64,000 bases of DNA from a virus, in the IMG/VR virus record IMGVR_UViG_3300025853_008930, positions 1 through 64,000 of that record, one strand, 5' to 3'. The notes beneath the pieces were generated by a model. The model was not told where the DNA came from and made no database searches. It was given only the letters and a program-made list of their open reading frames with translations. Below are positions 1 to 64,000 of this stretch, one piece after another. The translations under genes were made by a program, and so were the position numbers. Within the stretch, counting starts at the first letter, position 1, and every line of letters begins with the position of its first letter.

Positions 1-855
1 GATAGAATCTTTCTTGACTTTGATGCTCATGGTGAAAGTATCGAGAAAGCATGGAGAGATGTCAATGTTGTTATGACTTATGTTATTGAGAATGATTATC
101 AATATACTCTTTTCTTTTCCGGTAGAGGTTTTCACTTGTTTGTTTTTGGTGAGGTTACAGACACAATTAGAAACATACAGGTTTTCTTTAGAGAGATTAA
201 GACATACTTAGTAAATAGAGTTGGTAGTGATATAACCCTTGATGATAGGGTCGGTCAAGCAACTAGACTTAGAAGAATACCTAACACAGTAAACATGAGT
301 TCTAGGGATGAGAATGGTAATCCATACTTTTGCATACCATTGCTTAGGACTGACTTAGATAAACAAGTTCATGAAATACTTGAGTTGGCTAAGAAACCTA
401 GAAGCATACCATTTAGAATAAGTGGCAAAAACTTGGTTGTATTTCCCGAAGCACCACCTATGCAAGCAGTAAGTGGTGAAATTTCAGTTCCTAAAACAAC
501 CGGAACACTACCAATGTTGCCATGTTTACATAATGCTATCATGACCGAGAATCCTTCTCATATGGCTAGAGCATATCTAGTTTCATGGTATAGGGATTTA
601 TTATCCGGTTGTGCTAATGTAGAAAGTGATGCTGATAAACAGAAAATACTTGATGCTATTATAGATGAAATAAGAACTTTAGTTGAGACAAACGAAGAAA
701 TATGGTTAGATTGGGATGAAAGAGAAACTAGAAAGCATGCCAAGTTTACAGTGTTTGGTAATTATAGTAGCCCTCATTGTAAGACTGTATTAATCCCTAA
801 TGGCTACTGTGTCGGTAAGTGTTGGAGATACCCCGAACATGCGGAGGAAGTATAA
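1..855 (+). CDS. Archaeo-eukaryotic primase (catalytic domain plus C-terminal Cys-rich PriL-like part), 5'-truncated by the window
   Basis: Frame is open from base 1 (DRIFLDFDAH, DxD motif I), then SGRGFH (motif II) and D..RLRRIPNT (motif III); C-terminal PCL...HC...YC..KC cysteines. Confidence 0.8.
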   Translation, partial: DRIFLDFDAHGESIEKAWRDVNVVMTYVIENDYQYTLFFSGRGFHLFVFGEVTDTIRNIQVFFREIKTYLVNRVGSDITLDDRVGQATRLRRIPNTVNMSSRDENGNPYFCIPLLRTDLDKQVHEILELAKKPRSIPFRISGKNLVVFPEAPPMQAVSGEISVPKTTGTLPMLPCLHNAIMTENPSHMARAYLVSWYRDLLSGCANVESDADKQKILDAIIDEIRTLVETNEEIWLDWDERETRKHAKFTVFGNYSSPHCKTVLIPNGYCVGKCWRYPEHAEEV

Positions 856-1565
856 TGTTAGTAATAGATAGTAGAGAAAAGAAAGGCTCTAAACTAGTAG
901 AGTTAGTAGAAAGCGAAGCACTAAAGATGAAAGTCCCCTATGAAAAGAAGTGGATAGAAATAGGAGACTATGTTTATGATGATGTATGTTTTGAGGCTAA
1001 ATCAGCACACGATTTTCTTAGTTCAGTAATGAGCAAAAGAATGTGGACTCAATTAGATAATATGGATAGACACTATCAAACCAATGTTGTTATTATTTAT
1101 GGTAGTATTGATGAGGGCATTACCCAATATAAAAAATATATTAGAACCGATAAAACATTTACTAATGCACAACACGCTAATTGGTCTAACAAACTTAGAA
1201 ATAAGTTTCTTGGGGCTATTGGTAGAATAACACTAGATACAGATGCTAAGGCATTTTGGGTATCTAGTGAACAAGAAGCCGCTTTGATAATTGCTTCAAT
1301 ATGTAAAATGAAACCCATCAAGCGGGAAGTTATCAAACCGGAGATATTCAAAAGAATATCAACAGACGATTTGAGGATAGACACCCTCACAACTATAAAG
1401 GGCTTATCAGTAGACAAAGCGAATGCGCTGATAAAGCAATATGGTTCGATTATGGAAATAGGCGAACAAACAGAAAAAGAACTTCAAGAAATGGATGGTA
1501 TAGGAAAAACCCTAGCCCGAAGAATCTTGAATGTTTTGCATTCCGAAGAAAAGGTGAAAATATGA
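855..1565 (+). CDS. ERCC4/XPF-family nuclease with helix-hairpin-helix repeats
   Basis: MLVIDSRE, GDY and EAKS motifs; IKGLS and MDGIG HhH motifs; start moved to ATG 855 after GGAGG. Confidence 0.85.
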   Translation: MLVIDSREKKGSKLVELVESEALKMKVPYEKKWIEIGDYVYDDVCFEAKSAHDFLSSVMSKRMWTQLDNMDRHYQTNVVIIYGSIDEGITQYKKYIRTDKTFTNAQHANWSNKLRNKFLGAIGRITLDTDAKAFWVSSEQEAALIIASICKMKPIKREVIKPEIFKRISTDDLRIDTLTTIKGLSVDKANALIKQYGSIMEIGEQTEKELQEMDGIGKTLARRILNVLHSEEKVKI

Positions 1566-3124
1566 ATGAAGATAATGATAATTATGAGACAGAACAGCAA
1601 AGACAATATGCGGAGATAATAGAAGAAGCGTCAGTAAACATGACTAGCGAATTGCCTAGATTAGTTGCTGAATTTCAAAAAGATGCTATCGCAGTTTCTT
1701 TTAAGAATGATATACCTGCGGCACTAAGTTGCTTTGTAATATTAGGGCAGATTTGTAAAGACTTTATACAAATACCAAACGGTAGAAGCACAGAAGATAG
1801 CAGGGTGCATTTTTGCCAAATACAAACTTCCGGTTCGGGTAAATCAACTCTATGGAATTTCGTAGAGCCGGTTTCCGAAAAATTGTTTACTATGATAAAC
1901 GAAAGCGGGCTTCATGTAAATAATAAATACATAAACTCCGAAGGAGAAGAAGTTAGTGGCGAAGAAGGAGAATATCTTTCTAAAAAGAAATTTGATATTA
2001 TGTCAGCAACAGAATATACTGATGCGGCACTTGTTGGTGGCTTTGAAGAGAAACTAATAGAAAAGCCTGTATTAGATAATGAAGGTAATCCGGCACAAGA
2101 TGATAACGGTCATCAAAGAATGAAGAAAGAACTAAGCATGGTAAGACAAGCAGGTTTGTTAGAAGGTAGTGGATTAGCACATTGGGATGAGTTTGAATAT
2201 TCCGGTGTCTTTAAACAAAGCCAAAACAAAGAACAAGCCATCGTCTATCTAAATACCTTAATGAACACACTAGCAGGTTCTTCTTGGGTAATTAAGAAGA
2301 AACTAAAACAAGGAGATATGATGAAATGTTATTGCGAAAGGTCAATATTAGCCATGACATATCCACCGGAAAAATTAGCAAAGGTTATTGCTAACAAAGG
2401 TGTCTTACAAAGAATGATTCTATTTATTTGGGATGTTCCCGAACATACTCTACACCAAATGAGAAAAGAACAAATAGGTCAAGCAGGTAAAATTGATGAT
2501 GCTAAACAACCAGTTGATGTTCACGCAGAAAGACTGTTCAAAGTCTATCAAGCAGTTAGAGATAGATTCCACGAAGTTGATAAAAACGCACTGAACACTA
2601 TGGTTTATACTCCGGACTTTAACGACAGACTATACTATGAATACGAAGTCATGCGTAAATTCATTAGCGACACACATCCCGAAGTTAGAAAGATTGTATC
2701 TACCTTTCAAACTAGATTGCTCAAGATATTAATTAAAATGGCTGTATTGTGTTCTGTTGCTGAAGCCCTTAGTATTAAGGATAAATCTAAAAGGTTTAGG
2801 GTTACGAGCAAGAATGTTGAAGCGGCAGGTGTTATCGTGCAACAATGTTATAAAACATTGGTAGCATGGTTAGAGCAAAGCCTAAAGCGCACTAGGAGGA
2901 AAAAGGTCACGGAAAAGGATTCAATATTCTTCAAAGCCGCTAAAGAAGTAAAGAAAGACGAAGAAGGATTCTTTGCTAAAAACGACTTAATGAAGAAACT
3001 AGAAGAAGCCGGTGTGACTTATTCGACTAGATATAGAATGTTCGGTGATTATGAAAACGATAAGTTCATCAAAAGAAAAACAGGAAGAACCGTTTACTTG
3101 AAATTAAAGGAGGAAAAGAAATGA
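1562..3124 (+). CDS. MCM-like AAA+ ATPase, putative replicative helicase
   Basis: Walker A TSGSGKS, Walker B HWDEFE, LQRM arginine-finger-like motif, C-terminal winged-helix-like region; replication context. Confidence 0.6.
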   Translation: MNEDNDNYETEQQRQYAEIIEEASVNMTSELPRLVAEFQKDAIAVSFKNDIPAALSCFVILGQICKDFIQIPNGRSTEDSRVHFCQIQTSGSGKSTLWNFVEPVSEKLFTMINESGLHVNNKYINSEGEEVSGEEGEYLSKKKFDIMSATEYTDAALVGGFEEKLIEKPVLDNEGNPAQDDNGHQRMKKELSMVRQAGLLEGSGLAHWDEFEYSGVFKQSQNKEQAIVYLNTLMNTLAGSSWVIKKKLKQGDMMKCYCERSILAMTYPPEKLAKVIANKGVLQRMILFIWDVPEHTLHQMRKEQIGQAGKIDDAKQPVDVHAERLFKVYQAVRDRFHEVDKNALNTMVYTPDFNDRLYYEYEVMRKFISDTHPEVRKIVSTFQTRLLKILIKMAVLCSVAEALSIKDKSKRFRVTSKNVEAAGVIVQQCYKTLVAWLEQSLKRTRRKKVTEKDSIFFKAAKEVKKDEEGFFAKNDLMKKLEEAGVTYSTRYRMFGDYENDKFIKRKTGRTVYLKLKEEKK

Positions 3125-3342
3125 AATACGAAAATACATATGTTGTGTTTGATGTGACAAAGGGGCCAAAAGTAATAATAGAAACATTAGATACTTATGG
3201 TGATGAAGGTTGGGAATGTTGTTCCATGCTAAGTATAGCAGGAACTAACATTGTCGCTTTCTTGAAAAGAAGAATTGGCGCAGACGAACCAACAGTAGAT
3301 GAAGAAAGTGAAAAGATTAGCAAACTTTGGTCTAGTGATTAA
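3121..3342 (+). CDS. Small DUF4177-like protein
   Basis: MKYE...LDTYGDEGWE pattern. Confidence 0.5.
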   Translation: MKYENTYVVFDVTKGPKVIIETLDTYGDEGWECCSMLSIAGTNIVAFLKRRIGADEPTVDEESEKISKLWSSD

Positions 3343-3344
3343 GC

Positions 3345-3938
3345 ATGTCAGTATTAGCGTTAGATATTGAAACAAAAAATATGTCGCATGAAATAGGCGG
3401 CTTTGGTAATACCCATATGTTTCAAGTTTCTACCGTTGCTACTTGGGATGGAAATACAGGAACAGTGTATGTAGACGAGCCTGTAGATTCATTTGCTAAG
3501 TCCGGCCATGTTGTTAAAGGGTTGAGTGAACTAAAGTATGATTTAGACGACCATCTATCTAAAGGTGGTAAAGTCTTAGGTCACAACATAGCAGTATTCG
3601 ACCTACCTATACTTAGAGATTCTATGGATATATATTGTATTCATAAATATTTAAATGAACAAAGTTATATTGACACTAGTAAGATATTACTAAAAGAACA
3701 TGGTGAGAGATTCCAATTGAAGAATCTTGTAAAATGCACTATGGATGATTTCAAACTTATGGATAGTGCCGATGCACCTAAGTTATGGAAGATGGGTCAA
3801 TATGATGAGGTAGTAGAATACTGTATGAAAGACACCCAATTAGTTTATGACCTTTGGCAATATGGAAAAGAACATGGGATTGTTAAAGCATTCTCAATAG
3901 AGAAAGAAGAATTTGTAGATTTGGAGGTAGATTGGTAA
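3345..3938 (+). CDS. DEDD-type 3'-5' exonuclease (RNase H-like fold)
   Basis: LDIET (ExoI), GHNIAVFD (ExoII), YCMKD (ExoIII). Confidence 0.8.
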   Translation: MSVLALDIETKNMSHEIGGFGNTHMFQVSTVATWDGNTGTVYVDEPVDSFAKSGHVVKGLSELKYDLDDHLSKGGKVLGHNIAVFDLPILRDSMDIYCIHKYLNEQSYIDTSKILLKEHGERFQLKNLVKCTMDDFKLMDSADAPKLWKMGQYDEVVEYCMKDTQLVYDLWQYGKEHGIVKAFSIEKEEFVDLEVDW

Positions 3939-4087
3939 TGTCCACAGCAGAATGGTTTGGATTATTTATCTTCTTGATAATCTTAACACTATTGTTCTTT
4001 GCCGCATTTGGTGGCACAAACATAACAGAACAAAGTGTTGATGATTACATCAAGAGGCTAATGGGTCAAACGGAAGAGAAGAAATGA
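3938..4087 (+). CDS. 49-aa single-pass membrane protein
   Basis: Manual translation MSTAEWFGLFIFLIILTLLFFAAFGG...; overlaps the upstream stop; GGAGGT RBS. Confidence 0.65.
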   Translation: MSTAEWFGLFIFLIILTLLFFAAFGGTNITEQSVDDYIKRLMGQTEEKK

Positions 4088-4230
4088 GTTTAAAACAAAA
4101 GTGCGCTTATTGCGGAGATAAGACATTAGCCAAGAGAATCTTAGGATTCTATGTTGGTTCTAGTGAACAAGTAAAACTTTGGGAATGTCGTTCTTGTAAA
4201 GGTATATGGTCGGTAGACACTAAAAAATAG
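4084..4230 (+). CDS. 48-aa zinc-ribbon protein
   Basis: Manual translation with CAYC...WECRSC; ATGA overlap with the upstream gene. Confidence 0.65.
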   Translation: MSLKQKCAYCGDKTLAKRILGFYVGSSEQVKLWECRSCKGIWSVDTKK

Positions 4231-4272
4231 AGGGAGAGTAGTTTAGGCTACTCTCCTTCTAAATTTTTTTTT
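4229..4272 (+). terminator. Hairpin plus T-tract terminator between the convergent modules
   Basis: AGAGGGAGAGTAG/CTACTCTCCTTCT stem followed by a T run. Confidence 0.65.
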
Positions 4273-4331
4273 CAAAAATTTTTCAAAAATTTTCTAAAAA
4301 AGCAAAAAAAATTTTTCTGAATAGGCGAAAG

Positions 4332-4448
4332 TTATTCGTCGTTTGAATTTAAAATAATAAAGCCCAATGGTTTATCTTCAACGAATAATGCACTAACGGT
4401 TAAATAACCAATAGCGAAACTAAGCAAGAATAAGAGAAGTAATATCAT
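4332..4448 (-). CDS. 38-aa hydrophobic peptide
   Basis: Manual translation MILLLLFLLSFAIGYLTVSALF...; ATGA overlap with the upstream gene. Confidence 0.45.
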   Translation of the reverse strand: MILLLLFLLSFAIGYLTVSALFVEDKPLGFIILNSNDE

Positions 4449-5146
4449 GTGAGATTAATTGTCAAGTCATGTGTCGCTGTGCAAGTAGTTCCATCAACAT
4501 TTGCCCTTGCCGCTATTCTAACAGTAAAACTATCTCCGGCTTGTGGAGTAGCACCGCCCTTTCCCGTCAAGAATAATACAGGCATGAAGTGATTTCCAGT
4601 TTGGGGAAACGAAGTCAAGTCATGTGAACCTGCCGCACTACCACTAGAAGTGCTAAATGAAGTTGTATCTTGATTTTGGTTAAAATTATTATTATTACGA
4701 AGAGTCATCAAAACGCTATTAGTCGTGCTTCGAGATACAATTGTCTGCTGAACTTCAAACTCAAAACTACTAGCAGAACTGCCATTGTGTCTAATATATC
4801 CACCTATAACAAAAGTCGCTTCAGCCGCTTGTAAAGAACCTGTGCCGTTATAATAAGCACCATTTCTTAAATCATTAGCCGCTATATCAAACGATTGTGT
4901 TGTTCTTGTAGGAGAAGATGCTGTTCCTAATGTTGCGCCTGTTCCGTCATAAATAGTAGTAGTTCCTTGTGAAGCACCATCGAAGTCACCTGAAACAGAA
5001 TTATAAATAGCAAACTTAACTGCATTATTGTGATTACCTGTAGCCGCAGTTGCTATTGTAATAGCAGGAGTTACCCCGCCTCCTCCGCCACCCGCTAATC
5101 TTTTTTTCTTCTGTTTGGCAGTAGCCCCTGCGACTCCTAAATACAT
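4445..5146 (-). CDS. Beta-rich virion or tail-fibre-associated protein
   Basis: G/T/S/A-rich; follows the tail fibre gene; start after GAGGTGA. Confidence 0.5.
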   Translation of the reverse strand: MYLGVAGATAKQKKKRLAGGGGGGVTPAITIATAATGNHNNAVKFAIYNSVSGDFDGASQGTTTIYDGTGATLGTASSPTRTTQSFDIAANDLRNGAYYNGTGSLQAAEATFVIGGYIRHNGSSASSFEFEVQQTIVSRSTTNSVLMTLRNNNNFNQNQDTTSFSTSSGSAAGSHDLTSFPQTGNHFMPVLFLTGKGGATPQAGDSFTVRIAARANVDGTTCTATHDLTINLT

Positions 5147-5156
5147 TTTATTCACC

Positions 5157-7379
5157 TCAACCAATAGCAATCCAATCGTTATTGCCTATGGCAATACAAC
5201 TTAACGCATCAAATGTAGCAACAGTAATATCTGCGCTTGCACCATTAATACTATTACCATTTCTTGAAACAGTAATATTACCACCTGTTGTATTTAGAAT
5301 TGTATAATGCTCCCCTTCTGCTGAAGTAGAGGGTAAAGTGACATTTCCTGCACATTTCAAATATTTTCCTGCGTGAGTTGATTCTGCTAAAGTAGTGCTT
5401 GCGCTTACAGAAACCATCGGCAATCTTGTGCTTGAGAAAGTTTTACCTGTTTGAACAGTTAAACTACCACTAATAAAAGTATTTCCTCCTAATAGTGTTC
5501 CTCCATCTACAAGTTCTGTTCCTTGACCATCTATATTATCTAAATTATAGGTTTTACTTACGCTAAATGTGCTATAAGCGTTATTATAGCCAAGACCTAA
5601 AGCATCATGTCCTGAATTATCAGCATCAGCAACAGCATCATTTACAGTCCAACCTGCATCAGCAAAATTATCAGTAATATAAACTTGTAAATTATTTGTA
5701 GCATCTGCTACATAAACTTGGAATACTGCCCCATCATAGGTATCATTTTCCTTTATTCTAACTTGCTGTATAATATTAGTTGAATAATACGCTGTATTTT
5801 CCATTTGAATTGCATTTCTAACACCAAATAAATGATTTAATTTAAATTCATATAAAGCATGTCTGCTTGAAGATTCTTCTTTGATAATTACTTGTGCTAT
5901 TCCTCTTTGTTCTGAACCCCCTGTTCCGCTTGCACTTCCACCACTTCTTCCTTTAATATGTGCAACAGTATGCCAACCAACAGAAAGATTGTTTGTCATA
6001 TCCTTATACTGTTGATATATGTTATTAGTGACTCTTAAATCACCATGCACATCTACAGTAGCGGCAGGAGAACTTGTCCCTATTCCTATTCTATTGAGTC
6101 CTGCATCAACTAATAACATATTTGCATTGGTATCGCTTTCTACTCTAAAATTCACATCGTTAGAATTTTCATTAATTACAACTTCATCGTGGTTTAAATT
6201 TAAAACAGGTTGAGTTGCTCCCGCTTTAGAAACATAGAAACTAATTCTCCCCTCTTCTGCCCCTGCTGTAACAGTTTCGGAATCTGCCATTATGTAAGAA
6301 TAAAGATGCGCTGAACCGAGACTATCTTCTCCTACAAATCTAATAATACCTAAATCGTCGCCACTTGCAGGGGAAGCACTATTTTTTCTAAATTCTAATT
6401 GTGCTTCTTGGTCATCAGCATTTGTATTTTCAATAGTAATTTTAGGTTCGCCACTTGCATTACTCTTAACATGGAGTGTTGATGAGGGGGTTTCTGTTCC
6501 AATACCAATACTTTGATTACTTTCTAATATGTTGAAAACATTAATATCACCGGATTGTCTATCTCTAATACTAAATCTATCTGCTGTTGCATATATGTCC
6601 CAATAGGCACTTCTTGTATTTCCATCAACGCTAAGTTGTAAAAACTCAATTGAAGGAGAAAAAGCCGATGTTCTTGCTATTCTCATAACAGCATCCGGCC
6701 CAATAAGATTTAAATTTCTATCAGCAGTTCCTTGACTTCCTGTTATTTCACCAATAGTTACTCTTTGTGTAGAAGCATCTATTCTCATAACTTCTTGTCC
6801 TGCACCTCCACCGTCACTATCATTTACTTTGAAAATAATATCTTTATCGGATTCCTTCGCTTCTATTTCTATATCTCCTGCATTAGATTGTATCGTTAAT
6901 CCTTCTGTATATCCACTATTATTTCTACCTACACTAAGAGAATGTTCAGTTTTATTTACAGTAAGGTATTGAATGGGCATAGGATTATTACCGTTATGTG
7001 TAACTACTGCTATTATAGTATCTCCTGCGGTATAGTCAGGAACTTTGTCTTTTGCACTAGGACTTCTAATAACAATAGCGTCACTACTATTCACTACTAC
7101 CAAATGATATGAATTCTCATTAGCAGTAGTTCTACCTAAAGCCAAATTATTTACGGCTGAAATACTCACCTTCTTTCCATCTCTAAAAATAACTCCTGCC
7201 CCGACATCTATTTGTGTAGCACTATCAATGGTAATGTCAAAATCACTAATTGCATAGTTTTGGCCTAATCCATCAGATAGTGATTTTATTATTCCGGTAT
7301 GAGGAAAGTCCACCCCATCCTCTATTTGATTAAAAGTCGAAGTCGTGCTTTGGCTATAATAATTAGGGTTAGTTACCAT
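5157..7379 (-). CDS. Tail fibre / receptor-binding protein
   Basis: Repeated IGIGTxxP..TLHV fibre motifs; 740 aa; distal end of the tail module. Confidence 0.7.
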   Translation of the reverse strand: MVTNPNYYSQSTTSTFNQIEDGVDFPHTGIIKSLSDGLGQNYAISDFDITIDSATQIDVGAGVIFRDGKKVSISAVNNLALGRTTANENSYHLVVVNSSDAIVIRSPSAKDKVPDYTAGDTIIAVVTHNGNNPMPIQYLTVNKTEHSLSVGRNNSGYTEGLTIQSNAGDIEIEAKESDKDIIFKVNDSDGGGAGQEVMRIDASTQRVTIGEITGSQGTADRNLNLIGPDAVMRIARTSAFSPSIEFLQLSVDGNTRSAYWDIYATADRFSIRDRQSGDINVFNILESNQSIGIGTETPSSTLHVKSNASGEPKITIENTNADDQEAQLEFRKNSASPASGDDLGIIRFVGEDSLGSAHLYSYIMADSETVTAGAEEGRISFYVSKAGATQPVLNLNHDEVVINENSNDVNFRVESDTNANMLLVDAGLNRIGIGTSSPAATVDVHGDLRVTNNIYQQYKDMTNNLSVGWHTVAHIKGRSGGSASGTGGSEQRGIAQVIIKEESSSRHALYEFKLNHLFGVRNAIQMENTAYYSTNIIQQVRIKENDTYDGAVFQVYVADATNNLQVYITDNFADAGWTVNDAVADADNSGHDALGLGYNNAYSTFSVSKTYNLDNIDGQGTELVDGGTLLGGNTFISGSLTVQTGKTFSSTRLPMVSVSASTTLAESTHAGKYLKCAGNVTLPSTSAEGEHYTILNTTGGNITVSRNGNSINGASADITVATFDALSCIAIGNNDWIAIG

Positions 7380-7380
7380 T

Positions 7381-7731
7381 CTACTCTACCTCCATAGTTA
7401 TAAAAATCTCAAGTGTGGCACTATTAGATATCGGGCCGATTGCGTCAAAATTAATTCTTTGAAGCATATTATTACTACTATCAAACAAACCTACTTCTCT
7501 AACAGTTCGCCCATTTAATATAGAACCCGCTACTGATAATTTAACATCTATAACATTACCATCAGCAGTAGATTGACTAACCGTAGTGGCTAGATTTGTT
7601 ACTATTGGAACATCTAGAGCATTATTAGATGGATTTGTGGAGTTTCCTCCCTGTCCTATTCCTCCCGTTCCTGCATTTACTAAAGTGTTAATTTCTTCAG
7701 CGACCAGTTCTTTCAATTTATCTGTTATCAT
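7381..7731 (-). CDS. Tail-tip or fibre-attachment protein
   Basis: VREVGLFD motif typical of tail-fibre N-terminal/baseplate proteins; context. Confidence 0.5.
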   Translation of the reverse strand: MITDKLKELVAEEINTLVNAGTGGIGQGGNSTNPSNNALDVPIVTNLATTVSQSTADGNVIDVKLSVAGSILNGRTVREVGLFDSSNNMLQRINFDAIGPISNSATLEIFITMEVE

Positions 7732-10700
7732 AGCAAATTCTCCTGTATTAAATTGGTGATAGTAAGAGTCCCACCCGCAAACCCAAATGTGTTGGTGTTC
7801 GTATTTAGTGTTGCCGCAAATCCTAAGTGGAAGTCTCCGGTAGTCTCCCTAGTCCTCACTAGTAGAGAAATTTCTTTCAATTTTATTTTTTCTAATATAT
7901 CTAAAGAAGGGATTTTTGATATATAGTCTTGTGACCTGTTTTTGTTTGCATTGTTCTGTGTTTTAAGCAATAATTCTGAAAATACATCTTCTAATCTTTT
8001 AGAGTATCTGCCTATTTCTAGAGTAATAAAACCAAACAATTCATGATTTACATTTAATACTAAGAAGTTAGATAGTCCGATATTTTCCTGTTTAGATTCA
8101 AATTGTATTATATCTCCTGCCTTTACCTGTTCTACACCTGTTGGTATTACCTTTATTTTGTGTTTAATGTTTAAATTACCGTGTATGTTGAGAAGTTTAG
8201 AAGCCTGTTCATCTACATCCTGTTGAGTAATTAAACTAGAATCTACTTCTTCTAAGGTTTTTCTTCCTATTTTCTTTATACTGTTTAGATTTCTTTTTAT
8301 GCCCTTATGCGACGCACCATAAACAATAACTTCATTATAAAAGTCAAATGTTGTTTTAGTAGATTGAAACTCTATCAACTTATCATCATCAATAAGTATG
8401 TTTGTTACTAGACTAGAATCACTATGAGGAACTACAGAAAATACACCGTCTGTTTCTAACAATCTCAAATCCTTTTTCTTTAATAAGAAATTTATAGCAG
8501 TAAAGGCTGAAACTCCTCTAAACTCCGGTGCTATAAATAACGGATATGTAGGAGTGGAGTTAGTGAATTCTATTCCTTCTTCTTCAAATATTTCATTAAT
8601 AATAGATTCTGTTTCATTTGCTATTGTGACGGTAGAACCAATACAGGCTCTATTAGGTGTTATTTTCAATTCTTCTAATGAATTAACAATGAATGTTTCC
8701 GAAACCGAAACCACTCCGTTTAATTTCTTTTTATCTTTTATAACTAAAGTATGCAAATTTTCGCCTACGATTTTCGATGAAGTGTTTGTTTTGAAAGAGT
8801 TAATACCGTCACTGTAGAATAACTCATGTTCTCCTGTTGGCAAAACTAAACTAGAAAGAGTAGTAATGATATTTGTAGAGGCTGTTTGATTATGAACATC
8901 AATCATAGCATACATAGACAATACTGCCTCATTAGTAGTTTCATGTTCCTTTCCTCCTTCATTAAAGAAATAGTGGCTTTTTTGCTTACCATACATTTCA
9001 TTAGAATTAGCCTTTTTAGTATATTCCGGTCTAGGAACAAATAGTTGTATATTATCCGGTGATTCTTCATAGAAACAAACAGGGTTAGGTTGCATTATTC
9101 TGTATGCCTTACCATTAGTTAAAGCCACTTCAGTATAGAGTTCTACATCATTACTACCATTAGTAACTTCTTGAGCATAAACATATATTGGCTGAACTTT
9201 AGTGCCTATTATTGAATCTACCGAACTAACACTAGCAGTTCCGCTTTCTTCTACTAAATAACATCCTGTTAAATCTACATATTTTAGCCATGCTGTTTTA
9301 TCGGGATGATGTGGAGTAATTACCGTTTTATATATTTGACTTCCCGTAGAACGGTGTAAAACCCCTCCGCCTATTTGAGCCGAACCCGTATTGTAAAATA
9401 ATCTAAGTTTAAATCCAATAAAAGCACCATCGGCAGGAGAACGAAAATCAGCAGTTCCGTAATCATTTACGGTAGGACTAGCATTTAAATCATCAACTCT
9501 TAAAAATTCCTTAAAGTGTTTTAAAGAACAAACATTAATTATTTCTTGAGTTCCTATTGATGTTCCATCTATTTCTCTACCACCAGTATTAGTTCCTAAA
9601 ACCCCTGTGCAGTTTCCTGCTTCTAACTTATGAAAAGAATCTTCTATGTCATATCTATCTAATATAACTCCTATTGTTCCACCAAAGACATTATTTTTAG
9701 TGGTATCTATCATTTCTTGAGTAGGTATTGTGAGGGCTGAATTATGTGTTCCCGCTACAAAGTTAGCATTATTAAATAATTTATTCTTATATATACTAGG
9801 TAAAACTACTTCGGCATCATCAGGCATACTTATGGCAGAATTACCTTGAAACTCATAAGCCCAATCTCCCGAAAATTCTCCGTAATCATAATTAGAAGAT
9901 TTCGGAATAATAGCACCTTTTAGTGGGTGATATTTAGTTTCACTTCCAACAGTGTTTCCGATGAGACTATCTGTTTTGTGCCTTCCTTTGATATAACTTG
10001 TAAAGTCTGTTATTACTCTTACAGGGTTTGAGTGTGTAGTGCTAAAGTCCGGTGAGTGTAAAACACCAGTAACAGTCTTAAACACCGTTCCCGTTGTTCC
10101 ACCGGAAATTTCCGGCCCAAAACTATTATGAAGCCTACAAATAAATTTACCATCGCTAGTAAAAATTTCATCACCTCTAGAGAGCGTTAAAGAATTTTGA
10201 AAAGTAATAGTATTAGCCGTTGGGCTATTTATAGCCGTGATGGTATTTCCAGTAAGAGAGATTCTAGTGTGAAATTGATTAGCAATATCAGTTTCATTTT
10301 TAGAGTAGATTTCATCCGTGGATTTTTCGGGATTAAATAAATTAAAATTCTCATCATAAACACATTCTGTTAATCTCATTAATCCAAATCGTTTTAGATT
10401 GTTCAAAGTAACTTCTGTAGTAAATGATAGTGTTTGAAAATTGCTATCTTGTAATACTAAATTAGTTCCTCCTGTCTTTTTAGTATTTTCCAATAAAAAT
10501 AATTTATAATCGTTTATGGTTTTTAAAGTAGAAAAAATGCTGCTAGGTCTATTATCTGAATATGGTAATATATCACAAGTCATATAGAAAAACAATCTAG
10601 GAAATGAGTGGTCTTTGTATTCAAATGCCATAGAATAAATTGGGGAAAGTCCTCTAAGACTACTCGGAACAGCAGATAGGATTGCGCTATCTCTTTTCAT

Positions 10701-13700
10701 TCTTCTTTGATAAGTAATATTAGAACCATAAGCACTATTCATACCTCTCATATCATAAGGCATTTTTCTATTTGAATCAGTTTTTCCTTCTTCTATTACA
10801 TTATTTAATCCTGAATTAACATTGGGTTTAAATTGATAAGAAGTAAAGTTAGAAACAAAAGGAGTTTTTCTAACACTAAAGAAACCTGCTGTGATTGTAG
10901 GCGGGTCGTTAAATGTAAATGTTTCATCGCCTAATCTCTTAGTATCGGAATTAAATGATTTATAAATAGACATACCGAATTCTTTATTCATATCGCTAGT
11001 TCCTAAATGCATATTAAATGGAACTGTCCTACTGCTATCATCTGCAAGAAAAGTATGATGAGGTATAGTTATCATTTTTCCTCCCCAAAGATGTGCAGAA
11101 TTAAGGGTGTTAATGTGATGTCTTTTTCTAACTGAAAAATAAATAATATCGCCTATATCAAAATTTAATGTATTTCCTGCGCTGGTTTCTGTTCTATCTA
11201 CTTGAACATAAAAAGTAGAAGTGTTAGTAGCAGGATTACCCGAACTTACGAAATCTGCTGCTCTATCGGTTTGAAATATATCCAACACATATCCAATAAA
11301 TCCTTTTGTTTCGCTTACTGAATTATCAAAACTTTCACAATATAGCGGGTCGCCAATATTTACACTATTAGACAAGGAAGTAGTGGTAAAAACTACCTCT
11401 CTAGCATTTTCATTAACTGTAACTACTGCGGCTTGGGTATAAGTTGTTTCCATCCTCTCAGCATCAATGCCTTCATATTTTATTTTTCTACCTAGAGTCA
11501 AAGGAATATAAGGGGCTAATTCTATTTCTGTTACATTGTCTTTCTTAGTAGTAGAAACAACTTCAAAGTCTATTAAAGTATCAACGGTATCAAAAGCACT
11601 TTCCCCATTAGTTGATATTTCATCCTTTAATTTGCATTGGAAAGGATTATCATTTGCGATACTAGATGGTTCATGTATTTGATACCCTACTGCGTTTTTG
11701 TCTGCTGAAGAATATTTACCATTAGTTAAATTAAAAGAACCGAAAGAAGAAGTATTGACTAAACTATCCCCTTCTGCCGCACTATTGCTTAGCCCTAAAT
11801 TCATATTACCCGCAGTAAATATAACTCCTTTTTCCGAAGAACCTGATAAAGAAGTTGGCGAGGTAGAGGCGATATGCGAAGAACCCAATGCTTTTGTGAA
11901 CATATAATTTTTTTCGCTTTGTTTGTATATTGTTTCCCCTGCGGCCACTCTAGTTATTGCTCTTGTTATTCCAACTTGAACCAAACTTCCACTATAAGTG
12001 CTAACAGAAGTAACCCTTCCAATATATCCATTAACAGAAAATAATAAATCACCCACTACAGGCATCGAAGAAAAACTAGATGAAGAAACGCCAAATTGAA
12101 TTAGATTGTCAAATACTTCTACTTCATTAGGAGCAGAAGAACCATTACCTGTATAAGTCGTTGTTAATTTATTATAAGGGCTAAATGATGAATAAATAAT
12201 ATCTTCACTAAATACGGTATCTTTATTCACTATAGGAGATAGAAGTTTATTCATCGAGTCTCTTCCTTTTATATCTAAAAAGGTTTGACCCTCCTCCTTT
12301 AGTTGATTAATCTCTTCTACCTCTCCATTGAATCTTAGTGAAAATACTCTATATTCCCCTTTAACAAATTTAAAACCGTTTGAAGAATAATAACTCTTAA
12401 ATCTATTATTTTCTGCATATCTGTAAAAATCAAGAGTTGATTTATCTATATCTTTTGCTTCAACATCTGCAAATATATTTTGAAGATTACCCGAAGTAAA
12501 AAGTATTTTTAGTTTTTCAAAATCCCCACTTAAATCCATAGTTGTGAATATTCTGCGATTTGTAAAGTCCATAGCCCTTCTTTGTAATGTGTTTCCTTCG
12601 GTGGGAGTAAAAGAGACAGAAGTAAAGTTTCTTTTTCCTGCCTCTCTTTTTTCTGCTCTTACTGTTATTGTCTGCGTGGTAGTATTATTAGTAAATGAAC
12701 CAAAACTAGAAACTAGCATAATAGTAGTTCCTAATCGAATTTCATCTCCGACTTCTAATACTGTGCTTAAATCATATTCAGTATCAAACTCAAATACATT
12801 TGTAGATGAAGTAGAAGAATAAGTTGCCTTTAAATCAACAAAGTCGTCTAAATTACCAATATGCACCAACTGTTTTGCCTTGTAGGGGGTATGTTCTTCT
12901 ATCTTCTTCCTCATAATTCTAGCATTATCTAGTATTCTAGTTTCCGAAAAACTACCCTGTTCTATTGAGTCTTCTGTTTCGTGTTGGGAAACCCCTGTAA
13001 CTATGTTGGCACTTTCGGGCGAAAGGCCGTAGTGTAAATATCTCATTTCTCCTCTATTATTTTTAATACTACTATTAGAATCATCTCTTCTACAATTTGG
13101 ATAGGCTAATCTATAGGTAGTATAATTAGTCGTTATAGTATTTCCTTCATCAGTCAATGTAGAGCCGGAAGAAGTAGAACCAAATCCATCTTCATCTAGG
13201 TTACGCAACACATCGGTTAGTTCTGTTTTTAGAGAAAATTTACTATAATCAATCACTTGCTTGCCAAAATCTTGAACAGTTCTAAATACTACTCCTGTTG
13301 TATTACTACTACCCATTGATATTGTTCCCGCACCTGTTCTAGAATTCATGGAAGCATAATATTTGAAATTGTGATTTAACTCATTTTTATTAGTAAGTTT
13401 GCCATGAGAAGTTGATGCGTAGTTAGTGGAATATCCTGCTAGGGGAATATCATTATAGAAATAAAAGTGAGGCCTAGCACAAACAATATTATTTTTTAGA
13501 TTATATGTAGTCTCCTGTTTTAATCCGACAGAAAGTGCTATTATTTTTCTTTTGAATGTGTTAGAGTCGTTATCTACTCCAGTTATAACTCTATATTTTG
13601 TTCCTTTTGGTATTTCACTTCCCATTTTAGGTTCAAATTCAAAAGCATCCCCAGTAGTGGTTCCATTACCATTATCTTCTGCTACTAGATTTGTTATTCT

Positions 13701-13997
13701 AGCAAAATGATGTTTAGCGGGGTCATCGGAATATAATAGAACAAAATAATCAGTAGTCCCGAAAGAAGATAGTGTTAATAAATTGCTTCCATCAGTGTCA
13801 TGTTTTATTCGGAATCCTTTGGTATTCGCTTGGTTAGAATCTTCACTACCTATTGTTAAATTAAAACTATTGCCATCATCTGCTAATATAACTACAGCCA
13901 TTAAATCCCCATCACTAACTGATGAGTCTGCAAACTTAGGATTAGTTGGGGATTCATCCCTATTGGCTTGTGTGGCCGGACTCACATCTATAGCCAT
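7728..13997 (-). CDS. Very large tail-tip/hub protein (2089 aa)
   Basis: Beta-rich; C-terminal hub-like region (FYNEVIVYG...AGDIIQF); downstream of tape measure. Confidence 0.6.
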   Translation of the reverse strand: MAIDVSPATQANRDESPTNPKFADSSVSDGDLMAVVILADDGNSFNLTIGSEDSNQANTKGFRIKHDTDGSNLLTLSSFGTTDYFVLLYSDDPAKHHFARITNLVAEDNGNGTTTGDAFEFEPKMGSEIPKGTKYRVITGVDNDSNTFKRKIIALSVGLKQETTYNLKNNIVCARPHFYFYNDIPLAGYSTNYASTSHGKLTNKNELNHNFKYYASMNSRTGAGTISMGSSNTTGVVFRTVQDFGKQVIDYSKFSLKTELTDVLRNLDEDGFGSTSSGSTLTDEGNTITTNYTTYRLAYPNCRRDDSNSSIKNNRGEMRYLHYGLSPESANIVTGVSQHETEDSIEQGSFSETRILDNARIMRKKIEEHTPYKAKQLVHIGNLDDFVDLKATYSSTSSTNVFEFDTEYDLSTVLEVGDEIRLGTTIMLVSSFGSFTNNTTTQTITVRAEKREAGKRNFTSVSFTPTEGNTLQRRAMDFTNRRIFTTMDLSGDFEKLKILFTSGNLQNIFADVEAKDIDKSTLDFYRYAENNRFKSYYSSNGFKFVKGEYRVFSLRFNGEVEEINQLKEEGQTFLDIKGRDSMNKLLSPIVNKDTVFSEDIIYSSFSPYNKLTTTYTGNGSSAPNEVEVFDNLIQFGVSSSSFSSMPVVGDLLFSVNGYIGRVTSVSTYSGSLVQVGITRAITRVAAGETIYKQSEKNYMFTKALGSSHIASTSPTSLSGSSEKGVIFTAGNMNLGLSNSAAEGDSLVNTSSFGSFNLTNGKYSSADKNAVGYQIHEPSSIANDNPFQCKLKDEISTNGESAFDTVDTLIDFEVVSTTKKDNVTEIELAPYIPLTLGRKIKYEGIDAERMETTYTQAAVVTVNENAREVVFTTTSLSNSVNIGDPLYCESFDNSVSETKGFIGYVLDIFQTDRAADFVSSGNPATNTSTFYVQVDRTETSAGNTLNFDIGDIIYFSVRKRHHINTLNSAHLWGGKMITIPHHTFLADDSSRTVPFNMHLGTSDMNKEFGMSIYKSFNSDTKRLGDETFTFNDPPTITAGFFSVRKTPFVSNFTSYQFKPNVNSGLNNVIEEGKTDSNRKMPYDMRGMNSAYGSNITYQRRMKRDSAILSAVPSSLRGLSPIYSMAFEYKDHSFPRLFFYMTCDILPYSDNRPSSIFSTLKTINDYKLFLLENTKKTGGTNLVLQDSNFQTLSFTTEVTLNNLKRFGLMRLTECVYDENFNLFNPEKSTDEIYSKNETDIANQFHTRISLTGNTITAINSPTANTITFQNSLTLSRGDEIFTSDGKFICRLHNSFGPEISGGTTGTVFKTVTGVLHSPDFSTTHSNPVRVITDFTSYIKGRHKTDSLIGNTVGSETKYHPLKGAIIPKSSNYDYGEFSGDWAYEFQGNSAISMPDDAEVVLPSIYKNKLFNNANFVAGTHNSALTIPTQEMIDTTKNNVFGGTIGVILDRYDIEDSFHKLEAGNCTGVLGTNTGGREIDGTSIGTQEIINVCSLKHFKEFLRVDDLNASPTVNDYGTADFRSPADGAFIGFKLRLFYNTGSAQIGGGVLHRSTGSQIYKTVITPHHPDKTAWLKYVDLTGCYLVEESGTASVSSVDSIIGTKVQPIYVYAQEVTNGSNDVELYTEVALTNGKAYRIMQPNPVCFYEESPDNIQLFVPRPEYTKKANSNEMYGKQKSHYFFNEGGKEHETTNEAVLSMYAMIDVHNQTASTNIITTLSSLVLPTGEHELFYSDGINSFKTNTSSKIVGENLHTLVIKDKKKLNGVVSVSETFIVNSLEELKITPNRACIGSTVTIANETESIINEIFEEEGIEFTNSTPTYPLFIAPEFRGVSAFTAINFLLKKKDLRLLETDGVFSVVPHSDSSLVTNILIDDDKLIEFQSTKTTFDFYNEVIVYGASHKGIKRNLNSIKKIGRKTLEEVDSSLITQQDVDEQASKLLNIHGNLNIKHKIKVIPTGVEQVKAGDIIQFESKQENIGLSNFLVLNVNHELFGFITLEIGRYSKRLEDVFSELLLKTQNNANKNRSQDYISKIPSLDILEKIKLKEISLLVRTRETTGDFHLGFAATLNTNTNTFGFAGGTLTITNLIQENLL

Positions 13998-15178
13998 TAG
14001 ACATCAACCTCTTCAAATCTAAAATAAAATAGGGTGTTTGCGTAGTTAGGAGTTAAATTGGTTATGCTAGAGAATTGAGGTCTAACTATGTCTAAGAATG
14101 ACATTTCATGCATTTCTCCCATAAATTGCTGATTAGTAGAAGAACTATCAGAACCAGTAGCCCCACCACTTACTCCCGCATGAGAACCTTGACCATTAGC
14201 ACCAATATACATATTTTCTCTAGAAAACTCAAAGGTTTCAGTATTAGAACTAGTATCTGTAAAAACTAAATTACCATCTATAAAAATACTAACTCTTTTA
14301 TCAGTATCGTCATAGGTGCAAGCCACATGGTAAAGATTACTCACATATGCACAATCTCTTTCTCCCTCAATAAACACTTCACATCCTGCATCTACTATTG
14401 ATTCATGAGTAGCATAATCTCCGCTATTCGTTGCTAATACTATATTACTAGTAGTGTGGCTATTTATAGTTCCCATTCTTAAATAAGTATCTCCATTTTT
14501 AATGTAAATATCCTGTATATCTCCATTCATCATTCTGCTATGCGTTACAAAAGTCCCTGCTATTGTTGTTCCGGTCAAAGATGTAGCATCACCGACTTTT
14601 ATGAAAGCACTTCTTCCAGTATTGTCTAATCCATCTAAATCATCACTAGAAGAATATTTAACATATTTATCAACAGATGATTGAATGACTACAGGGCTAG
14701 TAAAAGTTTCAATAGCATTTGTTCCTAATTTTAATTTTACAACTATTTTATATTTAGAAGGGTTGTTAAAATTATGAAGAGTATCATTCACTAAGAATAC
14801 TTGAAAATTAGAACTATAAAATATAGCCATTTCGTGATTTAATCTGTTAGCCCTAGATAAATAATTTTCACCTTCTTTTTGGCTACTTCCTACAAAACCA
14901 AGCGGAGGTGCGGGAAAAATTTGCTTAGCAGTAGTTACATTCAAATGAGTTTGATTGTTAGTGTATGTGCCATAACCATTTACATCATATGGAGTGACTA
15001 TAGACTCAAATGTAAATGAGCCTGTATGCGCCCAAATCCCATAGGGAATATCATCACTAGTATCTGCTGATGTCGTAGCATCGGGAACATTCTTTGCATA
15101 ATCAATTGTCAAAAAACCATTACACATTATAGGAAACACCAAACTTTTTTGTTTTCCTGCAAATATACTGTATGACAT
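13997..15178 (-). CDS. Tail protein with LamG/concanavalin-like domain
   Basis: YHVACTYD, IFIDG, YIGAN and FMGEMHE motifs. Confidence 0.65.
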   Translation of the reverse strand: MSYSIFAGKQKSLVFPIMCNGFLTIDYAKNVPDATTSADTSDDIPYGIWAHTGSFTFESIVTPYDVNGYGTYTNNQTHLNVTTAKQIFPAPPLGFVGSSQKEGENYLSRANRLNHEMAIFYSSNFQVFLVNDTLHNFNNPSKYKIVVKLKLGTNAIETFTSPVVIQSSVDKYVKYSSSDDLDGLDNTGRSAFIKVGDATSLTGTTIAGTFVTHSRMMNGDIQDIYIKNGDTYLRMGTINSHTTSNIVLATNSGDYATHESIVDAGCEVFIEGERDCAYVSNLYHVACTYDDTDKRVSIFIDGNLVFTDTSSNTETFEFSRENMYIGANGQGSHAGVSGGATGSDSSSTNQQFMGEMHEMSFLDIVRPQFSSITNLTPNYANTLFYFRFEEVDV

Positions 15179-15187
15179 TTATTCACC

Positions 15188-15844
15188 TCAAGGCAATACT
15201 GTGGCTATTGTGAATTCCATATTGAAAGTAATTTCTGTTGTTTCTGCATTCAAATCATAACTAAATGACGAAACGAATCCTTTAACTCCGTTTGTTGAAC
15301 CCGCACTAGGAAAAGAAGTGGGTATGGCAATATTAGTGTTGTCTTTACTAAACGCATCGCCTCTAGCCGCAAATGAAAAGGGTATTGATTCTGTTAGACT
15401 TCCTATTGTCGCTGATGGATTTGCCGCTTGCGCCCTATCTTCATAGTTTTCATTTACTTTAGAATCCATATAAATTACTAATTCGTTAAATGCTTGGTAT
15501 CTAGTTAATCCTGTAGCATCCACACCGGAAGCAATCAACTGTGCTATTTCTTGAGCAGTAAATTCTAATGCTATGGGTGTAGCAGGATTACCTGTTTCTG
15601 TGTGGCTTCGCTTAATTGCTGTATCTACTATGAATCCGGCCAATGTTAATCTTTTTGAAGACATACCCAAATCCAATGCTATATTTTCCGACTCACCTGT
15701 GGCTAATCCGGCAAAAGGAATACTAATATTAGGAACTGTCTTATCTACGGAAATACTGACACTTTGCACCTTTAGAGGTATCGTGTCTATTTCTAAATCA
15801 GTTCCGCTAAATTTTTGTAGTTTCAAATAAACATAGTCCGTCAA
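15188..15844 (-). CDS. Distal-tail-like protein
   Basis: Immediately downstream of tape measure; beta-rich. Confidence 0.45.
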   Translation of the reverse strand: MTDYVYLKLQKFSGTDLEIDTIPLKVQSVSISVDKTVPNISIPFAGLATGESENIALDLGMSSKRLTLAGFIVDTAIKRSHTETGNPATPIALEFTAQEIAQLIASGVDATGLTRYQAFNELVIYMDSKVNENYEDRAQAANPSATIGSLTESIPFSFAARGDAFSKDNTNIAIPTSFPSAGSTNGVKGFVSSFSYDLNAETTEITFNMEFTIATVLP

Positions 15845-15853
15845 TTAATCACC

Positions 15854-17524
15854 TCACACCGAAGACCTATGGGATGTTCTTCTATTTATTTTAGAAGATA
15901 CCATTCTACCTATTTCATCTGCTATTCTTCTCATTTCTGCTTTAGAAGTATCTTTAGCGTTAATAGTTATATTAAAATTATTAACGACTCCCGAACCTCC
16001 TGCCATTCTCTTTGAATTACTATTAGAGTGAACCCTAGAACCTCTTGGTAATGAAACTAATTCCGGCCCCTTTTCTCCAACAATTGTCATATCATTGTTT
16101 ACCAGTCCACCCGTTGCATTGAAACTAAAAGCATCTTTAATTTTCCCTACGAGCCACTTGCCTATCTTGTATAGAACTACAAAGGCTAATGCCGCTAACC
16201 ATATAGGCGCACCATAAATAAATGCTATTATACCCGCAACAACACCTAGTATTGCAGGTAACGCCTTGAAAAATCCATCCCAACTAGTGAAGGTTTCTGT
16301 AAGGAATGCTATTGTTTTGGAAACTGCTAATCCGATAAATTTAACCACGAATCCTCCTAAAGTAACAAGCAACACTCCCGCTACAGATAAAGCAAGGCTT
16401 AGTAGTCCTTTAGCAATATCAATAACACCGTCAATAACATCTCCTAAATTACCATCACCAAAGAAGGCATTAAATATACTTGAGATTCCCTCCCAAACCA
16501 TTCCTAAAGATGCTACAACAAACCCTATCGCTACTTCTATTGCGGGTTTTATTTCTCTTAAAGTCTCAATAGCAGTTTTTCCAACCGTCTTCCATAAAAC
16601 ATATGCTATCATTAAGAATATGCCCGCATATAGCATCATTTTACCAAAGAACATAAGTGCTTGTCCTAAAAATTTAGGTGCGGCTTTTAATCCTTTCATA
16701 AATTTATTTGTAAACTTACCCATTTTACTCATTTCAATAGACTTATCTCTTGCTTCTTCTAATAGTTTAATTTGTTCTTCTGCCGCTTCTCTTATTTTAG
16801 TAAATTCATCTTCGGTAATTTTTCCTTTCGCCATTTGACGACCTGCATCTCTAACTCTTTTCTTTTCTTCTCCTATTGCTACACCGAACCCTTTACTTAC
16901 ATTACCTATTCTTTTAGTTTCTTCAAAGCCCGATTTTATTTTGCCAAATATATTAAAATCGCCTTTTTTCATTTTCATTATTTTAGGAAAAGACAACAAA
17001 CCTCTAACCATCTTTTTAAAGATATTATCTATGTTTTCTCCTTCTGCGGAGGTTTTTCTAAATATACCTCCTAAAAATCTAAACGAAGTAGAGATTTTAT
17101 TTACTAACCTAAACATACCGGGTGGTAAGAAACCATACATCACTTTTCTTGCCAATGCCGCTTCTACGCCAAATATCTTTACTCTTTGATTAGCACTAGA
17201 TAAAGCCAAGTCAAAGAAATCGAAGGCATTACCTCCTGCATCTCTAAAGGCATCAAATGATTTCTTAGAAATAACTTCAAACTTCTTTATCTCTTGTCCA
17301 CCTTCTCCTAGTAGTTTAAATGCTTCTTTGAGAACTTCCTCTCTTGTAACTAACTCTTTATTCAAGGCTTCTTCTGCTTTTGCGGCTTTTTTAGTTTGTT
17401 CAGTAAATGTTTTTTGTTGCCGATTAAATCCTTCTAATCCGTCAGCAACTTTATTTAATGTTTTTCGCATAGCCTCCAACATATCGTTGTTTTTTTGTAA
17501 TGTTGCAGTATATGACACTATCAC
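15854..17524 (-). CDS. Tape measure protein
   Basis: Helical with hydrophobic segments; ATGG...VGEKGPELV motif; follows the chaperone genes. Confidence 0.75.
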   Translation of the reverse strand: MIVSYTATLQKNNDMLEAMRKTLNKVADGLEGFNRQQKTFTEQTKKAAKAEEALNKELVTREEVLKEAFKLLGEGGQEIKKFEVISKKSFDAFRDAGGNAFDFFDLALSSANQRVKIFGVEAALARKVMYGFLPPGMFRLVNKISTSFRFLGGIFRKTSAEGENIDNIFKKMVRGLLSFPKIMKMKKGDFNIFGKIKSGFEETKRIGNVSKGFGVAIGEEKKRVRDAGRQMAKGKITEDEFTKIREAAEEQIKLLEEARDKSIEMSKMGKFTNKFMKGLKAAPKFLGQALMFFGKMMLYAGIFLMIAYVLWKTVGKTAIETLREIKPAIEVAIGFVVASLGMVWEGISSIFNAFFGDGNLGDVIDGVIDIAKGLLSLALSVAGVLLVTLGGFVVKFIGLAVSKTIAFLTETFTSWDGFFKALPAILGVVAGIIAFIYGAPIWLAALAFVVLYKIGKWLVGKIKDAFSFNATGGLVNNDMTIVGEKGPELVSLPRGSRVHSNSNSKRMAGGSGVVNNFNITINAKDTSKAEMRRIADEIGRMVSSKINRRTSHRSSV

Positions 17525-17525
17525 A

Positions 17526-17765
17526 TCACCTGAACCTGTTTACTCCACTCTTTGCTTGCCTATCTAGTTTATCCATCTCTTCTTGTTCTAATTCCAACAT
17601 TACTCTATGAACACTTAATAAATCTATTACTAAACTTGCGGGCATTTTGTATATTTCTAGCGGGCTTATCGCTAAAGCCTTTGATAACGAATAAACAATC
17701 ACTAAGGAAATATCTTGAGGGTCGCCTTGCTTACCTCTTAATATTCCCTTTATTCTTCGTTTTTT
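17526..17765 (-). CDS. -1 frameshift extension of the tail assembly chaperone (gpGT-like)
   Basis: Slippery A-AAA-AAC at 17765-17759; the -1 frame is open for about 79 codons to TGA at 17526. Confidence 0.7.
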   Translation of the reverse strand, partial: KKRRIKGILRGKQGDPQDISLVIVYSLSKALAISPLEIYKMPASLVIDLLSVHRVMLELEQEEMDKLDRQAKSGVNRFR

Positions 17766-18115
17766 TCTTCATCCCCCTCAAAAGCCGTAAATGGATTAGG
17801 GAGGATTTCCTTAATTTGATTTCCAATATAAGGAGTTAATCTAAGAATATCAATTGCAGAAAGTTTTGGTTCTGTTTTAACTACAAAATTTTCTACCATA
17901 AATCTAAACATGGCATTTAAATCTAATTCCATGTCTTGCCTTCTAGTATCTATTTTCATCATACTATTCATGGCTTTGTCTACCTCAAGCCAAGTGGGTT
18001 CTTTTACCCATACCTTGAGATATTCTTCACTTTCGGGTGCTACTTTAATATAATGTAGCGTAGGCTCGGTTAGTGCAAATAGCACACTCTTATCACTTAC
18101 AATTTTCTTTTCCAT
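17750..18115 (-). CDS. Tail assembly chaperone (gpG-like)
   Basis: Lies between tail tube and tape measure; ends in a slippery site. Confidence 0.7.
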   Translation of the reverse strand: MEKKIVSDKSVLFALTEPTLHYIKVAPESEEYLKVWVKEPTWLEVDKAMNSMMKIDTRRQDMELDLNAMFRFMVENFVVKTEPKLSAIDILRLTPYIGNQIKEILPNPFTAFEGDEEKNEE

Positions 18116-18164
18116 GTTATCCACCTTTTATACCAACAAACAAACAAACGGTGTTGGTGGAATA

Positions 18165-18266
18165 TTACTTTTTATTGCTCTTTTTTGGGCGACCTCTTTT
18201 TTTGGGTTTGCTCTTTTCAAGAGCCTTCTTTATTTTCTCTTGGTTCTTTTCATATGCTGATGGCAA
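18165..18266 (-). CDS. 33-aa basic peptide with AT-hook
   Basis: TTG start after GGGGTGA; ...KPKKRGRPKKSNKK. Confidence 0.4.
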   Translation of the reverse strand: MPSAYEKNQEKIKKALEKSKPKKRGRPKKSNKK

Positions 18267-18271
18267 ACAAA

Positions 18272-20281
18272 TCACCCCTGTAATAGCCAATGAGTAGTTA
18301 CTTCACAAAGCGAGCAAGTTCTAGGCATGACAGTTGCTTCTACAACAATTGGCCCCTTATCTTCGGCTATTGGGAAATTATTAGCAGTTAAGAAGTAGTT
18401 TTGGAAGTTTAGTTTTATGTTTTCTCCGGTTGATTTAGTAAATACTAATTCAATTGTGCTATTATTACCATTAGCAACAGAATTTTCTGTATTGTTTATT
18501 AATTCATTATACAGTAAATCATCAGTAACATGACCAGTAAAAGATATTTCATATGTTCTTTGTGCAGGGATGGCTTCTTGTATAGTCTTACTACCGACTC
18601 CCAAGAATCTTCTATCTTGTAGATTGTTATTCATGGTTAGAGTAAGGGTATTTATTTTTAAGAAACTCTCACCAAAGCACTTGAACACTCCATCGGAAAA
18701 GAAAAATGGTTCTCTTAGTTCCGGTATTGAAGCATAATTCAAGAATGAAGTTTCATCAGTAATGCCTCTTCTAGCATCATAACTTTCTGTTTTTTCTAAT
18801 GTGTGAACATTTCTAGTGTTTGCATTGACAGTCATTTTAACTTCTTCATTTTCATTAGCAGTTATTGTTAGAGTATTAACTCTACAGCCTCTAGCAATCT
18901 TAACGAAGTTGGTGTCTTCATTATCGTTATCAGTATTTGTTCTAAAGGTGTTAGAAGAAGGTAACTTGCTTAATACCTGTTCTAAAGCAAATGAAGGTAG
19001 TAAATCTCCATCTTGTTCTGCAAAGGTATATTCAATGGCATTTTGTAACTTGCCTCCATTCAAAGAAAAAGCACCCAATGGGTCTAAGTCTCCAAATGTT
19101 TCTGTTGCAGGATTTACCGGAGGAGTCATAACTGTTCCTACGCTTCTGTGAATAATTGGCCCTGTTTCGGTTACTGAATTATAATCAATGTAAAGTTTGT
19201 TAGAAGCACCTACGAAGGCTGTTGGGGCTGAACCACTAGGCGCACTTTCGCTAAGGCTATTATCAGCACCTATGTTTCCAATATCTACATCTGTGCATTT
19301 TCCTAAGAAATAATACAACCATGTTCCGTGATTTGCTACTAAATTAATATCAGCCGCACCTGCTGTTTCTATTCCTTTGTATTGATAAGTAAAGTTTCTA
19401 GTGCTTCCTAGTGAAAGATTAGTTTGTTTCATTTCGATTTCTGTTGTTGGGAAAGTAAGTGATTCTACAATTCCTAGCCATGTATCTGCTAGTAGTCTTT
19501 TACCAGTAGCGGTTGAAGTAGTTGTTCCTACGGTCATTGATGTAATTGAAAGTCCTGTATCTGTTGTGGCTGAACCTCCTAATCCTGTAATTGTTGTAGC
19601 AATTCCGTTTGCCCCTCCGTGGTCATTAGTAACAGTAACAACAGCCCCGTTTCTAGTGACTGTTAAATCATCTAAAGTATCTACAGCAATAGCAAAAATA
19701 GCGGCATATTCTTCTCTTGTATTGTCCGACGAAGAATGTATTTGTGCTTCTGCAACAACACCGGAACCAGTATGTTGAGTATATGTTGCGCTATTATCAT
19801 GGTCAATAAAAGCGGCTCTTTCTGTAGCACTACCGCCATCAGCCGCCAATGTTCTAAATACAACAGCAGTATCGTCATAATCTGCTTTAACATCCGAATT
19901 AAAAGTTATAACAGTTACAGCCGCAGTATGTGTTGTTCCCGAAGCCGCTTTTTCAGCAGGACATGGTGCGCCATATGATTCTAAAACAAAGTAGTCATTG
20001 CTTGCTAGTGTTGCTACTGCGGGAGAAAAGGAGATAGTAGTATCTGTATTAGCGGTAACTCTATGCATTCCTTGAAAAACATTAGAAACATTATACCTCT
20101 TAAGAATACACCCAACATATAGATTATTTACTAAAGCAAAATTTCCGGTTATATCACCGTGTAAGGTAAAGGTTGTTTTATTTGACCCTGCGCTTCCAGT
20201 TGTTATTTTACAATAAAAGTCCAATTCCGGCACTTTTGTTATGCTTGCTCCACTTCCTAAAAATATATCTTGTGCTACCAT
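18272..20281 (-). CDS. Major tail (tube) protein with extra N-terminal domains
   Basis: Tube-like C-terminal half (LPSFALEQ, GCRVNTLTI, RTYEISFTG); position before the chaperone and tape measure genes. Confidence 0.7.
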   Translation of the reverse strand: MVAQDIFLGSGASITKVPELDFYCKITTGSAGSNKTTFTLHGDITGNFALVNNLYVGCILKRYNVSNVFQGMHRVTANTDTTISFSPAVATLASNDYFVLESYGAPCPAEKAASGTTHTAAVTVITFNSDVKADYDDTAVVFRTLAADGGSATERAAFIDHDNSATYTQHTGSGVVAEAQIHSSSDNTREEYAAIFAIAVDTLDDLTVTRNGAVVTVTNDHGGANGIATTITGLGGSATTDTGLSITSMTVGTTTSTATGKRLLADTWLGIVESLTFPTTEIEMKQTNLSLGSTRNFTYQYKGIETAGAADINLVANHGTWLYYFLGKCTDVDIGNIGADNSLSESAPSGSAPTAFVGASNKLYIDYNSVTETGPIIHRSVGTVMTPPVNPATETFGDLDPLGAFSLNGGKLQNAIEYTFAEQDGDLLPSFALEQVLSKLPSSNTFRTNTDNDNEDTNFVKIARGCRVNTLTITANENEEVKMTVNANTRNVHTLEKTESYDARRGITDETSFLNYASIPELREPFFFSDGVFKCFGESFLKINTLTLTMNNNLQDRRFLGVGSKTIQEAIPAQRTYEISFTGHVTDDLLYNELINNTENSVANGNNSTIELVFTKSTGENIKLNFQNYFLTANNFPIAEDKGPIVVEATVMPRTCSLCEVTTHWLLQG

Positions 20282-20310
20282 TTTATTCTCCCCCTTTCCT
20301 AACTAACATA

Positions 20311-20820
20311 CTAGGGAATGCTTAATGCGAATCGTTTTGCCTCTACTGTCAATTTATATCCGAATAACCTCTTTGACCTGTCGTTACTTTCGCTTCTTGA
20401 ACCAACAAATATTTGATTAAACCTAGAACCATCATTTGCGGTGTAACCTTTACGACCTCGCTCAAGCGTATGACGGGCTATCAAGTATAAAGCCTTTAGC
20501 CTATCTTTGCCAAAGTTAGCATCCGTTCCTGCTCTTTCATCATGAATGGTTCTTATGTGCATTGTAAAAGAATAAGTTTCATTTCTTACATCATAATGTA
20601 TTGTTGGGTATTCTAAACTTTGCGAATCTTCAAAGAATATAATTACATCTTTAGCAGTTAAGTCATATCTAACTCCTCTATTTTTATCTAATGTTCTAAC
20701 ATCAACAAAGTTAGGAGTTCCTGCATGGTCAGCAGTTATCTTCCCTTCGCTAATTAAAGTAGTAACAGAAGAACTCCAATTAGAAGAAACTAAATCTATA
20801 AGTAAACTTACTTCATCCAT
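20311..20820 (-). CDS. Tail terminator/completion-like protein
   Basis: Size and position just upstream of the tail tube gene. Confidence 0.45.
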   Translation of the reverse strand: MDEVSLLIDLVSSNWSSSVTTLISEGKITADHAGTPNFVDVRTLDKNRGVRYDLTAKDVIIFFEDSQSLEYPTIHYDVRNETYSFTMHIRTIHDERAGTDANFGKDRLKALYLIARHTLERGRKGYTANDGSRFNQIFVGSRSESNDRSKRLFGYKLTVEAKRFALSIP

Positions 20821-21017
20821 CTTTTCATCATCCTTTCAGTTTCTTTATTTATGTATTCTTCTAATTTTTCTTCTGCGAATTGTATTATTTCTTCATCACT
20901 AAAACTAACATCAACGCCTAATATTTCTGATAGTTCCCTTGTAGCCTGTTGTCTTTCTTTTTGTATTTCTATTAGTTCTTGCATTTTAGAAATCAAATTG
21001 ACAGACAAGATAATCAC
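20808..21017 (-). CDS. Hypothetical protein
   Basis: Coupled ORF in the neck region. Confidence 0.5.
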   Translation of the reverse strand: MIILSVNLISKMQELIEIQKERQQATRELSEILGVDVSFSDEEIIQFAEEKLEEYINKETERMMKRWMK

Positions 21018-22132
21018 TCCAAAAGATAAACCAAGTCACCCTTTCCTCTCAGTATATCCATTGCCTCTTTAGTTAGAATATCATATTTTTCTTTTGTAGA
21101 TATATTGCCGCCAGTTTCAGCAATCATAATTGTTTGGTCATCATGTCGTAATAATTCAGCCGCCACTAACATCGTCGTGGCTTTGTGTATAGCCGATGGC
21201 ACACGGCTTGAACCCGCAACATATGTAATAATGATAGAGTTTTGAGTATGATATGGATAGTCCCTCAAAAAGAATATTCTACCATCATCCTTGATGCTCC
21301 AAAAACTACCTAGTCTTTTCATGTCCTGTTTATCAGTAAATACTTCCGAAGTGGACTGTGAGTTCTGCCCTGCTTTATCCGCAAGTGTTATTGTGCATCC
21401 CGAACCATCTTCTCCTGCTAATAAACTTGAGATATTAATTTTATATCCGTTATCGGGGTCAATCGAAGCATAAAAGAAGTCACTTATGCTTAAATTGTTT
21501 GGAGAAGAAGACCTCTCTTTTTCTCTATTCGCCCCTGTAAATTGTGCAGTATTAGCAGGGAACTCTTCATTGATTAAATGACAAATATCTCTTGCTGTTG
21601 TCTTTGCGCCAAATCTACTATCGAATGTATTGTGTGCTGACATAGACCCTTCTGCATGGTGAAATAAAGTAAAAGTATCTCCGCCATTTGGTAATTGTAG
21701 TGTTATGCTTCTAAGGTGTTGAAAGTTGTCGGGATTTAGTGTAATGCTTGCTTGGGCTGATGCTAACTCAAGATAACTGTTGCCTTGCCAAACTTTGAGA
21801 GATATAACTTTCTTTAGTTTCATAGTTGCCAATTGTATAAACCCAACATAACCGCCATAATATGCTTGCATTGGATGTCTCACAAATTCAAAATCGTGAA
21901 ATTCATCTTTGTGTATGATAGGTCTGTATGACCGCTTTACTTTGTCATCAACAATACCTTCTATGTTTTTAATTATCTTACCGACCTGTGCTTGGCTAGG
22001 ATATGTAGAAGATGAAAAGGCAGGAACTTGTAGCATATCCGAGACAGCATCTTTGTCTGTGTAATATCCTTTTCCTGTTGCATAGTCTACATCAATAGAT
22101 GTGTAGTCACTTGGTGATGATGCTATTGCCAT
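21014..22132 (-). CDS. Head-tail adaptor-like protein with insertion
   Basis: YYTDKDAV N-terminus and ITYVAG...VPSAIHKAT C-terminus, typical of adaptors. Confidence 0.6.
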   Translation of the reverse strand: MAIASSPSDYTSIDVDYATGKGYYTDKDAVSDMLQVPAFSSSTYPSQAQVGKIIKNIEGIVDDKVKRSYRPIIHKDEFHDFEFVRHPMQAYYGGYVGFIQLATMKLKKVISLKVWQGNSYLELASAQASITLNPDNFQHLRSITLQLPNGGDTFTLFHHAEGSMSAHNTFDSRFGAKTTARDICHLINEEFPANTAQFTGANREKERSSSPNNLSISDFFYASIDPDNGYKINISSLLAGEDGSGCTITLADKAGQNSQSTSEVFTDKQDMKRLGSFWSIKDDGRIFFLRDYPYHTQNSIIITYVAGSSRVPSAIHKATTMLVAAELLRHDDQTIMIAETGGNISTKEKYDILTKEAMDILRGKGDLVYLLE

Positions 22133-22136
22133 TGTA

Positions 22137-24116
22137 TCAAACCTCTCTTTCTAATATATTTAGTTCTTCTTTGATGTCAAATATAAAATCTCTTGCCTTT
22201 CTTGTTGATTCTAAATCGGGTTGAGAATCTTTCTTATATGCCATTTGTAATTTTCTTAAGTTCACATTTTTATATTTTATAGTGCTAGGTTGTCCGTTAA
22301 ACTTACCTAAAGAGTATGTATAACTAGTTGAAGTTTCTCCATCGGAATCTTTTGCAGTAAAGGCGAATCTATCAATAACTAGTCTAAAGTCCATAACTTT
22401 AGTAACATCTCCTATGGTTTCACCAAAGTATTCTTTGTCTAATACTTTATTTGGGCTATTGTATAATACTTCTAACATTTCACTAGTTTCAGTTTCTTCT
22501 GCATCCCTAGCAGGTAAACCCTTATCGCTTTCTTTTATTCTCTTATCAATATATCTTCTTTTATTAGCCAAATAATTTTTAAATATTGGCTTCAAAAGAT
22601 TTCCGCTATCTTTACCTTTACCTAACTCAATTTCATATCTACTTTTATCGAAATCCGGCAACAACAATAGATGCTTTGCTTTTAACGGGTTATTCTTTGG
22701 ATTGTTATGTCCTATAACTCTCATTTGACTCAACATATCTCTATGTGTTGTAACAGTGTCGGCCACATTACCAAAACCTTTACCGCCTATTTTTACTTCA
22801 CTAAGAACTCTTTTTAAGTCGGCTATTGTGCCATCTTCAATAGGTTCATCAACAATCTCTTTTAAAAAATCCTTAACGAAACCTTGTGTTTTTTCTTTTT
22901 CTTTTTCGGTAGTTTCTTCTATTATTTTCTCTTCTTTTTCTCTAAAGTCTTTCTCTTCTTCGGGGCTTTCGAGTCTATCAAACATTGCATCTACTTCTTC
23001 TTCCGTAGCATCTTTAATGTATGATTCAATATCTCTCAATGCAGGGTTTCTTTCTAAAAGCAATTCTCTTAAACTATCAATATACTCATCGAATACAGGC
23101 TTAAGTTTATCTGTTTCTCTTTTAAGTTTAGAATATTCTAATGCCGCTTTTTTTCCTTCTTTCGTGTCTTCGTATTGTTTTCCAAATATTATTTCTAAAC
23201 TATCTGCCGCAGTTTTTTGTTCTCTACCTGTTGTTGTGGCTATGGGTATAACTTGTTCTCTATAAAGAGGGCTACTTTCCAAAGATAACTTTTCCTCATC
23301 TCCGCCCCCAATAGTCATTTTAGTTTCTTGTTGGATTTTTTTACTTGTTATAATGTTAGGAAGTAATATATTCCTTAAGTCTTTTTCTTCTCTAACAAAA
23401 CCTGCTGTGATTAATGCCGACGCTTTTGGATAATACTGTTGATAAGTTACCCTTTTTCCGTCTTCTTCTACCTCAACATCTTTTGTTAAATTGTCTACAT
23501 AGGCATCATTACTTAATTCATTAAATGTAATGATTTTGGTTTCTTTGTTTTTGTTTCTGTGAGACTTCTTTTCAACATTGAAAATGCTATTGCCACTAGA
23601 ATCTTTATATTTTTTAAGTTCGTCTAACTCACTTTTAGTCAAACCCTGTCTAATCTTAGATTGACTTTCTTTTGTTGCTTTGGTATCTCTAAAAACACTT
23701 GCTAGTTTTTGACTTGTTAAATCTTTTAATTTTATTTGTGCGAGTTCCTTTCCGATTTCATTAGTTTTTAAAAAATCTTCAATGTCGTCTTTTAGACGCA
23801 GTTGAAACCTATCGTCATCTATTATACCTTTTGAAACCACATTTCCCTTTTTGTTTAATTGACTTAAAAGCGATTTGTTCTTTAATGCTGACAATGCTTT
23901 TTTATAAACAGTTATGAATTTAGTTTCATCATATGCTTCAGCACCAAAGTTCTTTTCTTTTACATCATCGGGGTCTACTCTTTCAGCGTAATCTTCTGTT
24001 CCTTTTCCGGTAGAACCTTCCGCTAAATAATCAAACAAAATGAACTCGGCAAATCTTTGAGTTGCTATAGGTTGAGTCCAAGATAAAGGACTACCTTTAG
24101 CATCTTTTATTCTCAA
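22137..24116 (-). CDS. Large K/E-rich hypothetical protein
   Basis: 659-aa ORF, TTG start after GGGTGA. Confidence 0.6.
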   Translation of the reverse strand: MRIKDAKGSPLSWTQPIATQRFAEFILFDYLAEGSTGKGTEDYAERVDPDDVKEKNFGAEAYDETKFITVYKKALSALKNKSLLSQLNKKGNVVSKGIIDDDRFQLRLKDDIEDFLKTNEIGKELAQIKLKDLTSQKLASVFRDTKATKESQSKIRQGLTKSELDELKKYKDSSGNSIFNVEKKSHRNKNKETKIITFNELSNDAYVDNLTKDVEVEEDGKRVTYQQYYPKASALITAGFVREEKDLRNILLPNIITSKKIQQETKMTIGGGDEEKLSLESSPLYREQVIPIATTTGREQKTAADSLEIIFGKQYEDTKEGKKAALEYSKLKRETDKLKPVFDEYIDSLRELLLERNPALRDIESYIKDATEEEVDAMFDRLESPEEEKDFREKEEKIIEETTEKEKEKTQGFVKDFLKEIVDEPIEDGTIADLKRVLSEVKIGGKGFGNVADTVTTHRDMLSQMRVIGHNNPKNNPLKAKHLLLLPDFDKSRYEIELGKGKDSGNLLKPIFKNYLANKRRYIDKRIKESDKGLPARDAEETETSEMLEVLYNSPNKVLDKEYFGETIGDVTKVMDFRLVIDRFAFTAKDSDGETSTSYTYSLGKFNGQPSTIKYKNVNLRKLQMAYKKDSQPDLESTRKARDFIFDIKEELNILEREV

Positions 24117-24128
24117 AAAGAATCACCC

Positions 24129-24812
24129 TCACATTAACCATTTAGCCCAAGCCGCACCCTTTTGTATAGCACTACCTAAACCTAATCCGCTTTGTGGAGG
24201 TTCGTAACTCATCTGTCCTTGAGCATCTATCCAATATGGCCTTCCATAATTATCAGTTCCCGATGGTGGAATAGGATAGCCACTACCATTATTCATAGCA
24301 CCTTGCATTTGATTATATTGTTGCATGTTACCTGTTAATCCTGCTACTGCGGAAGCGGCTGTTGGTTGTGCCATTTGTTGCATTTGCATACCACCGCCAC
24401 CACTAAATCCTTGAGATTCTAGGTATTGTTGCTTTGCTAACTTTCTTTGATTGACAACTTCTGTATTGATTGCCGCATCTAATATGTTCTTAATATCTAA
24501 CTCAATGTTTTCTTGAGTAATCTTTTCAAATTCTCTCATTGCATCATTGTGTATCTTTAACATACCTGTTGTAGAATCAGTTGTAAATTGTAACTTAGCC
24601 AACATCTTGCTAACTACTCTTTCTACAACATCTTCCATAAGTTTCTCCATCTGTGTCAAAAACATTTGACCATGATATTGAAAGAACTCTTCGACATGAT
24701 TATCTTGTAAAGAAAGTAAGTTATTTACATTCTTGAATTGTTGGTCACTTTGTTGCTGAACTGCACCTAAAACTGTGCCATTACTTGTTCCGAATATTCC
24801 CATGTTACTCAC
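24129..24812 (-). CDS. Q/M/G-rich protein with coiled coil and amphipathic C-terminus
   Basis: ORF composition; ends GAAWAKWLM. Confidence 0.6.
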   Translation of the reverse strand: MSNMGIFGTSNGTVLGAVQQQSDQQFKNVNNLLSLQDNHVEEFFQYHGQMFLTQMEKLMEDVVERVVSKMLAKLQFTTDSTTGMLKIHNDAMREFEKITQENIELDIKNILDAAINTEVVNQRKLAKQQYLESQGFSGGGGMQMQQMAQPTAASAVAGLTGNMQQYNQMQGAMNNGSGYPIPPSGTDNYGRPYWIDAQGQMSYEPPQSGLGLGSAIQKGAAWAKWLM

Positions 24813-25437
24813 CCTTCGCTCCCTTTAATAAATGATTTATCCTTTCTGTATTTAATTGTATTTCAGTATTCAATCTTACTATTTCTGCCAGTTGTGTTTC
24901 TTCGTCTGCTATTGGAGTTGGTGGCGTTATAGTCCATCCCATGCTAGTCAGCCTCATAACATCTTCTTTTGTTAAGTCAGTTATTTGTTGTCTTTTCAAC
25001 ATAGAGGGCATTTTCGCTTTAGGAATAAATGCCTTGAAATCTAATCCGTGTTCATCTGCTAATATTTGTTGTTGTAGCATTTCCATTTGCTTATGGATAG
25101 CCGCATGTCTAGGACAATAAGTTCCTCTAAGTGGTCTTCCTTTCTCTACTTTATCTAATGGTATTGGTGGTCTTAGATAATCACCGGACTCCCAAACATG
25201 GTGAGTTCCGCATACTACACATCTATCTTTAAAGTTAAACTTGTGACCATATCTTAAGAAAAGAATTTTTTTCTTTTCCGGCAACAATACTTTTCTTATT
25301 TCTTTCATTTGCTTCTTTGGCTTTAGCGCATCAAACTTATAATCTTCAATTGGCCCAATTGCTCTATACTGTTGTAGTTTAGGCAAAAAAGCGTTCTTTG
25401 CTTGTTGCGTGTTTATCAAATTCGGTTGCTGATACAT
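24805..25437 (-). CDS. Zinc-finger and coiled-coil protein
   Basis: CVVC...YCPRH; C-terminal heptads. Confidence 0.6.
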   Translation of the reverse strand: MYQQPNLINTQQAKNAFLPKLQQYRAIGPIEDYKFDALKPKKQMKEIRKVLLPEKKKILFLRYGHKFNFKDRCVVCGTHHVWESGDYLRPPIPLDKVEKGRPLRGTYCPRHAAIHKQMEMLQQQILADEHGLDFKAFIPKAKMPSMLKRQQITDLTKEDVMRLTSMGWTITPPTPIADEETQLAEIVRLNTEIQLNTERINHLLKGAKGE

Positions 25438-25440
25438 CTT

Positions 25441-26007
25441 TCATTCCTCTAAATTCTTTCTCCAATTCTTCGATTCTCTTACTTCTTCTACTTGTTCGGG
25501 TGTAAGATACATAGCAGGGTGAATATTTGCTCCCATCATACCGAATCTTTCAATTATTTCTTTTTGCTTTTCATTAACAAATTGCTTTACTTGTGGATTT
25601 TCTTCAAAGACATATATTTCAATATGAGAGGGGTCGCCATATTGACCTAAAGCATGAAAATAAATAACATCTGTAGGAAGATTAAATAAATAATCTTCCC
25701 CTAATCTTTCTTTATCTTGTTCATCAATACCATAATATGTAATTGCATCAACTTGATTATCTATTGCCCCTCCCCCAATATCTTCTCCTCCAAAATCACC
25801 ATCTATTAAATCTCTCAATATCATATCTTTAGCAATATTGACTGAATATTCTTTTGACATATAAATAATCATACGCTGAGAATCCGAAAATACCTTACTG
25901 TCTTTCCCGTATATTCTTTTAAGTTCATCTAATATTTCTTTGGTTAAATCACCAAGATATTTTTGAGCCGAAGCCCTATCCATTCTTTTTAATATATTGA
26001 ACCACAT
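25441..26007 (-). CDS. WxxILK-leader accessory protein
   Basis: Starts MWFNILK. Confidence 0.6.
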   Translation of the reverse strand: MWFNILKRMDRASAQKYLGDLTKEILDELKRIYGKDSKVFSDSQRMIIYMSKEYSVNIAKDMILRDLIDGDFGGEDIGGGAIDNQVDAITYYGIDEQDKERLGEDYLFNLPTDVIYFHALGQYGDPSHIEIYVFEENPQVKQFVNEKQKEIIERFGMMGANIHPAMYLTPEQVEEVRESKNWRKNLEE

Positions 26008-26012
26008 AATAA

Positions 26013-26675
26013 TCAATAATCCTTTATCATACTAGTTATTCCTTTATACACCATTTCGGGGTCGGACTTTGCTGATACTATGTATTTGAAACAAGGTATG
26101 CCCTTGTCATTCAACTGCCTCATCCCGTATGTAAATGGTTCAAATATTTCATGTTTATCTATGGGCTTATCGCTTTTATATTTCTCTCCCCACATATCAT
26201 ATTTGTTAGCCCATATTCCGACAGCCATAGGATAATCCACTTCTTTTTTCTTTTTACCCGAAGGCCACCTATCTGCTACAATGGTATCTACTAAAAACTT
26301 CCATGCTAATTGATGGTCTAAATTAGAAGGTGAATCTAAATGTCTATGGTCTATCATGAAAATAATATACTTTACTCTACGCTTCTGCATATCTTTAACC
26401 CATTCTTTCCAATAGATTGCTTCGCCTCCTAAGTCAGCACTTTTAATTGTATGAGAATTTCCATCAATCTTAACATTCTTTCTAGTGGCTCTATGTAAGC
26501 CAACCGTTCTTTCGCTTATTGTAGGAACTTCCCCCCTTGTTCTAAGTTGGTGGCTTAAGGTTGTTTTACCAACCATTGTAGAACCGTAAACTCCAAAGTT
26601 AATTGCATGAACTTTTTTGTAAAAACCTATTATGGCTTCACCAACAAGAATAGCAAAGCCTGTCATTATGGACAT
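26013..26675 (-). CDS. Ras/Arf-superfamily small GTPase with hydrophobic N-terminal helix
   Basis: G1 GSTMVGKT, G2 T, G3 DLGG, G4 NKYD, G5 SAK. Confidence 0.85.
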   Translation of the reverse strand: MSIMTGFAILVGEAIIGFYKKVHAINFGVYGSTMVGKTTLSHQLRTRGEVPTISERTVGLHRATRKNVKIDGNSHTIKSADLGGEAIYWKEWVKDMQKRRVKYIIFMIDHRHLDSPSNLDHQLAWKFLVDTIVADRWPSGKKKKEVDYPMAVGIWANKYDMWGEKYKSDKPIDKHEIFEPFTYGMRQLNDKGIPCFKYIVSAKSDPEMVYKGITSMIKDY

Positions 26676-26680
26676 TTTAT

Positions 26681-27202
26681 TCACCCAAAATATTTTTCTA
26701 ACATTTTTTTCATATGCTCTTTTGTTTCCATTACATCTTCATCTAGCGATAGTTCCATCCCTGCCGCACTTCTAAAATACCCTGTAATTTTAGGATAGTC
26801 ATATTCTGTTGCATCATCTATTAAATTCATTAACTCCGTCGCTTTCTTTTTTACTACTTTGTCGGGTAGATATTTATATTCTATATCTTCGTCGTGAGAA
26901 ATACCTCTAGGCATTCCCATTTCTTTTTTGTTTCTTATGTTTCTATTAACAGTGTATTCTCCATCGCCTTCTAGCCATTTTTCTTTATTTGTTTTCAAGG
27001 CTTGCTTTATCATGGGTTTTCCTTCATCTTTTATTGAATAAATTTTAGAACCAAAAAAAGCATAAATTAATGCTTCATCTAAAGAAGGAGTCCAATATCG
27101 AGTATCTTCTTTTCCCTGTGTTCCTTGAAACAACTTACTGTAAGCATTAACATAATCTTTTGATTGTATTTTGTAAGGTGCTTTTAAAATATTTTTCCAC
27201 AT
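26681..27202 (-). CDS. WxxILK-leader protein, possible ADP-ribosyltransferase fold
   Basis: MWKNILK; LFQGT...YWTPSLDEALIYA...GEY resembles the HGT/Y-T..A..YA/E ART motifs. Confidence 0.4.
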   Translation of the reverse strand: MWKNILKAPYKIQSKDYVNAYSKLFQGTQGKEDTRYWTPSLDEALIYAFFGSKIYSIKDEGKPMIKQALKTNKEKWLEGDGEYTVNRNIRNKKEMGMPRGISHDEDIEYKYLPDKVVKKKATELMNLIDDATEYDYPKITGYFRSAAGMELSLDEDVMETKEHMKKMLEKYFG

Positions 27203-27539
27203 ATTAATGCCCCCAAATATCCATTTTATTCACCTATGAATACATCTAAACCTACAAAATCCCCGTCTATTTGTTTTTCATAGTTCCAAAAAATCTCACC
27301 GTTAAACTCATCTTCATCCGCATATCTCAATTTCCAACCTAACTCATTTAATTTTTTATTTAGTTTATCCCAATCTACATCTAAAGGAAACAACAAATCA
27401 ATATCTTTTGGGTCTTCCTTTTTACCAACCGAACCCACTATTTTAGGTTTAAAATATTCTAAATCTTTTAACAATTGATTAGCAATAGAGACATAATTTT
27501 TAAGAATATTTTTCCACATATTAATGCCCCCAAATATCC
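27188..27539. repeat. 35-bp perfect direct repeat (27188-27222 and 27505-27539)
   Basis: AATATTTTTCCACATATTAATGCCCCCAAATATCC occurs twice. Confidence 0.9.
27226..27519 (-). CDS. WxxILK-leader minimal nucleotidyltransferase (Pol-beta superfamily)
   Basis: MWKNILK; IVGS...KDIDLL...LDVF catalytic pattern. Confidence 0.65.
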   Translation of the reverse strand: MWKNILKNYVSIANQLLKDLEYFKPKIVGSVGKKEDPKDIDLLFPLDVDWDKLNKKLNELGWKLRYADEDEFNGEIFWNYEKQIDGDFVGLDVFIGE

Positions 27540-27739
27540 TTAGCCCTCTCTATAATCCAACCCATTATATTGATGTCAAAGACTCCCATGATATTACCTA
27601 TCAAAAACGATGATAAGGCCGCACAAGAACCCCAAAAATACATCTTCATTTTTATAAAGAACATATCTGCTGAATGCGCCCGACTTTGATTATACACATA
27701 GTCGGACTCACTAAAGCCCATTATGTCGCCAAAGACCAA
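27521..27739 (-). CDS. Small membrane protein
   Basis: Hydrophobic stretch YFWGSCAALSSFLIGNIMGVF. Confidence 0.6.
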   Translation of the reverse strand: MVFGDIMGFSESDYVYNQSRAHSADMFFIKMKMYFWGSCAALSSFLIGNIMGVFDINIMGWIIERAKDIWGH

Positions 27740-27750
27740 TCAACCACAAC

Positions 27751-28158
27751 CTATTGTTGTATAGTCGCTAAGAATTCATTACCTATTGTATTGTCGTCGT
27801 ATTCTTCGTTAGCCATTACTCCGCCTCGCCATGATTCACGCCTTACTGTTCCGTATTGCTTCATGCTTTCTTGTAGTTTAGCCTTGATTTGTTCTTCCCT
27901 TTGTAGTCTTTGGAAGTGATTTTCTATTTGTCTGTCTAGTAACCTAATCTCAATCTTATCATTTAGTGATAGGTCAAACAATGCTTTCATAACCATTATT
28001 CCACCAACTGTAATAAGACCAAACAAAACAGAATGTGCTAATGCCGTATAAGGAAAGTTCATTCCATATGTAGAATAGAAATATACATTCGCTCCGCTAA
28101 CTGTTCCGACAAATAAAATTGTCATAATCAACCTTGTATCTTGACTTAGTGCCGCCAT
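27751..28158 (-). CDS. Two-TM membrane protein with coiled coil
   Basis: Two hydrophobic helices, then a heptad region. Confidence 0.65.
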   Translation of the reverse strand: MAALSQDTRLIMTILFVGTVSGANVYFYSTYGMNFPYTALAHSVLFGLITVGGIMVMKALFDLSLNDKIEIRLLDRQIENHFQRLQREEQIKAKLQESMKQYGTVRRESWRGGVMANEEYDDNTIGNEFLATIQQ

Positions 28159-28167
28159 AATAAAACC

Positions 28168-28473
28168 TCAGTTGAACTCGACTGAAACATTGGCTGTAGA
28201 AATTCCTGCTTCTGTTACTTCCAAAAATATTCCGTTTCTACACAAAACACCATGCATATCGTATTCAAGATTGTAATGTCCTGTAACTGCATGATGTATT
28301 CTAGCAACTTCTGTTCCTGTGTTATCTGTTCCGTTGAAAACCTTAACTGTAACTGCCGCATTAGAAGCAATTGTGATTGCCGCATGAATGCTAATTAACT
28401 TAGCACCTTCATTGCTTACAACCGCACTTGCACCTAATACGCCACTACTTCTACAACCGCCTATGCCTGTCAT
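28168..28473 (-). CDS. Small beta-rich virion protein
   Basis: Composition and head-module context. Confidence 0.45.
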   Translation of the reverse strand: MTGIGGCRSSGVLGASAVVSNEGAKLISIHAAITIASNAAVTVKVFNGTDNTGTEVARIHHAVTGHYNLEYDMHGVLCRNGIFLEVTEAGISTANVSVEFN

Positions 28474-28525
28474 ACTCTCACCTGTTCAATTGACGGAGAT
28501 AGACTCCACCTATTTAATGTAGCGA

Positions 28526-28870
28526 TTACTCTTTCTTTGTTTTAGAAGGAGTTTTTGCTTTTGGTTTAGGCTTTGGTTTAGGTTTAGGCTTAGGCTTCTC
28601 TTTCTTAGGGAGAAGTTCATCTGCTAATTGTTTAGCAGTTGAAATATCCTTACCTGTTTCCTTACAACCCATTAGAACAAGTTTTTCATTAAGTGCTAAT
28701 AACTCTTCACGGTCTTCTTCACCGAAAGTAAAGAAATAATTTGGGTCGGAAAGACGAAGGACAGCCCATTTTACCGAGACTGTCGCTTCTTCTTTCCTTG
28801 TTATTTCTTGCTTTGGTGTAATGTTAAGTCTACCGATTTTTGAATTATCAGATAATCTAACTGTTACCAA
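28526..28870 (-). CDS. Hypothetical protein with KP-repeat tail
   Basis: KPKPKPKPKPKPKAK. Confidence 0.6.
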   Translation of the reverse strand: MVTVRLSDNSKIGRLNITPKQEITRKEEATVSVKWAVLRLSDPNYFFTFGEEDREELLALNEKLVLMGCKETGKDISTAKQLADELLPKKEKPKPKPKPKPKPKAKTPSKTKKE

Positions 28871-28880
28871 TCAAGCCACC

Positions 28881-29243
28881 TCAAAGGTTGCCCCAAACTC
28901 TTACTCTTACGCTCATGTCAGTAATATTTCCGGTAGCGGCCGCATTTGTTCCGTCGTTTGCTACAAAAACTAATGCAAATTGTGTGCTACTTTCATATTC
29001 ACCTGCGGAATTTACAGGATGGTTTCCTACTTCAACATAGGCTTGGTAAGTAGCAGAAAGACCGTTTCCGGTTATTGCTACACAATGAACTGTGCTTAGT
29101 CCGAAAGAACTAGCCTCTATTACTTCTCCACCGCTTGTTGCGTCTGTTACTCTAACATAACCATCAACTACATATTCATTACCGCTAACTTTAGGTCGTG
29201 TAATGCCATTATGGTCAGGTAATAATGCTACTGTATGTGTCAT
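28881..29243 (-). CDS. Putative capsid decoration/minor protein
   Basis: Beta-rich, downstream of the MCP gene. Confidence 0.45.
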   Translation of the reverse strand: MTHTVALLPDHNGITRPKVSGNEYVVDGYVRVTDATSGGEVIEASSFGLSTVHCVAITGNGLSATYQAYVEVGNHPVNSAGEYESSTQFALVFVANDGTNAAATGNITDMSVRVRVWGNL

Positions 29244-29254
29244 TATTAATCACC

Positions 29255-29518
29255 TTACTGTCCAATAGCCATGAAATAAACTACATCACCGCTAACACAA
29301 TGTATTGCTACATCACCACTTTCTAGTGGTAAATCTGCATTAACTACTGCTGTTGCCGCTTCTTCTGCACTTCCCTTGTGGGTAAATACAAGACTTTCAA
29401 CTAGTGATAGCCCAGTTTCAATGTTTCCATCGGTGCTATCCGAAGTAGTTTGACCACAAACTATCTTTCTGTTTCCTTCTAAATTCATTTCTAAATGTAT
29501 TACTGTTGCAAATGCCAT
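29255..29518 (-). CDS. Putative capsid decoration/minor protein
   Basis: Beta-rich, directly downstream of the MCP gene. Confidence 0.45.
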   Translation of the reverse strand: MAFATVIHLEMNLEGNRKIVCGQTTSDSTDGNIETGLSLVESLVFTHKGSAEEAATAVVNADLPLESGDVAIHCVSGDVVYFMAIGQ

Positions 29519-29540
29519 ATATATCCTCTCCTTTTTTTCC

Positions 29541-30878
29541 TCACTGTATGTTTGTTATCTTTCCTTGACCCTTGAAGAAGGAACATCCGACTTCACCAAT
29601 TGTTCGATACAAAGCCCTGTTACCTAGAGTTCCAACACCGAATGGGTTTCCATTGGCGATACCATCTTCAAAGTATTGTGTTGGTTTCATAACCGATAGC
29701 CACAAATGGTCTGTATCAAGGAATAGTAAATCACTTAGTTTTGTTGAAGCACTACCTGTTTGGCACATATCCTTAACAGGGATTAGTGGAATATCGTAGT
29801 ATGTTGCTACTCTAAATCCAACTTCTTGACCTTTAACTCCTCTAACACCGTTTACAGTTGGCACGACTTCTTTTCTGTCCATGAATCTTTCTTGGCTTTG
29901 TAGTAAGTCAGCAAGTGCTTGAATAGTATCATAACCTGTTAGAATAACCTTTGGAGAACCACCGGCTAGTCTTAGGTTTCTAATCATATCATTTAGTCTT
30001 GTTAGAGTTAGTGAACGAACATCTCCTGCCGCATATCCACTACCAAAGTCTACTTCTGCATCAAGGAAAGATGCCGCAGTAAATCTCTCACTACCGTAAA
30101 TCTTTCCTAGAGCGTTAGAAGCGGAAGTTGTATCAGTAGCGATAACTCCACCGTCAATTGCTAGTAGTTCTGCTCTTGAGGTAATAACCTTGTTTAGAGA
30201 AGTATAGTTGTTTCCGATATTTGGCATAGCGGATGATTCACCATAATGCTCTAGTGGCATAACCAACATTTTGTTTTGAACTTCAGCGTGATGCTTACCC
30301 ATATCTTCACGCATTTGCGCTCTAATATCGCCAATACCATCATCAATTTGTGCCATTTCCATAGCAAGTTCACTGAAATCAAATTGATGTGCAACTACTT
30401 TAGGACTCATGTTGAGTTGTGCATAAGTTGGTGCAATTGGGCCAAGTCCATCTTGTGCTGTTGAAAGTCCTGCATTTTCAGGAACACCACCAATCATATC
30501 TGCTCTTGGGCTATCCGAACCTAGTTCTGCTAAGTTTTCTGTTCCGCTTGCATCAACAGTAAACAAGTTACCGCTTCCACCGGCAGGTCGTGACTTTAGA
30601 ACTCTCCAACCACTAGAAGAATATGGCCTCTTTGAAATCATTGAAAGAGCATTAACTTCTCTATTCAACATTGACCATACTTTCTGTCCGTAAACAATGT
30701 TGTAAAGTGCTGATACATCACTAACAGCACTACCGGAGAATGATGGAGAACCATCATGTCCTGTGTGTATTCCACCAATAGCACCGGCTTGCTTCAAAAG
30801 AGCGTTACCGGCAGGTAGATTGTTTATTCCATATGTGCTTGCTTCTAAATCTGCGATTGTGTTAATATAACCTGTCAT
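29541..30878 (-). CDS. Major capsid protein (HK97 fold)
   Basis: 445 aa directly after protease/scaffold; resembles archaeal tailed-virus MCPs; highly biased codon usage. Confidence 0.85.
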   Translation of the reverse strand: MTGYINTIADLEASTYGINNLPAGNALLKQAGAIGGIHTGHDGSPSFSGSAVSDVSALYNIVYGQKVWSMLNREVNALSMISKRPYSSSGWRVLKSRPAGGSGNLFTVDASGTENLAELGSDSPRADMIGGVPENAGLSTAQDGLGPIAPTYAQLNMSPKVVAHQFDFSELAMEMAQIDDGIGDIRAQMREDMGKHHAEVQNKMLVMPLEHYGESSAMPNIGNNYTSLNKVITSRAELLAIDGGVIATDTTSASNALGKIYGSERFTAASFLDAEVDFGSGYAAGDVRSLTLTRLNDMIRNLRLAGGSPKVILTGYDTIQALADLLQSQERFMDRKEVVPTVNGVRGVKGQEVGFRVATYYDIPLIPVKDMCQTGSASTKLSDLLFLDTDHLWLSVMKPTQYFEDGIANGNPFGVGTLGNRALYRTIGEVGCSFFKGQGKITNIQ

Positions 30879-30879
30879 C

Positions 30880-32112
30880 TTAAATTCCTCCTACCATTTT
30901 GTGAATGTCCGACCAATCCATTTCAGCCATCTCATCCATACTTGGGAGTTTAATTGCGGATTCTTCTTGAGCCTTTAGGATAGTTTCCTTTTCTGCTGTC
31001 AAAGATTTCCTTAGTTGTGTAAATTCATCTTTAAGAGAAGCAATCTCGCTTTGTGCATCATAGTTTTGCTTTGCGATAACATTCTCTCTTGTTGAAACTT
31101 CTCTTGCGAATCTTGCTTCAAAAGACTTCTTTAGGTTGTCATAAGCAAGTGATTCAAGTTGTTCTTGTCGGAAAGCCTCATATGCTTTCTCAATGTTTCC
31201 AACTGACAAATCAAGAGTATCAAATTCTCCATTGTTAAATGCCTTTACAACAGGCATGTCGGATGAAGTTGGCTTACCGTTGTTAATAACAATACGGTCA
31301 GCAGGTTCTCCAATTTGGTTTCCTGCACCATCAAGAGTTCTCAAGTAAGCCTTTGCTTCTTCATCTTGGTATTCTCCCATTCCCTTCTCATCTTCTGCAT
31401 CCATGTCTTCTTCATCTTCTTTGTCCATGCCGTAGTCTCCTCTCTCCATGTCATCATCAGCCATTTCTGTTTCTTTCATACCCTTTTCATCAAGAGCCTC
31501 TTCTTCTTTACGAAGCGTATTTACTTCTTCTAGCAAAGTGTCTAGTTCTGCTAGGGCTTTTTCCAGTTTATCACTCATATTATTGTCTCCTTTATCTTGT
31601 TTCAAAATATCGAATCTCGCTTCGGGGTTAATTCCTTTTTCGCATATAGTAATTTCATGCAATTCTAACTTGCTGATTTCATTATACTCACCCAAGTTTT
31701 CATTACTTTTCTTTACTTTTTGGAGGGCTTGACCTCCTATGCTAAAAGACCTTAATGACCCTTTGCGAATGTTTCTGCCAACTTCTTTGGCTTTTTCTAT
31801 ATCATCTCGTAGTTTAATTACTACAAAGAAACCAACATCATCTACTTCAGATTTCCAAAGTCTACCTGTGCTGTCTCTATAAGAATCCACAACTTCTCCA
31901 ACTTGAACATTGGAATGGTTTGTCATGACATTTCTAAATTTAGAATCTTTCATGAACTTAACAACTGCTTCTTTCAAAGCAGATAGTGTAATTAAATCAT
32001 TTTGCTTATCAACAATTTCAATGCTAGCATAGCCGCCAATCATTAAGTCGTCACTTCTAGCCTTAAGGATGGTAAACCCATCATTCCTAGTTGCTAGAAC
32101 TGCCGATGCCAT
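30880..32112 (-). CDS. Prohead protease (HK97 family) fused to scaffold
   Basis: IGGYAS..VDKQND, H (MTNHS), SFSIGG and LHEITICEKGINPEA motifs; acidic coiled-coil C-terminal half. Confidence 0.85.
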   Translation of the reverse strand: MASAVLATRNDGFTILKARSDDLMIGGYASIEIVDKQNDLITLSALKEAVVKFMKDSKFRNVMTNHSNVQVGEVVDSYRDSTGRLWKSEVDDVGFFVVIKLRDDIEKAKEVGRNIRKGSLRSFSIGGQALQKVKKSNENLGEYNEISKLELHEITICEKGINPEARFDILKQDKGDNNMSDKLEKALAELDTLLEEVNTLRKEEEALDEKGMKETEMADDDMERGDYGMDKEDEEDMDAEDEKGMGEYQDEEAKAYLRTLDGAGNQIGEPADRIVINNGKPTSSDMPVVKAFNNGEFDTLDLSVGNIEKAYEAFRQEQLESLAYDNLKKSFEARFAREVSTRENVIAKQNYDAQSEIASLKDEFTQLRKSLTAEKETILKAQEESAIKLPSMDEMAEMDWSDIHKMVGGI

Positions 32113-32171
32113 TTCGCTCAAAGGGAAAAAATTTCCTTTTAATATATAATACACACGGTTATTTTAAACAA

Positions 32172-34721
32172 TTAATCCTCTTTTGGAGGTAATTCAAGAC
32201 TACTATATTTATCTTCATAAATATTCCATAATCCTTTATCAGCATCAGTATCAGCAGGTTTTTGTTCATAGCCTGTCCATGCTAGCCACATTTTCTTTCC
32301 TTTAACTTCAAGCATTCTAACATGAAGTTTAGTTTCAAACTTATTACCCTCTAAGAAATATTCGTGATAGCCTTCCTTTTGAACACCTAACTTAACATCA
32401 CCACTATCAATCAATTTACGCTTGGATATGTTCTTAGCAACAATAGCAGGGAACTTCCCTGCCTTGCCAAATAGTTCAAAGACATCATCTTGTGAATCTA
32501 ATCTAACCATCCAATTAATGCTTTCATCACCTAACTTCATTACTATGTTTAGGCTATCGTCGTCTCTAAGATATATTTTAAACTCGCCACTTCTGTATTT
32601 TTCAGGTGTCTCATATTCTTTCTTGATAGTGTCCATTAATATCTTATCATGCTCGGCAAACAACTTTTTTGTTTTAGCATCAAAGGATATTCCATCTCTA
32701 TTTTCAAACCAATCCTTAACTCTACTTTCTTTGCTTTCTAATATATCTTGATATTCTTTTTTATTATTCTTTACCAAAAAGTTGTGAACTTCTTTAGGAG
32801 TCTTTGCTCCTTTCTCTTTCAAGTAATTAAATATAGCAACAGTAAGTTTAGATTGTTTCGTTTTCATTATCTCTTCTGCTTGTTCTTTCCACAAGTCTAA
32901 ATCCATTAAGGCATTTTTAGCCATTAGATTATCTTGCTCAAAGCCATAGATAGTAAAACCATCCATATCGCTCTTAATTATAATGCTAGCCTCACCGTGA
33001 ATATGGTCAGTAATTACAATGCCTTTCTCTACTTCTTCTACATTATATTTGAGAGACTTGTCAGTATCATTGATTAGCATTTGTAATGTAACTAATTTAT
33101 CCGGTGTTTTACTTTCTGCAATCTCAGTTATCTTTGCGGAATAAACTACAGGCTTACCCTTGACTTCTTTTACCTTATCAATAGAGACTCTAACTACTTC
33201 TCCAACATCTGCTGAAACTTTAGTGTTAGTAGCACTACCAACTTCAAGATAGTTTACTCCTTCTATCTTTTCATCTCCTTCTTCAACCGGCCCTGCCCCT
33301 AATTTGTAAGAAAAGTTAGAACCGTTTTTCTTTTTATCAAGAACAATTAAATCTAGTTCTACAAATGGTTTCCAACGAATCCACTTAGGATTCTTTTTCG
33401 TTCCCAAGAAATATGTAGATGTAGAATCTTTAATCATAGCCCCTTCTGCTGTTGGTATTTCCATAATTTTCTTAGCATATTCTTCAACATCTTTTAGGCT
33501 GTCTGCAACCCTAGTATCTTTTTTAGATGGGAATGTTAAGTCCTCACTAGAATGTATAGAATAGTTGTTAAACATTATTTGCATTCTATTTTGTAGCGTA
33601 TCTTCCATGAGGTTTTCTTCATTGTGTCTCATAATGTCAAACACATGAATTCTAACCTTGCCTTCTCTTTTTCCCTCTAAGTATTCTGCGGCTTCTTTTC
33701 TTTTAAGAGAATCTTCTCCGTCAAATAAAACTAAAGAAGCATCTAAGATACAATCACCAAAATGTTTTTTCTTTAGTTCCTCAACTGCTTCTTTACACTT
33801 TGATGTAATGTCTTTTCCTGTATAATCATAGACTTTTATATTCTTATCTATTTTATGTAATTGAATTCTAAAACCATCGTATTTTTCTTGAACATAAAAC
33901 TCACCACTAAATCCCTTTAGTTCGTTCATATCTTCTATTGTAAATATTCTATACATTGGTTTGTTAGGGATTATGAAATCACTTTGGGCTTTTTCTTCAT
34001 CGGACTTCTTTTCTTTTAGAATAACTTTATCGTCTTGTTCCTTATCTTTAGTGGCTTTTTCTTCATCCATATCTGTATCTATGTCTTCTAATTCAGCCCA
34101 CTCTTCTTTAGTGTTTTTAGATAAGAATATTAATTCTAACATATTCATAGCGGCTTTTACTTTAGCCTCTACTTTTTTAGAGTCTTTACCATCACCATAA
34201 TGTTCTATAATGTAAAGTGCAACATCATCTACTTCTAGGTCTAATCCCATAAGTCCTTCTGTGATGTCATCCGGTTTCATATCTTTAATTGAATATGCTT
34301 CTTTTGGTAGTGCTTTATCATCTTCTCTAATAGCATAATGAACAAACTTAATCATAAGTTCGGGTGATTCTAATAATGCTTCTAATACATTGCCTTTGAA
34401 TTTTTTAGCGAAGGGGTCACTAACTTCTTCCGAAGAATACCTAAGTGCCTTTATTGCTTCATACAATTTTTCAGCATTATTTGTGCTAACATCGGAGACA
34501 TCATCCGCCTCTAATAAGTCATCATCAATATAATCCTTGAGTTCATTTGAAAGAGCATCCGTCATTTCATATGCGTCTTTAATTCTATTTACTGCGTTTC
34601 TCCATTTAGAACCGTATTCCTTTGGGTCGGTTCTTGCTGAAAGATAAGCGACTCTCGTTCTTTCAAAGAGTCTTAGAATATCTGTGGATATTGACTTATC
34701 CTTCTCAATAAGGAGAGGCAT
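32172..34721 (-). CDS. ATP-dependent DNA ligase with N- and C-terminal extensions
   Basis: EKYDG (motif I), FDIM, EGAMIK, WIRWKP, OB fold. Confidence 0.85.
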   Translation of the reverse strand: MPLLIEKDKSISTDILRLFERTRVAYLSARTDPKEYGSKWRNAVNRIKDAYEMTDALSNELKDYIDDDLLEADDVSDVSTNNAEKLYEAIKALRYSSEEVSDPFAKKFKGNVLEALLESPELMIKFVHYAIREDDKALPKEAYSIKDMKPDDITEGLMGLDLEVDDVALYIIEHYGDGKDSKKVEAKVKAAMNMLELIFLSKNTKEEWAELEDIDTDMDEEKATKDKEQDDKVILKEKKSDEEKAQSDFIIPNKPMYRIFTIEDMNELKGFSGEFYVQEKYDGFRIQLHKIDKNIKVYDYTGKDITSKCKEAVEELKKKHFGDCILDASLVLFDGEDSLKRKEAAEYLEGKREGKVRIHVFDIMRHNEENLMEDTLQNRMQIMFNNYSIHSSEDLTFPSKKDTRVADSLKDVEEYAKKIMEIPTAEGAMIKDSTSTYFLGTKKNPKWIRWKPFVELDLIVLDKKKNGSNFSYKLGAGPVEEGDEKIEGVNYLEVGSATNTKVSADVGEVVRVSIDKVKEVKGKPVVYSAKITEIAESKTPDKLVTLQMLINDTDKSLKYNVEEVEKGIVITDHIHGEASIIIKSDMDGFTIYGFEQDNLMAKNALMDLDLWKEQAEEIMKTKQSKLTVAIFNYLKEKGAKTPKEVHNFLVKNNKKEYQDILESKESRVKDWFENRDGISFDAKTKKLFAEHDKILMDTIKKEYETPEKYRSGEFKIYLRDDDSLNIVMKLGDESINWMVRLDSQDDVFELFGKAGKFPAIVAKNISKRKLIDSGDVKLGVQKEGYHEYFLEGNKFETKLHVRMLEVKGKKMWLAWTGYEQKPADTDADKGLWNIYEDKYSSLELPPKED

Positions 34722-34727
34722 GTGGCA

Positions 34728-35246
34728 TCACTTTGTTATTGGCCCAACTCTATCTTTTTTGAGTCTTGGACTTGTTGGAGGAATGACTTTTATTTTTTCA
34801 ATAATATATCTTTCCGAACTACCATCTGCTGACTTGGCTATAATCTGTAATTTTGCATCAGCAATAAAACTAGGATTAGATGAGGAAGAAGATTCTTGTT
34901 TTACATCACCAAATCGGTTAGCAAGGGTTTCCGTAAGTTTATCCATAGAAAATGTTTTACCAATCAAGGATTTTCCAACTAATTGTAAACCCCCCTCATC
35001 TTGTTTCTTCAAACTCTCACCTGCTAAACCATAGCCTTCTTTCTTTTGAGTTTGATTAGTAATCTTAGAAGCGTCTTGCACCTTTGGCCTCTTAATCTTC
35101 TCAACTTCGGGGTCTGTATCTATTTCCAATACTTGAGTTGGCTCAATGTTCTTTCTTTGTTTTGCGCTTAATTCTTCCTTAGCCTTTCTTGCTTTTTCGA
35201 TAGCAAGACTAATTATTCTTTCTTCTTTTGTTACTCTTTCCGGCAC
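34728..35246 (-). CDS. Hypothetical head-module protein
   Basis: Coupled ORF. Confidence 0.55.
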   Translation of the reverse strand: MPERVTKEERIISLAIEKARKAKEELSAKQRKNIEPTQVLEIDTDPEVEKIKRPKVQDASKITNQTQKKEGYGLAGESLKKQDEGGLQLVGKSLIGKTFSMDKLTETLANRFGDVKQESSSSSNPSFIADAKLQIIAKSADGSSERYIIEKIKVIPPTSPRLKKDRVGPITK

Positions 35247-35494
35247 TACTGACCACCTACATTTTCTACCATCTTATGAATGTCTTTCCATTCCATGTTT
35301 CCTACATCCTTTAATGGAGAACCACCAATGGTTCCGTTATTCATCTTAGGAGTCGGACTATCAACAACAACAAAGCCGGACTTCATTAGTAAGTTATCGT
35401 CATTGTAAACTGCTTTCTCTAAACTTTCTATCTTAGCACTAAGGGCTTTAATAATCTCAAGTAGTTCTTGATTAATTGTATTTTCTTCACTCAT
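35246..35494 (-). CDS. Small coiled-coil protein ending in scaffold-like WKDIHKMV motif
   Basis: C-terminus MEWKDIHKMVENVGGQ versus scaffold MDWSDIHKMVGGI. Confidence 0.65.
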   Translation of the reverse strand: MSEENTINQELLEIIKALSAKIESLEKAVYNDDNLLMKSGFVVVDSPTPKMNNGTIGGSPLKDVGNMEWKDIHKMVENVGGQ

Positions 35495-35499
35495 ATTTA

Positions 35500-35688
35500 T
35501 CACTTCATTTTATCCGCTAGGACAAACGGTGGACTCCCGTTATACACAAGAACCTTCTCACGGTTCTTATTAAAAATATATCCTATTGCGTATATTGCCT
35601 TTCCAGTATCCAAGTCTTTTCTTTCTCTCACAACTATTCTCTTAGTGTATAGAGGCAAGTCTTCTTTAATTATATTTTTCCAACTCAT
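35500..35688 (-). CDS. WxxILK-leader protein
   Basis: MSWKNIIKE. Confidence 0.6.
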   Translation of the reverse strand: MSWKNIIKEDLPLYTKRIVVRERKDLDTGKAIYAIGYIFNKNREKVLVYNGSPPFVLADKMK

Positions 35689-36047
35689 CTCTTTTCCTCC
35701 TTTGGTGGATATACTAAATCTCTTAGTTGTCTGTAAAGCAACTCATAGTCCTTACGGAGTTCGGTAGCCGAAGCGACTATATCTACATTCCGTTCATCCA
35801 TAGACTTCATTTTCTTTGTAAGTTTTTTATCGGACTTAACTAACTCTACATCTTTTAATGCTCTAATTAACTCACCTAACTTAGTAAAATCTTGACCAAA
35901 AAATTCTGTTGGTTGTGCGGCTTGTAGTGTTTTCTTTAGACGCTTAGTTTGTTTCTTATCTAATGTGTCTAATATATTCTTCTTTATTTTTTCTTCTTTC
36001 TTTATGGTAAATTCTTTACCTTCTTCATAATAATCCCATGTCATCAC
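35685..36047 (-). CDS. Hypothetical helical protein
   Basis: Coupled ORF. Confidence 0.6.
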   Translation of the reverse strand: MMTWDYYEEGKEFTIKKEEKIKKNILDTLDKKQTKRLKKTLQAAQPTEFFGQDFTKLGELIRALKDVELVKSDKKLTKKMKSMDERNVDIVASATELRKDYELLYRQLRDLVYPPKEEKR

Positions 36048-39000
36048 TTATCACCTTTTTTTCCAATACCCATAGCCTGACTATAAAGAGACAGTATTCT
36101 TTCTAAATATCCTAGTGGTTCTGTTTTGTCATCTAATTGTCCTTTCTCATCTATTCTATTCAAATTAGTTTCTAGGGTTTTAAGTTGTTCTATTTTAAAA
36201 TCCACTACATCTATAAATTGAACTTCTAATCTATTTGCGGCCTTAACTGATTCTTCGTGTTCTTTTTCTAATCTTCTTAACTCTCTTAGATAGTCTCTAA
36301 ACTCATCAACTGCAAAAGCCGCTAATGTCATTCGACTGAAGCCTTCCTTTTCGGGGTCTAATACTTCTGCTGTCTTTTCTTCTTTTATTTGCCTTCCAAT
36401 ATCAAAAGCATCATATAACGAAACTAGTTCCTTTTCTCCCTGCCTTCCATCAATCATGGGTATGTATTCAAATCTTAATTGAGACAAGTCCATAAAGGTT
36501 TTATTTTTACTAAATGCTTCTATTAAATTCTCAATTCCTTTGTTTACTTCTTTGATATTCTCGTTATATCTATCAATGATTCCCTTAGACCTATCTCTAA
36601 CTTTATTGGTTAAAAGGTATTTTTCTATTGCTTTTTGTATATTTTTTAATGCATCTTTTTTAATTTTAGGAACCCTTAGAAGTCTTTTATCCTCAACCAC
36701 TATTAGTATATCACTAAGTTTTGGATATAACTTATCTATGATAGTGAATACCTCTTTGCCCGTCAATGGAACGATGTCTTTTGTTAAGGAAACAGGTAAA
36801 TCTAAATACATTTTTAATGCTCTTTCTGTTATTGTTTCTTCCAGTTCTCCTGTGGGTATTTCTTTAAGAGCATTAGTAACAATGACTTCTTTAGGCTTTC
36901 TTGCATAAGCCCCACCCTTAAAATCTCTAACATCTTTTTGAGTCATAAATTTAAATTCTTCTTTTACAGTCGTTAGTTTTCTTACAGTATTAGCATCAAT
37001 AAGTTCTCGTTCAATCTTTTTAGTATAGGCTTGTGCTATTTTTGCTATTCTTTTCTTGTCTTTTCCTGCGTAAATAGAATCTCTTTCTCCTTCTAATTGC
37101 CCTATTATATTTTGAAAACTCGCAAGCATTTCAGTAAAATCATCTAGTGCATCAAAAAGATTTTCTCCGGTTTCAGCATCTTTGATATTTTTCTTCAAAA
37201 ATTCAGAAATAGCCTTGTAGTTTTTTTCTGCCCTAGACTTATTTTGTTCGGCAAATTCTTTTTTCATCAATTGATTAGATTTCATTAATATCCGTAGTTC
37301 TTGACGAACCTTATCTAGTAATTTTTGTCCTTCTTTGCTTAGAGTTTTCTCCTTTATTTTTCCCTCTTTAGGGTCAAAATCTTGAAGACCGGCTATTGCT
37401 TTTATCTTCTTTTTGATTTGTTCTTCAGTATAATTCAAAATTTGTATTTGTTTAGAAGGTTTACCGGCTTTCAACTCTTTTTCTAGTCTTTCTGCCCTTT
37501 CTATGTATCTATCCCAAACCTGTTCTAATACTTCGGGAGTTGTTAGTTTTTCATTATCTTTTGATTCTATTGAAGGAAAGTAAGAAACATATTTTGGTTT
37601 TTCTATTTCTTTGTTATACCTCAAACCTTTTTCATCTAAGGTTATTTTCTTTACCATCGGTGTAACAGTTTTTGCCCGAACCTTCAAGTCTCCTTCTGTG
37701 TCTTTTTCATCATTCACAACTATGCTATCATCTACCGTTAATACTCCACTAATTATTCGCATTTTAGCAAGTCTCTCTAATACCTTGAAAAGACCTGTAG
37801 ATGCTTCTTCTTCTGCTTTTATGTATTTATTTACAACAGTCTTTGGTATTCCTATACCTGCAATCATCATTTTTCTGCGTCTATCTGTTATCTTTTTGAA
37901 TCTCTTTTCTTTGATACTTCTCAACTTCTTTCTTTTCTTTTTAGTTTCAGTATCTATACCTTGAACAGTTCTTCCTGTAAGTTCTTCAAATGTATCTGCA
38001 ACGACATCCATTACTTTACTATCTTTCAAAATACTACTAAGACCATCTATTACTGCTTTCAGTGTATTAACTCCTTTTTCTCCGTCAGCAAGTGGAGAGT
38101 CCCTAGCATCCCACATCCACTTTCCTTTTACTTTCTTAGCATCAAAATACCTAAACATTTCACCAGTATCTTGTTTCTTGAATTGTAATTTTTTTCTTTC
38201 TGCTTCTCTTTGTCTTCTTGAAGCATCCGATAACACCCCCGAACCTGCTCTTTTTCCTCTTATTCTTTCTTTATCAAAGACTTTTCTTCCAAACAACTCT
38301 CTTTTAGGGTATTTATCTTCCGAAAGACTAGATTCTTCCGGTTTTGTTTTTGGAGATTCTTCTTTTGGCTTCATCCTGTTTAAAACAATATTTATTCCAT
38401 CCATAATAAATTGAGGATTATCATAATTAGTATTTTTAAACATAGTTCTTAACTTATTAGAAGCACCAGTTTTACCGCCTTTCTCTAAGTTTTCTTTTAC
38501 TTCTTCAAGATTTTTCAACAAGAAATCAAAAAATTTAGGAGTGCTTTCACTAACTTCTTGTTCTTTTCTTTTGTCAGCAAACAATTTGTTATCTACTACT
38601 TCTTTTCTGTTTGCTAGCATATCTATGAAGTCTTGAATTTTCTTTCCTTTTTCGGGATTTTCTTTCTTTGTTTTGTTAAGAGCAGTAACTAGTTGATTGT
38701 ATATTTTGATATAAGTGTTTTTTATTTTTCCATATCCAGTGGTATCTTTCATTCCCTTCGGGCTTTCTTTACCCGACGCTAATCTATCTAGTTGGGTTTT
38801 TATCTGCTTATCGCTTAATCTCTTTCCTTTGCGCTGTAGCCTAATTGTTTTCTTAGACATTGTATCTAATACCCTTTTAACTTCGGGATTATCTTTGAGT
38901 GTTTCTAATTCTGCTACAGTGTCTTTACCGCTATAAATTCCCAACAATCTTTTTGGGCTTATTGCTTCAAAATCGCTTTCTTCCGGTGAAGTCGGCTGAA

Positions 39001-39421
39001 AAAAAGGTTTACCCTTTCTTGCTTTACGCCTTATTACTTCTAGTCTTCTTTCCTCAAACTCATCAATATTTTTTTTCTTTTTTGCATCGAATTTGGCTTT
39101 TTCTTTACTCCATAGTTTTAGGGCTTCGTTTTGTCTCTTTTGTCGTGCCTTTCTCTCTCTTTCCAATACTTTGAGTCTAACAGGGTCTAAATAAGGACTT
39201 TGTTTAAACTCTTTTTCTTTTCTTTTTTGTTCTTCATGCAATCTAACAGACTCAAAATATGCTTCTGCTTTTTTTCGTTGTTCGGGAGTTAGATTGTTCA
39301 TAACAATCATTTGAACCGGATTATATTTAAGAATAGCCTTATCCTGTAACTCTTCTATCAAACACTTCAAAAGAAAATGAAGGTCATCTTCTCTATTGTG
39401 TAAGATAGCCTTCATAAACAT
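36044..39421 (-). CDS. Very large K/E/R-rich protein (1125 aa)
   Basis: Long ORF downstream of portal. Confidence 0.65.
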   Translation of the reverse strand: MFMKAILHNREDDLHFLLKCLIEELQDKAILKYNPVQMIVMNNLTPEQRKKAEAYFESVRLHEEQKRKEKEFKQSPYLDPVRLKVLERERKARQKRQNEALKLWSKEKAKFDAKKKKNIDEFEERRLEVIRRKARKGKPFFQPTSPEESDFEAISPKRLLGIYSGKDTVAELETLKDNPEVKRVLDTMSKKTIRLQRKGKRLSDKQIKTQLDRLASGKESPKGMKDTTGYGKIKNTYIKIYNQLVTALNKTKKENPEKGKKIQDFIDMLANRKEVVDNKLFADKRKEQEVSESTPKFFDFLLKNLEEVKENLEKGGKTGASNKLRTMFKNTNYDNPQFIMDGINIVLNRMKPKEESPKTKPEESSLSEDKYPKRELFGRKVFDKERIRGKRAGSGVLSDASRRQREAERKKLQFKKQDTGEMFRYFDAKKVKGKWMWDARDSPLADGEKGVNTLKAVIDGLSSILKDSKVMDVVADTFEELTGRTVQGIDTETKKKRKKLRSIKEKRFKKITDRRRKMMIAGIGIPKTVVNKYIKAEEEASTGLFKVLERLAKMRIISGVLTVDDSIVVNDEKDTEGDLKVRAKTVTPMVKKITLDEKGLRYNKEIEKPKYVSYFPSIESKDNEKLTTPEVLEQVWDRYIERAERLEKELKAGKPSKQIQILNYTEEQIKKKIKAIAGLQDFDPKEGKIKEKTLSKEGQKLLDKVRQELRILMKSNQLMKKEFAEQNKSRAEKNYKAISEFLKKNIKDAETGENLFDALDDFTEMLASFQNIIGQLEGERDSIYAGKDKKRIAKIAQAYTKKIERELIDANTVRKLTTVKEEFKFMTQKDVRDFKGGAYARKPKEVIVTNALKEIPTGELEETITERALKMYLDLPVSLTKDIVPLTGKEVFTIIDKLYPKLSDILIVVEDKRLLRVPKIKKDALKNIQKAIEKYLLTNKVRDRSKGIIDRYNENIKEVNKGIENLIEAFSKNKTFMDLSQLRFEYIPMIDGRQGEKELVSLYDAFDIGRQIKEEKTAEVLDPEKEGFSRMTLAAFAVDEFRDYLRELRRLEKEHEESVKAANRLEVQFIDVVDFKIEQLKTLETNLNRIDEKGQLDDKTEPLGYLERILSLYSQAMGIGKKGDK

Positions 39422-39430
39422 ATTATCGCC

Positions 39431-39658
39431 TCAAAATGGAATATTCTCTTTCTTACCTCTCCTCTTTTGTGGGGGTAAGATAACATCGGGAACATCATTA
39501 GATGCTCTTATTGCTTTATGAGTTGTATCCGGTGGTAGTCCACCAACAGAAAAATCACGATTCTTCGTGGTCTTTCTAGTATCATTTGCATTCTGTGTTC
39601 TAACTTTCGCTAATTCTTTCTTTAGTCTAATCTCTTTCTGTCTATTATCTTCTGTCAT
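39431..39658 (-). CDS. Hypothetical protein
   Basis: Coupled to the portal stop. Confidence 0.55.
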   Translation of the reverse strand: MTEDNRQKEIRLKKELAKVRTQNANDTRKTTKNRDFSVGGLPPDTTHKAIRASNDVPDVILPPQKRRGKKENIPF

Positions 39659-41304
39659 TAACCTGTCCTCCTTTCACTCCTTCTATCTACATTTTGATTA
39701 CCTGCGTCTTCCGGTAATCCGCTTAATCTTTTATCCGGCCCAACACTCATAGAAGGTTTATTTCTAGTAGCCGGTGGATTTTCTTGTGGCTTACTACCGC
39801 CACCTTCTGCAAACATTCTTGTTTGTTCATCTAAATCTCTTTGGTCTAAATTAGAACCTGCTAGTGGGTCTTTTTCTATGGGTCTTCCATCATCATCCAT
39901 TTGTTGTTCATCTTCTTTTGGTTCGGGTTTCTTGTAAGTAAAGTTACCATCCTCATCCATATCAACTTCAAAGCCTAAGTTCTTTATTGATGCCGCAATA
40001 TTGACTTCAATCTCTTTCTTTCTTAGTCCTGCAATCTCATCTTCTTCTTCGCTAGGAGGCAACTTCAACTTCCAATCTGTAATGCCAAATTGCTTTACAA
40101 GATAAGGAAATACATATTCATTGTAAACATTCTGTGCCATTTGAACTGCTCTATTAGTTACAAGTATTTGCATACCTTCATTGTTTAAGCCGCCACTTGT
40201 AGTATTATCAGCCATGAAGACTTTACTGACACCATAGAACGCTGATATTCTATCTCTCAAATCATCCTTAACAGAAATATAATCCATTTCTTTTAGGCTA
40301 TCCATGAACTTAATCCACTCAACAGCACCTTTACCGCCTTCTGCTTCTATACCCATAACAGGAATAAAGTGCGGGTCTGCCTCCATCTTTTCTTTTACTC
40401 CTCTCCAAAAGGCTCTCATTGAATCCATGTTTCTAGTTTGAACCGCTAACAAACCTCTTGGCATTCTGCTCTTAGTATAGGCTGAATTGACATAGTTCTC
40501 CATAGCAATTAAAGTCATGATATGATTGTAAAGTGTAATTACAGGGGAAAAACCGTAAAGTCTTGAAGGACTATACTTACTAAAATGTAATACTTCTCCT
40601 TCGATGAAATACTGTTCATCACCTTTTGCTCGATTGACATAATGAATAGGCATAAGAGGAGAGCCACAAGTTTCACAACTATCGTGTGGTTCTGTTGAAA
40701 TAATATCTCTATGATGAACACAAGTAAATCCTTTGTTACCCTTTACGCCATCTTCATCGGCATAAATAAACATAGTAACAGGGTCGCCACGATACACTTC
40801 CTTAACACGGTGCATTCTAATTTTACCATTACCATCCAAGAAATATTCTTTGACCATAACTATGTATGCGTCATCCATAATATTCAAATCGTCTTCCAAT
40901 TCCTTCAACACATCAATAAATAATTGCTCGGATGAGTTTACATAACCCTCTAAGAACTTTTCAGCATATTCTAATTGCTTAACATCGGGTATTTTTAAAT
41001 CAGTAGAGCCACATCTTGAACACTCTTGAACAGGTCTTGTGTGGGTTTTTCCGCAATTGTTACACTTTGCTTCAAATGCTTTTTCCCAAACATAGCCTCT
41101 TCTGTAGACTTCCTGCTTTAGTTGAGTTATACAAGTTCTAACAATTACTGATTGTTGAACCATAGAATAGATGATGGGGGCTGTCATCATGTAATTGTTC
41201 TGCCTTTCTTGAATACCCATGTTGTAGATATTCCTGTCAGCAGGTTTCGGAGTAGTGCGCCTGAAAAGATTAGTGAAAGAGAACCGCCTTCTTTTTTCTG
41301 CCAC
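39658..41304 (-). CDS. Portal protein with zinc-ribbon insertions
   Basis: YGFSP, RISAFYGVS and VFPYLVKQF portal-like motifs; size and position. Confidence 0.8.
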   Translation of the reverse strand: MAEKRRRFSFTNLFRRTTPKPADRNIYNMGIQERQNNYMMTAPIIYSMVQQSVIVRTCITQLKQEVYRRGYVWEKAFEAKCNNCGKTHTRPVQECSRCGSTDLKIPDVKQLEYAEKFLEGYVNSSEQLFIDVLKELEDDLNIMDDAYIVMVKEYFLDGNGKIRMHRVKEVYRGDPVTMFIYADEDGVKGNKGFTCVHHRDIISTEPHDSCETCGSPLMPIHYVNRAKGDEQYFIEGEVLHFSKYSPSRLYGFSPVITLYNHIMTLIAMENYVNSAYTKSRMPRGLLAVQTRNMDSMRAFWRGVKEKMEADPHFIPVMGIEAEGGKGAVEWIKFMDSLKEMDYISVKDDLRDRISAFYGVSKVFMADNTTSGGLNNEGMQILVTNRAVQMAQNVYNEYVFPYLVKQFGITDWKLKLPPSEEEDEIAGLRKKEIEVNIAASIKNLGFEVDMDEDGNFTYKKPEPKEDEQQMDDDGRPIEKDPLAGSNLDQRDLDEQTRMFAEGGGSKPQENPPATRNKPSMSVGPDKRLSGLPEDAGNQNVDRRSERRTG

Positions 41305-41341
41305 GACAACAACCCCCGTTTACTTTGGACTATTCTATCTA

Positions 41342-41575
41342 TTATAGAATCTTCGCAAAGGCTTTCCTCAATACATTTCTCCAATTACCTTTTTTTCTAC
41401 CATAATTTTTTGTTTCGTATTGTTTAGGATTTTTATTTGCATAAAGAGCCGCCATGTATTTTTTTGCCCTAGATTTGGACAAAGGGGTTTTATTTTTGGC
41501 CTTACCTGTATCGGTATTAATAACATAGTAGCCGTTTTTTCCGACTCTTAATTCATAAGGCAAGGCATTCACCAC
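41342..41575 (-). CDS. Small basic protein with C-terminal WRNVLRK motif
   Basis: Coupled ORF. Confidence 0.55.
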   Translation of the reverse strand: MVNALPYELRVGKNGYYVINTDTGKAKNKTPLSKSRAKKYMAALYANKNPKQYETKNYGRKKGNWRNVLRKAFAKIL

Positions 41576-41856
41576 AACTTCTTACATGCTAGACATTTAG
41601 GTGTTGTGATTCTACCTTTGCATTGGTCACAATTATGTCTTGCTTTAAAATTAGCCCTACGCTTTTTGTTGGTATGAGTTCCACCGCCCCTATTCTTTCC
41701 TTTGCCTTTGTAATTGCCATATCCTTTAGCACCTGCATGAATCTTTTTTCCTTCATGAGTAAGCATCATAATTTTTTTACCTTCTCTATCGGAAGGATAT
41801 ACACGACCTACTCGCATGTCTTTCTTATCTTTTTTACACACATCGAACCAAGTCAT
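41569..41856 (-). CDS. Basic protein with leader variant MTWFDVCKK
   Basis: KIHAGAKGY...RRANFKARH...W. Confidence 0.6.
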   Translation of the reverse strand: MTWFDVCKKDKKDMRVGRVYPSDREGKKIMMLTHEGKKIHAGAKGYGNYKGKGKNRGGGTHTNKKRRANFKARHNCDQCKGRITTPKCLACKKLW

Positions 41857-42257
41857 TGCTTACCCCTCATTTGATTTTCTTTAGAACGCTTATCGTCTTT
41901 TATCGGGCCGCCTTTAGCCCATGTTCTACAAGACCTAGCCGAATGACATTTAAAATGGTGCATCCAACAATAACCTAATTTACCATCATCATCTAATTCT
42001 AACGGCATACATTTTTCCATTCTAGGACTAATATCAAACGCTACACAATTACCGCAGTTAGAATCCATAGCGGCTTCTACTGATGTATTCCAAAAGTCTG
42101 CAATATCTTCCCAATAATCTTCGGGCTTGTCTATATTAAGTGGGCCATATTGTATATGTTCTGCTTTTATGGCGGCATTTCTATTCTTAGTGTTTAACTT
42201 CAAATCCTGTGTTGCTCTAGGACAAGTAAGTTCCTTTAGAATAATATGCCAACTCAT
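41853..42257 (-). CDS. WxxILK-leader Cys/His-rich protein
   Basis: MSWHIILKE; CGNC...YCWMHHFKCHSARSC. Confidence 0.65.
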   Translation of the reverse strand: MSWHIILKELTCPRATQDLKLNTKNRNAAIKAEHIQYGPLNIDKPEDYWEDIADFWNTSVEAAMDSNCGNCVAFDISPRMEKCMPLELDDDGKLGYCWMHHFKCHSARSCRTWAKGGPIKDDKRSKENQMRGKQ

Positions 42258-42261
42258 AATA

Positions 42262-42678
42262 TCATCTCGGACTATGTGTGTAAATATCTCCATCTTTGTG
42301 CATGAATATTTTACCTTCTTTTTCTAATTTCTTCAAGGCCGCTTTAATCTCGGTTTCCTTTCCAAATTGTTTTAGGTTTTTCATTCCTAATGCTCCGCCC
42401 TCTTTCTTAATTTCTCTTAAGATTTGACGCTCTAATTTTGCTGTCTTCATTCTAGGACTAATGTTCATAAAGTCTGTCATTTCTTCGGGGTCTTTACCAA
42501 AAATAGATTTCTTAACCTTTCTTCGTTTAAGTTCATCAAAATCTGCACCTGTTATTTTTCCTTTCGGTTTAGCCACATCTAATTTTTTTTGCCCACCATA
42601 AAGCATCTTTTCATCTTCTTTATGAGTTCCACAATGGGCTTTCTCATCTTCTGTTTTTAGTATGTCTTTCCAACTCAT
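42262..42678 (-). CDS. WxxILK-leader protein with winged-helix-like C-terminus
   Basis: MSWKDILKT; ALKKLEKEGKIF. Confidence 0.6.
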   Translation of the reverse strand: MSWKDILKTEDEKAHCGTHKEDEKMLYGGQKKLDVAKPKGKITGADFDELKRRKVKKSIFGKDPEEMTDFMNISPRMKTAKLERQILREIKKEGGALGMKNLKQFGKETEIKAALKKLEKEGKIFMHKDGDIYTHSPR

Positions 42679-43025
42679 CTTGTAAATCCCCTGCCTCTAC
42701 TTTTTGTTTTTTCTTTACTCGCTTCCTTTCTTTGCTTGGCGTAAGTGTGTGCCGCTTTTAGCCTTTTCTTTACTTTACGGTCTTTAGCATTTTTAACTGC
42801 GGCTCGTAATCTTTGCTCCACTAAATTGATTATTTGTGATTGTCTTTTATGAGACTTAGATTTGAATGCACTACTACTAAATGTTTCTTGAACATCTTTA
42901 ACGGTTCTAAATTTTACAGGAACAGTATCTTTTGGGTTTTCATCTGTGTATAATCTTCTTGCTGAACCTTTTGGTTTTTTACCCGTTCCTTTTTTCGGGT
43001 CAGCCTTCAAGATATTCTGCCACAT
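42675..43025 (-). CDS. WxxILK-leader basic protein
   Basis: MWQNILKA. Confidence 0.6.
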   Translation of the reverse strand: MWQNILKADPKKGTGKKPKGSARRLYTDENPKDTVPVKFRTVKDVQETFSSSAFKSKSHKRQSQIINLVEQRLRAAVKNAKDRKVKKRLKAAHTYAKQRKEASKEKTKSRGRGFTR

Positions 43026-43336
43026 TATGCTCCCTTCCTCCTTTTGTAAGTTTTACAAGCGGCACAAGTTGGCCTACATCTTTGTTTAGTTCCTTTAGAA
43101 GCATCCGGTCTTCCGCAAGGTTTTGTTCCTTTTTTATCATCTTCACATGATTGACAAGAAACCCAACCTTTTGCTTTACCACTACCGCCTCTTCTTTGAA
43201 ACCATCCATGAAGACCGGACTCTTTTTCTCTCTTGAAATTGTCTCCGCCCTTTCTTCTTTGTTTCTTCTTATATCTTTTAGCACCGCTTCTTCTTCGAGC
43301 CTTGCTCTTTTTTTGAAGAATGTCCTGCCATGTCAT
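43025..43336 (-). CDS. WxxILK-leader basic Cys-containing protein
   Basis: MTWQDILQKK. Confidence 0.6.
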   Translation of the reverse strand: MTWQDILQKKSKARRRSGAKRYKKKQRRKGGDNFKREKESGLHGWFQRRGGSGKAKGWVSCQSCEDDKKGTKPCGRPDASKGTKQRCRPTCAACKTYKRRKGA

Positions 43337-43341
43337 ATTAA

Positions 43342-43572
43342 TCACTTCTTAGATTTGTTGCCCCAATTATCCGCACCAACTTTACGACATCTAACTAAAG
43401 CACCGCTAGCATAAGCGGAAGGCCACTTATCATATCTGCTACGAACTTTGTAATAACAAGCATCTTGTTTTTTATCGGACTTACGATTTCTGCGGCCTTT
43501 TTTCTTAGCCCGCTTAGAACCTTTTTTTCTTCGAGACTTACTCTTTTTTTGAAGAATATCTTGCCAACTCAT
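43342..43572 (-). CDS. WxxILK-leader basic protein
   Basis: MSWQDILQKK; DACYYKV..RY..WPSAYASG. Confidence 0.6.
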   Translation of the reverse strand: MSWQDILQKKSKSRRKKGSKRAKKKGRRNRKSDKKQDACYYKVRSRYDKWPSAYASGALVRCRKVGADNWGNKSKK

Positions 43573-43697
43573 TTCTTCATCACCTTTGGTTTATCTGCTT
43601 GTTCCCAACATCTCCTACAAAAGCCAAATGGGTGAACATCTCTTGTCATGTAACATCTACCACAATACTTGAATTGTAGTTTTTGTTTACTAATCAC
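43569..43697 (-). CDS. 42-aa zinc-finger peptide
   Basis: Manual translation with CGRC...FCRRC; ATGA overlap with the next gene. Confidence 0.45.
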   Translation of the reverse strand: MISKQKLQFKYCGRCYMTRDVHPFGFCRRCWEQADKPKVMKK

Positions 43698-43711
43698 CCA
43701 TTCTTTTGTAT

Positions 43712-45067
43712 TTATGCTATCACTCCTCCAATATTTTCCATACTATCCATTAAAGACATTTTACAGTTGTCTTTGTATTTCTGTATGTTATCAAGATATA
43801 TACCTTCTTTTAGCCAATCAAAACCAACATGGTCTTTGTGATTTTCCCACTTCATCAGTTTAAAAATCTCATCACATCTTCCCTTATACCAATCTTCTTT
43901 CTTGTAGGATTTTTTCATCCGTATAAGTTCCATAAGTAATTTAGCATTACCTTTTTTTAATCTAAAATGAGGGAGGCATTTTTCCAATAAACCATAAACA
44001 TCATCTTGAGAATAAAAATTTAATCTTTGAACAGGTCTAGTTTGTTGCGGAGACTTTTGATTTAGATGCAACTTACCAAAGCCTATACTCTTGTGCATTT
44101 CTTCCATGAATGCTCTACCTCTTTCTCCTGTGGCAATAAGTCCAACTCTAGGGTTATGGTTTCTATCCATTGTAATGTAACCATCCGAATCAATAAATGC
44201 CGCAGTATAAGCCCAAATGTTTTTCTTAAGCATTGTTGGTAATTTGTAATATGCCCCATCAACATTAGCAACATCTAACTTCTTTACCATTTTAGAAATC
44301 ATATTTGTTGTTGTGCTTTTATGCAAAGTGTTTGGCATTCTATCATGTATTTGTTTAGCACCGATAGAAGGACTTTTGATAATTTCACTTTCAATAAATG
44401 ACATGATTCTTTCTTTCTTACTCTTAGTAATAGATTGGTCTGTAATATTTTTTATTTGTTGCTTGTAATCTCTTTTAGCGAGACGACATTCTTTTTCTAA
44501 TTGAGCATATTCTTTAGAGTAAACCATATCTGTTTTCTTTAGGTCACTCTCCCAATACTTACATATTGCATCAATAATATTTCTTCTACCATTTACAGAA
44601 TCAATCTTATTTATTTTCATGAGGTCTTTCTCACTAAAGCCCATCTTAAGTATCGCAGGTTTGTATGGTTTAATCCAATAGATAGAATCTATGCACTTAT
44701 TGATATGGTCGGAATATCCATCAATAACAGTATCAATAGCCTTAGCCATTCTAGTTCGCTGTTCTCCTTTTAACTTCCTTCGAGCCTTTCTCATTTTCTT
44801 CACAAGGTCGGGTATGTTTTCACCATCAATAGAATATTCACTAGGGAAAGAACTCAATTGTTTTCTAGCATCACTAGCATTAATGTTTAGATTCTTAGAA
44901 AGTAAATTTACTGCTTCATAATCCGACATAATATAATCATTTACAGAAGCCAATTTATTTCCCAACGCTTCTTCAATTTCATCCTTAGTTTCGTCTTGCT
45001 CTCTTTGAAGTTCAGCAAGCCTAGCCATGTTTCGTGAACCTTCTTCATACTCTTCTGCTGTTGGCAT
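43712..45067 (-). CDS. Protein with C-terminal LAGLIDADG domain
   Basis: AYTAAFIDSDGYI; long helical N-terminus plus HTH-like segment. Confidence 0.7.
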   Translation of the reverse strand: MPTAEEYEEGSRNMARLAELQREQDETKDEIEEALGNKLASVNDYIMSDYEAVNLLSKNLNINASDARKQLSSFPSEYSIDGENIPDLVKKMRKARRKLKGEQRTRMAKAIDTVIDGYSDHINKCIDSIYWIKPYKPAILKMGFSEKDLMKINKIDSVNGRRNIIDAICKYWESDLKKTDMVYSKEYAQLEKECRLAKRDYKQQIKNITDQSITKSKKERIMSFIESEIIKSPSIGAKQIHDRMPNTLHKSTTTNMISKMVKKLDVANVDGAYYKLPTMLKKNIWAYTAAFIDSDGYITMDRNHNPRVGLIATGERGRAFMEEMHKSIGFGKLHLNQKSPQQTRPVQRLNFYSQDDVYGLLEKCLPHFRLKKGNAKLLMELIRMKKSYKKEDWYKGRCDEIFKLMKWENHKDHVGFDWLKEGIYLDNIQKYKDNCKMSLMDSMENIGGVIA

Positions 45068-45076
45068 TCACATCAC

Positions 45077-46507
45077 CTAAAAGTTAATTCCCATGACTCC
45101 TTGAGAGCGTTTATACTTATTGACCTTTGGCGGGTCAAATAACCCCATGTCATCTAAGAGTATGAATGTTTCACTCATCGTATGAGTAGCGGCATTAGCC
45201 AACGCTAAACTCATAACCATGTCGTCATGCGCCCCTATTCCCTCAAACTTTCCTTTGTCTGTAATAGCAAACATAGATAATTCTTCTATTAAAGTAGAAG
45301 TAACTCGACGACTTTCTTCATTAGCGTAAGGTAATATTATCTTACCATTTTCAAAGTTCATTTGTAGACTTAGAATAATCTCTTCTTTCTTTTTCCTAGT
45401 GGTGTTAAAGTCGTGAACATTTAAATCTGTAACATTTCTAATCTCTTGTGTAAATGATTTAGCAAATGTATTTGTTTCAAACAATATTGCTTCGGGCTGA
45501 AATACTTTACCGATTAATTTCACCTTCTGTATATTCTCTCTAAACTCTACATTCTTAGAACGGTCAATATACACAATAGTTTTGTTATCATTTTCATCAA
45601 CTTCTAATACAGTAATTACATTATAATCTCCATCAGTAGAAATAGCGGGGTCAATGCCAACATAATATTTGTAGCCCTCTCTACGCATTGGTTTCAAAAC
45701 ATGGTCTTTGCTCTTTGCCGCTTCCAAATATTCGGGATTGAATAGAGAAGTTCCTGTAGATATTGGAACACACATATATTCTCTTGTAAACATTAGAGAG
45801 CCGACTTCAGCCTTTCTCGCCATAAGAGCATCATAATCCCATCTATTCGGCCATAGCGGTTCGTTAAGAGCATTAAGACAAGGATATGTTCTAAGAGTAT
45901 ATGCAGGGTTTTCAGCGAGTTGTTGGTAAATATCTGTATAACTAAATGGAGTTCCAATAACTCTTAGAGAAGCAGTATGGTGAAGTGTTGGTATCATGTC
46001 ACCATAAAACCAATCTGTAACCTTTTGAATTCCTGTCATACTAAACTCTTTCAAAGGGTCGTCAATGATAATCTCTTGAGGGTGAAGTCCACGAATCTGT
46101 GAACCGACAGAACGCTCTAAGATTTGATTACCATTAGTAAGTGTGATATTTCCAATTGCCCAACCCTTTGCCGGTTTGTATTTCTTTAACATTGGATGAT
46201 TGAATAGTTTATCTATATCTCTCATGTGAACCAAAGTCTGTTTTTGGTTAGAAGAAATGTATAGCATTTGATATGGTGGTTCTCTAAACACTAAATTCCA
46301 TACAACCCAAGCATGCATAAATACTGATTTACCGTGACCTCTTGAACAAATGATAACAGTTCTTTGTGTATCGTTCATCAAATCGTGCCACTCTTCTTGG
46401 TGCTTGGCGAACTCCCAACCTAGAACTTGCTGAAAGAAATAAGGAAATGAGTTTTTAGATAATTCCATATCCATTTGATGCTCAAAGTTAAATGCGTCTA
46501 TATCCAT
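45077..46507 (-). CDS. terL: Terminase large subunit
   Basis: SRGHGKS, IIIDD, IGTP, GIDPA and HDDMV motifs. Confidence 0.9.
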   Translation of the reverse strand: MDIDAFNFEHQMDMELSKNSFPYFFQQVLGWEFAKHQEEWHDLMNDTQRTVIICSRGHGKSVFMHAWVVWNLVFREPPYQMLYISSNQKQTLVHMRDIDKLFNHPMLKKYKPAKGWAIGNITLTNGNQILERSVGSQIRGLHPQEIIIDDPLKEFSMTGIQKVTDWFYGDMIPTLHHTASLRVIGTPFSYTDIYQQLAENPAYTLRTYPCLNALNEPLWPNRWDYDALMARKAEVGSLMFTREYMCVPISTGTSLFNPEYLEAAKSKDHVLKPMRREGYKYYVGIDPAISTDGDYNVITVLEVDENDNKTIVYIDRSKNVEFRENIQKVKLIGKVFQPEAILFETNTFAKSFTQEIRNVTDLNVHDFNTTRKKKEEIILSLQMNFENGKIILPYANEESRRVTSTLIEELSMFAITDKGKFEGIGAHDDMVMSLALANAATHTMSETFILLDDMGLFDPPKVNKYKRSQGVMGINF

Positions 46508-46515
46508 AATCCCAC

Positions 46516-47298
46516 CTACTGATATAGTTCTCTCTTTCTTCTTTGAATAATCTTATTTAGTTCTTCTTTGAGTTCCTTTCCATTTTTATATTTGGTTTCT
46601 ATTATCTCAACAATTTCACCAAATTTTCTCATAATGTCTTTATGTTCAGCACCCTCTCCCATATAAGCAACCATTTGAATTATGTCTGTTATAGCAAACC
46701 AATTCCTTCCTGTTCCTCTATCTAATTTACCTTGCATTTCATATATTGAATTTATAAAAACTTGCATCCATTCTTCCATTTCATTTAATGGAGTAAAACT
46801 TTTTTTTAATACCATCTGCCACTTTTTTATTCCATCAGCCGGTTTAATTCCCCAAGCCACATCTTTGCTCTCAACATATTCTGTTATTTTCTTAACTATA
46901 TTTTCGGGAACAGAATCAAGTAGTTCTTTACTCTTATTTTCTATTTTCCAACCTATGCCCTCACTTGCCGCTATCCATCTTGGTTCGTTTACAAATGTAG
47001 CCAGTTGGGGTTTATCGCTAGAAATTTTCTTTTCTCTATAGGGAACTAAATCAGCCATATGACCCTTTGCAGAACCTTTAATGGATTTAGTTCCACCAAT
47101 CATAATATATTCGGGATGTTCGTTCCACCCTGTAGTGGATATAGTTTTATCATTATCATCAACTCTAATAATCCACTCATTCAAATCATACCAAGAAGGA
47201 ACCTGCCCCATTCTAGCATAAGGTTCATTTGGGTTATCAGTATTCCACCTTTCTTTCATTTCTTCAAAAGAAAACACTTGGTCTAATACTCTTGGCAC
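46516..47298 (-). CDS. Possible GNAT-fold domain followed by an internal WQMVLKK motif and a helical domain
   Basis: WIIRV..TGW..MIGG..KGH..L...GWKI pattern. Confidence 0.4.
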   Translation of the reverse strand: MPRVLDQVFSFEEMKERWNTDNPNEPYARMGQVPSWYDLNEWIIRVDDNDKTISTTGWNEHPEYIMIGGTKSIKGSAKGHMADLVPYREKKISSDKPQLATFVNEPRWIAASEGIGWKIENKSKELLDSVPENIVKKITEYVESKDVAWGIKPADGIKKWQMVLKKSFTPLNEMEEWMQVFINSIYEMQGKLDRGTGRNWFAITDIIQMVAYMGEGAEHKDIMRKFGEIVEIIETKYKNGKELKEELNKIIQRRKRELYQ

Positions 47299-47304
47299 AA
47301 CAAA

Positions 47305-49761
47305 TCACCTAAAATTAGCCTTAATAAAATACACATGCTCGCTATTTATTCCGTATGCCTTACTAATACTGTCGAAAGAGTCAATCTCATTAACGATGCT
47401 AACTAGTTCACTAGCCGACATATCTACATTATATTTAGTTTCCATTTTCTGTAGCATAGCATCCACATCATCAAAGTCTTCTTCATTTCTCTTAGCAAAG
47501 AATATTTCCTTTCCTTTGAGTATTCTCAAAGAATCGTGTGCTTCTAATATTCTACTGTAAATTGTAGACTTGGCTATCCTATCAACCTGTTTCAAGAACT
47601 CTAAAGTTTGCTTATACAATGATTCGTTTTCTGTTTCCAAAACCTTTTGTTTTTCTCTAAGAGTATCTATTAGAATCCTAATTGGTGTCATTTCATCAAT
47701 GTCATCAATGCCTCTACTCCTAAATGCGTCGGAGGTGTTTAATCCCATAAACTTGTCAAGTATCTTTTTACCCGATGACATTGATTCTAAGCCGCCAAAA
47801 ATAGATGCTACATCTTTTTTTATTTGTTGCTTTATGCTAGACTTACCCCGATATATTTCACTAAGAGCATTAACAAAACTCTCGGCTTTCTTTTCACTTT
47901 GTTTTGGATTTGTGAATATTTCACCGGAGTTTATTGACTTGAGGAAAGGCATAAGTTTTTTCAATCTTCTCGGTTTAATAAATCTACTTTGCGAATCAAC
48001 AATTTTATCATTCATGGTTCGATAGGCTTGATATTTTTCTCCTGTTATTTGAGTAGAAACTATGATTCTCAAATGGCCATCTTTCGCAAATGGTAGTGCA
48101 ACTCCTAATGTATTTTTGGAATGTATTGGCTCTAAAAATAATTCACCTACCATTTCCGATATTTCCTTGAAAAGAGTTTTCATATCTTCTGTTATTTCTT
48201 TTGAGGCTCTAACCATACCTCTTCTTCCCAATGTGGTTTTCATATACTTTTCATACGCTCTATGTTGAAAACCGGAATCCTTTACTCCTTTACCTGTCAT
48301 ATCCAAGTATGTTGTGAAGTCAAATAGGGTTTTTTCTTCTTCTAATAATTCAGCAAACAAACGCAAAAATTCCTGTATGTTTTCTCTTTTTTCGTTTGCC
48401 CTGCTGACTTCCGAACTATACCTTTCCCTTAGTGCAGGTTCTTTGAATATTTCAAAAGGTAAAGAAAAAGTAGTTTCGTCTAATTTGTCTATTGATTTAA
48501 TTGTGGCCTTTAGTTTATTTAGGGTAGTTTGTGTATCTTCACCGTCTAGTATTTCTTTTACTTCGTCTTTAATGGATAAGAAAAACTCTTCCACCGTTTC
48601 TACAAAATTAACATCATTAAAAGTATCAACTATTCCATCCATTTCGTCTTTCAAATACAAAATAGCCAACGGGTCTAAATCTATATCTTCAAGAAGTGGC
48701 TTACTTTCAGTATTAGAAATAGTATCTTTAGCAGACATTATATCGCTAATCTCACGCATTTCTTTTTCTTCTCCTGTTTCGGAGTCTTGCACTTTATCAT
48801 AAATTAATTCTATATCGGTTTCATCGGTTAATGCGCTCAACGCTCTAATTTCTGTGAGAAAGTTTGTTATTAGTTTATCTGCTCTTTCATATACATCTTC
48901 TAACTGATAGGTCTTTTTTGTTGAAGCAGATATATAATTTAAAGAGTCTTTATCAAATCCACCTATCAGTTCTACGAATGCTTTAGCGTCTTCGGCCAAA
49001 ACTTCATCTTTACTTTCTTGTAGTGGCTCAATCAACTTAGTTAATTCTAATATCTTTGCATGTAAGTCTGCAAACTTAGGAGACATATCTTCCCAAAACT
49101 GATAGATGTCACCTCTTTTTGATATGTCTTTCAGTTTTTTATTTCCTAATAAGTAAGCAACATCAATATCTACAATTTTAAATTCAAAGAGACTCCTATC
49201 TTCATAAGCACCTTCTATTTCATCTATAATCATCCCTACATTTTTAACAATGGTTTCGTCTTCTATTGTGTCTTTTACACCATTAAATTTATTCCTCATA
49301 ATTTTAGTATCGAATAAGTCTTCGCCATCTTTATCCTTTAGATTTATTGAAGAAGAATCTATGCTTAAATTAGGATTTTCTAAATCTCTTTCTAACAAAT
49401 TATTTCCGTCAGTTTTCTTAATTGTCCTTATGCCCCTACCTTTCTTGAACAATATCTCATCTTTAAAAACTTCAATTGCTGTCTGTAAGTCGGTGTTATC
49501 ATCTTCCTCTACTACTCTTCTATCAGCAAGAGTTAGAGTTTTTGCTAGATTTTTCTTAACATACTCAAGAACTTCATTGTTTATATCTCTCTTTACTGCG
49601 AACTTAGCACCTTCGGGATATTTTATATTGGCTTTCTTTTTAATTAATTTTTTTAGTTCTTTGTCTCGTTGTTCTAAATTAGAATATTCTCTATATATGT
49701 CTAAGAATTCAGCCTTTATTTCTTGCAGGAAGCCTTCAGGGTTGTCTAGGTATTCCATCAT
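47305..49761 (-). CDS. Large acidic helical protein (818 aa)
   Basis: Long ORF. Confidence 0.65.
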   Translation of the reverse strand: MMEYLDNPEGFLQEIKAEFLDIYREYSNLEQRDKELKKLIKKKANIKYPEGAKFAVKRDINNEVLEYVKKNLAKTLTLADRRVVEEDDNTDLQTAIEVFKDEILFKKGRGIRTIKKTDGNNLLERDLENPNLSIDSSSINLKDKDGEDLFDTKIMRNKFNGVKDTIEDETIVKNVGMIIDEIEGAYEDRSLFEFKIVDIDVAYLLGNKKLKDISKRGDIYQFWEDMSPKFADLHAKILELTKLIEPLQESKDEVLAEDAKAFVELIGGFDKDSLNYISASTKKTYQLEDVYERADKLITNFLTEIRALSALTDETDIELIYDKVQDSETGEEKEMREISDIMSAKDTISNTESKPLLEDIDLDPLAILYLKDEMDGIVDTFNDVNFVETVEEFFLSIKDEVKEILDGEDTQTTLNKLKATIKSIDKLDETTFSLPFEIFKEPALRERYSSEVSRANEKRENIQEFLRLFAELLEEEKTLFDFTTYLDMTGKGVKDSGFQHRAYEKYMKTTLGRRGMVRASKEITEDMKTLFKEISEMVGELFLEPIHSKNTLGVALPFAKDGHLRIIVSTQITGEKYQAYRTMNDKIVDSQSRFIKPRRLKKLMPFLKSINSGEIFTNPKQSEKKAESFVNALSEIYRGKSSIKQQIKKDVASIFGGLESMSSGKKILDKFMGLNTSDAFRSRGIDDIDEMTPIRILIDTLREKQKVLETENESLYKQTLEFLKQVDRIAKSTIYSRILEAHDSLRILKGKEIFFAKRNEEDFDDVDAMLQKMETKYNVDMSASELVSIVNEIDSFDSISKAYGINSEHVYFIKANFR

Positions 49762-52079
49762 TTCTCCTCCTTGAATAGTTTTCCGTCTATCATTTGTCTT
49801 AGCAAATTCTCATCGTAGTATAATGTCTTATAGTTCTCCGGCCTATTTGCTATGTCTTCTAATTTCTTCTTTAAAGATTTCTTAAACAACTCTCTTATTT
49901 TGTTTAAATCTTCATTGACTTTATTGGCGAGTTCTTCTATGGCTTCTTTAAGAGATTCATTTTCTAGTGAAAGATTCTCTCTAGCAATATCGCCAACTAT
50001 CTCTTTCAAAGGTTTATCTGCTTCAACAACTATTTCGTTTTCGTCGGCATCTAAGTCTTTCACTTGCACTTTCTTTTTGTATTCAGCCGCAGGGAATAAA
50101 AGTTCTGCTGTGTATAGGGCGACAGCAAAGGCTTGAGACTTATCCATTTTTTTAGACAATAAATTTTCTATATTCGTTTTTGATATAACTTTGCCTAATG
50201 TTTGGTTTTTAGGCAAGGAAACTAATAATTCATAAAACGCTTTGGCGATTTCGCTAGAAAAATCATCGGCTGTTATTGGTTCTAAGTCTTCTAGTTCATC
50301 AATAAATTCACCTAGTTTTTCATCATCTTCATCCCAAGATTCCTCTTCTGTCATTGTCTCTCTTACAAGAGGTTCTAGTGTTTTAATGAAGTTTCCTAAC
50401 TCTTTATTTGTTGTAATATATTTATTTCCTGCTCTTATCAAATATTTACTCTTATCATCTGTATTTTGAGTATCTAGGTTTTGAGTTCTAAACTTCCCAT
50501 AAAGGTCTGCAAAGGTATCATCCTCCAAATTTTCTTTGCTGAATAGCCATTTTATCACTTCTGCATCAAACTCTTCAAAGTTTTCATCTCCGACCAATTC
50601 ATTGTATTCTTTTTCTGTTTCTGCTAATTGTTTATCGTCTAATTGAGACATGCTGATGCCTAGTTTTCTAGCGGCTGTCGCTTTAGCAGAATCTAAAGAA
50701 TATTTTGCGGTTCTTTTTGATAGTCCTTTACTTGCTTCAAAAAAAGCATCCGAACCGCTAGTAGTTAGCAATTGTTCAAAAAATGGGTGAATTTCTAACT
50801 TTCTTGCTCCTCTAGCACCTTTTTGAAACATAAGATTATCAATTTTTTCATTATTTATCTTGAAAAGTAAAGGAGTTTTGTCCAATTGTCGCTTTGCTCT
50901 CTTTTCTCCACGAACTTTTATGCCAAATTGCATTTTGCTTGCTCCTAAAACATTCAAATATGTCTCTACTTGTTTTTCTCCGACATTTTCAGCAATCAAC
51001 TTAGTCAATTCGGCATCTTCCATAGCATATCCGCCAATTTTTGTTTTATTTTGCAGTTTTTCATCTGAACTCACTAATAATTCATATAATTCGGGATAAT
51101 CAACATAAAAAAGTATTCTTGCTTTACGATTTGCTTTCATTTTAGCGGCTCTTTGTGAATATTCAGCCGGTTTTATGTCTTTTTCTGCTATATCCTTGAA
51201 TGATTTTTCGCCACCACGAATAATTCTTTTCTTTGTCCTTGCTTCAGCCGTAAATCCTTCTCTAAATGTCAAACGAACACCATCTTTATCAACAAATTTA
51301 GATAAAAATTCTTCTTGTTCAATTTTTTTCCTTACGGGGATGTCTACAACCTTACCATAAAGCGTAAGATTTTCTTTTATCTTGTTTTTTGACTTAAATT
51401 TGTTGCTATTCGCTGTAAATTTTTTGAAATCCCCTACCTTTTTAGCATAAACTATGCCTTCAATGTTCTCAATTCCAATCACAATCAAGGCTTTATTGAA
51501 AATAACACGGTCTTTAAAAAAATCTTGAACACTTACATTACTATCCTTGATACTGTTTTTCAAAATAGTAGTTAATTTTTTTAGATTTTGCTGTCCTATT
51601 ACCTTTCTTAGTCTATCTTTGCCTCCACCGGACAAATTTTTCCTTTGTTCTTCTAGTGAATTTCTCAAGTCTTGTAGTTGGTTTGAATTTAGCGTTTCTA
51701 AATTAGCATATTTGTTTATTTTTTCTATAAAACTTAAAGATTTTATTTCTCTTTCTTCAGGTTTATCTTTACTATAATCTCTTTTAGTGGCCATGTGTTT
51801 TTCCATAACCTTTGTGAATCTTTCGTGAACTTCCTCTAGCCTGTCTTTGTATTTTCTGTATGCCTCATTGAAATTCCTACGAAAAATATTTTTAAATTCT
51901 GTAACATTTGAGTAAAAATATTCTACTGAACCGGAAGAGGTGGTTTTTCCAAACTTAGACAGAACTTCTCTTTTAGCATCCTTTTTGTTTTCTGTTTTCT
52001 TATTAGAAAGCATGTCTTGATAAGTAGAATCACCCATCAAAAAATCCCAAAAGAAAGAAGCAGGAAAAGGAAATACCAC
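49758..52079 (-). CDS. Large charged helical protein (773 aa)
   Basis: Long ORF. Confidence 0.65.
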   Translation of the reverse strand: MVFPFPASFFWDFLMGDSTYQDMLSNKKTENKKDAKREVLSKFGKTTSSGSVEYFYSNVTEFKNIFRRNFNEAYRKYKDRLEEVHERFTKVMEKHMATKRDYSKDKPEEREIKSLSFIEKINKYANLETLNSNQLQDLRNSLEEQRKNLSGGGKDRLRKVIGQQNLKKLTTILKNSIKDSNVSVQDFFKDRVIFNKALIVIGIENIEGIVYAKKVGDFKKFTANSNKFKSKNKIKENLTLYGKVVDIPVRKKIEQEEFLSKFVDKDGVRLTFREGFTAEARTKKRIIRGGEKSFKDIAEKDIKPAEYSQRAAKMKANRKARILFYVDYPELYELLVSSDEKLQNKTKIGGYAMEDAELTKLIAENVGEKQVETYLNVLGASKMQFGIKVRGEKRAKRQLDKTPLLFKINNEKIDNLMFQKGARGARKLEIHPFFEQLLTTSGSDAFFEASKGLSKRTAKYSLDSAKATAARKLGISMSQLDDKQLAETEKEYNELVGDENFEEFDAEVIKWLFSKENLEDDTFADLYGKFRTQNLDTQNTDDKSKYLIRAGNKYITTNKELGNFIKTLEPLVRETMTEEESWDEDDEKLGEFIDELEDLEPITADDFSSEIAKAFYELLVSLPKNQTLGKVISKTNIENLLSKKMDKSQAFAVALYTAELLFPAAEYKKKVQVKDLDADENEIVVEADKPLKEIVGDIARENLSLENESLKEAIEELANKVNEDLNKIRELFKKSLKKKLEDIANRPENYKTLYYDENLLRQMIDGKLFKEEK

Positions 52080-52087
52080 TAAACCAC

Positions 52088-52231
52088 CTACTTCATAGCA
52101 TATCTTTCTATTTCATCTATCGCTGTCTTAACATACTTAGGGGCTGACTTCATACTATCTCTTAGTGTTGCTAAGGCTTGAGCAATCATAGCCTCATCTA
52201 TATCTTCTTTAATTATATCTTGCCAATTCAT
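52088..52231 (-). CDS. 47-aa WxxILK-leader peptide
   Basis: Manual translation MNWQDIIKEDIDEAM...; GGTGA RBS. Confidence 0.6.
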   Translation of the reverse strand: MNWQDIIKEDIDEAMIAQALATLRDSMKSAPKYVKTAIDEIERYAMK

Positions 52232-52240
52232 TGTAATCAC

Positions 52241-52681
52241 CTAATATGAGCCTTGCCAATCAATGTCTCCTCTATACTCGAATTGGTTTTTATCTTTTTG
52301 ATTTTTCATATCAATGTAAACTGTAACACTCGAAACATTAAAACTAGGGCTTTCGTATGAGTCGGGCATATGATTATCTAATTTATCTGCATCAAACTCT
52401 ACATCATATTCAGTTTCGTCTTGCTCAAATGTATCTGTCTCTACAACATAATTAAAGTTTAGACGGACTTTACTCGCATAAGACCCAACACCCTTTACTC
52501 CCCAACTTCTAAGTTCAACATCAAATCTTCCGTCTACATATCCAGTTGCATTGTCAATGTATGAGTCATTTTTTTCTTCGGGAGCATTTTCTAAAAAAAC
52601 ACTTAGCATTCTGCCATCTATTTCCCAAGTAATGTCTGCCATTTTTTTAATATCTTCTTTTACTATATCTTTCCAACTCAT
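52241..52681 (-). CDS. WxxILK-leader acidic protein
   Basis: MSWKDIVKE. Confidence 0.6.
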   Translation of the reverse strand: MSWKDIVKEDIKKMADITWEIDGRMLSVFLENAPEEKNDSYIDNATGYVDGRFDVELRSWGVKGVGSYASKVRLNFNYVVETDTFEQDETEYDVEFDADKLDNHMPDSYESPSFNVSSVTVYIDMKNQKDKNQFEYRGDIDWQGSY

Positions 52682-53334
52682 TGTAATTTCTCCTGCATTC
52701 TTTTCTTAATGTCTAACCAAATTTCGGGATTGTTTTCAGCAAGCACTTCTTGGACAATTTGCATCTGTGCAAATATAATTGTGTCCTGTCTCTTATGTAT
52801 AAGTTTGCCCTTAAACTCCATAAGATATTTTAGCGACTCCCTAACTTCTTTCGCAAGTTTAGTTAGGCTATCTATTTCTCTAGGTTCTAAATCAACTGCA
52901 CCGAACAAGTCATCTAACTTGCTATCCAGTCTTTGTATGTTATTACTTAGCAAATCAATCTCATTAACTTCTTTCTTTGCTATTATTACTGCGGCTGACT
53001 CTTGAACAATCGGTGCTAGATGGTGTTTCATGTGTCGTTGCACTTGTTCCTTTGTAGTGTCTAATGCTTCGGCAATTGCTTCAGCACTTATTTCACCATT
53101 GGCTAAGTTTTCTTCGTAGTGCTTTCTCATTGGGTCTGTGCATAATACACACTTAGGATTACTACTATTGACATAATCTCCCATGTGATTTCTTTGGTGT
53201 TGTGCCGCAGTTCCACTTCTCCAATCGTGTCTTGAATCTAAATCATCACAAGAAACCTCACCGGCTTCCAACATTCTTTCAAGTTCTTCTCTATCTTCAT
53301 GTTGGCAAAAGCCACAACGCTTTCTTGTTACCAT
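52678..53334 (-). CDS. Putative terminase small subunit (tandem Zn-HTH plus coiled coil)
   Basis: Two CxxC...H...H units around HTH-like helices, then oligomerisation-like helices. Confidence 0.5.
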   Translation of the reverse strand: MVTRKRCGFCQHEDREELERMLEAGEVSCDDLDSRHDWRSGTAAQHQRNHMGDYVNSSNPKCVLCTDPMRKHYEENLANGEISAEAIAEALDTTKEQVQRHMKHHLAPIVQESAAVIIAKKEVNEIDLLSNNIQRLDSKLDDLFGAVDLEPREIDSLTKLAKEVRESLKYLMEFKGKLIHKRQDTIIFAQMQIVQEVLAENNPEIWLDIKKRMQEKLQ

Positions 53335-53348
53335 TTTAAATCACCTCA

Positions 53349-53708
53349 TCACTTGTAGAACTTGAAGGAAATCAAAGGTTCATTATCAAATTCTTCACTA
53401 TCAATAAAAACACTTTCCGGTTCTAAATCTCCTAAGAATCCATGTTTTACATTTTGGAAATCTATACCTAAAATTTGTATTAGATAGCCCTCCATATTTG
53501 TAAATTCAAATGGTTCAAAACCATCTTTAAATTCTACTTTGTGAACTTCTAATGCCATAGCAATAGTTTCGCTACTTCTATCAATATCCAAACTCCATGT
53601 AACAAAACATTTCTGTCCATCTTGGTCTTTGTATTTTTTACTATCTTTAGACATTACTCTACATTCAGTCGTCAGTTTATCTTGCTTTTTCAGTTCGTCT
53701 TTCCACAT
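53349..53708 (-). CDS. WxxILK-leader variant protein
   Basis: MWKDELKK. Confidence 0.55.
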   Translation of the reverse strand: MWKDELKKQDKLTTECRVMSKDSKKYKDQDGQKCFVTWSLDIDRSSETIAMALEVHKVEFKDGFEPFEFTNMEGYLIQILGIDFQNVKHGFLGDLEPESVFIDSEEFDNEPLISFKFYK

Positions 53709-53709
53709 T

Positions 53710-53991
53710 TTAAACACCTAATTTTTTCTCCATACTTTCGACGAACTTTCTTAAAGAGGCAATTAGATTATCTATTTGCCTTATAGGAATATTATCATCA
53801 ATAAATCTATCTAGTCTTTTATTTTCTTTCTTTTCCATCAAGTCTTCTTTGTAGTCCAAAAGAGACTCTATCATGCTCTCGGCTCTTGTAATTACTGAAC
53901 CCTTTTCTGCTCTTAGCATGTCTTCGTGCATACTTGACATATTTTGCCTAAAGGCATCAAACTTGTCTTCTTTTAGTATGTTCTTCCACAT
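53710..53991 (-). CDS. WxxILK-leader protein
   Basis: MWKNILKE. Confidence 0.6.
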   Translation of the reverse strand: MWKNILKEDKFDAFRQNMSSMHEDMLRAEKGSVITRAESMIESLLDYKEDLMEKKENKRLDRFIDDNIPIRQIDNLIASLRKFVESMEKKLGV

Positions 53992-53995
53992 TTTA

Positions 53996-55123
53996 TCAAC
54001 TCCATAAATATTCATGCCATGACTTTTGTATATCATCCTGTGGAACTTTTAATCCTTTTAGATTTAGATGTTCGCCCCACGCTAACTTCTTTGATTTACC
54101 CTTTCCAACAACCGCTACAATCAGTGATGACATAGCAGTTGCTTGAAAGGGCTTTAATGAAAATGTTTTGATTTGACCCGCAGGTGGTTCTATACCTGCT
54201 ATCTTTGAAAGTGCTTCTTTACTTGTCTTTTTGTTATCCAATGTAAACTTCATACCCGAAAAAGTGCTTGCCATTTCTACCAACTTAGGTATTCCATTTT
54301 CTTTAAACAAGGCTTTTCTTTTTAGCAATCCCAATACATGCTTTCTAACAGGTGGGAAAATTGCCAACTTAGAAGGTAATTTAACTTGTAAGTGCATATT
54401 TTCTATTGCTTTATTTGATTCTGCTAAAGCAATCTTCAATATATCTTTTAATCCAACTTTGATTAAATCACCTCTACCAAAAAGTGCTTGAGCCAAAGGT
54501 GGATTAGCAGTATTTGGTGTATCGCTATACCATGTCGGAGGTGCTTTCTTTCCATATTTTTTCTTATACCATTCATTTGCATAGTGGCCAAAAACCTTGT
54601 CTTTTTCTTTACCTATGGCATTACCATCAGCATCCGACTTTGCAGGAAAATTAAATACAGTATTTCTAGGATTTAATGTGCTTGTTGCTTCTTCAAATCC
54701 TTCAATGGCTTCTTGAAATTCTTGTAGTTTTTTTACATGGCTTACTAACAGAATCTTATCTTCTTTGAATTCTTCCATAAATTCTTCTATGTCATCTAAT
54801 AGAGTAAATGCTCCTGTGCTTCCCCTATTTGGCGACCTATCCCTTCTATATCCGCTAGTTACATGCTCTTTCAATTGTAAATATAGATTAGCAGGGTGAG
54901 GCTGTCCACTCTTAGTATCTATTTGTCCAACCTTCTTTCCCTCTCTAGGTTTTCTAATTCTTCTACCTTCACTAAGTAATTTTTTTCTACCTATACCTTC
55001 ACACTTCTTAACCCAAGCCTCATACTCATCAATAAACTTGAATGAGCCTCTAACTTCAATATCGGTGCTTCCAACCCTAATCACGGACTTTTTCTTTTCG
55101 TCTTTTCTTACCACGCTTTCCAC
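53996..55123 (-). CDS. Hypothetical basic protein
   Basis: 375-aa ORF ending IQKSWHEYLWS. Confidence 0.6.
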   Translation of the reverse strand: MESVVRKDEKKKSVIRVGSTDIEVRGSFKFIDEYEAWVKKCEGIGRKKLLSEGRRIRKPREGKKVGQIDTKSGQPHPANLYLQLKEHVTSGYRRDRSPNRGSTGAFTLLDDIEEFMEEFKEDKILLVSHVKKLQEFQEAIEGFEEATSTLNPRNTVFNFPAKSDADGNAIGKEKDKVFGHYANEWYKKKYGKKAPPTWYSDTPNTANPPLAQALFGRGDLIKVGLKDILKIALAESNKAIENMHLQVKLPSKLAIFPPVRKHVLGLLKRKALFKENGIPKLVEMASTFSGMKFTLDNKKTSKEALSKIAGIEPPAGQIKTFSLKPFQATAMSSLIVAVVGKGKSKKLAWGEHLNLKGLKVPQDDIQKSWHEYLWS

Positions 55124-55472
55124 CTCCGTATTCTATATTGAATAATTCAGGATTAGCCCCATGACCACCAAAAGAAACGCCTCCGGCTTCTTTTTCAAAA
55201 GTATCACTAGTGTTTTCTACAATGTCGTTGAACTCTTCCATGAAACTATTAAATTGTTTTTTCATAGATTTGGCTAATGCTTCCTCATCTAATATTTCAT
55301 CGTATGGGTCTGTGTGTAAGTAGCCCAAATAGTCACTCAAACCCATAAAATTACCGCTATCAAACTCAAGTAAACCTAATAGAGCCTTATGGTGTTTTTC
55401 TAAAGCCCTTTTGAGTTTGACAGCAACCTCCTCAAGTTCTTGGTTGCGCTTCAATACTTCTTCCCAACTCAT
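55077..55472 (-). CDS. WxxILK-leader protein
   Basis: MSWEEVLKR. Confidence 0.6.
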   Translation of the reverse strand: MSWEEVLKRNQELEEVAVKLKRALEKHHKALLGLLEFDSGNFMGLSDYLGYLHTDPYDEILDEEALAKSMKKQFNSFMEEFNDIVENTSDTFEKEAGGVSFGGHGANPELFNIEYGGGKRGKKRRKEKVRD

Positions 55473-55484
55473 GTCAAACCCTCT

Positions 55485-55784
55485 TTAATCATCTAAAGCA
55501 ATAGACATGATTTTTTCTATCTCTTTTTCGAGTCCTTTTATTGTTCTATTCATTGACTCTCTTTTTTCAGCATCAAAATCTTTACTCATCGTTTGTAATT
55601 CCTTGATTGTTTTCTTTAGTTCATCTACTCTTTTCAAAAAGTAACTCATGTCTCTTTTCTCTTGGCCTCTAACCGCTTTGCCCTTTAGTCTTCTTCTTTC
55701 CAAAGCCCTTTGCTTTCTTCTGCGAATTCTATCTTTCTCTCGTTCAAAACGACTATCTTCTTTAATTATGTTTTCCCAGTTCAT
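55485..55784 (-). CDS. WxxILK-leader protein
   Basis: MNWENIIKE. Confidence 0.6.
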   Translation of the reverse strand: MNWENIIKEDSRFEREKDRIRRRKQRALERRRLKGKAVRGQEKRDMSYFLKRVDELKKTIKELQTMSKDFDAEKRESMNRTIKGLEKEIEKIMSIALDD

Positions 55785-55785
55785 A

Positions 55786-56013
55786 TCAAGCCCTCGCTAA
55801 ACTTCCAAGTATTCTCTTAATGCTATCCATAGTAGTCTTATGCAATCTATGATATTCTCCGGCAATGTCTTCAAACTCTTCAGCATCAATCATTTCTTCA
55901 CCTTGATACTGTCTAACAATTTCATCCAACTCTTTCAAAACATCCCTTTGTCTGCCAAAGTTATCAATGGCATTTTGCGTGGTGTTACGCTTTAGAATAC
56001 TTTGCCATGCCAT
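55786..56013 (-). CDS. WxxILK-leader protein
   Basis: MAWQSILKR. Confidence 0.6.
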   Translation of the reverse strand: MAWQSILKRNTTQNAIDNFGRQRDVLKELDEIVRQYQGEEMIDAEEFEDIAGEYHRLHKTTMDSIKRILGSLARA

Positions 56014-56015
56014 AA

Positions 56016-56465
56016 TTAACTCTCCATCGCATTCTTATCTTGGAAACCCCTACTAAATCCCTGCTCAAAGTCTATTCGCTTAACTTCTTTAACCGCACTA
56101 GTAGTAGGGTCGTCTTTTATTTCTTTAAATCTCATAATAGCCAAATCTACAAAAGATTCTATTCCTTCGGGAGTCAATCGCATTATAGTATCATTTTTTG
56201 GACTGTTGCCCCCGAAAAGGTCTACTGTTACAAAGGGCGTATCATCTTCCCCTGTGTCAATAAAAGCAATTTCATATGCCTTATATGAATGAGGGTCTTG
56301 TAATTTGCCGTGAGGAATTGACCCTAATCTATCTCCTGCTACCACGCTTAATTCTAAATCGGGTGCAATTTCAGTTCTTGAGTGATAGCCTCTCCTGTCA
56401 TTATACGGCTTAAACTCAATATCTTGGAATCTAAATTGTTTCTTAAGAATATCTTGCCAAGTCAT
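56016..56465 (-). CDS. WxxILK-leader protein
   Basis: MTWQDILKK. Confidence 0.6.
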   Translation of the reverse strand: MTWQDILKKQFRFQDIEFKPYNDRRGYHSRTEIAPDLELSVVAGDRLGSIPHGKLQDPHSYKAYEIAFIDTGEDDTPFVTVDLFGGNSPKNDTIMRLTPEGIESFVDLAIMRFKEIKDDPTTSAVKEVKRIDFEQGFSRGFQDKNAMES

Positions 56466-56818
56466 TTCTTACCCACCTGTCTGCCTTCTCCTGAAAATGG
56501 ATTATATGGAATATTTCTCGCTTTTCTTCTAGCCCTCATAGGCATTGAGTTAGTTTTATTACCTGCCATTCCAAACCCTACCTTTTTTCCTTTTCTTTGC
56601 TTAGTTTTACCCTTTGGTTGTGGTTGTCCAAAACTAGGTGAATCTGTTACATTACCAAACTCTTCTTCTAGTTCTTGCATTTCTGCATCTCTAACCTTTT
56701 TAGAACTTCGTCGTTCAACCCCAAGTTTCTTTTTTTGACGGTCATCTATTTTCCTTTCTATTGCTCTCAACCTACCTTCGGTAAAATATGGCTTTTTTAG
56801 TATATCTTGCCAAGTCAT
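56462..56818 (-). CDS. WxxILK-leader basic protein
   Basis: MTWQDILKK. Confidence 0.6.
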   Translation of the reverse strand: MTWQDILKKPYFTEGRLRAIERKIDDRQKKKLGVERRSSKKVRDAEMQELEEEFGNVTDSPSFGQPQPKGKTKQRKGKKVGFGMAGNKTNSMPMRARRKARNIPYNPFSGEGRQVGKK

Positions 56819-56922
56819 TTCTTACCACCTGTAACAAAACACTTCTTTGACTTTGCCTCTTTCTCATCAACTTCTTTTGACTTTGCATCAAACCACTTAT
56901 CGAGATAACTACACCTTGTCAT
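56815..56922 (-). CDS. 35-aa peptide
   Basis: Manual translation MTRCSYLDKWFD...; GGTGA RBS and ATGA overlap. Confidence 0.45.
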   Translation of the reverse strand: MTRCSYLDKWFDAKSKEVDEKEAKSKKCFVTGGKK

Positions 56923-56923
56923 A

Positions 56924-57265
56924 TTATTCACCTTCGGGGCCATAATCTCCTACATATCGAGCAAGTCTTAAAATTTCTTCAGCCACATCTCTAGCCTCAA
57001 ATTCCAAACCTGCTAATTTATCATAGAACTCTATTATTTTATTCTCATCATAATCTCTATTATCCCTGTTGTAGTCTCTTACTTTTTCAAAGAGTTTTAT
57101 GTAGTAATCTCTTGCGTCTACAGCCGGATTTTTTTCGTGCATTTCCATTAATTCAAATTTTGTTCTCACTAAACCTCTTATTAATTTAGACCTTGAGTCC
57201 ATAGACCTTTCTCGTCTATCAATTGCATCTCCTAAATCTTTTCTTATTTCGTCTTTCCATGTCAT
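56924..57265 (-). CDS. WxxILK-leader variant protein
   Basis: MTWKDEIRK. Confidence 0.6.
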   Translation of the reverse strand: MTWKDEIRKDLGDAIDRRERSMDSRSKLIRGLVRTKFELMEMHEKNPAVDARDYYIKLFEKVRDYNRDNRDYDENKIIEFYDKLAGLEFEARDVAEEILRLARYVGDYGPEGE

Positions 57266-57274
57266 ATTATTCAC

Positions 57275-57421
57275 CTACTGTAATTTTTTCAACATTAGTG
57301 CCGCTTTAGAACAAACTTTCCTTAGTAGGTCTGCATCATACATATCTTGTTTACTTGCATCCTCTAAATAATCTATCACATGCTCAAGCCCTTTTTGTTT
57401 AATTATATCTTCCCATGTCAT
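57275..57421 (-). CDS. 48-aa WxxILK-leader peptide
   Basis: Manual translation MTWEDIIKQKGLEHV...; GGTGA RBS. Confidence 0.6.
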   Translation of the reverse strand: MTWEDIIKQKGLEHVIDYLEDASKQDMYDADLLRKVCSKAALMLKKLQ

Positions 57422-57463
57422 ATTATTCACCTTTTATTTTAAACGCTTTTTTCAAAAATTTTT

Positions 57464-57841
57464 CTAGGATTTTTTTCTACCGGCTTCTTTCATTTCATCA
57501 CGATATTCAAATAGAGTTTCCTGTATTGCTTTTTCTATTGCTTGTGTTATTTTATAAAAGCGATTATTAGGGAATGAAAAACCCACAACAGGGTAGGCTT
57601 CAAACTTGTCTGCAAAATAAAGATAGGATTTATGTAATATCTCTCGTATATTTGCATAATCTAAATAATCAACCCCATCAACTATCTCAAAGGGGGTTTT
57701 TTCATTAAGATTATAATGTTCTCTACCATCAAAAATAATACTTTTCGCCTCTTCTCGGCTCATTGAACCACCCGCCTTTCTTCTAGCATCTATGTTTTCA
57801 CTATGCTCACTCGTTTTTTTAACGGTATCTTTCCAATTCAT
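57464..57841 (-). CDS. WxxILK-leader variant protein
   Basis: MNWKDTVKK. Confidence 0.6.
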   Translation of the reverse strand: MNWKDTVKKTSEHSENIDARRKAGGSMSREEAKSIIFDGREHYNLNEKTPFEIVDGVDYLDYANIREILHKSYLYFADKFEAYPVVGFSFPNNRFYKITQAIEKAIQETLFEYRDEMKEAGRKKS

Positions 57842-57960
57842 TCAAATTCAACTCTTTTTTCAAAAAATGTGGCGGAATTTTTGTAGCACTAGCGTAAAAT
57901 TTTTTTTTATAACTATTGTATTTCCAGAATAAAAGTTATACTATTCATTATTAATCATGC

Positions 57961-58317
57961 TTAGTTATAATCAAATAAACTAGTATTCTTAGTTTCTTTA
58001 ACTTCACCCTGCATAGTTATTTTATGCTTGGCTTTAACATCTCTAATGTATCTTAGTAGTGTGTTTAACTTAGTTTTAAGCCCTTTTAACTCACTATCCA
58101 ATTCATCAGTATATTCATTACCCTTAGTTTGAGTTTCTTTAAGTAACTCTCTAAGTTTTTGTGATATTGTATTTAGCCTTGATAATAAGCCAAAGTCAAT
58201 ATCCTTACTAATGCAACAACCTCCTTTGAAGGGTCGTAGTAATATAAGGGTAATAAATGTAGTAGTTTTATGGGTTAATATGTTATACACAGTAGTTAAT
58301 AGGTCAAAATTAACCAT
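57961..58317 (-). CDS. Hypothetical coiled-coil protein (start uncertain)
   Basis: C-terminal 80 aa look protein-like; internal GGAGG. Confidence 0.35.
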   Translation of the reverse strand: MVNFDLLTTVYNILTHKTTTFITLILLRPFKGGCCISKDIDFGLLSRLNTISQKLRELLKETQTKGNEYTDELDSELKGLKTKLNTLLRYIRDVKAKHKITMQGEVKETKNTSLFDYN

Positions 58318-58363
58318 GAATGCTTATATTATTCAAAATTAACAAAGAAAAAAATTTTGGAAC

Positions 58364-58432
58364 AAAGCCATATGGTTGTAGAGCAACCGATTAACAAGCA
58401 TATGGTTCACTTTGCGGAACCCGCCATATATA
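58364..58432 (+). promoter_or_regulatory. Array repeat R1 (divergent, doubled core) plus TATA
   Basis: CCATATGGTTG-TAGAG-CAACC, then GCATATGGTTC-ACTTTGCG-GAACC and CATATATA. Confidence 0.7.
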
Positions 58433-58452
58433 CTTTACAGGAATGAGTAGTC

Positions 58453-58836
58453 ATGTCACTGAACATAGTATATCAAAGAAGCATAAAAGAGGAGAACGAA
58501 GACAGTATTGAGATAAGTTGCTGTAAAGAAGGCAACGAATATTGGGCATATGCCTTAAAAGTCCTTACTTCAATAGCCAACAAGTCAAACACACGGCCAC
58601 ACATCTATTTTGATTGGGGAAAGAGTAGTAAATGCACCATGAGAGTAGCGGGTTCTTGGAATGCCGAAAGCATGAGTAGTTTCCTAAGAAAAGCATCAAG
58701 CAAGAGAGCAATCGAAAGCGGTCTTTTCAATGGTCGCAGAACTTGGGTTTTCAATCATAAAACTGAAGAATACGAGCGAGTGAATGAAGAAGATGTAGAT
58801 GCTTTACCTAGAGATACCTACGCTATGATGGAGTAG
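58453..58836 (+). CDS. Cassette 1 hypothetical protein (leaderless)
   Basis: ATG 53 nt after the repeat ATAT. Confidence 0.7.
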   Translation: MSLNIVYQRSIKEENEDSIEISCCKEGNEYWAYALKVLTSIANKSNTRPHIYFDWGKSSKCTMRVAGSWNAESMSSFLRKASSKRAIESGLFNGRRTWVFNHKTEEYERVNEEDVDALPRDTYAMME

Positions 58837-58844
58837 ATAAATAC

Positions 58845-58895
58845 GGTTAAAAAAACCCTGCAAGGTTTCGGCCTTGTGGGGTTTTACCTTTTTTT
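58845..58895 (+). terminator. Hairpin/T-tract terminator
   Basis: AAAACCCTGCAAGG-TTTCGG-CCTTGTGGGGTTTT followed by ACC and a T run. Confidence 0.8.
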
Positions 58896-58901
58896 GGTCA
58901 A

Positions 58902-58993
58902 GGTTTGGTGCTTACGCTACGCTCTAAATTCATTATATAAATTACATTTATTATATGAATTTACACCAAACCATATGGTTCACTTTCGGAACC
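58902..58993 (+). repeat. Array repeat R2 (double hairpin/promoter)
   Basis: GGTTTGGTG..CACCAAACC-ATAT-GGTTC-ACTTTCG-GAACC. Confidence 0.9.
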
Positions 58994-59024
58994 CAGAATA
59001 TATATCTTCCATCAAGGAGTATGT

Positions 59025-59228
59025 GTCTAGCCGGCATAATAGACAAGAACAGACCGGAGTTAAGCGGCCTATCGGCTTAACACTATGGCCTAATGACGAG
59101 AGGAAACTTGGAATAGAGGTAAAGTGGCTAGAAAAACATGGCGATGGATATGAACGCCCGTATCTAACAAATCAAGTGTTTTTTGCAGGACTAGGGGATA
59201 TAGGCTCTCCCCTAGTCCAAGTTTTTTT
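59025..59228 (+). ncRNA. Cassette 2: putative ~200-nt structured RNA
   Basis: No self-contained ORF; stems TCTAGCC/GGCTAGA and GTTAAGC/GCTTAAC; 11-bp terminal hairpin plus T run. Confidence 0.5.
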
Positions 59229-59233
59229 ATCGA

Positions 59234-59300
59234 GGTTTGGTGTCGTTATATATTATAACGGTGAATGTGACACCAAACCATATGGTATGCTTTCAATACC
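59234..59300 (+). repeat. Array repeat R3
   Basis: GGTTTGGTGTC..GACACCAAACC-ATAT-GGTAT-GCTTTCA-ATACC (compensatory changes in the small stem). Confidence 0.9.
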
Positions 59301-59331
59301 CGTTTCATATAGTTGTATAGTAATAGTATGC

Positions 59332-59619
59332 ATGTCAGTAGTACAAAAACCGATTAGGCCTAATATTGAAGATTACCAAATTGATAGTGAAAATGATTGG
59401 ATTGAAACATTTTGGAGAGATATGGAAACATATAACAATGAAATGAGATTGTGGAATTTTCGCCAACAGTGGTTAAGTGAATATGGAGTAACTGAAGAAA
59501 TGTGGATTCAAACACCTGTTGAACTTCAGCGAATTATGGTCGAGTTACATCATGAATGTGAGAAGCAAAATCAACTCATGTATGACCTTGAGGAATGGCG
59601 TGACTCAATGCCCATTTGA
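59332..59619 (+). CDS. Cassette 3 hypothetical protein (leaderless, 95 aa)
   Basis: MSVVQKPIRP...; ATG 52 nt after the repeat ATAT. Confidence 0.7.
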   Translation: MSVVQKPIRPNIEDYQIDSENDWIETFWRDMETYNNEMRLWNFRQQWLSEYGVTEEMWIQTPVELQRIMVELHHECEKQNQLMYDLEEWRDSMPI

Positions 59620-59629
59620 GGCATTAGTC

Positions 59630-59679
59630 GGTCAAAAAACCTCCCTTGCTTTCGGGCTTGGGAGGTTTTACCTTTTTTT
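59630..59679 (+). terminator. Hairpin/T-tract terminator
   Basis: AAAACCTCCC..TTCG..GGGAGGTTTT followed by ACC and a T run. Confidence 0.8.
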
Positions 59680-59684
59680 ATTGA

Positions 59685-59750
59685 GGTTTGAGGTCGTTTT
59701 AATTAACTTACTAGATAGTAACCTCAAACCATATGGTTCACTTTAGGAAC
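59685..59750 (+). repeat. Array repeat R4
   Basis: GGTTTGAGGT..ACCTCAAACC-ATAT-GGTTC-ACTTTAG-GAAC. Confidence 0.9.
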
Positions 59751-59798
59751 ACGAATTATATATTATATCTATATTAGAGGGTAGAAAGAGTGATTAAA

Positions 59799-60200
59799 AT
59801 GGTGTGCGAAGAATGTGGAAGAGGATTGAGATATAATACAGAAAGCGGTTTATGTAGTATGTGCATGAATGATTTAATAGACGAGACGCTAGAGCGTTTT
59901 ATGCAAGAAGAGTATAAGGCAGAAGGCGAAAAGGTGTTTAAATGCCCTAAGTGTAATCGCTTAGACTGTATTCAAGGAGACTTTGTTTTGAATGATTGGG
60001 AAGAGTTTAAACCTATACTAAAACCGACAAATACTGATATGTGGTGTCAATATATGTATAAGGGTAAAATGGTTCAAGGTAACACTTTACTGGATGAAAT
60101 TCAGGAGTTAAGAATGGAATGCAAGTATTGTGGATATGACTTTGACGGCCAAGACGACGAACTTAACAACAACACAGTTATTACTCATGGAGGTGTCTAA
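59799..60200 (+). CDS. Cassette 4 zinc-finger protein
   Basis: CEEC, CSMC, CPKC and CKYC pairs; GAGTGA RBS. Confidence 0.7.
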   Translation: MVCEECGRGLRYNTESGLCSMCMNDLIDETLERFMQEEYKAEGEKVFKCPKCNRLDCIQGDFVLNDWEEFKPILKPTNTDMWCQYMYKGKMVQGNTLLDEIQELRMECKYCGYDFDGQDDELNNNTVITHGGV

Positions 60201-60202
60201 TA

Positions 60203-60385
60203 ATGATAGTAATAACAGGTTGGGCAGTTTGGGATAATGAGGCATGGAGGACAGATTTTCGGAACATATACCCCACAAAGGAACTTGCTATGGAAGCGGC
60301 TAAAAAGCATTATAGTTACTTAGGAGACACAGAAGAAGACTATGGCGACCACATGATAAGTCCGGTTGAAATAACGGTTCATTGA
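60203..60385 (+). CDS. Cassette 4 small protein
   Basis: GGAGGT RBS; IYPTKELAMEAA. Confidence 0.65.
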   Translation: MIVITGWAVWDNEAWRTDFRNIYPTKELAMEAAKKHYSYLGDTEEDYGDHMISPVEITVH

Positions 60386-60392
60386 GTTAAAC

Positions 60393-60442
60393 GGTAAAAA
60401 AACCCCTTGTTTTTAGGAGCAAGGGGTTTTTACCTTTTTTTT
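60393..60442 (+). terminator. Hairpin/T-tract terminator
   Basis: AAAAACCCCTTG..CAAGGGGTTTTT followed by ACC and a T run. Confidence 0.8.
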
Positions 60443-60447
60443 ATTGA

Positions 60448-60512
60448 GGTTTGAGGTCGTTTTATACTTATTACTGTTAGTAACCTCAAACCATATGGTT
60501 CACTTTCGGAAC
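60448..60512 (+). repeat. Array repeat R5
   Basis: GGTTTGAGGT..ACCTCAAACC-ATAT-GGTTC-ACTTTCG-GAAC. Confidence 0.9.
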
Positions 60513-60544
60513 TCGGATTATATATCGAACAGGGTGGAGTATGC

Positions 60545-61023
60545 ATGTCGGGAGTCATGAACCGGCAGGGATTGACCGAACACCCTATTGAACGGGGGTA
60601 AGGTGCAATGTTCCGAGTAGTTTCGGCTTATGTAATTATGATGCTCTAATGAGTGAGTTTTTACCTCTAAGAAAAAGTCCTTGAACCTCAAAAGGGGAGT
60701 TATTACTAGTAACTTGGATAACATTGGCAGTATGGCTCTTAAGAATCAAAGAATCAAGAGAGCGTTCAAAGTGAGTGCGACCCAATCGTATCATACTTGA
60801 AGATACCCAACTCTTCATCCCATCCTATTCCAATGGCTATTAGTGGCCATAACACCATTGAGAAACAAAGGCGAAAGTCAAAGTTGAAAATGTAAGGCGG
60901 CAGAAAATAGAAAGAGATTGTAAGTTATCTAAATACTAGTTAGTTAGTGACCTCTCATCAAACCTACTAAGCATCACGCATTCCCTTGCTTTGAACGAGT
61001 AGCCGGAGTTTCTCACTTTTTTT
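60545..61023 (+). ncRNA. Cassette 5: putative ~480-nt structured RNA
   Basis: Bounded by promoter and T-tract; no + strand ORF of 60 aa or more; several stems including TGAGAAAC/GTTTCTCA and GGC-GAAA-GTC. Confidence 0.55.
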
Positions 61024-61028
61024 ATCGA

Positions 61029-61100
61029 GGTTTGGCATCGTTATTATTATGAATTACTTTACCTATGGTAATGCCAAACCATATGGTTCACTTTGAGAAC
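61029..61100 (+). repeat. Array repeat R6
   Basis: GGTTTGGCAT..ATGCCAAACC-ATAT-GGTTC-ACTTTGA-GAAC. Confidence 0.9.
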
Positions 61101-61174
61101 ACGGTTCTTATACCGAATCATAGGTAGTAGTCGCTTCAAGGGGTTGAAGTGTAATTATCATTGAGGTGAAAATT

Positions 61175-61651
61175 ATGAATTTGGAAAAACTAGAAACTAA
61201 TAGAAATAACATACGAACATGGATGAAGGAAAACGAAAGCCCGCTTAATGATGCTTTAGAGGGTCTACTCACAGCATCGGAGTTGGCTAAAACTGATGAT
61301 GAGGCGGTCAAGTATTGGTCGTCAATTCGTTCACTTTGTGGCAACATGAGTCCTTCTCCTGTTAGAAAAGGTGTGCAATCAAAATACAGTGTCGAGCAAT
61401 TGGCAGTATTAGACGCTATTGGAACAGAAGTTGATGAGGCTTCTGTCCGCTACCACAACGACGGTATTATGTCTAAGGTATTGTTTTCTCACGGTAAATC
61501 CGGTGGAAAAACTATGCTTGCAGAAGTATTTGGTAAGACTATGAGAAATATGACCATCAGCAAACTTAAGAAAAAGTTAGATGCAGGAATATGGGATGGA
61601 ACTCTAGCCGGTTTAGACTCCTTGACCGAAACAACGGAGGATAATGAGTGA
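61175..61651 (+). CDS. Cassette 6 protein, paralogue of 62460-62969
   Basis: YWSSIRSLCGNMSPSPVRKG...WDGTL; GAGGTGA RBS. Confidence 0.75.
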   Translation: MNLEKLETNRNNIRTWMKENESPLNDALEGLLTASELAKTDDEAVKYWSSIRSLCGNMSPSPVRKGVQSKYSVEQLAVLDAIGTEVDEASVRYHNDGIMSKVLFSHGKSGGKTMLAEVFGKTMRNMTISKLKKKLDAGIWDGTLAGLDSLTETTEDNE

Positions 61652-61686
61652 TTAACATTTCAACCCCTTGTTGCCCCCACTCCCGA

Positions 61687-61782
61687 TTAGGCCGAATAGT
61701 GAAACTACTCTTACAGTGCAGTAAATAAGCACTTCTTAAGAGATTTGAAAAAATAGTTTCACTATTCGGTCTAAGTTTTTTT
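61687..61782 (+). ncRNA. Conserved 3' RNA element, copy 1
   Basis: 21-bp outer stem (one G-U) enclosing CTCTTA-CAGTGC..GCACTTCT-TAAGAG-ATTTG-AAAAAA. Confidence 0.65.
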
Positions 61783-61788
61783 ATTTAG

Positions 61789-61859
61789 GGTTTGATGCGG
61801 CCTTCGGCCTAAATGTTTAAAGAACATTTCATCAAACCATATGGTTCACTTTAAGAACC
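61789..61859 (+). repeat. Array repeat R7
   Basis: GGTTTGATG..CATCAAACC-ATAT-GGTTC-ACTTTAA-GAACC. Confidence 0.9.
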
Positions 61860-61890
61860 CGATTGATATATCTATTGGCATGGAGATAAC

Positions 61891-62238
61891 ATGCGAAAAA
61901 TAACACAAGACGCAATAAGAGCATTTGAACAGCATAAGAAATTTAAGCGAAGCAATACCGAAGTTGAAGTAAGTGGAAGCGGATTATTTGCCGAACTAAA
62001 ACTACATGGGAATACAATCGCCAAAAGTGGAATATTTGAAGGTTTGATGATTTCATCAGCCGGATGGAATACCAACACCACAAAAGAACGCTTAAACGGA
62101 TTTGATGGAGTTCACATCCATCAAAAAGACTTCACATGGTATTTGAATGGCCGTGAATGGACAGGCGAATGGGTTGATGTTGATGATTTCACCAAACACG
62201 GCCATTATTGTCAATTCGTTGGCGGAACATCATTCTAA
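61891..62238 (+). CDS. Cassette 7 hypothetical phage protein
   Basis: ATG 52 nt after the repeat ATAT; LHGNTIA...GWNTNTTKERLN. Confidence 0.7.
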   Translation: MRKITQDAIRAFEQHKKFKRSNTEVEVSGSGLFAELKLHGNTIAKSGIFEGLMISSAGWNTNTTKERLNGFDGVHIHQKDFTWYLNGREWTGEWVDVDDFTKHGHYCQFVGGTSF

Positions 62239-62270
62239 TTATGAACTGATATAGTTTGAGGACTATAACT

Positions 62271-62309
62271 GCCTTTCTCGACCCTTCGGGGTCGGGATTG
62301 GCTTTTTTT
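62271..62309 (+). terminator. Hairpin/T-tract terminator
   Basis: CGACCC-TTCG-GGGTCG followed by a T run. Confidence 0.8.
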
Positions 62310-62311
62310 GG

Positions 62312-62380
62312 GGTTGTGAGTAATGTATTTTATAATACTAGGGGAGTATTACTCACAACCATATGGTTCACTTTGAGAAC
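62312..62380 (+). repeat. Array repeat R8
   Basis: GGTTGTGAGTAAT..ATTACTCACAACC-ATAT-GGTTC-ACTTTGA-GAAC. Confidence 0.9.
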
Positions 62381-62459
62381 TTGATTCATATACTATTAAG
62401 GAAATAGTAGTTGCTTCACGGGGTATGAAGTAAACTTACAAACATCGGAGTGATAAAAA

Positions 62460-62969
62460 ATGATGGAATATAGTAAAATAATTAGCAAAACAGACGATAT
62501 ATTGACTTGGCTTGATGTCAATGATGCAGGTGCTTTGGATAGTGCCATTCGAGGCATCATTGCAGTTGCTAGAGTCGAAGGACAGACAGAAAAACAATAC
62601 GGTAACTATTGGGGTAGTATTCGCCAAATGTGCGGCAACCTCCCAAACTCACCTATCCGCAAAGGAACTCAACCGTCACTACCTGTCGAAGCACAAGCGG
62701 TTGTGGATTCTGTAATGACTCAAGTAACAGATGCTTTTGCGGGTATTACTGAAAACACTGGACTACTTCTTGAAGTTATCCTACCTTTCAGAAATACAAC
62801 CGGCAAAGGCTTTGAGTCTATGGATGACCTAGCCGCATATATGGCAGGTCGAGCCCGTGATGCATTAATTAAGGCTCATAAAGATGGTCGTTGGGATGGA
62901 ACTCTTAACGACGGACTAACAGGTATGACCCCTCCTCAACCTGCATCAAAGAAGGAGGCTAGTAAGTAA
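62460..62969 (+). CDS. Cassette 8 protein, paralogue of 61175-61651
   Basis: YWGSIRQMCGNLPNSPIRKG...WDGTL; GGAGTGA RBS. Confidence 0.75.
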   Translation: MMEYSKIISKTDDILTWLDVNDAGALDSAIRGIIAVARVEGQTEKQYGNYWGSIRQMCGNLPNSPIRKGTQPSLPVEAQAVVDSVMTQVTDAFAGITENTGLLLEVILPFRNTTGKGFESMDDLAAYMAGRARDALIKAHKDGRWDGTLNDGLTGMTPPQPASKKEASK

Positions 62970-63017
62970 GGCTAACCGATTACCCCGTGTTGCCCCTCTA
63001 CTAAATTAATTCAACAA

Positions 63018-63119
63018 ATAGCACCCAAAGGACATTACAACTCATACAGTCAAGAGAGTTCACGACTTCTTATGAGATAGTAAAAAATAAAGTGTCCTTT
63101 GGGTGTCTATGCTTTTTTT
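63018..63119 (+). ncRNA. Conserved 3' RNA element, copy 2
   Basis: Outer stem CACCCAAAGGACAT/GTGTCCTTTGGGTG enclosing CTCATA-CAGTC..GACTTCT-TATGAG-ATAGT-AAAAAA. Confidence 0.65.
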
Positions 63120-63125
63120 ATGCAG

Positions 63126-63192
63126 GGTTTGAGGCGTAGAATAATATTCAACAAAAGAATGTGCCTCAAACCATATGGTTCACTTTCGGAAC
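63126..63192 (+). repeat. Array repeat R9
   Basis: GGTTTGAGGC..GCCTCAAACC-ATAT-GGTTC-ACTTTCG-GAAC. Confidence 0.9.
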
Positions 63193-63224
63193 ACAATTGA
63201 TATACGCCTCGACCTATAGATACC

Positions 63225-63497
63225 ATGACGGTAATAGATTGGCATGAGCAAGTAAGAGAATACAAAAAACACTATGATGATGATGATGGGATTCATGAAT
63301 ATATAGAAGGGTTACTCCCTGTATATTTCGGTGACATCAACCAAGTATATCATGATGAGATAGGAACACCTCTCAATATTGAGATTGAACCTCATCATGT
63401 CGGCCTTGAGTTTTGGCGAATAATGATAGGTCATATTTTCGAGGAATATGTTGAGAAATTCTTAGAGGCTTGGCATGAAGTAGAGGAGGAAGAGTAA
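63225..63497 (+). CDS. Cassette 9 acidic protein (leaderless)
   Basis: ATG 52 nt after the repeat ATAT; very acidic. Confidence 0.7.
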   Translation: MTVIDWHEQVREYKKHYDDDDGIHEYIEGLLPVYFGDINQVYHDEIGTPLNIEIEPHHVGLEFWRIMIGHIFEEYVEKFLEAWHEVEEEE

Positions 63498-63716
63498 ATG
63501 ATACCGAGATGGAACGACGAAGTTTATCCGGTAATATCTTCCTTAGACGGTTTCAATAATTCAGCAATTGAAGCGATATGTAGCACATACAAAGACGCAA
63601 AAAATTATGTTGCTAAATTAGAGAGTAGAGAGGCGTTAAAGGGTCTTGAGTTCGCTATCCTATGCTTCGACATAATAGAATGCGGGGAAATAGTAGACAG
63701 TAAAATACTGGAATAA
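63498..63716 (+). CDS. Cassette 9 small protein
   Basis: Abuts the upstream stop; GAGG RBS. Confidence 0.6.
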   Translation: MIPRWNDEVYPVISSLDGFNNSAIEAICSTYKDAKNYVAKLESREALKGLEFAILCFDIIECGEIVDSKILE

Positions 63717-63725
63717 ATCACACTC

Positions 63726-63775
63726 GGTCAAAAAAACCGGCTATCTTTCGGGGTAGTCGGTTTTTACCTTTTTTT
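63726..63775 (+). terminator. Hairpin/T-tract terminator
   Basis: AAAAACCGGCTATC-TTTCGG-GGTAGTCGGTTTTT followed by ACC and a T run. Confidence 0.8.
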
Positions 63776-63778
63776 CGA

Positions 63779-63830
63779 GGTTTTGTGCAGTTATTATTTA
63801 TTTAACCCCTTGACAGTTGCACAAAACCAT
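63779..63830 (+). repeat. Array repeat R10 (long hairpin only, promoter half missing)
   Basis: GGTTTTGTGCA..TGCACAAAACC-AT, then diverges. Confidence 0.75.
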
Positions 63831-64000
63831 ACCACATTATAACCATAAGCCTTCACTTGGTAGCAACAATTACTACCCAAGATTCCCACACCCTCGATAA
63901 TATTATTTTCAATTGAGTGTATAAATAATGAAAATAATAATAAAAATATCAATATCATATACTATATAATAGTAAGAAAAACATTATTTTGGGTCAGCAG

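Follow-up and report, generated by a model that had tools for sequence, protein, structure and literature searches.

A conserved C-terminal tail on the protease-scaffold and a small head-module protein of magroviruses, a probable prohead anchor

Two head-module proteins of a magrovirus, an ocean archaeal virus, end in the same short peptide: a protease-scaffold fusion and a separately encoded protein of 82 amino acids. Conservation across lineages, structure predictions and analogy with well-characterised phages suggest that this tail is a shared C-terminal anchor within the prohead, probably one that binds the major capsid protein (MCP); we hold this reading with moderate confidence. The analysis started from a window of 64,000 nucleotides, positions 1 to 64,000 of IMG/VR virus record IMGVR_UViG_3300025853_008930, and its features are collected in Table 1.

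Table 1. Positions of the head-module features in the window
Feature	Position	Strand	Basis or detail
Major capsid protein, 445 aa, proposed tail partner	29541..30878	minus	PHROG, Pfam, homologue name
S78 head maturation protease-scaffold fusion, 424 aa from GTG 32154	30880..32154	minus	Pfam, PHROG, AF2
Predicted nested scaffold-only ORF, M193-I424, 232 aa, in frame, same tail	30880..31578	minus	Internal SD and ATG
Scaffold C-terminal tail M412-I424, M-D-W-S-D-I-H-K-M-V-G-G-I	30883..30921	minus	Sequence, AF2 helix
Shine-Dalgarno-like AGGAG for the predicted nested start	31587..31591	minus	8 nt upstream of ATG (Met193)
Small tail-bearing head-module protein, 82 aa	35246..35494	minus	Homologues, AF2
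Small-protein C-terminal tail M67-Q82, M-E-W-K-D-I-H-K-M-V-E-N-V-G-G-Q	35249..35296	minus	Sequence, AF2 helix
Predicted small-protein N-terminal helices, residues 3-38	35381..35488	minus	AF2, conservation, sequence
77-aa protein just upstream of the portal gene	41342..41575	minus	C-terminal leader-class W-R-N-V-L-R-K at 41366-41383
260-aa protein upstream of the large terminase	46516..47298	minus	Internal leader-class K-K-W-Q-M-V-L-K-K at 46804-46821

Results

The same tail ends two head-module proteins

The initial annotation had reported one motif at the ends of both the protease-scaffold and the small protein. Both C-termini read as claimed, and their conservation excludes chance. In a single BLASTP comparison of the two proteins, only 17 residues aligned (small-protein residues 60-76 against scaffold residues 405-421; 47% identity, E = 2e-4), the remainder being unrelated. 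The tail consensus is M-x-W-x-[DE]-[IV]-[HN]-x-[MLF]-[VA]. Its conserved positions, M-2, W0, I/V+3, H/N+4 and the hydrophobic residues at +6/+7, follow helical spacing; the Lys at +5 is variable between lineages, where Q, A, N, R, E, D and S also occur.

Marine relatives were sorted into four lineages, named A-D in this analysis, and the tail pair was found in all of them. Scaffold and small-protein tails read, respectively, MDWSDIHKMV and M[DE]W[SK]DIHKMV in lineage A, MDWSD[IV]HRL[VIT] and MEWSEIH[DS]VV in lineage B, MSWAEIN[SN]FV and MEWKEINDMV in lineage C, and MSW[DE]EVH[QAN]LA and M[ST]WxxIH[ED]MA in lineage D. In the 97 loci where the two genes occur together, both tails are retained, and they persist in a far lineage whose scaffolds are 36-45% identical. 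A DNA pattern for M-x-W-x-[DE]-[IV]-[HN] gave exactly two matches per genome, on the coding strand, in six genomes searched whole, and the reversed-pattern control gave none in the same six.

More widely, W-x-[DEN]-[IVL]-[HNE] lies within the last 30 residues of 16 of 112 diverse S78 protease relatives of at least 300 aa, against a background of 0.0015 per 30 residues elsewhere in those proteins. In the haloarchaeal virus HVTV-1, which among cultured relatives is closest in protease sequence, the 637-aa protease lacks such a tail, so the motif is not general to the protease clade of the magrovirus scaffold. One homologue group, P0152, has a Trp-less tail (...M-S-L-K-D-L...); it gave just four weak matches in IMG/VR, where the group is not represented.

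The two tails differ in synonymous codons (CAC/CAT, AAA/AAG), indicating that conservation acts at the protein level. These differences rule out recent gene conversion between the tails. A DNA- or RNA-level element was likewise rejected: synonymous codons vary freely inside the motif, and ordinary Shine-Dalgarno (SD) sites precede the ATGs of the leader-bearing proteins described below. The C-terminal G-G was considered as a ubiquitin/SAMP-like end and ruled out, since endings vary among relatives of both proteins (N-N-I, G-G-Y, R-G-I and G-G-N-L for the scaffold; K-L-E and S-M-G for the small protein).

The two tails also co-vary. Tails from the same genome were identical in 5.78 of 10 columns, compared with 4.41 in shuffled pairings, and none of 5000 shuffles reached 5.78; these statistics ignore phylogeny, and perhaps two or three independent lineage events underlie them. 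Agreement was 0.86 observed against 0.45 expected at column +7 (V/A) and 0.98 against 0.84 at column +4 (H/N). One sub-lineage (L130, L132) is an exception: its scaffold tail carries H, its small-protein tail N. Co-variation between lineages is expected if both tails share one binding partner.

The protease-scaffold gene and a predicted nested scaffold product

The scaffold gene encodes a member of the S78 family: Peptidase_S78 (PF04586) matched residues 39-185 at 37.7 bits (cut-off 21, E = 2.9e-9), and PHROG 'head maturation protease' matched at E = 9.5e-18. A PDB sequence search with the protein returned no match. Its more likely start is ATG 32112 (M15) rather than GTG 32154, relatives starting near M15. 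In the AlphaFold2 (AF2) model, residues 28-171 form a beta-rich domain, 222-313 an acidic disordered segment and 318-399 long helices. Within the scaffold part, predicted helices at 192-226, 318-363 and 367-399 and the disordered 222-313 give the elongated helical and flexible layout of a scaffold. The tail itself is modelled as a helix at 414-423 that follows a short one at 406-410, with pLDDT of 64-78 over the tails of the two proteins. W414 does not vary among 22 sequences of 35-81% identity, and H418 hardly does.

A second start appears to lie within this gene. The SD-like site before Met193 recurs in 71 of 77 distinct relatives despite variation in the residues it encodes, while such a site precedes 12.5% of the other internal ATGs within the window. 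Separate gene calls of 209-228 aa start at the Met193 equivalent in relatives. The conserved internal ribosome-binding site and ATG point to a third product, of the lambda C/Nu3 type and bearing the same tail, presumably translated from Met193.

The scaffold and small-protein genes sit between the portal and MCP genes in lineages A and D, a position of the scaffold type. The MCP was assigned by PHROG 'major head protein' (E = 1.7e-22) and by Pfam SU10_MCP, whose 24.3 bits are barely over the 24.1 cut-off; one homologue carries the NCBI name 'putative major capsid protein'.

The small tail-bearing protein

The small ORF starts at ATG 35494, as its homologues do. These form 168 clusters, all of 45-100 aa, whose source names are absent or generic/spurious. 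A single family covers all four lineages, with L36, G40, M67, W69, I72 and H73 invariant. Searches against Pfam and PHROGs gave no family match, the AF2 model found nothing in the PDB by Foldseek (best E = 4.2), and the ESM Atlas returned unnamed viral clusters only.

AF2 predicts helices at residues 3-30 and 32-38 (pLDDT 77-93 across the first 30 residues), a disordered linker at 39-62 and a tail helix at 69-80 with pLDDT of about 64-69. Read from the sequence, I14, L18, I22, L25 and V29 have the 3-4-3-4 hydrophobic spacing of a heptad, and the N-terminal segment ends in a conserved L-L-x-K-x-G-F-V.

A leader motif distinct in sequence from the tail

About 20-22 other proteins begin with a leader motif, W-x-x-I-[LI]-K; the genes starting at 42678 and 56465 encode two of them. 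Leaders and tails have only M-x-W-x-[DEN]-[IV] in common: at +4, leaders have L/I and tails H/N; at +5, leaders have a near-invariant K whereas tails are variable; and at +6/+7, leaders are charged whereas tails are hydrophobic. The initial annotation had listed related copies of the tail motif in two further proteins. These copies are real, but they belong to the leader class, W-x-x-V-L-[KR]-K, rather than to the tail class. The first closes the 77-aa protein, where the ending G-x-W-R-x-V-L-[RK]-K-A-F-A-K-I-L recurs in five of six relatives (65-95% identity) and the sixth retains W-R-x-V-L-R-K with a different ending. The second marks a domain junction in the 260-aa protein: four relatives match residues 1-166 only, three of these four, among the relatives listed, stop right after the copy (K-S-W-H-L-I-L-K-R-Y-stop), and one other relative has the extra 95-aa C-terminal domain.

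Leaders of the form M(x)W-x-x-I-L-K on about 22 proteins could dock in the MCP pocket of the scaffold tail, so that cargo would be loaded by mimicry; this would add to the anchor reading. The common M-x-W-x-[DEN]-[IV] half speaks for such docking, and distant scaffold tails are even more leader-like (for example K-M-S-W-Q-E-L, R-M-T-W-K-E-I and K-M-T-W-Q-E-V). The leader motif is also independent of position, occurring at N-termini, at C-termini and at the domain junction, which fits a docking motif, and several tagged proteins have a K+R content of 29-37%, a strongly basic composition of the kind often seen in DNA-associated proteins inside heads.

Several results count against mimicry. A leader matrix built from 22 leaders gave both tails scores under its 8-bit reporting cut-off. 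Such scores fall inside the null range; shuffled proteomes reached a median best score of 10.3. The class differences at +4 to +7 hold in every lineage, and leaders stay unchanged where tails go from H to N (lineage C) or from V to A (lineage D). Strict M-x-W-x-x-[IV]-x-K matches number 10 in this genome and 10 in a closer relative; none was found in four genomes of the sister lineage D that are 88-100% complete and all have the tail pair, and M-W forms number 0-2 there. No tail-class motif was found at any N-terminus in the six whole genomes. The leader-tail differences and the tail pair in leaderless genomes indicate that the tail system is independent of the leaders and, judged by sequence, the leader motif is separate from the tail motif. 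Mimicry of the scaffold-tail helix by leaders is thus weakly supported, and we consider it unlikely.

The best non-leader match of the leader matrix was F-D-I-L-K at the end of the protease domain. It was rejected as a leader-like site, its 12.6 bits lying under the null 90th percentile (13.5); it falls inside the Pfam S78 match, and protease-only homologues stop shortly past the equivalent segment.

More improbable still is a scenario in which a portable W-x-x-I-L-K docking tag arose, in lineages A-C alone, from an ancestral scaffold tail. Some 20 proteins that change fast would enter the head via the scaffold pocket and then be released, the tag keeping the capsid-binding half M-x-W-x-D-I together with a protease-cleavable L-K end; the 82-aa protein would act as an adaptor or competitor that apportions pockets to scaffold and cargo.

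The nearest known analogue of the N-terminal leaders, though not of the two tails, is the capsid targeting sequence of phage T4, a short N-terminal peptide common to the unrelated proteins IPI-III and Alt (PMC3012670, PMC9026906); T4 targeting goes to the scaffold core, not to the coat.

Discussion

The initial annotation had taken the tail for a coat-binding helix. A conserved, predicted-helical C-terminal module on the scaffold and on a second head-module protein, co-varying between them, bears out part of that claim; the MCP as partner comes by analogy. In the mechanism we propose, an amphipathic C-terminal helix would anchor its carriers within the prohead as it assembles. They would all attach to a single partner, most probably the MCP at its inner face or N-arm. 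There would be three carriers: the full-length protease-scaffold, which would bring the protease into the shell; a scaffold-only protein that starts internally at Met193, as in the lambda C/Nu3 pair; and the 82-aa protein. The last would co-assemble. It could serve as an auxiliary scaffold, or it could link capsid subunits, or the shell and another head component, in the role of a strut or adaptor. It may dimerise, and it may later be removed, possibly via a cut at the conserved L-L-x-K-x-G.

Parts of this arrangement have precedents. Herpesvirus UL26/UL26.5 encodes a protease-scaffold fusion and an in-frame, internally started scaffold that have one C-terminus. In HK97, the S78-family protease gp4 reportedly enters the prohead through its C-terminal region, and its partner is the delta domain fused to the MCP. 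The magrovirus MCP, unlike that of HK97, has no delta domain, its conserved N-terminus starting directly with M-[TS]-G-Y-I-N-T-I, and the scaffold is fused to the protease. In phage phi29, the scaffold C-terminus binds the coat protein. Lambda C and Nu3 are described in PMC8508860, which cites Shaw and Murialdo (1980), as nested protease and scaffold genes. In the lambda and herpesvirus pairs, the common C-terminus takes the protease into the shell with the scaffold. The magrovirus gene has the lambda type of in-frame internal start with its own ribosome-binding site, as predicted from sequence; in contrast to both pairs, a third, separately encoded protein bears the tail here.

The closest parallel for the small protein comes from phage 80alpha and the island SaPI1. 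On the N-arm of the capsid protein, the 80alpha scaffold gp46 and CpmB, a dimeric protein of 72 aa, adopt one and the same helix-and-hook with their last 16-21 residues, and the tails are swappable (PDB 6B0X, 6B23; Dearborn et al. 2017, PMC5644958). The small protein has the same order of parts as CpmB, an N-terminal helical domain, a linker and a C-terminal helix, and here too this helix is the only sequence common to the small protein and the large scaffold. The N-terminal domain of CpmB mediates dimerisation; the N-terminal part of the small protein is a confidently predicted long helix with 3-4-3-4 hydrophobic spacing. CpmB, however, is encoded by a parasitic island, competes with the helper scaffold and shrinks the capsid, whereas in all lineages examined (97 two-gene loci plus lineage D) the small gene is part of the head module of the virus itself and is not a satellite's capsid-resizing gene. 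The R-I-I-K hook of 80alpha and CpmB and the W-x-D-I-H helix are unrelated sequences. By analogy, then, the small protein is one that would work like CpmB, not a member of the CpmB family.

The tail could instead bind another part of the prohead, for example the portal, a large internal protein or the protease domain, with the small protein as adaptor or regulator for that part. Gene order lends this some support: in lineage D the small gene lies near the portal gene, two genes after it and directly before genes for a 146-190 aa protein and a giant one, and here its neighbours in the head module are conserved genes of unknown function, 120 and 172 aa long (109 and 106 matches in the loci). The large conserved internal protein has 1125 aa here and 1914-2085 aa in lineage D. 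Against a non-MCP partner stand the extreme scaffold C-termini of phi29, 80alpha and P22, all of which contact the capsid protein (summarised for P22 in PMC5644958), and the tail of a bulk scaffold requires a partner present in hundreds of copies. We regard such a partner as improbable.

That the tail is a recognition or cleavage site of the head protease, like the maturation (M) site of herpesviruses, rather than a binding helix is very improbable: the carrier is itself a protease-scaffold fusion, [IL]-L-K recurs at conserved spots (T-I-L-K 28-31 and F-D-I-L-K 181-185 of the protease, A-L-L-K 26-29 of the MCP, L-L-M-K 35-38 of the small protein) and the lineage A tail has I-H-K, but the sole candidate P1, Lys +5, varies across lineages, at odds with the conservation of the scissile bond in M-sites, the conserved residues follow helical spacing, and a cut past +5 would free just 5-8 residues.

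Magroviruses, uncultured to our knowledge, have hosts that rank among the most abundant archaea in surface seawater. For the favoured reading, a shared prohead anchor, the finding supplies a short, strictly conserved peptide, three predicted carriers and mutable residues (W414, I417 and H418). It also tells apart two look-alike motifs, a core two-copy tail found in every lineage examined and a lineage-restricted, many-copy leader, and with this distinction it can be asked more precisely whether the leaders serve to load proteins into the capsid. Should the tail prove to bind the capsid protein, it might offer a ready-made tag with which foreign proteins could be loaded into shells derived from archaeal viruses.

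A C-terminal motif shared by two head genes

The S78 protease-scaffold ends in M-D-W-S-D-I-H-K-M-V-G-G-I and the 82-aa small protein in M-E-W-K-D-I-H-K-M-V-E-N-V-G-G-Q, as the initial annotation had read them. In BLASTP, 17 tail residues were the sole aligned stretch between the two proteins (E = 2e-4). The codons of the two tails are unlike at synonymous sites, indicating that the similarity is selected at the protein level; these differences also rule out a DNA element and a recent conversion tract between the tails.

The virus record (IMG/VR) is a contig of 80.7 kb with an estimated completeness of 86%, and within the window every gene between about 4 and 58 kb is on the minus strand. A structural module that contains a ligase and a homing endonuclease is a magrovirus hallmark, with Marine Group II archaea as hosts (PMC5434244). 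Among cultured viruses, the haloarchaeal HVTV-1 and HCTV-1/5 come closest by protease sequence (29% identity).

Head module in transcription direction, followed by other sites discussed in the text (all minus strand)
Feature	Position	Detail
Large terminase	45077-46507	
LAGLIDADG endonuclease		after large terminase
Run of small genes, then 77-aa gene		between endonuclease and portal
Portal	39658-41304	PF04860
75-aa, 1125-aa, 120-aa and 62-aa genes		between portal and 82-aa gene; 62-aa gene at 35500-35688
82-aa small tail-bearing gene	35246-35494	
172-aa gene		between 82-aa gene and DNA ligase
ATP-dependent DNA ligase	32172-34721	
S78 protease-scaffold	30880-32154	
Major capsid protein (MCP)	29541-30878	
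260-aa protein gene	46516-47298	upstream of large terminase
Six leader-tagged small genes	41569-43572	
SD-like site and ATG of Met193	31576-31591	AGGAG, 8-nt spacing
T-I-L-K, protease-scaffold	32062-32073	residues 28-31
F-D-I-L-K, protease-scaffold	31600-31614	residues 181-185
A-L-L-K, MCP	30792-30803	residues 26-29
L-L-M-K, small protein	35381-35392	residues 35-38

Conservation and co-variation of the tail pair

Loci were fetched around scaffold homologues (80), a divergent small-protein homologue (66) and a 45%-identical scaffold (74). Every contig that carries both genes has both tails: this holds for 97 loci of sets one and two and also for the third set. The relatives fall into four distinguishable lineages.

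Tail sequences by lineage
Lineage	Scaffold tail	Small-protein tail
A (window-like)	MDWSDIHKMV	M[DE]W[SK]DIHKMV
B	MDWSD[IV]HRL[VIT]	MEWSEIH[DS]VV
C	MSWAEIN[SN]FV	MEWKEINDMV
D	MSW[DE]EVH[QAN]LA	M[ST]WxxIH[ED]MA

Both proteins change together, from H to N at +4 (counted from Trp as 0) in lineage C and from V to A at +7 in lineage D; the +4 rule is broken in one sub-lineage (L130, L132). Across 50 distinct pairs, same-genome tails share 5.78 of 10 columns versus 4.41 in shuffled pairings, a level reached by none of 5000 shuffles, in a test that ignores phylogeny and has few independent events behind its result. A whole-genome search of six genomes (this one, one of lineage B and four of lineage D) found M-x-W-x-[DE]-[IV]-[HN] at exactly two coding-strand sites per genome, so the tail class is a strict two-gene set; the reversed pattern gave no sites in the same genomes. 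Beyond lineages A-D, W-x-[DEN]-[IVL]-[HNE] occurs in the last 30 residues of 16 of 112 diverse S78 relatives of at least 300 aa, roughly a hundredfold above its rate elsewhere in the same proteins. The HVTV-1 protease has no such tail.

Architecture of the tail-bearing proteins

Family and homologue searches returned 168 homologue clusters for the small protein, none informatively named or assigned to a family. Its lineage-D members align end to end despite only 20-23% identity. Invariant in the family are L36 and G40, inside L-L-x-K-x-G-F-V, and M67, W69, I72 and H73 in the tail. AlphaFold2, run with the family alignment, predicted a confident helix at 3-30, a second at 32-38, a disordered linker at 39-62 and the tail helix at 69-80. 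Hydrophobic residues of the first helix (I14, L18, I22, L25, V29) follow a coiled-coil-like 3-4-3-4 spacing, as read from the sequence.

Around this gene, the leader-tagged 62-aa gene directly upstream is highly variable, with only 2 matches among 145 related loci, and the 120-aa and 172-aa neighbours are found almost throughout (109 and 106 matches). In lineage D, the space from the small-protein region to the protease-scaffold is filled by one giant gene of 1914-2085 aa (L166, 3688-9945; L203, 4227-9971); in the window it holds the DNA ligase and, further upstream, the 1125-aa gene.

For the protease-scaffold, AlphaFold2 predicted a protease domain (28-171), an acidic disordered stretch (222-313), long helices (318-399) and two short helices, one at 406-410 and the other, the tail, at 414-423. 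The start is more likely to be ATG 32112 (M15), where alignments with homologues begin, than GTG 32154, where the longest ORF begins. A conserved Met193 opens the scaffold part. The SD-like site upstream of it persists in 71 of the 77 distinct relatives, although the residues encoded over it vary (K-G-D, T-G-E, N-K-V, K-E-E-D); in the window, other internal ATG codons are preceded by such a site in only 12.5% of cases. Gene callers elsewhere predict separate proteins of 209-228 aa beginning at the Met193 equivalent. We infer a nested 232-aa scaffold-only product, lambda C/Nu3-like, and three proteins would therefore carry the tail.

Conserved [IL]-L-(x)-K spots flank the protease domain and lie near the MCP N-terminus and after the small-protein helix; these are candidate head-protease cut sites.

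Separation of the tails from N-terminal leaders

About 22 window proteins start with the leader M(x)W-x-x-I-[LI]-K. Tails and leaders have M-x-W-x-[DEN]-[IV] in common, and certain distant scaffold tails are quite leader-like. A matrix built from 22 leaders recovered all leaders on ORFs of at least 60 aa (15.7-25.8 bits), whereas both tails scored under the 8-bit limit for reporting, within the null range. In every lineage, leaders and tails differ at +4 (L/I versus H/N), at +5 (near-invariant K versus a variable residue) and at +6/+7 (charged versus hydrophobic). Lineage-specific tail changes have no parallel in the leaders. Four lineage-D genomes, 88-100% complete, contain no M-x-W-x-x-[IV]-x-K starts and 0-2 of the M-W leader form; strict leader matches number 10 in this genome and 10 in a genome of lineage B. 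These tests separate the two classes, indicating that the tail pair is older than, and independent of, the leaders. That cargo proteins mimic the tail, with leaders that derive from it and use the same pocket, is rather improbable.

The copies at 41342-41575 and 46516-47298, initially annotated as related to the tail, are genuine motif copies but belong to the leader class. In the 77-aa protein, the C-terminal W-R-x-V-L-R-K-A-F-A-K-I-L is kept in five of six relatives. The 260-aa protein is modular, with its motif at a domain junction: four relatives match residues 1-166 alone, and the three relatives printed stop just past their own W-H-L-I-L-K. The window protein and that of another relative, L149, carry a nearly identical extra 95-aa C-terminal domain past the motif, and the L149 N-terminal domain is very different. 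Here the motif appears to sit where recombination or fusion joined two parts. Its occurrence at a C-terminus and at a junction makes the leader a position-independent peptide, which would fit some docking role.

An unbroken run of six small leader-tagged genes separates the homing endonuclease from the portal region. The products of four of them are strongly basic (28-37% K+R), three of these also Cys-rich; the run supplies candidate DNA-associated internal head proteins.

Proposed role of the tail

One C-terminal tail common to protease and scaffold products is a principle known from lambda and herpesviruses. In scaffold systems summarised in PMC5644958, the scaffold C-terminus touches the coat protein. 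The MCP here lacks a delta domain, the scaffold being fused to the protease instead. By analogy, the tail is probably an MCP-docking helix, as first proposed: it would dock onto the MCP inner surface, and the procapsid would in this way take up the protease, the bulk scaffold and the small coiled-coil protein, the last as auxiliary scaffold, strut or adaptor. A single common partner is the firmer part of this reading; the rest of its weight falls on MCP being that partner.

A different partner (portal, giant internal protein or protease domain) appears unlikely. That the tail is a protease cleavage site is very improbable, because its sole candidate Lys varies and its conserved residues show helical spacing.

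The small protein has the layout of SaPI1 CpmB, with an N-terminal helical part, linker and tail helix. CpmB (72 aa, dimeric) carries a C-terminal helix-and-hook that copies the tail of the 80alpha scaffold; the two tails bind the same site on the capsid protein N-arm and are interchangeable. A tail common to a scaffold and a small companion protein has a precedent in 80alpha/SaPI1 (PMC5644958). Neither the magrovirus paper (PMC5434244) nor the literature searched yielded a description of the shared tail or a CpmB-like protein. What is new is the specific Trp-helix motif, with its separation from the leader tag, and the presence in archaeal viruses of a CpmB-like protein that the virus itself encodes and that is conserved throughout the group.

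Follow-up and report, generated by a model that had tools for sequence, protein, structure and literature searches.

Judged by analogy, the closest described counterpart of the locus reported here is the PeSL (promoter-early stem-loop) cassettes that T4-type phages carry in their hyperplastic regions (Arbiol et al. 2010, PMC2839356; Comeau et al. 2014, PMC4122927). As in our array, composite promoter and stem-loop motifs flank small, mostly orphan genes in a plastic region, every unit is transcriptionally self-contained, close relatives differ by insertion, deletion or replacement of units with crossovers within the motif, and no dedicated recombinase is known. However, PeSL motifs contain sigma-70 boxes, whereas the box here is of TATA type and the host is most likely archaeal. 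Furthermore, PeSL stems are conserved G/C tracts serving as terminator, whereas here a separate terminator hairpin precedes the joint, which has an invariant palindrome and two inverted repeats with variable but complementary stems, and the array is restricted to one locus per genome.

Integron arrays resemble the locus in forming a one-locus array of varied cassette content, in keeping their boundaries as foldable structure and not as sequence, in ending with half-sites, and in a hairpin that mostly moves with the upstream cassette. Nevertheless, the analogy with attC sites, drawn in an earlier annotation made from the DNA alone (the sequence-only reading), did not hold: there is no IntI, every cassette here has its own promoter-like box and terminator, some crossovers fall outside the core, and the outer boxes are GGTT...AACC, not RYYYAAC...GTTRRRY. 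Folded stem-loops are also part of early accessory-gene promoters, namely the N4 virion RNAP promoters and the Frpo-type ssDNA promoters of plasmid leading regions. Stems in N4 hairpins measure 5-7 bp and their loops 3 nt, and a virion RNAP is required, whereas the loops here span 6-55 nt and no such polymerase was identified; the genome here is presumably injected as double-stranded DNA. Nothing connects the array to N4-type promoters, to which it had also been likened. Finally, regulatory sequences of early genes guide the search for anti-defence genes in archaeal viruses (Bhoobalan-Chitty et al. 2024, PMC11065993). The portion of that paper considered here describes similar rows of small single-gene units, each preceded by a near-identical TATA-box regulatory sequence. 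These, however, comprise BRE and TATA with an Aca8 operator in crenarchaeal rod-shaped and filamentous viruses, and the same portion describes no twin hairpins, palindrome, covariation or cassette reordering. In the literature searched, no paper describing the twin-hairpin joint was found.

The window is the whole 64,000-nucleotide stretch of viral DNA analysed here. The ten junctions bounding nine cassettes that had been proposed at 58,364-63,830, all on the plus strand, were borne out. The core CCATATGGTTCACTTTNNGAAC has 8 matches at up to 3 mismatches (all on the plus strand, 58,398-63,192), against 0.01 expected by chance, and 0 of 100 shuffles got to 8. The core motif was not found in the remainder of the 80,705-bp record, outside the array. 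The features are as follows.

58346..58435, plus strand: R1, array boundary and first junction; motif AAAAATTTTGGAACAAAG, then CCATATGG at 58368-58375, a 5-bp mini-hairpin (GGTTG/CAACC), an imperfect second core (58398-58419) and a TATA-like box (58426-58433)
58453..58895, plus strand: cassette 1; 127-aa ORF (58453-58836) without family match; terminator hairpin and T-run (58852-58895)
58902..59006, plus strand: R2 junction; long hairpin (58902-58972) with 9-bp stem, palindrome (58969-58980), small hairpin (58977-58993), TATA-like box (~59000-59006)
59018..59231, plus strand: cassette 2; no ORF longer than ~19 aa; terminator at the end
59234..59313, plus strand: R3 junction; 11-bp long stem, deviant small hairpin GGTAT/ATACC
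59332..59680, plus strand: cassette 3; 95-aa ORF (59332-59619) without family match; terminator
59685..59764, plus strand: R4 junction; 10-bp stem
59790..60443, plus strand: cassette 4; CxxC-rich 136-aa ORF (59790-60200), 60-aa ORF (60203-60385), terminator (60398-60441)
60448..60526, plus strand: R5 junction; 10-bp stem, arms identical to those of R4, loop different
60530..61022, plus strand: cassette 5; structured ncRNA with a 5' module (~60540-60826) and a 3' module (~60827-61020)
61029..61113, plus strand: R6 junction; 10-bp stem
61166..61783, plus strand: cassette 6; 161-aa ORF (61166-61651) of the core cargo family; structured 3' region and terminator (61687-61783)
61789..61872, plus strand: R7 junction; 9-bp stem, two inner hairpins in the loop
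61891..62309, plus strand: cassette 7; 115-aa ORF (61891-62238), PF23790 Kyano_Gp96 / phrog_554; terminator
62312..62394, plus strand: R8 junction; 13-bp stem, GGTTG type
62460..63120, plus strand: cassette 8; 169-aa ORF (62460-62969), paralogue of cassette 6; structured 3' region; terminator
63126..63206, plus strand: R9 junction; 10-bp stem
63225..63775, plus strand: cassette 9; 90-aa ORF (63225-63497), 72-aa ORF (63498-63716), terminator (63732-63775)
63779..63831, plus strand: R10, terminal half-site; 11-bp long hairpin, then AACCATA

Internal junctions follow one order: a hairpin with T-run terminator, the long stem, the palindrome AACCATATGGTT, a small stem (weak, with CTTT in its loop) and a TATA-like box. 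The description of every repeat as a double hairpin applied to R2-R9, but not to R1, which is without the long hairpin, nor to R10, a half-site. R1 is a double core adjoining a conserved array boundary, the motif of which is also located at one array end in the loci L063, L092, L058, L061 and L135. At R10, similarity to the core ends with the AACCATA that follows the hairpin, and the array of the relative G004 also ends with a left-type hairpin losing similarity directly past AACC. The layout of payload and terminator, likewise proposed for each cassette, was confirmed in part: four terminators passed the scan, and the others are recognizable by eye as a GC stem with a T7-8 run.

Covariation of the long stem is significant. 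Perfect long stems of 9-13 bp are present in nine junctions (R2-R10), and all nine arm pairs agree with those previously listed as different yet complementary. The mean stem was 10.3 bp as observed versus 5.8 bp when partners were swapped, and 0 of 100,000 permutations reached the observed mean. In alignment A2, the long helix was 100% paired with three of nine pairs changed on both sides, and pairing fell to 26-55% when the partner was slid; its covariation score was 0.307 versus 0.126 in shuffles, 0 of 500 of which reached 0.307. The small stem (4-5 bp, outer pair often unpaired) had been said to covary as well. In the window this is true of a single copy, R3, which is doubly changed to GGTAT/ATACC and the orthologue of which in the relative G001 is a broken hybrid. 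As the promoter-side stem of the window is this short and its covariation nearly absent, the idea of a folded promoter rests mostly on relatives.

DNA-parameter folds of the nine junctions gave -9.5 to -18.6 kcal/mol (z -3.6 to -6.4), with further hairpins inside most long loops, as had been noticed before. Comparison of the window with its G001 orthologues revealed 0 differences across 126 stem positions and 16 across 164 loop positions (Fisher p 1e-4). In a separate, small sample, stems had no wobble excess (6 G.T, 4 A.C, 20 other), in contrast to the array's own ncRNA, which is rich in G.U pairs. From this, a DNA fold is favoured over an RNA fold, and the proposed selection on a DNA fold also fits the position of the stems upstream of the predicted transcript start.

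As for the cassette contents, RNA units had been proposed among the cassettes, two of which lack ORFs. Cassette 5 indeed represents a conserved structured RNA: it contains no plus-strand ORF of at least 40 aa, its nucleotide identity in distant relatives is 77-95%, and RNAalifold predicted 73 pairs (34 compensatory, many G.U). It matched no Rfam family. The interpretation was not confirmed for cassette 2 (fold z -2.06), which could encode either a small RNA or a tiny peptide; a search for its relatives found none. The cassette 6 family is present in 23 loci, and no nuclease or recombinase fold was obtained for this recurrent cargo shared with cassette 8. The ORF of cassette 7 matches its family at E 8e-18, with members in 10 loci. 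A homologue of cassette 1 is the first cassette in the relative G002, and the same position is occupied by cassette 4 in G001 and by cassette 9 in G004.

The suspected shuffling of cassettes was indeed detected: both order and content differ between relatives, with breakpoints in the repeat. Three relatives keep both flanks and have different cassette orders, one nearly reversed. In G001 the order is C4, C3, C6, C7, C5*, C8, C9, and in G004 it is C9, C8-like, C7, C6/8-like, followed by a new unit, with orientation retained and syntenic flanks. Breakpoints map to the identical core (15-21 bp) and in one case to the border of T-run and stem; they can be narrowed to 15-21 identical bases only. 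One and the same promoter half stands before C3 in the window and in G001 but before a C8-like gene in G004 and G002, indicating that some crossovers occurred downstream of the TATA box. In four of five informative joints, the long hairpin moved with the upstream cassette. The absence of a visible recombinase, stated earlier for the window, extends to four complete relatives: in five genomes, of which four are complete, searches for tyrosine recombinases, serine recombinases and Y1/HUH transposases were all negative. The array is thus not an integron, and this candidate identity was rejected, there being no IntI or other tyrosine recombinase. The crossovers outside the palindrome are explained by ordinary homologous exchange between repeated junctions no less well than by a dedicated site-specific system. 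We infer homologous recombination as the mechanism moving the cassettes, by analogy with the PeSL cassettes of T4-type phages, for which such recombination was shown experimentally. The homology would be supplied by the perfectly repeated 15-22-bp core together with the repeated terminator and stem flanks.

The element is not unique to the window: a symmetric version occurs in about 30 other viral contigs (32 loci collected), always clustered and in one array per genome. Five other genomes each contain ACCATATGGT 5-9 times, in a single 3-5-kb cluster, and 105 stems of at least 6 bp anchored on CCATATGG were observed versus 6 in shuffles. Each side of the symmetric element consists of a self-complementary, arbitrary stem (GGT...ACC), a CTTTG loop (CTTTG in 103 of 166 half-units) and an adjoining outward-facing TATA-like box, the consensus past the stem being Y-T-A-W-A-W-A-A (T2 in 65 and A3 in 62 of 79). 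The palindromic element is found in both orientations among relatives. The element of the window is a one-sided derivative of this widespread symmetric form. In the lineage of the window, the downstream half alone would still serve as promoter, while the upstream half would have kept its stem, with the terminator T-run where the mirrored box would be.

In the model proposed here, the GC hairpin with its T7-8 run would end the upstream transcript; next comes the twin inverted-repeat element centred on AACCATATGGTT, and the TATA-like box would start the following unit. Promoter activity, terminator activity and DNA folding in vivo are all inferred in this model. In five units (window R1, R3, R5, R7 and R9), an ATG lies exactly 24 nt past the conserved TATA, which suggests leaderless mRNAs, whereas the leaders of the other units are longer and contain GGAG-type ribosome sites. 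A survey of ATG positions revealed a cluster 26-30 nt after the box, the remainder having GGAGG leaders. Transcription starting at the ATG would place the centre of the box ~23-24 nt upstream, slightly short of the textbook ~26 nt. Where a BRE would be expected there is variable stem sequence, an unusual arrangement in archaeal promoters. While stems vary from 2 to 13 bp and loops from 3 to 55 nt, the conserved palindrome and box stay constantly at the stem base, which points to DNA being read in a folded state. A folded hairpin or cruciform would bring palindrome and box together, and their reader is probably a symmetric factor. Promoter function alone gives no account of the perfect stem on the non-promoter half.

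The array belongs to a marine tailed virus, magrovirus-like, whose host is most likely archaeal. The previous assumption of an archaeal virus with TATA boxes was backed by a TFB-like protein encoded here (best PDB hits of its profile TFIIB/TFB, with the zinc ribbon and the whole two-cyclin core) and by a split PolB and an RFC-like clamp loader in G004. Because of these genes the virus is placed with magroviruses, which makes the TATA reading reasonable. The published magrovirus map agrees with the layout, and the magrovirus hallmark set includes GroEL (PMC10768690); the chaperonin here is GroEL-type. As one related contig (14.7 kb) was binned in a Flavobacteriaceae (Altibacter) MAG, and Pfam models for TFIIB cyclin, MCM and PCNA gave no clear match in relatives, the archaeal host is well supported, short of proof. 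In the phage collection, TerL is nearest to Bacteroides phages (26% identity). Many large ORFs of the virus are without known family; among the minus-strand ORFs, which include a tail-protein match, one of 2089 aa has neither a family match nor polymerase similarity.

A dedicated, integron-like recombination, with an enzyme that would recognise the twin hairpins in folded form, cleave at or close to the palindrome's central ATAT and move cassettes in and out as circles, seems unlikely. It would suit the stems kept as structure like attC sites, the invariant 10-12-bp palindrome at the centre (typical of recombinase core sites), the half-sites at both array ends (palindrome without stem on the left; a stem losing similarity directly past AACC at R10 and in the last unit of G004) and the attC-like movement of the long hairpin with the upstream cassette, and the many ORFs without known family also count in its favour. 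However, none of the recombinases or transposases sought was found, crossovers occurred at the T-run/stem border and downstream of the TATA box as well, breakpoints are resolved to 15-21 identical bases only, and the C6/C8 cargo has no nuclease or recombinase fold. In relatives, the close coupling of the stem to the TATA box indicates transcription instead. This coupling might reflect hairpin-dependent promoters, whose extruded CTTTG stem-loop would be read by the virus's own TFB-like protein or a virion polymerase, creating a separate temporal gene class with shuffling as a by-product. The conserved CTTTG, the stem directly adjoining the box in the wider family, the divergent TFB-like protein and the restriction of the motif to the array, which implies a distinct promoter class, all speak for it, as does the presence of the 2089-aa ORF, although this shows no polymerase similarity. 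We nevertheless find this explanation doubtful: the promoter-side stem of the window is weak and separated from the box by 5-7 nt, and the best-kept stems are on the non-promoter side, where promoter recognition leaves them unexplained.

A bacterial host with sigma-70-type early promoters (-35 TTCACT, 16-nt spacer, -10 TATAYN), intrinsic terminators and thus literal PeSL-type cassettes is very improbable. A promoter scan did flag TTCACT-16/17-TATAYT at four junctions (9/12 matches), the terminators resemble classic bacterial intrinsic ones, and cassette 7 belongs to a cyanophage family; the GroEL-type chaperonin, the TerL and the Altibacter contig point the same way. However, T at -7 is found in just 4 of 9 units, the would-be -35 shifts with stem length in relatives while the box is fixed at the stem base, the placement of a 14.7-kb viral contig by MAG binning carries little weight, and the TFB-like protein with the split PolB and RFC-like gene of G004 belongs to the magrovirus hallmark set, GroEL included. 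Strong Shine-Dalgarno use also counts against a Bacteroidota host. Action of the stems in RNA, e.g. as processing or stabilising hairpins of read-through transcripts, has hardly any likelihood either. Read-through RNA would include the elements, as these separate co-oriented units, and the array does carry a real structured RNA. Against this, the long stem comes after the terminator (hairpin plus T-run), the small stem is upstream of the predicted start, the stems have no G.U excess, unlike the array ncRNA, the palindromic element occurs in either orientation among relatives, and loops are unconserved save CTTTG.

Our preferred reading, which we hold to be somewhat probable, is that the repeat is a composite regulatory joint fencing self-contained accessory units. 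Recombination at such joints would allow whole units to be deleted, duplicated, reordered and exchanged.

The window covers positions 1-64,000 of a viral contig of 80,705 bp with an estimated completeness of 86%. The record belongs to a tailed virus and encodes a portal, a large terminase, a tail protein and a ligase domain. The joints R1-R10 and the nine cassettes between them (C1-C9) form a plus-strand island at 58,364-63,830, which begins where the minus-strand genes stop (58,317) and coincides with the minimum of the cumulative GC skew. Eight matches to the 22-nt repeat core were located in the island, against 0.01 expected by chance, and no further copy was detected in the rest of the 80,705-bp record. 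The joint array is real and significant. Each internal junction (R2-R9) consists of the following elements, in this order:

Element 1: terminator-like, composed of an A-run, a GC stem and a T7-8 run
Element 2: long stem GGTT(T)G-variable ... variable-C(A)AACC, with an AT-rich loop of 23-53 nt
Element 3: ATAT
Element 4: small stem GGTTC-aCTTTnn-GAAC(C)
Element 5: spacer of 5-7 nt, followed by the box (A/T)TATA(T/C)

R1 is devoid of the long stem and contains two cores adjoining the boundary motif, and in R10 the long stem is followed by AACCATA only. Each unit is predicted to have a TATA-like box and a terminator of its own, and the window lineage is strictly one-directional, with bacterial-looking terminators. 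The long hairpin itself was considered as a second terminator and discarded, as no T-run follows it on either strand. Rfam searches with gathering and E-value thresholds gave no credible match, and ARAGORN found no tRNA. One plus-strand frame (58876-59619) is open for 247 codons: it is already open ahead of R2, crosses cassette 2 with its terminator as well as R3, and continues into the ORF of C3; this is probably a product of chance, though unusual for AT-rich sequence. At minus-strand gene starts within 56435-57433, a repeated motif (AGGTGAATAATATGACATGG in minus-strand reading; repeat families D9, D11 and D14) provides several unrelated small proteins with the same ribosome site and an M-T-W N-terminus. 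Further away, nothing in PHROG, Pfam or the PDB sequences matched a minus-strand ORF of 2089 aa (7728-13997); an ORF of 2774 aa is present on locus L137 of the relative G004.

Pairing of the long stems exceeds chance. The nine long stems of the window are perfect over 9-13 bp, and their arms vary from copy to copy. Swapping of partners reduced the mean stem from 10.3 bp to 5.8 bp, the observed value being reached in none of 100,000 permutations. When 12 units were aligned with MAFFT, the long helix was 100% paired, three of its nine pairs were changed on both sides and its covariation score lay above all 500 shuffles, while sliding the partner by 1-3 columns lowered the pairing to 26-55%. The claim of the sequence-only reading that the long arms remain complementary despite differences between copies was therefore borne out by both the partner swap and the covariation test. 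Folding with DNA parameters placed all nine joints far below their shuffles (z -3.6 to -6.4) and revealed inner hairpins in most of the long loops. When the window was compared with its close relative G001, no difference was seen in 126 nt of orthologous stems, as opposed to 16 differences in 164 columns of orthologous loops (p 1e-4); 11 of these 16 come from one indel block. The small stem is much weaker than the long one and its outer pair is often unpaired. Covariation had been proposed for it as well; the double change at R3 stands, but it is the only one in the window, and the R3 orthologue of G001 is a broken hybrid.

We examined cassette order using exact-core scans of IMG/VR, which yielded three relatives of the window lineage. 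Four other loci (L009, L010, L012 and L014) were rejected as lineage relatives, having single exact matches without the surrounding junction architecture; one of them, L010, later passed a looser array filter. Behind the boundary, the units are arranged as follows:

Window: C1, C2, C3, C4, C5, C6, C7, C8, C9
G001 (78 kb): C4, C3, C6, C7, C5 variant, C8, C9, without C1 and C2
G004 (complete, 94.9 kb): C9-like, C8-like, C7-like, C6/C8 paralogue, new unit
G002 (7.6-kb fragment): starts with a C1-like unit

The variation of cassette content and order with breakpoints at the repeat, as had been predicted, is thus seen when the window is compared with G001 and G004. The order in G004 is approximately the reverse of that in the window, with unit orientation unchanged throughout and syntenic flanks on both sides. 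Crossovers that could be bracketed fell within 15-21 bases perfectly common to the joints, a stretch that extends from CATATGGTTCACTTT to GAGAAC. Five joints were informative: the long stem was kept with the upstream unit in four of them, and in the fifth, the R3 stem stayed with the downstream unit, which indicates exchange at the border of the T-run and the stem. Moreover, the promoter half ending in ATACCCGTTTCATATAG is found before C3 in the window and in G001, but before a C8-like gene in G004 and G002, from which it follows that exchanges also took place downstream of the box. These exchanges are what homologous exchange between repeated joints predicts. A site-specific enzyme acting on the joints would be compatible with the same crossover pattern, though it is not required.

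Searching with a gapped pattern followed by a structure filter uncovered a wider family, in which a symmetric element, CAAAG-N-AACCATATGGTT-N-CTTTG, is widespread. The joint of the window is a one-sided form of this element. On each side, the stem begins with GGT, ends with ACC and holds CTTTG in its loop, and Y-T-A-W-A-W-A-A directly follows the stem. The stem sequence is free to vary (60 distinct stems among 79 distinct half-units), and 105 palindrome-anchored stems of at least 6 bp were observed, compared with 6 in shuffles. Across the family, stems of 2-13 bp and loops of 3-55 nt occur, the palindrome and the box always being located at the base. Arrays of the symmetric element were carried by 32 fetched loci. 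Five further genomes (29-97 kb, three of them complete) contained 5-9 copies of ACCATATGGT each, always in one cluster of 3-5 kb with a spacing of about 100-1,100 bp and none elsewhere. At one array end there is a conserved boundary, AAAAATTTGGAACAAAG adjoining CCATATGG. This boundary (58346-58375 in the window) is kept in the very divergent loci L063, L092, L058, L061 and L135; on the opposite strand it constitutes a stemless half-unit facing the opposed gene module. In L063 the units face the boundary; there, the long stem lies on the promoter side, and the opposite half is degenerate. An A-run, which is the T-run of the upstream terminator, occupies the position of the mirrored box in the window lineage. 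L135 (NZ_NZTP01000027.1, 14.7 kb) bears the label of an Altibacter (Flavobacteriaceae) MAG, but represents part of a related viral genome; it contains the boundary motif and seven joints, together with C7, C6/C8 paralogues and an SF1 helicase of 61% identity. The Aquimarina locus L134 was dismissed as a chance match, without stems or shared genes; about two chance matches were estimated for the pattern.

The reported absence of a recombinase from the window was upheld and extended by family searches. The tyrosine recombinase model PF00589 had no match in the window's own viral record (G000) or in G004, G006, G007 and G010, and it matched 14 of 14 control genomes; serine recombinases and Y1/HUH transposases were likewise lacking from these five genomes, with controls matched as expected, and the ORFs neighbouring the array belong to no tyrosine recombinase family. 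As for the payloads, the C6/C8 family is the most recurrent cargo, present in 23 loci and usually as two to three paralogues per array. The related features of the window's record are:

64362-64832, plus strand: third C6/C8 paralogue, just outside the array and before the SF1 helicase
61109-61152 with 61655-61698: leader/post-stop pairing of cassette 6
62400-62440 with 62975-63000: leader/post-stop pairing of cassette 8

Between the third paralogue and its L135 counterpart, identity is 43%. The C6/C8 fold is confidently predicted to be all-helical (pLDDT 85). Foldseek returned no match for this model, VIA-align gave only generic three-helix-bundle similarities (Z at most 7.7 over residues 1-68), and the comparisons offered neither a sign of a nuclease or recombinase nor a functional lead. 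In the paralogous cassettes 6 and 8, the loop of a 5'-leader hairpin (CAAGGGGTTG / CACGGGGTA) can pair with a complementary element immediately behind the stop codon (CAACCCCTTG / TACCCCGTG), and this pairing covaries between the two. Similar leaders, with TTGCTTC..GGGG, are present in the arrays of distant relatives. Cassette 7 (61891-62238) belongs to PF23790 (Kyano_Gp96, E 8e-18) and phrog_554, a small protein family of T4-like cyanophages; the family is therefore common to a virus that is putatively archaeal and to phages of bacteria living in the same habitat. The remaining payloads had no family match.

Past the end of the window, the record encodes a potential promoter-recognition protein:

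71848-72684 of the record (8848-9684 of locus L015, which extends beyond the window): divergent TFB/TFIIB-like protein, 278 aa

Its zinc ribbon matched TFIIB with E 7e-6, slightly below Pfam's cut-off, its TFB core was matched weakly (NCBIfam), and it groups with viral TFIIB-type families. A profile of 18 homologues compared with PDB had only TFIIB/TFB at the top of the list, covering the zinc ribbon and the complete two-cyclin core of Pyrococcus TFB (E 0.003-0.03); a single-sequence AlphaFold model was uninformative (pLDDT 34). Homologues are widespread in marine data, Tara included. This protein may give the virus its own promoter specificity. The record further encodes an SF1 helicase, GroEL and an ATP-dependent ligase, and G004 a split family-B polymerase, an RFC-like clamp loader and a PD-(D/E)XK nuclease. 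Magroviruses have genomes of 90-100 kb in which two modules oppose each other, and their gene map comprises SF1 helicase, TFB, GroEL, ATP-dependent ligase, RFC-S and split PolB (PMC10768690, PMC5434244; the split DNAP in PMC5434244). The predicted gene set of the record and G004 taken together matches this map (PMC10768690), and the record, 80.7 kb at 86% completeness, qualifies as Magrovirales-like. On the opposing side, six-frame Pfam searches of the relatives gave nothing clear for TFIIB cyclin or PCNA_N, and MCM was not clearly found with a model that proved non-specific, bacterial controls being matched too. The binning of one related 14.7-kb contig (L135) with a Flavobacteriaceae MAG also speaks against an archaeal host, but is probably a mis-binning. 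Taken together, we hold an archaeal host to be highly probable.

Fixed promoter-to-ATG distance is a mark of leaderless genes. In the window, an ATG lies exactly 24 nt after the conserved TATA at R1, R3, R5, R7 and R9; in the wider family, ATGs cluster 26-30 nt past the first base of the box, mostly without a ribosome site, and the remaining units have longer leaders carrying GGAGG. As read from sequence, this geometry is consistent with a TATA box. A sigma-70-type early promoter of a T4-type phage does not describe the window joints, because the virus is magrovirus-like with a TFB-like gene, T at -7 is found in only four of nine units and, in relatives, the box remains at the base of the stem. 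A Bacteroidota-type promoter (TTTG at -33, TAnnTTTG at -7) was considered on account of the CTTTG motif and the MAG match, and was rejected since TAnnTTTG is missing and the spacing is wrong.

Integrons are distinguished by an IntI tyrosine recombinase next to the array and by attC sites, imperfect inverted repeats with RYYYAAC ... GTTRRRY outer boxes; their cassettes are promoterless and expressed from one common promoter. The window resembles them in that cassette content and order differ between relatives at the joints. However, no IntI-type tyrosine recombinase was found by its array, the stems are perfect and carry GGTT(T)G ... C(A)AACC as outer boxes, and the units would each possess their own box and terminator. 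The array thus departs from an integron in three of four tested respects, and the suggested attC analogy was abandoned. N4-type hairpin promoters are read by a virion RNA polymerase and have a 5-7-bp stem with a 3-nt loop. Loops in the joint family comprise 6-55 nt, and the 2089-aa ORF, which matched nothing in the databases searched, might or might not be a novel polymerase. Functionally, the closest system is PeSL, composite promoter/stem-loop motifs flanking orphan genes in plastic regions of T4-type phages, which recombine with one another and give mini-circles without a dedicated recombinase (PMC2839356). At the sequence level, the window likewise contains a repeated promoter-box and stem-loop motif flanking small accessory ORFs in one plastic region, and its relatives differ by exchange, loss and gain of units with crossovers inside the motif. 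Unlike PeSL, the joint has an invariant palindrome, covarying twin inverted repeats, a separate terminator and a single array per genome, and the host domain and promoter type differ.

It can be asked whether the joint is folded as DNA or as RNA. The stems are situated after a terminator or upstream of a predicted start, and interior mismatches in the 79 half-units (6 G.T, 4 A.C and 20 other) show no wobble excess. The array also offers an internal control:

60530-61022, plus strand: cassette 5, RNA of about 490 nt with two modules and no ORF

Cassette 5 shares 77-95% of its nucleotides with relatives in which protein identity is only 25-40%, and 34 of the 73 predicted pairs of its 5' module have compensatory double changes (four sequences), many pairs being G.U. 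As its whole-length MFE is not better than shuffles (z -0.09), the case for an RNA rests on this conservation and these changes; no Rfam family was matched. Real RNA of the array therefore looks unlike the joints. L048, L091 and L063 also carry the 5' module (about 60540-60826); the 3' module (about 60827-61020) is found again in G001, G004, L058 and L123, where its 5' partners are different and apparently include ORFs. Since the stems covary, lie outside predicted transcripts and show no wobble excess, the joint is a rare candidate case of a promoter at which natural selection acts on a DNA fold. Because stems and loops vary in size while the palindrome and the box stay at the base, the DNA is inferred to be read in a folded state that keeps these two adjacent.

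The magrovirus literature searched made no mention of promoters, palindromes or hairpins, and ACCATATGGT was absent from the magrovirus and archaeal-virus papers searched. Shuffling of regulatory cassettes is of an already known kind, and the joint is a variant of it. A bolder proposal, to which we assign a low probability, is that the twin-hairpin palindrome serves as recognition site of a structure-specific machine in abundant marine archaeal viruses, both firing a special promoter class and mobilising cassettes as circles. Such a machine could be a recombinase or nuclease of a new type, or a factor reading extruded DNA. If true, it would be the viral equivalent of an integron, operating with no recombinase of a known family, and a dedicated enzyme reading the fold would represent a new recombination system.

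In the surface ocean, few archaeal viruses are as abundant as the magrovirus-like ones. To our knowledge, none has been cultured and nothing is known on the control of their genes. For these viruses, the joint offers a testable grammar of promoters and terminators, a marker for accessory genes (possibly serving host takeover or anti-defence) and for a conserved non-coding RNA, and a visible mechanism by which accessory genes are exchanged among viruses.

Follow-up and report, generated by a model that had tools for sequence, protein, structure and literature searches.

A putative stand-alone, two-domain non-coding RNA gene in a magrovirus

An 80,705-bp IMG/VR virus record contains, within its first 64,000 nucleotides (positions 1-64000, the whole stretch of DNA that was analysed and hereafter the window), a cassette devoid of any long open reading frame (60545-61023), which taken as a whole is best explained as a stand-alone magrovirus gene for a non-coding RNA of about 475 nt, composed of two domains and acting in trans; the probability of this reading is put at roughly three in four. 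As far as comparison of natural sequences can establish it, the cassette is non-coding, its structure is conserved and read from the + strand, it is built of two domains, the first with a manA-like architecture, and its distribution can be traced. Action in trans, as a stable viral RNA, is inferred, there being no data on function or expression. The preliminary description of this DNA had proposed a candidate large structured non-coding RNA, and the compensatory changes found in both halves, together with the lack of a conserved frame, bear the proposal out.

According to the proposed mechanism, the cassette would be transcribed from a TATA-type promoter, the same as that of the neighbouring small-protein cassettes, and would end at an oligo-T terminator, and the RNA would be made together with the products of those cassettes. 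Its two domains would fold independently, domain 1 (60546-60826) as a manA-type RNA, possibly ligand-binding and regarded as an optional accessory, and domain 2 (60827-61016, hereafter the core) with a clamp helix, P1, next to the terminator, with the hexamer UGGCCA presented by a short hairpin and ACUAGU by a long irregular one. The core would lie at the 3' end of transcription units, preceded either by an unrelated non-coding leader or by a small protein gene, and its invariant loops would serve as interaction sites.

The source virus and its cassette array

The nearest relatives of the portal protein belong to the haloarchaeal tailed viruses HVTV-1 and HCTV-5, an ATP-dependent DNA ligase is encoded inside the structural module, and the same record encodes, outside the window, a second ligase, a thermosome-type chaperonin, a ThiF-like protein and a TFIIB zinc ribbon protein. 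Portal affinity, the thermosome subunit, the two ATP-dependent ligases and the TFIIB zinc ribbon point to an archaeal virus, and the gene set agrees with what has been published on magrovirus group A, whose hosts are Marine Group II archaea (PMC5434244). Judged by its gene content, the source is a magrovirus, one of the tailed viruses of these archaea; of five tested records bearing the core, four have the same portal at 78-95% identity. In the surface ocean, few archaeal viruses are as abundant as magroviruses, none of which is known to be in culture. It follows from this source that the signals of the cassette are to be read as archaeal, namely as a TATA-type promoter and as a T-run serving as archaeal terminator. 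The phage setting suggested earlier, with GOLLD and ROOL as examples, does not apply, for the virus is archaeal and the RNA bears no relation to either family.

A further peculiarity of this genome is an extreme avoidance of palindromes. Over the 80,705 bp (window 1-64000 plus L135), ACGT, AGCT, CGCG and GATC do not occur at all (about 260, 260, 77 and 260 expected), GTAC occurs a single time, and 38 of the 64 palindromic hexamers are missing. CTAG, GGCC, CCGG, TGCA and CATG are not avoided, and the two invariant RNA palindromes of the core (UGGCCA and ACUAGU) are composed solely of tolerated tetramers.

The cassette belongs to an array. The 15-mer box CATATGGTTCACTTT is found in eight copies, all on the + strand and between 58399 and 63186 (0.28 expected), and it is absent from the rest of the genome. 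All eight cassette starts have a common layout, which comprises a T-run, an inverted repeat whose arms vary in sequence from junction to junction with their complementarity kept, the palindrome AACCATATGGTT and a TATA-like box 12-14 nt further on (Table 1). Start codons in the protein cassettes lie some 20-30 nt downstream of the TATA box, the distance expected for short-leader or leaderless archaeal mRNAs. The ORF-less cassette has its own copy of CATATGGTTCACTTT at 60492, then the TATA box TTATATAT (60518-60525) and, at its far end, a run of seven T (61017-61023), in agreement with the full promoter and T-tract reported earlier. Given that archaeal transcription usually begins about 25 nt downstream of the TATA box, a start near 60545 is inferred, without any measurement.

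Three features of the array are recorded here in their own right. The 12-bp perfect palindrome AACCATATGGTT, just upstream of the TATA box in 8/8 cassettes, looks like an operator for a dimeric regulator common to the whole array. A second cassette (59010-59228, + strand) has the same promoter, a GC hairpin with a T-run and no ORF above 19 codons, and possibly represents another non-coding RNA, some 215 nt long; its conservation extends to close relatives alone (93-96% in L048, L049 and L052), and covariation can thus not be judged. Finally, the 115-aa cassette gene p115 (61891-62238, + strand) matches the Pfam family Kyano_Gp96 (E 8e-18); by tblastn it is matched in 325 phage records, for the most part those of Synechococcus cyanophages and, in their early regions, of T7-like Pseudomonas phages, which makes it a member of a bacteriophage gene family residing in an archaeal virus and adjoining an RNA motif of cyanophage type.

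Table 1. Coordinates of the cassette, its signals and its proposed helices (positions in the window)
Feature	Position	Strand	Basis or remark
Cassette junction	60433..60500	+	includes T-run of preceding cassette; 8-junction comparison
Inverted-repeat arms, 10 bp	GGTTTGAGGT 60448-57 / ACCTCAAACC 60483-92	+	junction of cassette
Palindromic box AACCATATGGTT	60489-60500	+	junction of cassette
Promoter core: CACTTT, GGAAC, TATA box TTATATAT (60518-60525)	60501..60545	+	alignment of 8 junctions
5' domain, divergent manA-type RNA (putative)	60546..60826	+	RNAalifold on 5 homologues, Rfam manA model
18-codon ORF MSGVMNRQGLTEHPIERG	60546..60602	+	not conserved; within helices P1 to P2 of manA-type domain
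P1 hairpin of 5' domain	60546-51 / 60562-67	+	
Closing helix GGGAT / ATCCC	60568-72 / 60817-21	+	
Long-range helix CAATGTT / AACATTG	60606-12 / 60720-26	+	
Variable hairpin GAGTTATT / AGTAACTT	60697-704 / 60708-15	+	
Variable hairpin GCTCTT / GAGAGC	60735-40 / 60758-63	+	
Terminal hairpin GAAGA / TCTTC	60799-803 / 60812-16	+	
3' core domain, widely conserved unit	60827..61016	+	profile search, covariance model R1, covariation
Invariant AUUCC	60827-31	+	core
Pa: ATGG / CCAT	60833-36 / 60855-58	+	short hairpin enclosing invariant UGGCCA (60844-49)
P1	60859-66 / 61008-15	+	clamp helix adjoining terminator
P1b: GGC / GCC	60870-72 / 61002-04	+	core
P3	60877-83 / 60989-96	+	core; 3' strand CTTTGAAC
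P6: TAG / CTA	60908-10 / 60967-69	+	core
P4: GAGA / TCTC	60914-17 / 60953-56	+	core
P5	60924-32 / 60944-51	+	capped by invariant AUACUAGUU (60933-41)
Oligo-T terminator (T7)	61017..61023	+	directly 3' of P1 3' strand

Coding potential and structure of the two domains

A single ORF of 18 codons (MSGVMNRQGLTEHPIERG) stands at the start of the cassette and no long ORF follows on the + strand, as had been noted before; the longest + strand ORFs are of 18-39 codons. The frame of the 18-codon ORF is shifted by a 1-nt deletion in the relatives L048 (93% identical) and L049 (86%), its start ATG is missing in L064 and L074, a 75%-identical relative being among those without it, and on this comparison it is judged to be non-coding. 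All six frames of the cassette mix TAA, TAG and TGA; hence no single stop reassignment would open any of them, and an alternative genetic code was rejected (the standard code leaves the late genes of this genome open). On average, 3.6-6.0 stops occur in the + frames of the core (57 distinct copies), an open frame running through it in one lineage only (L037/L134, two near-identical sequences), and close relatives are separated by a frame-breaking 1-nt indel and by hairpin-loop indels of 9 nt or other lengths. With no conserved frame, with stops in every frame of the cassette and with frame-breaking indels between close relatives, neither a protein gene nor the frameshifted pseudogene named earlier as a possible refutation is supported. 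Neither a tRNA nor a tmRNA is present in the window.

The fold of the core is modelled as the invariant AUUCC, a short hairpin enclosing UGGCCA and a long irregular hairpin made of P1, P1b, P3, P6, P4 and P5. It was evaluated on an alignment made by MAFFT from sequence only (A3), which comprises 57 distinct copies (56 full-length ones and that of the window), the proposed structure having 36 pairs. Cells are paired in 85.8% of cases, against 73.6% in column shuffles (reached by 0/500) and 37-43% with the partners slid; changes on both sides of a pair amount to 229 cells, against 88 in shuffles, and the covariation score is 0.324, against 0.150 in shuffles (again reached by 0/500) and 0.05-0.10 with slid partners. 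In the model-fitted alignment, all seven pairs of P3 are compensated (96% of cells paired) and P1 has two compensated pairs in 10-14 sequences, appearing in other lineages as TGTGAAAC/GTTTCACA and AGTGAAAC/GTTTCACT, while the alignment of the apical helices P4 and P5 is poor between subtypes (59-77% of cells paired). Among the 25 well-aligned pairs, G-U cells number 58 and A-C cells 6, an excess which agrees with RNA of the + strand being the folding strand. The minimum folding energy is no better than that of shuffled sequence (z = -0.25 for the + strand, +0.77 for the - strand); the evidence for structure is comparative, not thermodynamic.

A decayed protein gene, or a site acting at the level of DNA (for instance an origin, a site of recombination or a palindrome bound by protein), could also be envisaged, since the invariant hexamers are DNA palindromes (TGGCCA and ACTAGT) and the cassette array is shuffled between genomes. 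Yet neither accounts for compensatory changes in helices whose strands lie 115-150 nt apart, for the strand-specific excess of G-U over A-C (58 vs 6) or for conservation without a frame over more than 60 diverged copies; moreover, each genome has a single core, whereas recombination junction repeats flank every cassette. The pseudogene and DNA-site readings are therefore close to excluded.

The stems listed in the preliminary description are all present in the sequence, and most of them withstand comparison. AGTTA/TAACT is compensated (TGCTAT/ATAGCA in L049, CATAAT/ATTATG in L074), and compensatory changes likewise back CTCTT/AAGAG, here extended to GCTCTT/GAGAGC, and the long-range helix TGAGAAAC/GTTTCTCA (60859-60866/61008-61015), which is P1. 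Two have to be amended. ATGGC/GCCAT is possible in 48/57 homologues and breaks in the other nine, three of its five pairs failing in a divergent clade in which the distal pairing is compensated; the shorter ATGG (60833-36)/CCAT (60855-58) holds in 57/57, with AU-for-GC swaps. The GNRA hairpin GGC-GAAA-GTC is outcompeted, given that GGC pairs better with GCC (61002-04) and GTCAAAG with CTTTGAAC (60989-96). As a separate observation, the last C-G pair of P1 (60866/61008, columns 54/246 of A3) is U/U in L012, L075 and L101, which represent two subtypes; this non-compensatory change may reflect a different register or a tertiary contact that involves the invariant AUUCC or GGAG.

About 60 positions of the core are invariant, the two loop motifs included. 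UGGCCA and ACUAGU are invariant across the core copies, are self-complementary (palindromic) and cap hairpins with covarying stems. In the best explanation they would be contact points, either for RNA-RNA kissing, i.e. self-association, or for a dimeric protein, an inference for which there are no binding data. Being invariant, the loops cannot be tested by covariation, and the idea of kissing or protein binding rests only on palindromy and invariance; besides, minimum-energy folds pair the ACUAGU palindrome with its flanks, and an alignment-free loop test could be scored in only 10/57 copies. It might be imagined that the core is a self-assembling module, in which each palindromic loop kisses the same loop of another molecule to form chains or rings made of RNA only and which would carry whatever lies upstream as cargo (the ligand-sensing manA-type domain, other RNA domains or an mRNA). 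This remains a speculative and rather doubtful reading.

As to the 5' domain, it is kept in three lineages only (L048/L049, L064 and L074/L092/L095). RNAalifold, run on five homologues, returns 84 pairs of which 16 are changed on both sides, and in the helix 60606-12/60720-26, which spans 115 nt, 6/7 pairs are compensated. Cells are paired in 98.1% of cases vs 41-44% with partners slid, a lenient control inasmuch as the structure is derived from the same alignment. These 16 compensated pairs, with the 229 both-side cells of the core (88 when shuffled), provide the covariation test of a homologue alignment that had been called for.

The Rfam scan suggested at the same time yielded no match over the core and a weak match of the 5' half to manA (RF01745). 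Two homologues score significantly against this model, L049 with 49.5 bits (E 1.1e-9) and L074 with 46.4 bits (E 9.4e-9); the other copies reach 23.1 (L048), 19.5 (L064) and 17.7 bits (window). Membership by the gathering cut-off of 55.2 bits is met by none of the five copies, though two E-values are near 1e-9. On L049 and L074 the model aligns end to end (positions 1-192) with the same helices, and every helix in the manA structure line, GGGAU/AUCCC included, is recovered by RNAalifold, which was run independently of the model. Significant scores of homologues and helix-for-helix agreement point to a divergent, insertion-rich relative of manA, and the 5' domain is here classified, on sequence and predicted structure, as a divergent, expanded manA-type RNA below the Rfam cut-off, that is, a sub-threshold relative. 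The earlier statement that no family can be assigned consequently stands for the 3' half, which has no Rfam match, and falls for the 5' half.

manA itself, an orphan riboswitch candidate, has been described as a 5'UTR element, presumed to be cis-regulatory; its range comprises marine metagenomes, T4-like cyanophages and a few gamma-proteobacteria, most published instances being unassigned marine DNA (PMC2864571), and as late as 2023 its role had not been verified (PMC9964418). In the cassette the 5'UTR location is not met, as the 190-nt core, the T7 terminator and a new promoter follow and the transcription unit holds no ORF. When five words of the 5' domain were looked for in the searchable files of PMC2864571, four proved absent, though gapped alignments could hide such words. 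Two variations within the L074 lineage may be added, namely some 150 nt inserted between the manA-type domain and the core (L074:3649-3800, - strand; also in L092) and a junction with ATTCATGGA in place of ATTCCAATGG.

Distribution and modularity of the 3' core

In a related virus contig (L009), the resemblance of an ORF-less cassette to the window is confined to its last ~200 nt. Exact-pattern scans with the core retrieved eight other IMG/VR contigs and 112 metagenome stretches, of which a profile search recognises 72 of the latter as true copies; in all, nhmmer finds the core in 79 loci (72 metagenome stretches and 7 virus contigs), corresponding to 56 distinct full-length copies, and these loci are almost all from marine samples. 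A covariance model, R1, built from the A3 structure, detects 62 copies in the loci at 90-230 bits and a single one in the 80.7-kb genome (224 bits). It finds no match in the 47 metagenome or virus loci that met only the search pattern, a control of specificity, and nothing real among 30 chance pattern matches from a scan of one genome per prokaryote species. GenBank phages contain no DNA match to the cassette.

What precedes the core differs greatly. In 22 of the 54 distinct upstream contexts, the promoter box lies 121-483 nt before it with no intervening ORF above 46 codons, in 13 a gene of 71-256 aa stands between box and core, and the remaining 19 come from lineages whose promoter is of another type. 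The ORF-less leaders are of at least three unrelated kinds, and most cores are without a detectable manA-type domain. Such varied contexts characterise the core as a portable 3' module, of which the manA-type domain is one of several partners.

The core itself is always the last element before the T-run or the next junction. A T-run of at least six follows P1 in most homologues, the exceptions (L012/L075, L121 and L042-L104) having CATGGGG or CATGAGG there. This position, the P1 3' strand abutting the U-run and the 13 contexts with a protein gene in front would suit an element acting in cis at the 3' end, which might protect against 3'-to-5' decay, determine how efficient termination at the U-run is or mark the transcript for processing; in that case the ORF-less cassette would amount to a manA-type RNA with the core as its tail. 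With respect to those 13 contexts, a cis-acting 3'UTR fits as well as the trans-acting RNA does, and the latter is further weakened by the lack of expression data and by the mere 17.7 bits that the window copy scores against manA. However, only one cassette per genome bears the core, the other seven of the array ending in plain GC hairpins and T-runs; nothing coding lies upstream in 22 contexts, whose leaders are mutually unrelated, and ~60 invariant positions with two loop motifs far exceed what a stabilising hairpin needs. An exclusive role in cis is thus considered unlikely, although it is the most serious competitor of the stand-alone RNA.

Much less probable is a riboswitch-type leader, whose manA-type domain would sense a ligand and, by way of the core with its T-run, control read-through into the WDGT-family gene downstream (61166-61651). 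It agrees with the description of manA as a 5'UTR element and riboswitch candidate (PMC2864571), and among the 46 loci with enough flank the first ORF after the core is indeed a WDGT-family gene in about 27. Nevertheless, a complete junction with its own TATA promoter intervenes between the T-run and that gene, which weakens this reading, the manA-type domain is undetectable in most cores, and the downstream neighbours vary, being otherwise p115 or proteins of 236-256 aa, 86 aa and 89 aa. Since two or three WDGT-family copies occur in an array of about nine cassettes, their adjacency to the core is roughly that given by chance.

Cassette order is shuffled between genomes and no fixed protein partner of the core was found. 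A specific link to the WDGT-family genes or to p115 was rejected on account of this shuffling and of the near-chance adjacency; for p115 as a core-specific partner, there is also the fact that the Kyano_Gp96 family is spread over many unrelated phages.

Novelty and relation to known RNAs

The core has no overlapping Rfam 15 match in the window, either at the gathering score or at E up to 10, and 28 other loci with diverse cores gave none at E up to 1 or 0.1. The Ocean-VI motif, which is known only from marine samples and is not in Rfam (Weinberg 2010), was compared through the invariant core 10-mer GUAGCCGGAG; this is absent from the first 200 of the 438 supplementary files of PMC2864571, Ocean-VI.sto among them, where gapped alignments could conceal it. 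Readings as RNase P, SRP, C/D-box, K-turn or bulge-helix-bulge RNA were judged by eye and dropped, having no model support. No paper describing this RNA was found in the literature searched, the bulk catalogue of IMG/VR candidate RNAs (PMC10690425) being outside the scope, and the searchable magrovirus literature makes no mention of a structured RNA.

A new conserved RNA domain known from 57 distinct copies provides enough natural variation for structure modelling and for the design of experiments, and it constitutes a natural example of a portable RNA domain fused to differing upstream cargoes. To my knowledge, this is the first evidence of a manA-type RNA in an archaeal virus, in a transcript without a gene to regulate, which bears on the unsolved question of what manA does. 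If the self-assembly of the core were true, archaeal viruses would have in this RNA their own counterpart to the multimeric ornate RNAs, and manA-type RNAs would be able to work outside 5'UTRs. As the RNA can be made in vitro, experiments on its fold, its oligomeric state and the binding of ligands do not depend on culture of the host.

Compared with manA, the helices of the 5' domain succeed one another in the same order (P1 hairpin, closing pairing GGGAN...NUCCC, ACC/GGU plus CCC/GGG stem with UAAGGUG, multi-stem insert, long stem and terminal hairpin), and the domain also shares conserved words such as GGGAnUGAC and UAAGGUG and a marine viral setting. The 5' domain differs in its score below the gathering cut-off and its large insertions, in residing in an archaeal virus and not in cyanophages or gamma-proteobacteria, and in its location outside a 5'UTR, followed by a second RNA domain and a terminator.

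The pRNA of phi29 and the dimerisation-initiation hairpins of retroviruses self-associate by loop-loop pairing. By analogy, the cassette encodes a putative viral RNA with invariant loops that could pair between molecules; the loops of pRNA are complementary to each other and not palindromic, and the pRNA model RF00044 has no match in the cassette. Unlike phi29 pRNA, the cassette RNA has no demonstrated link to packaging, and there are no data on multimerisation.

GOLLD, ROOL, HEARO and IMES are large or abundant structured RNAs of phages and marine metagenomes, the function of which is unknown, and none of them matches the cassette in Rfam even at E up to 10. What the cassette RNA has in common with them is to be large, virus-borne, ornate and ORF-less, with no function assigned and with evidence that is comparative only. 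It is set apart by its smaller size (~475 nt, with a core of 190 nt), by its archaeal-virus host and by its two-domain build with a portable 3' module.
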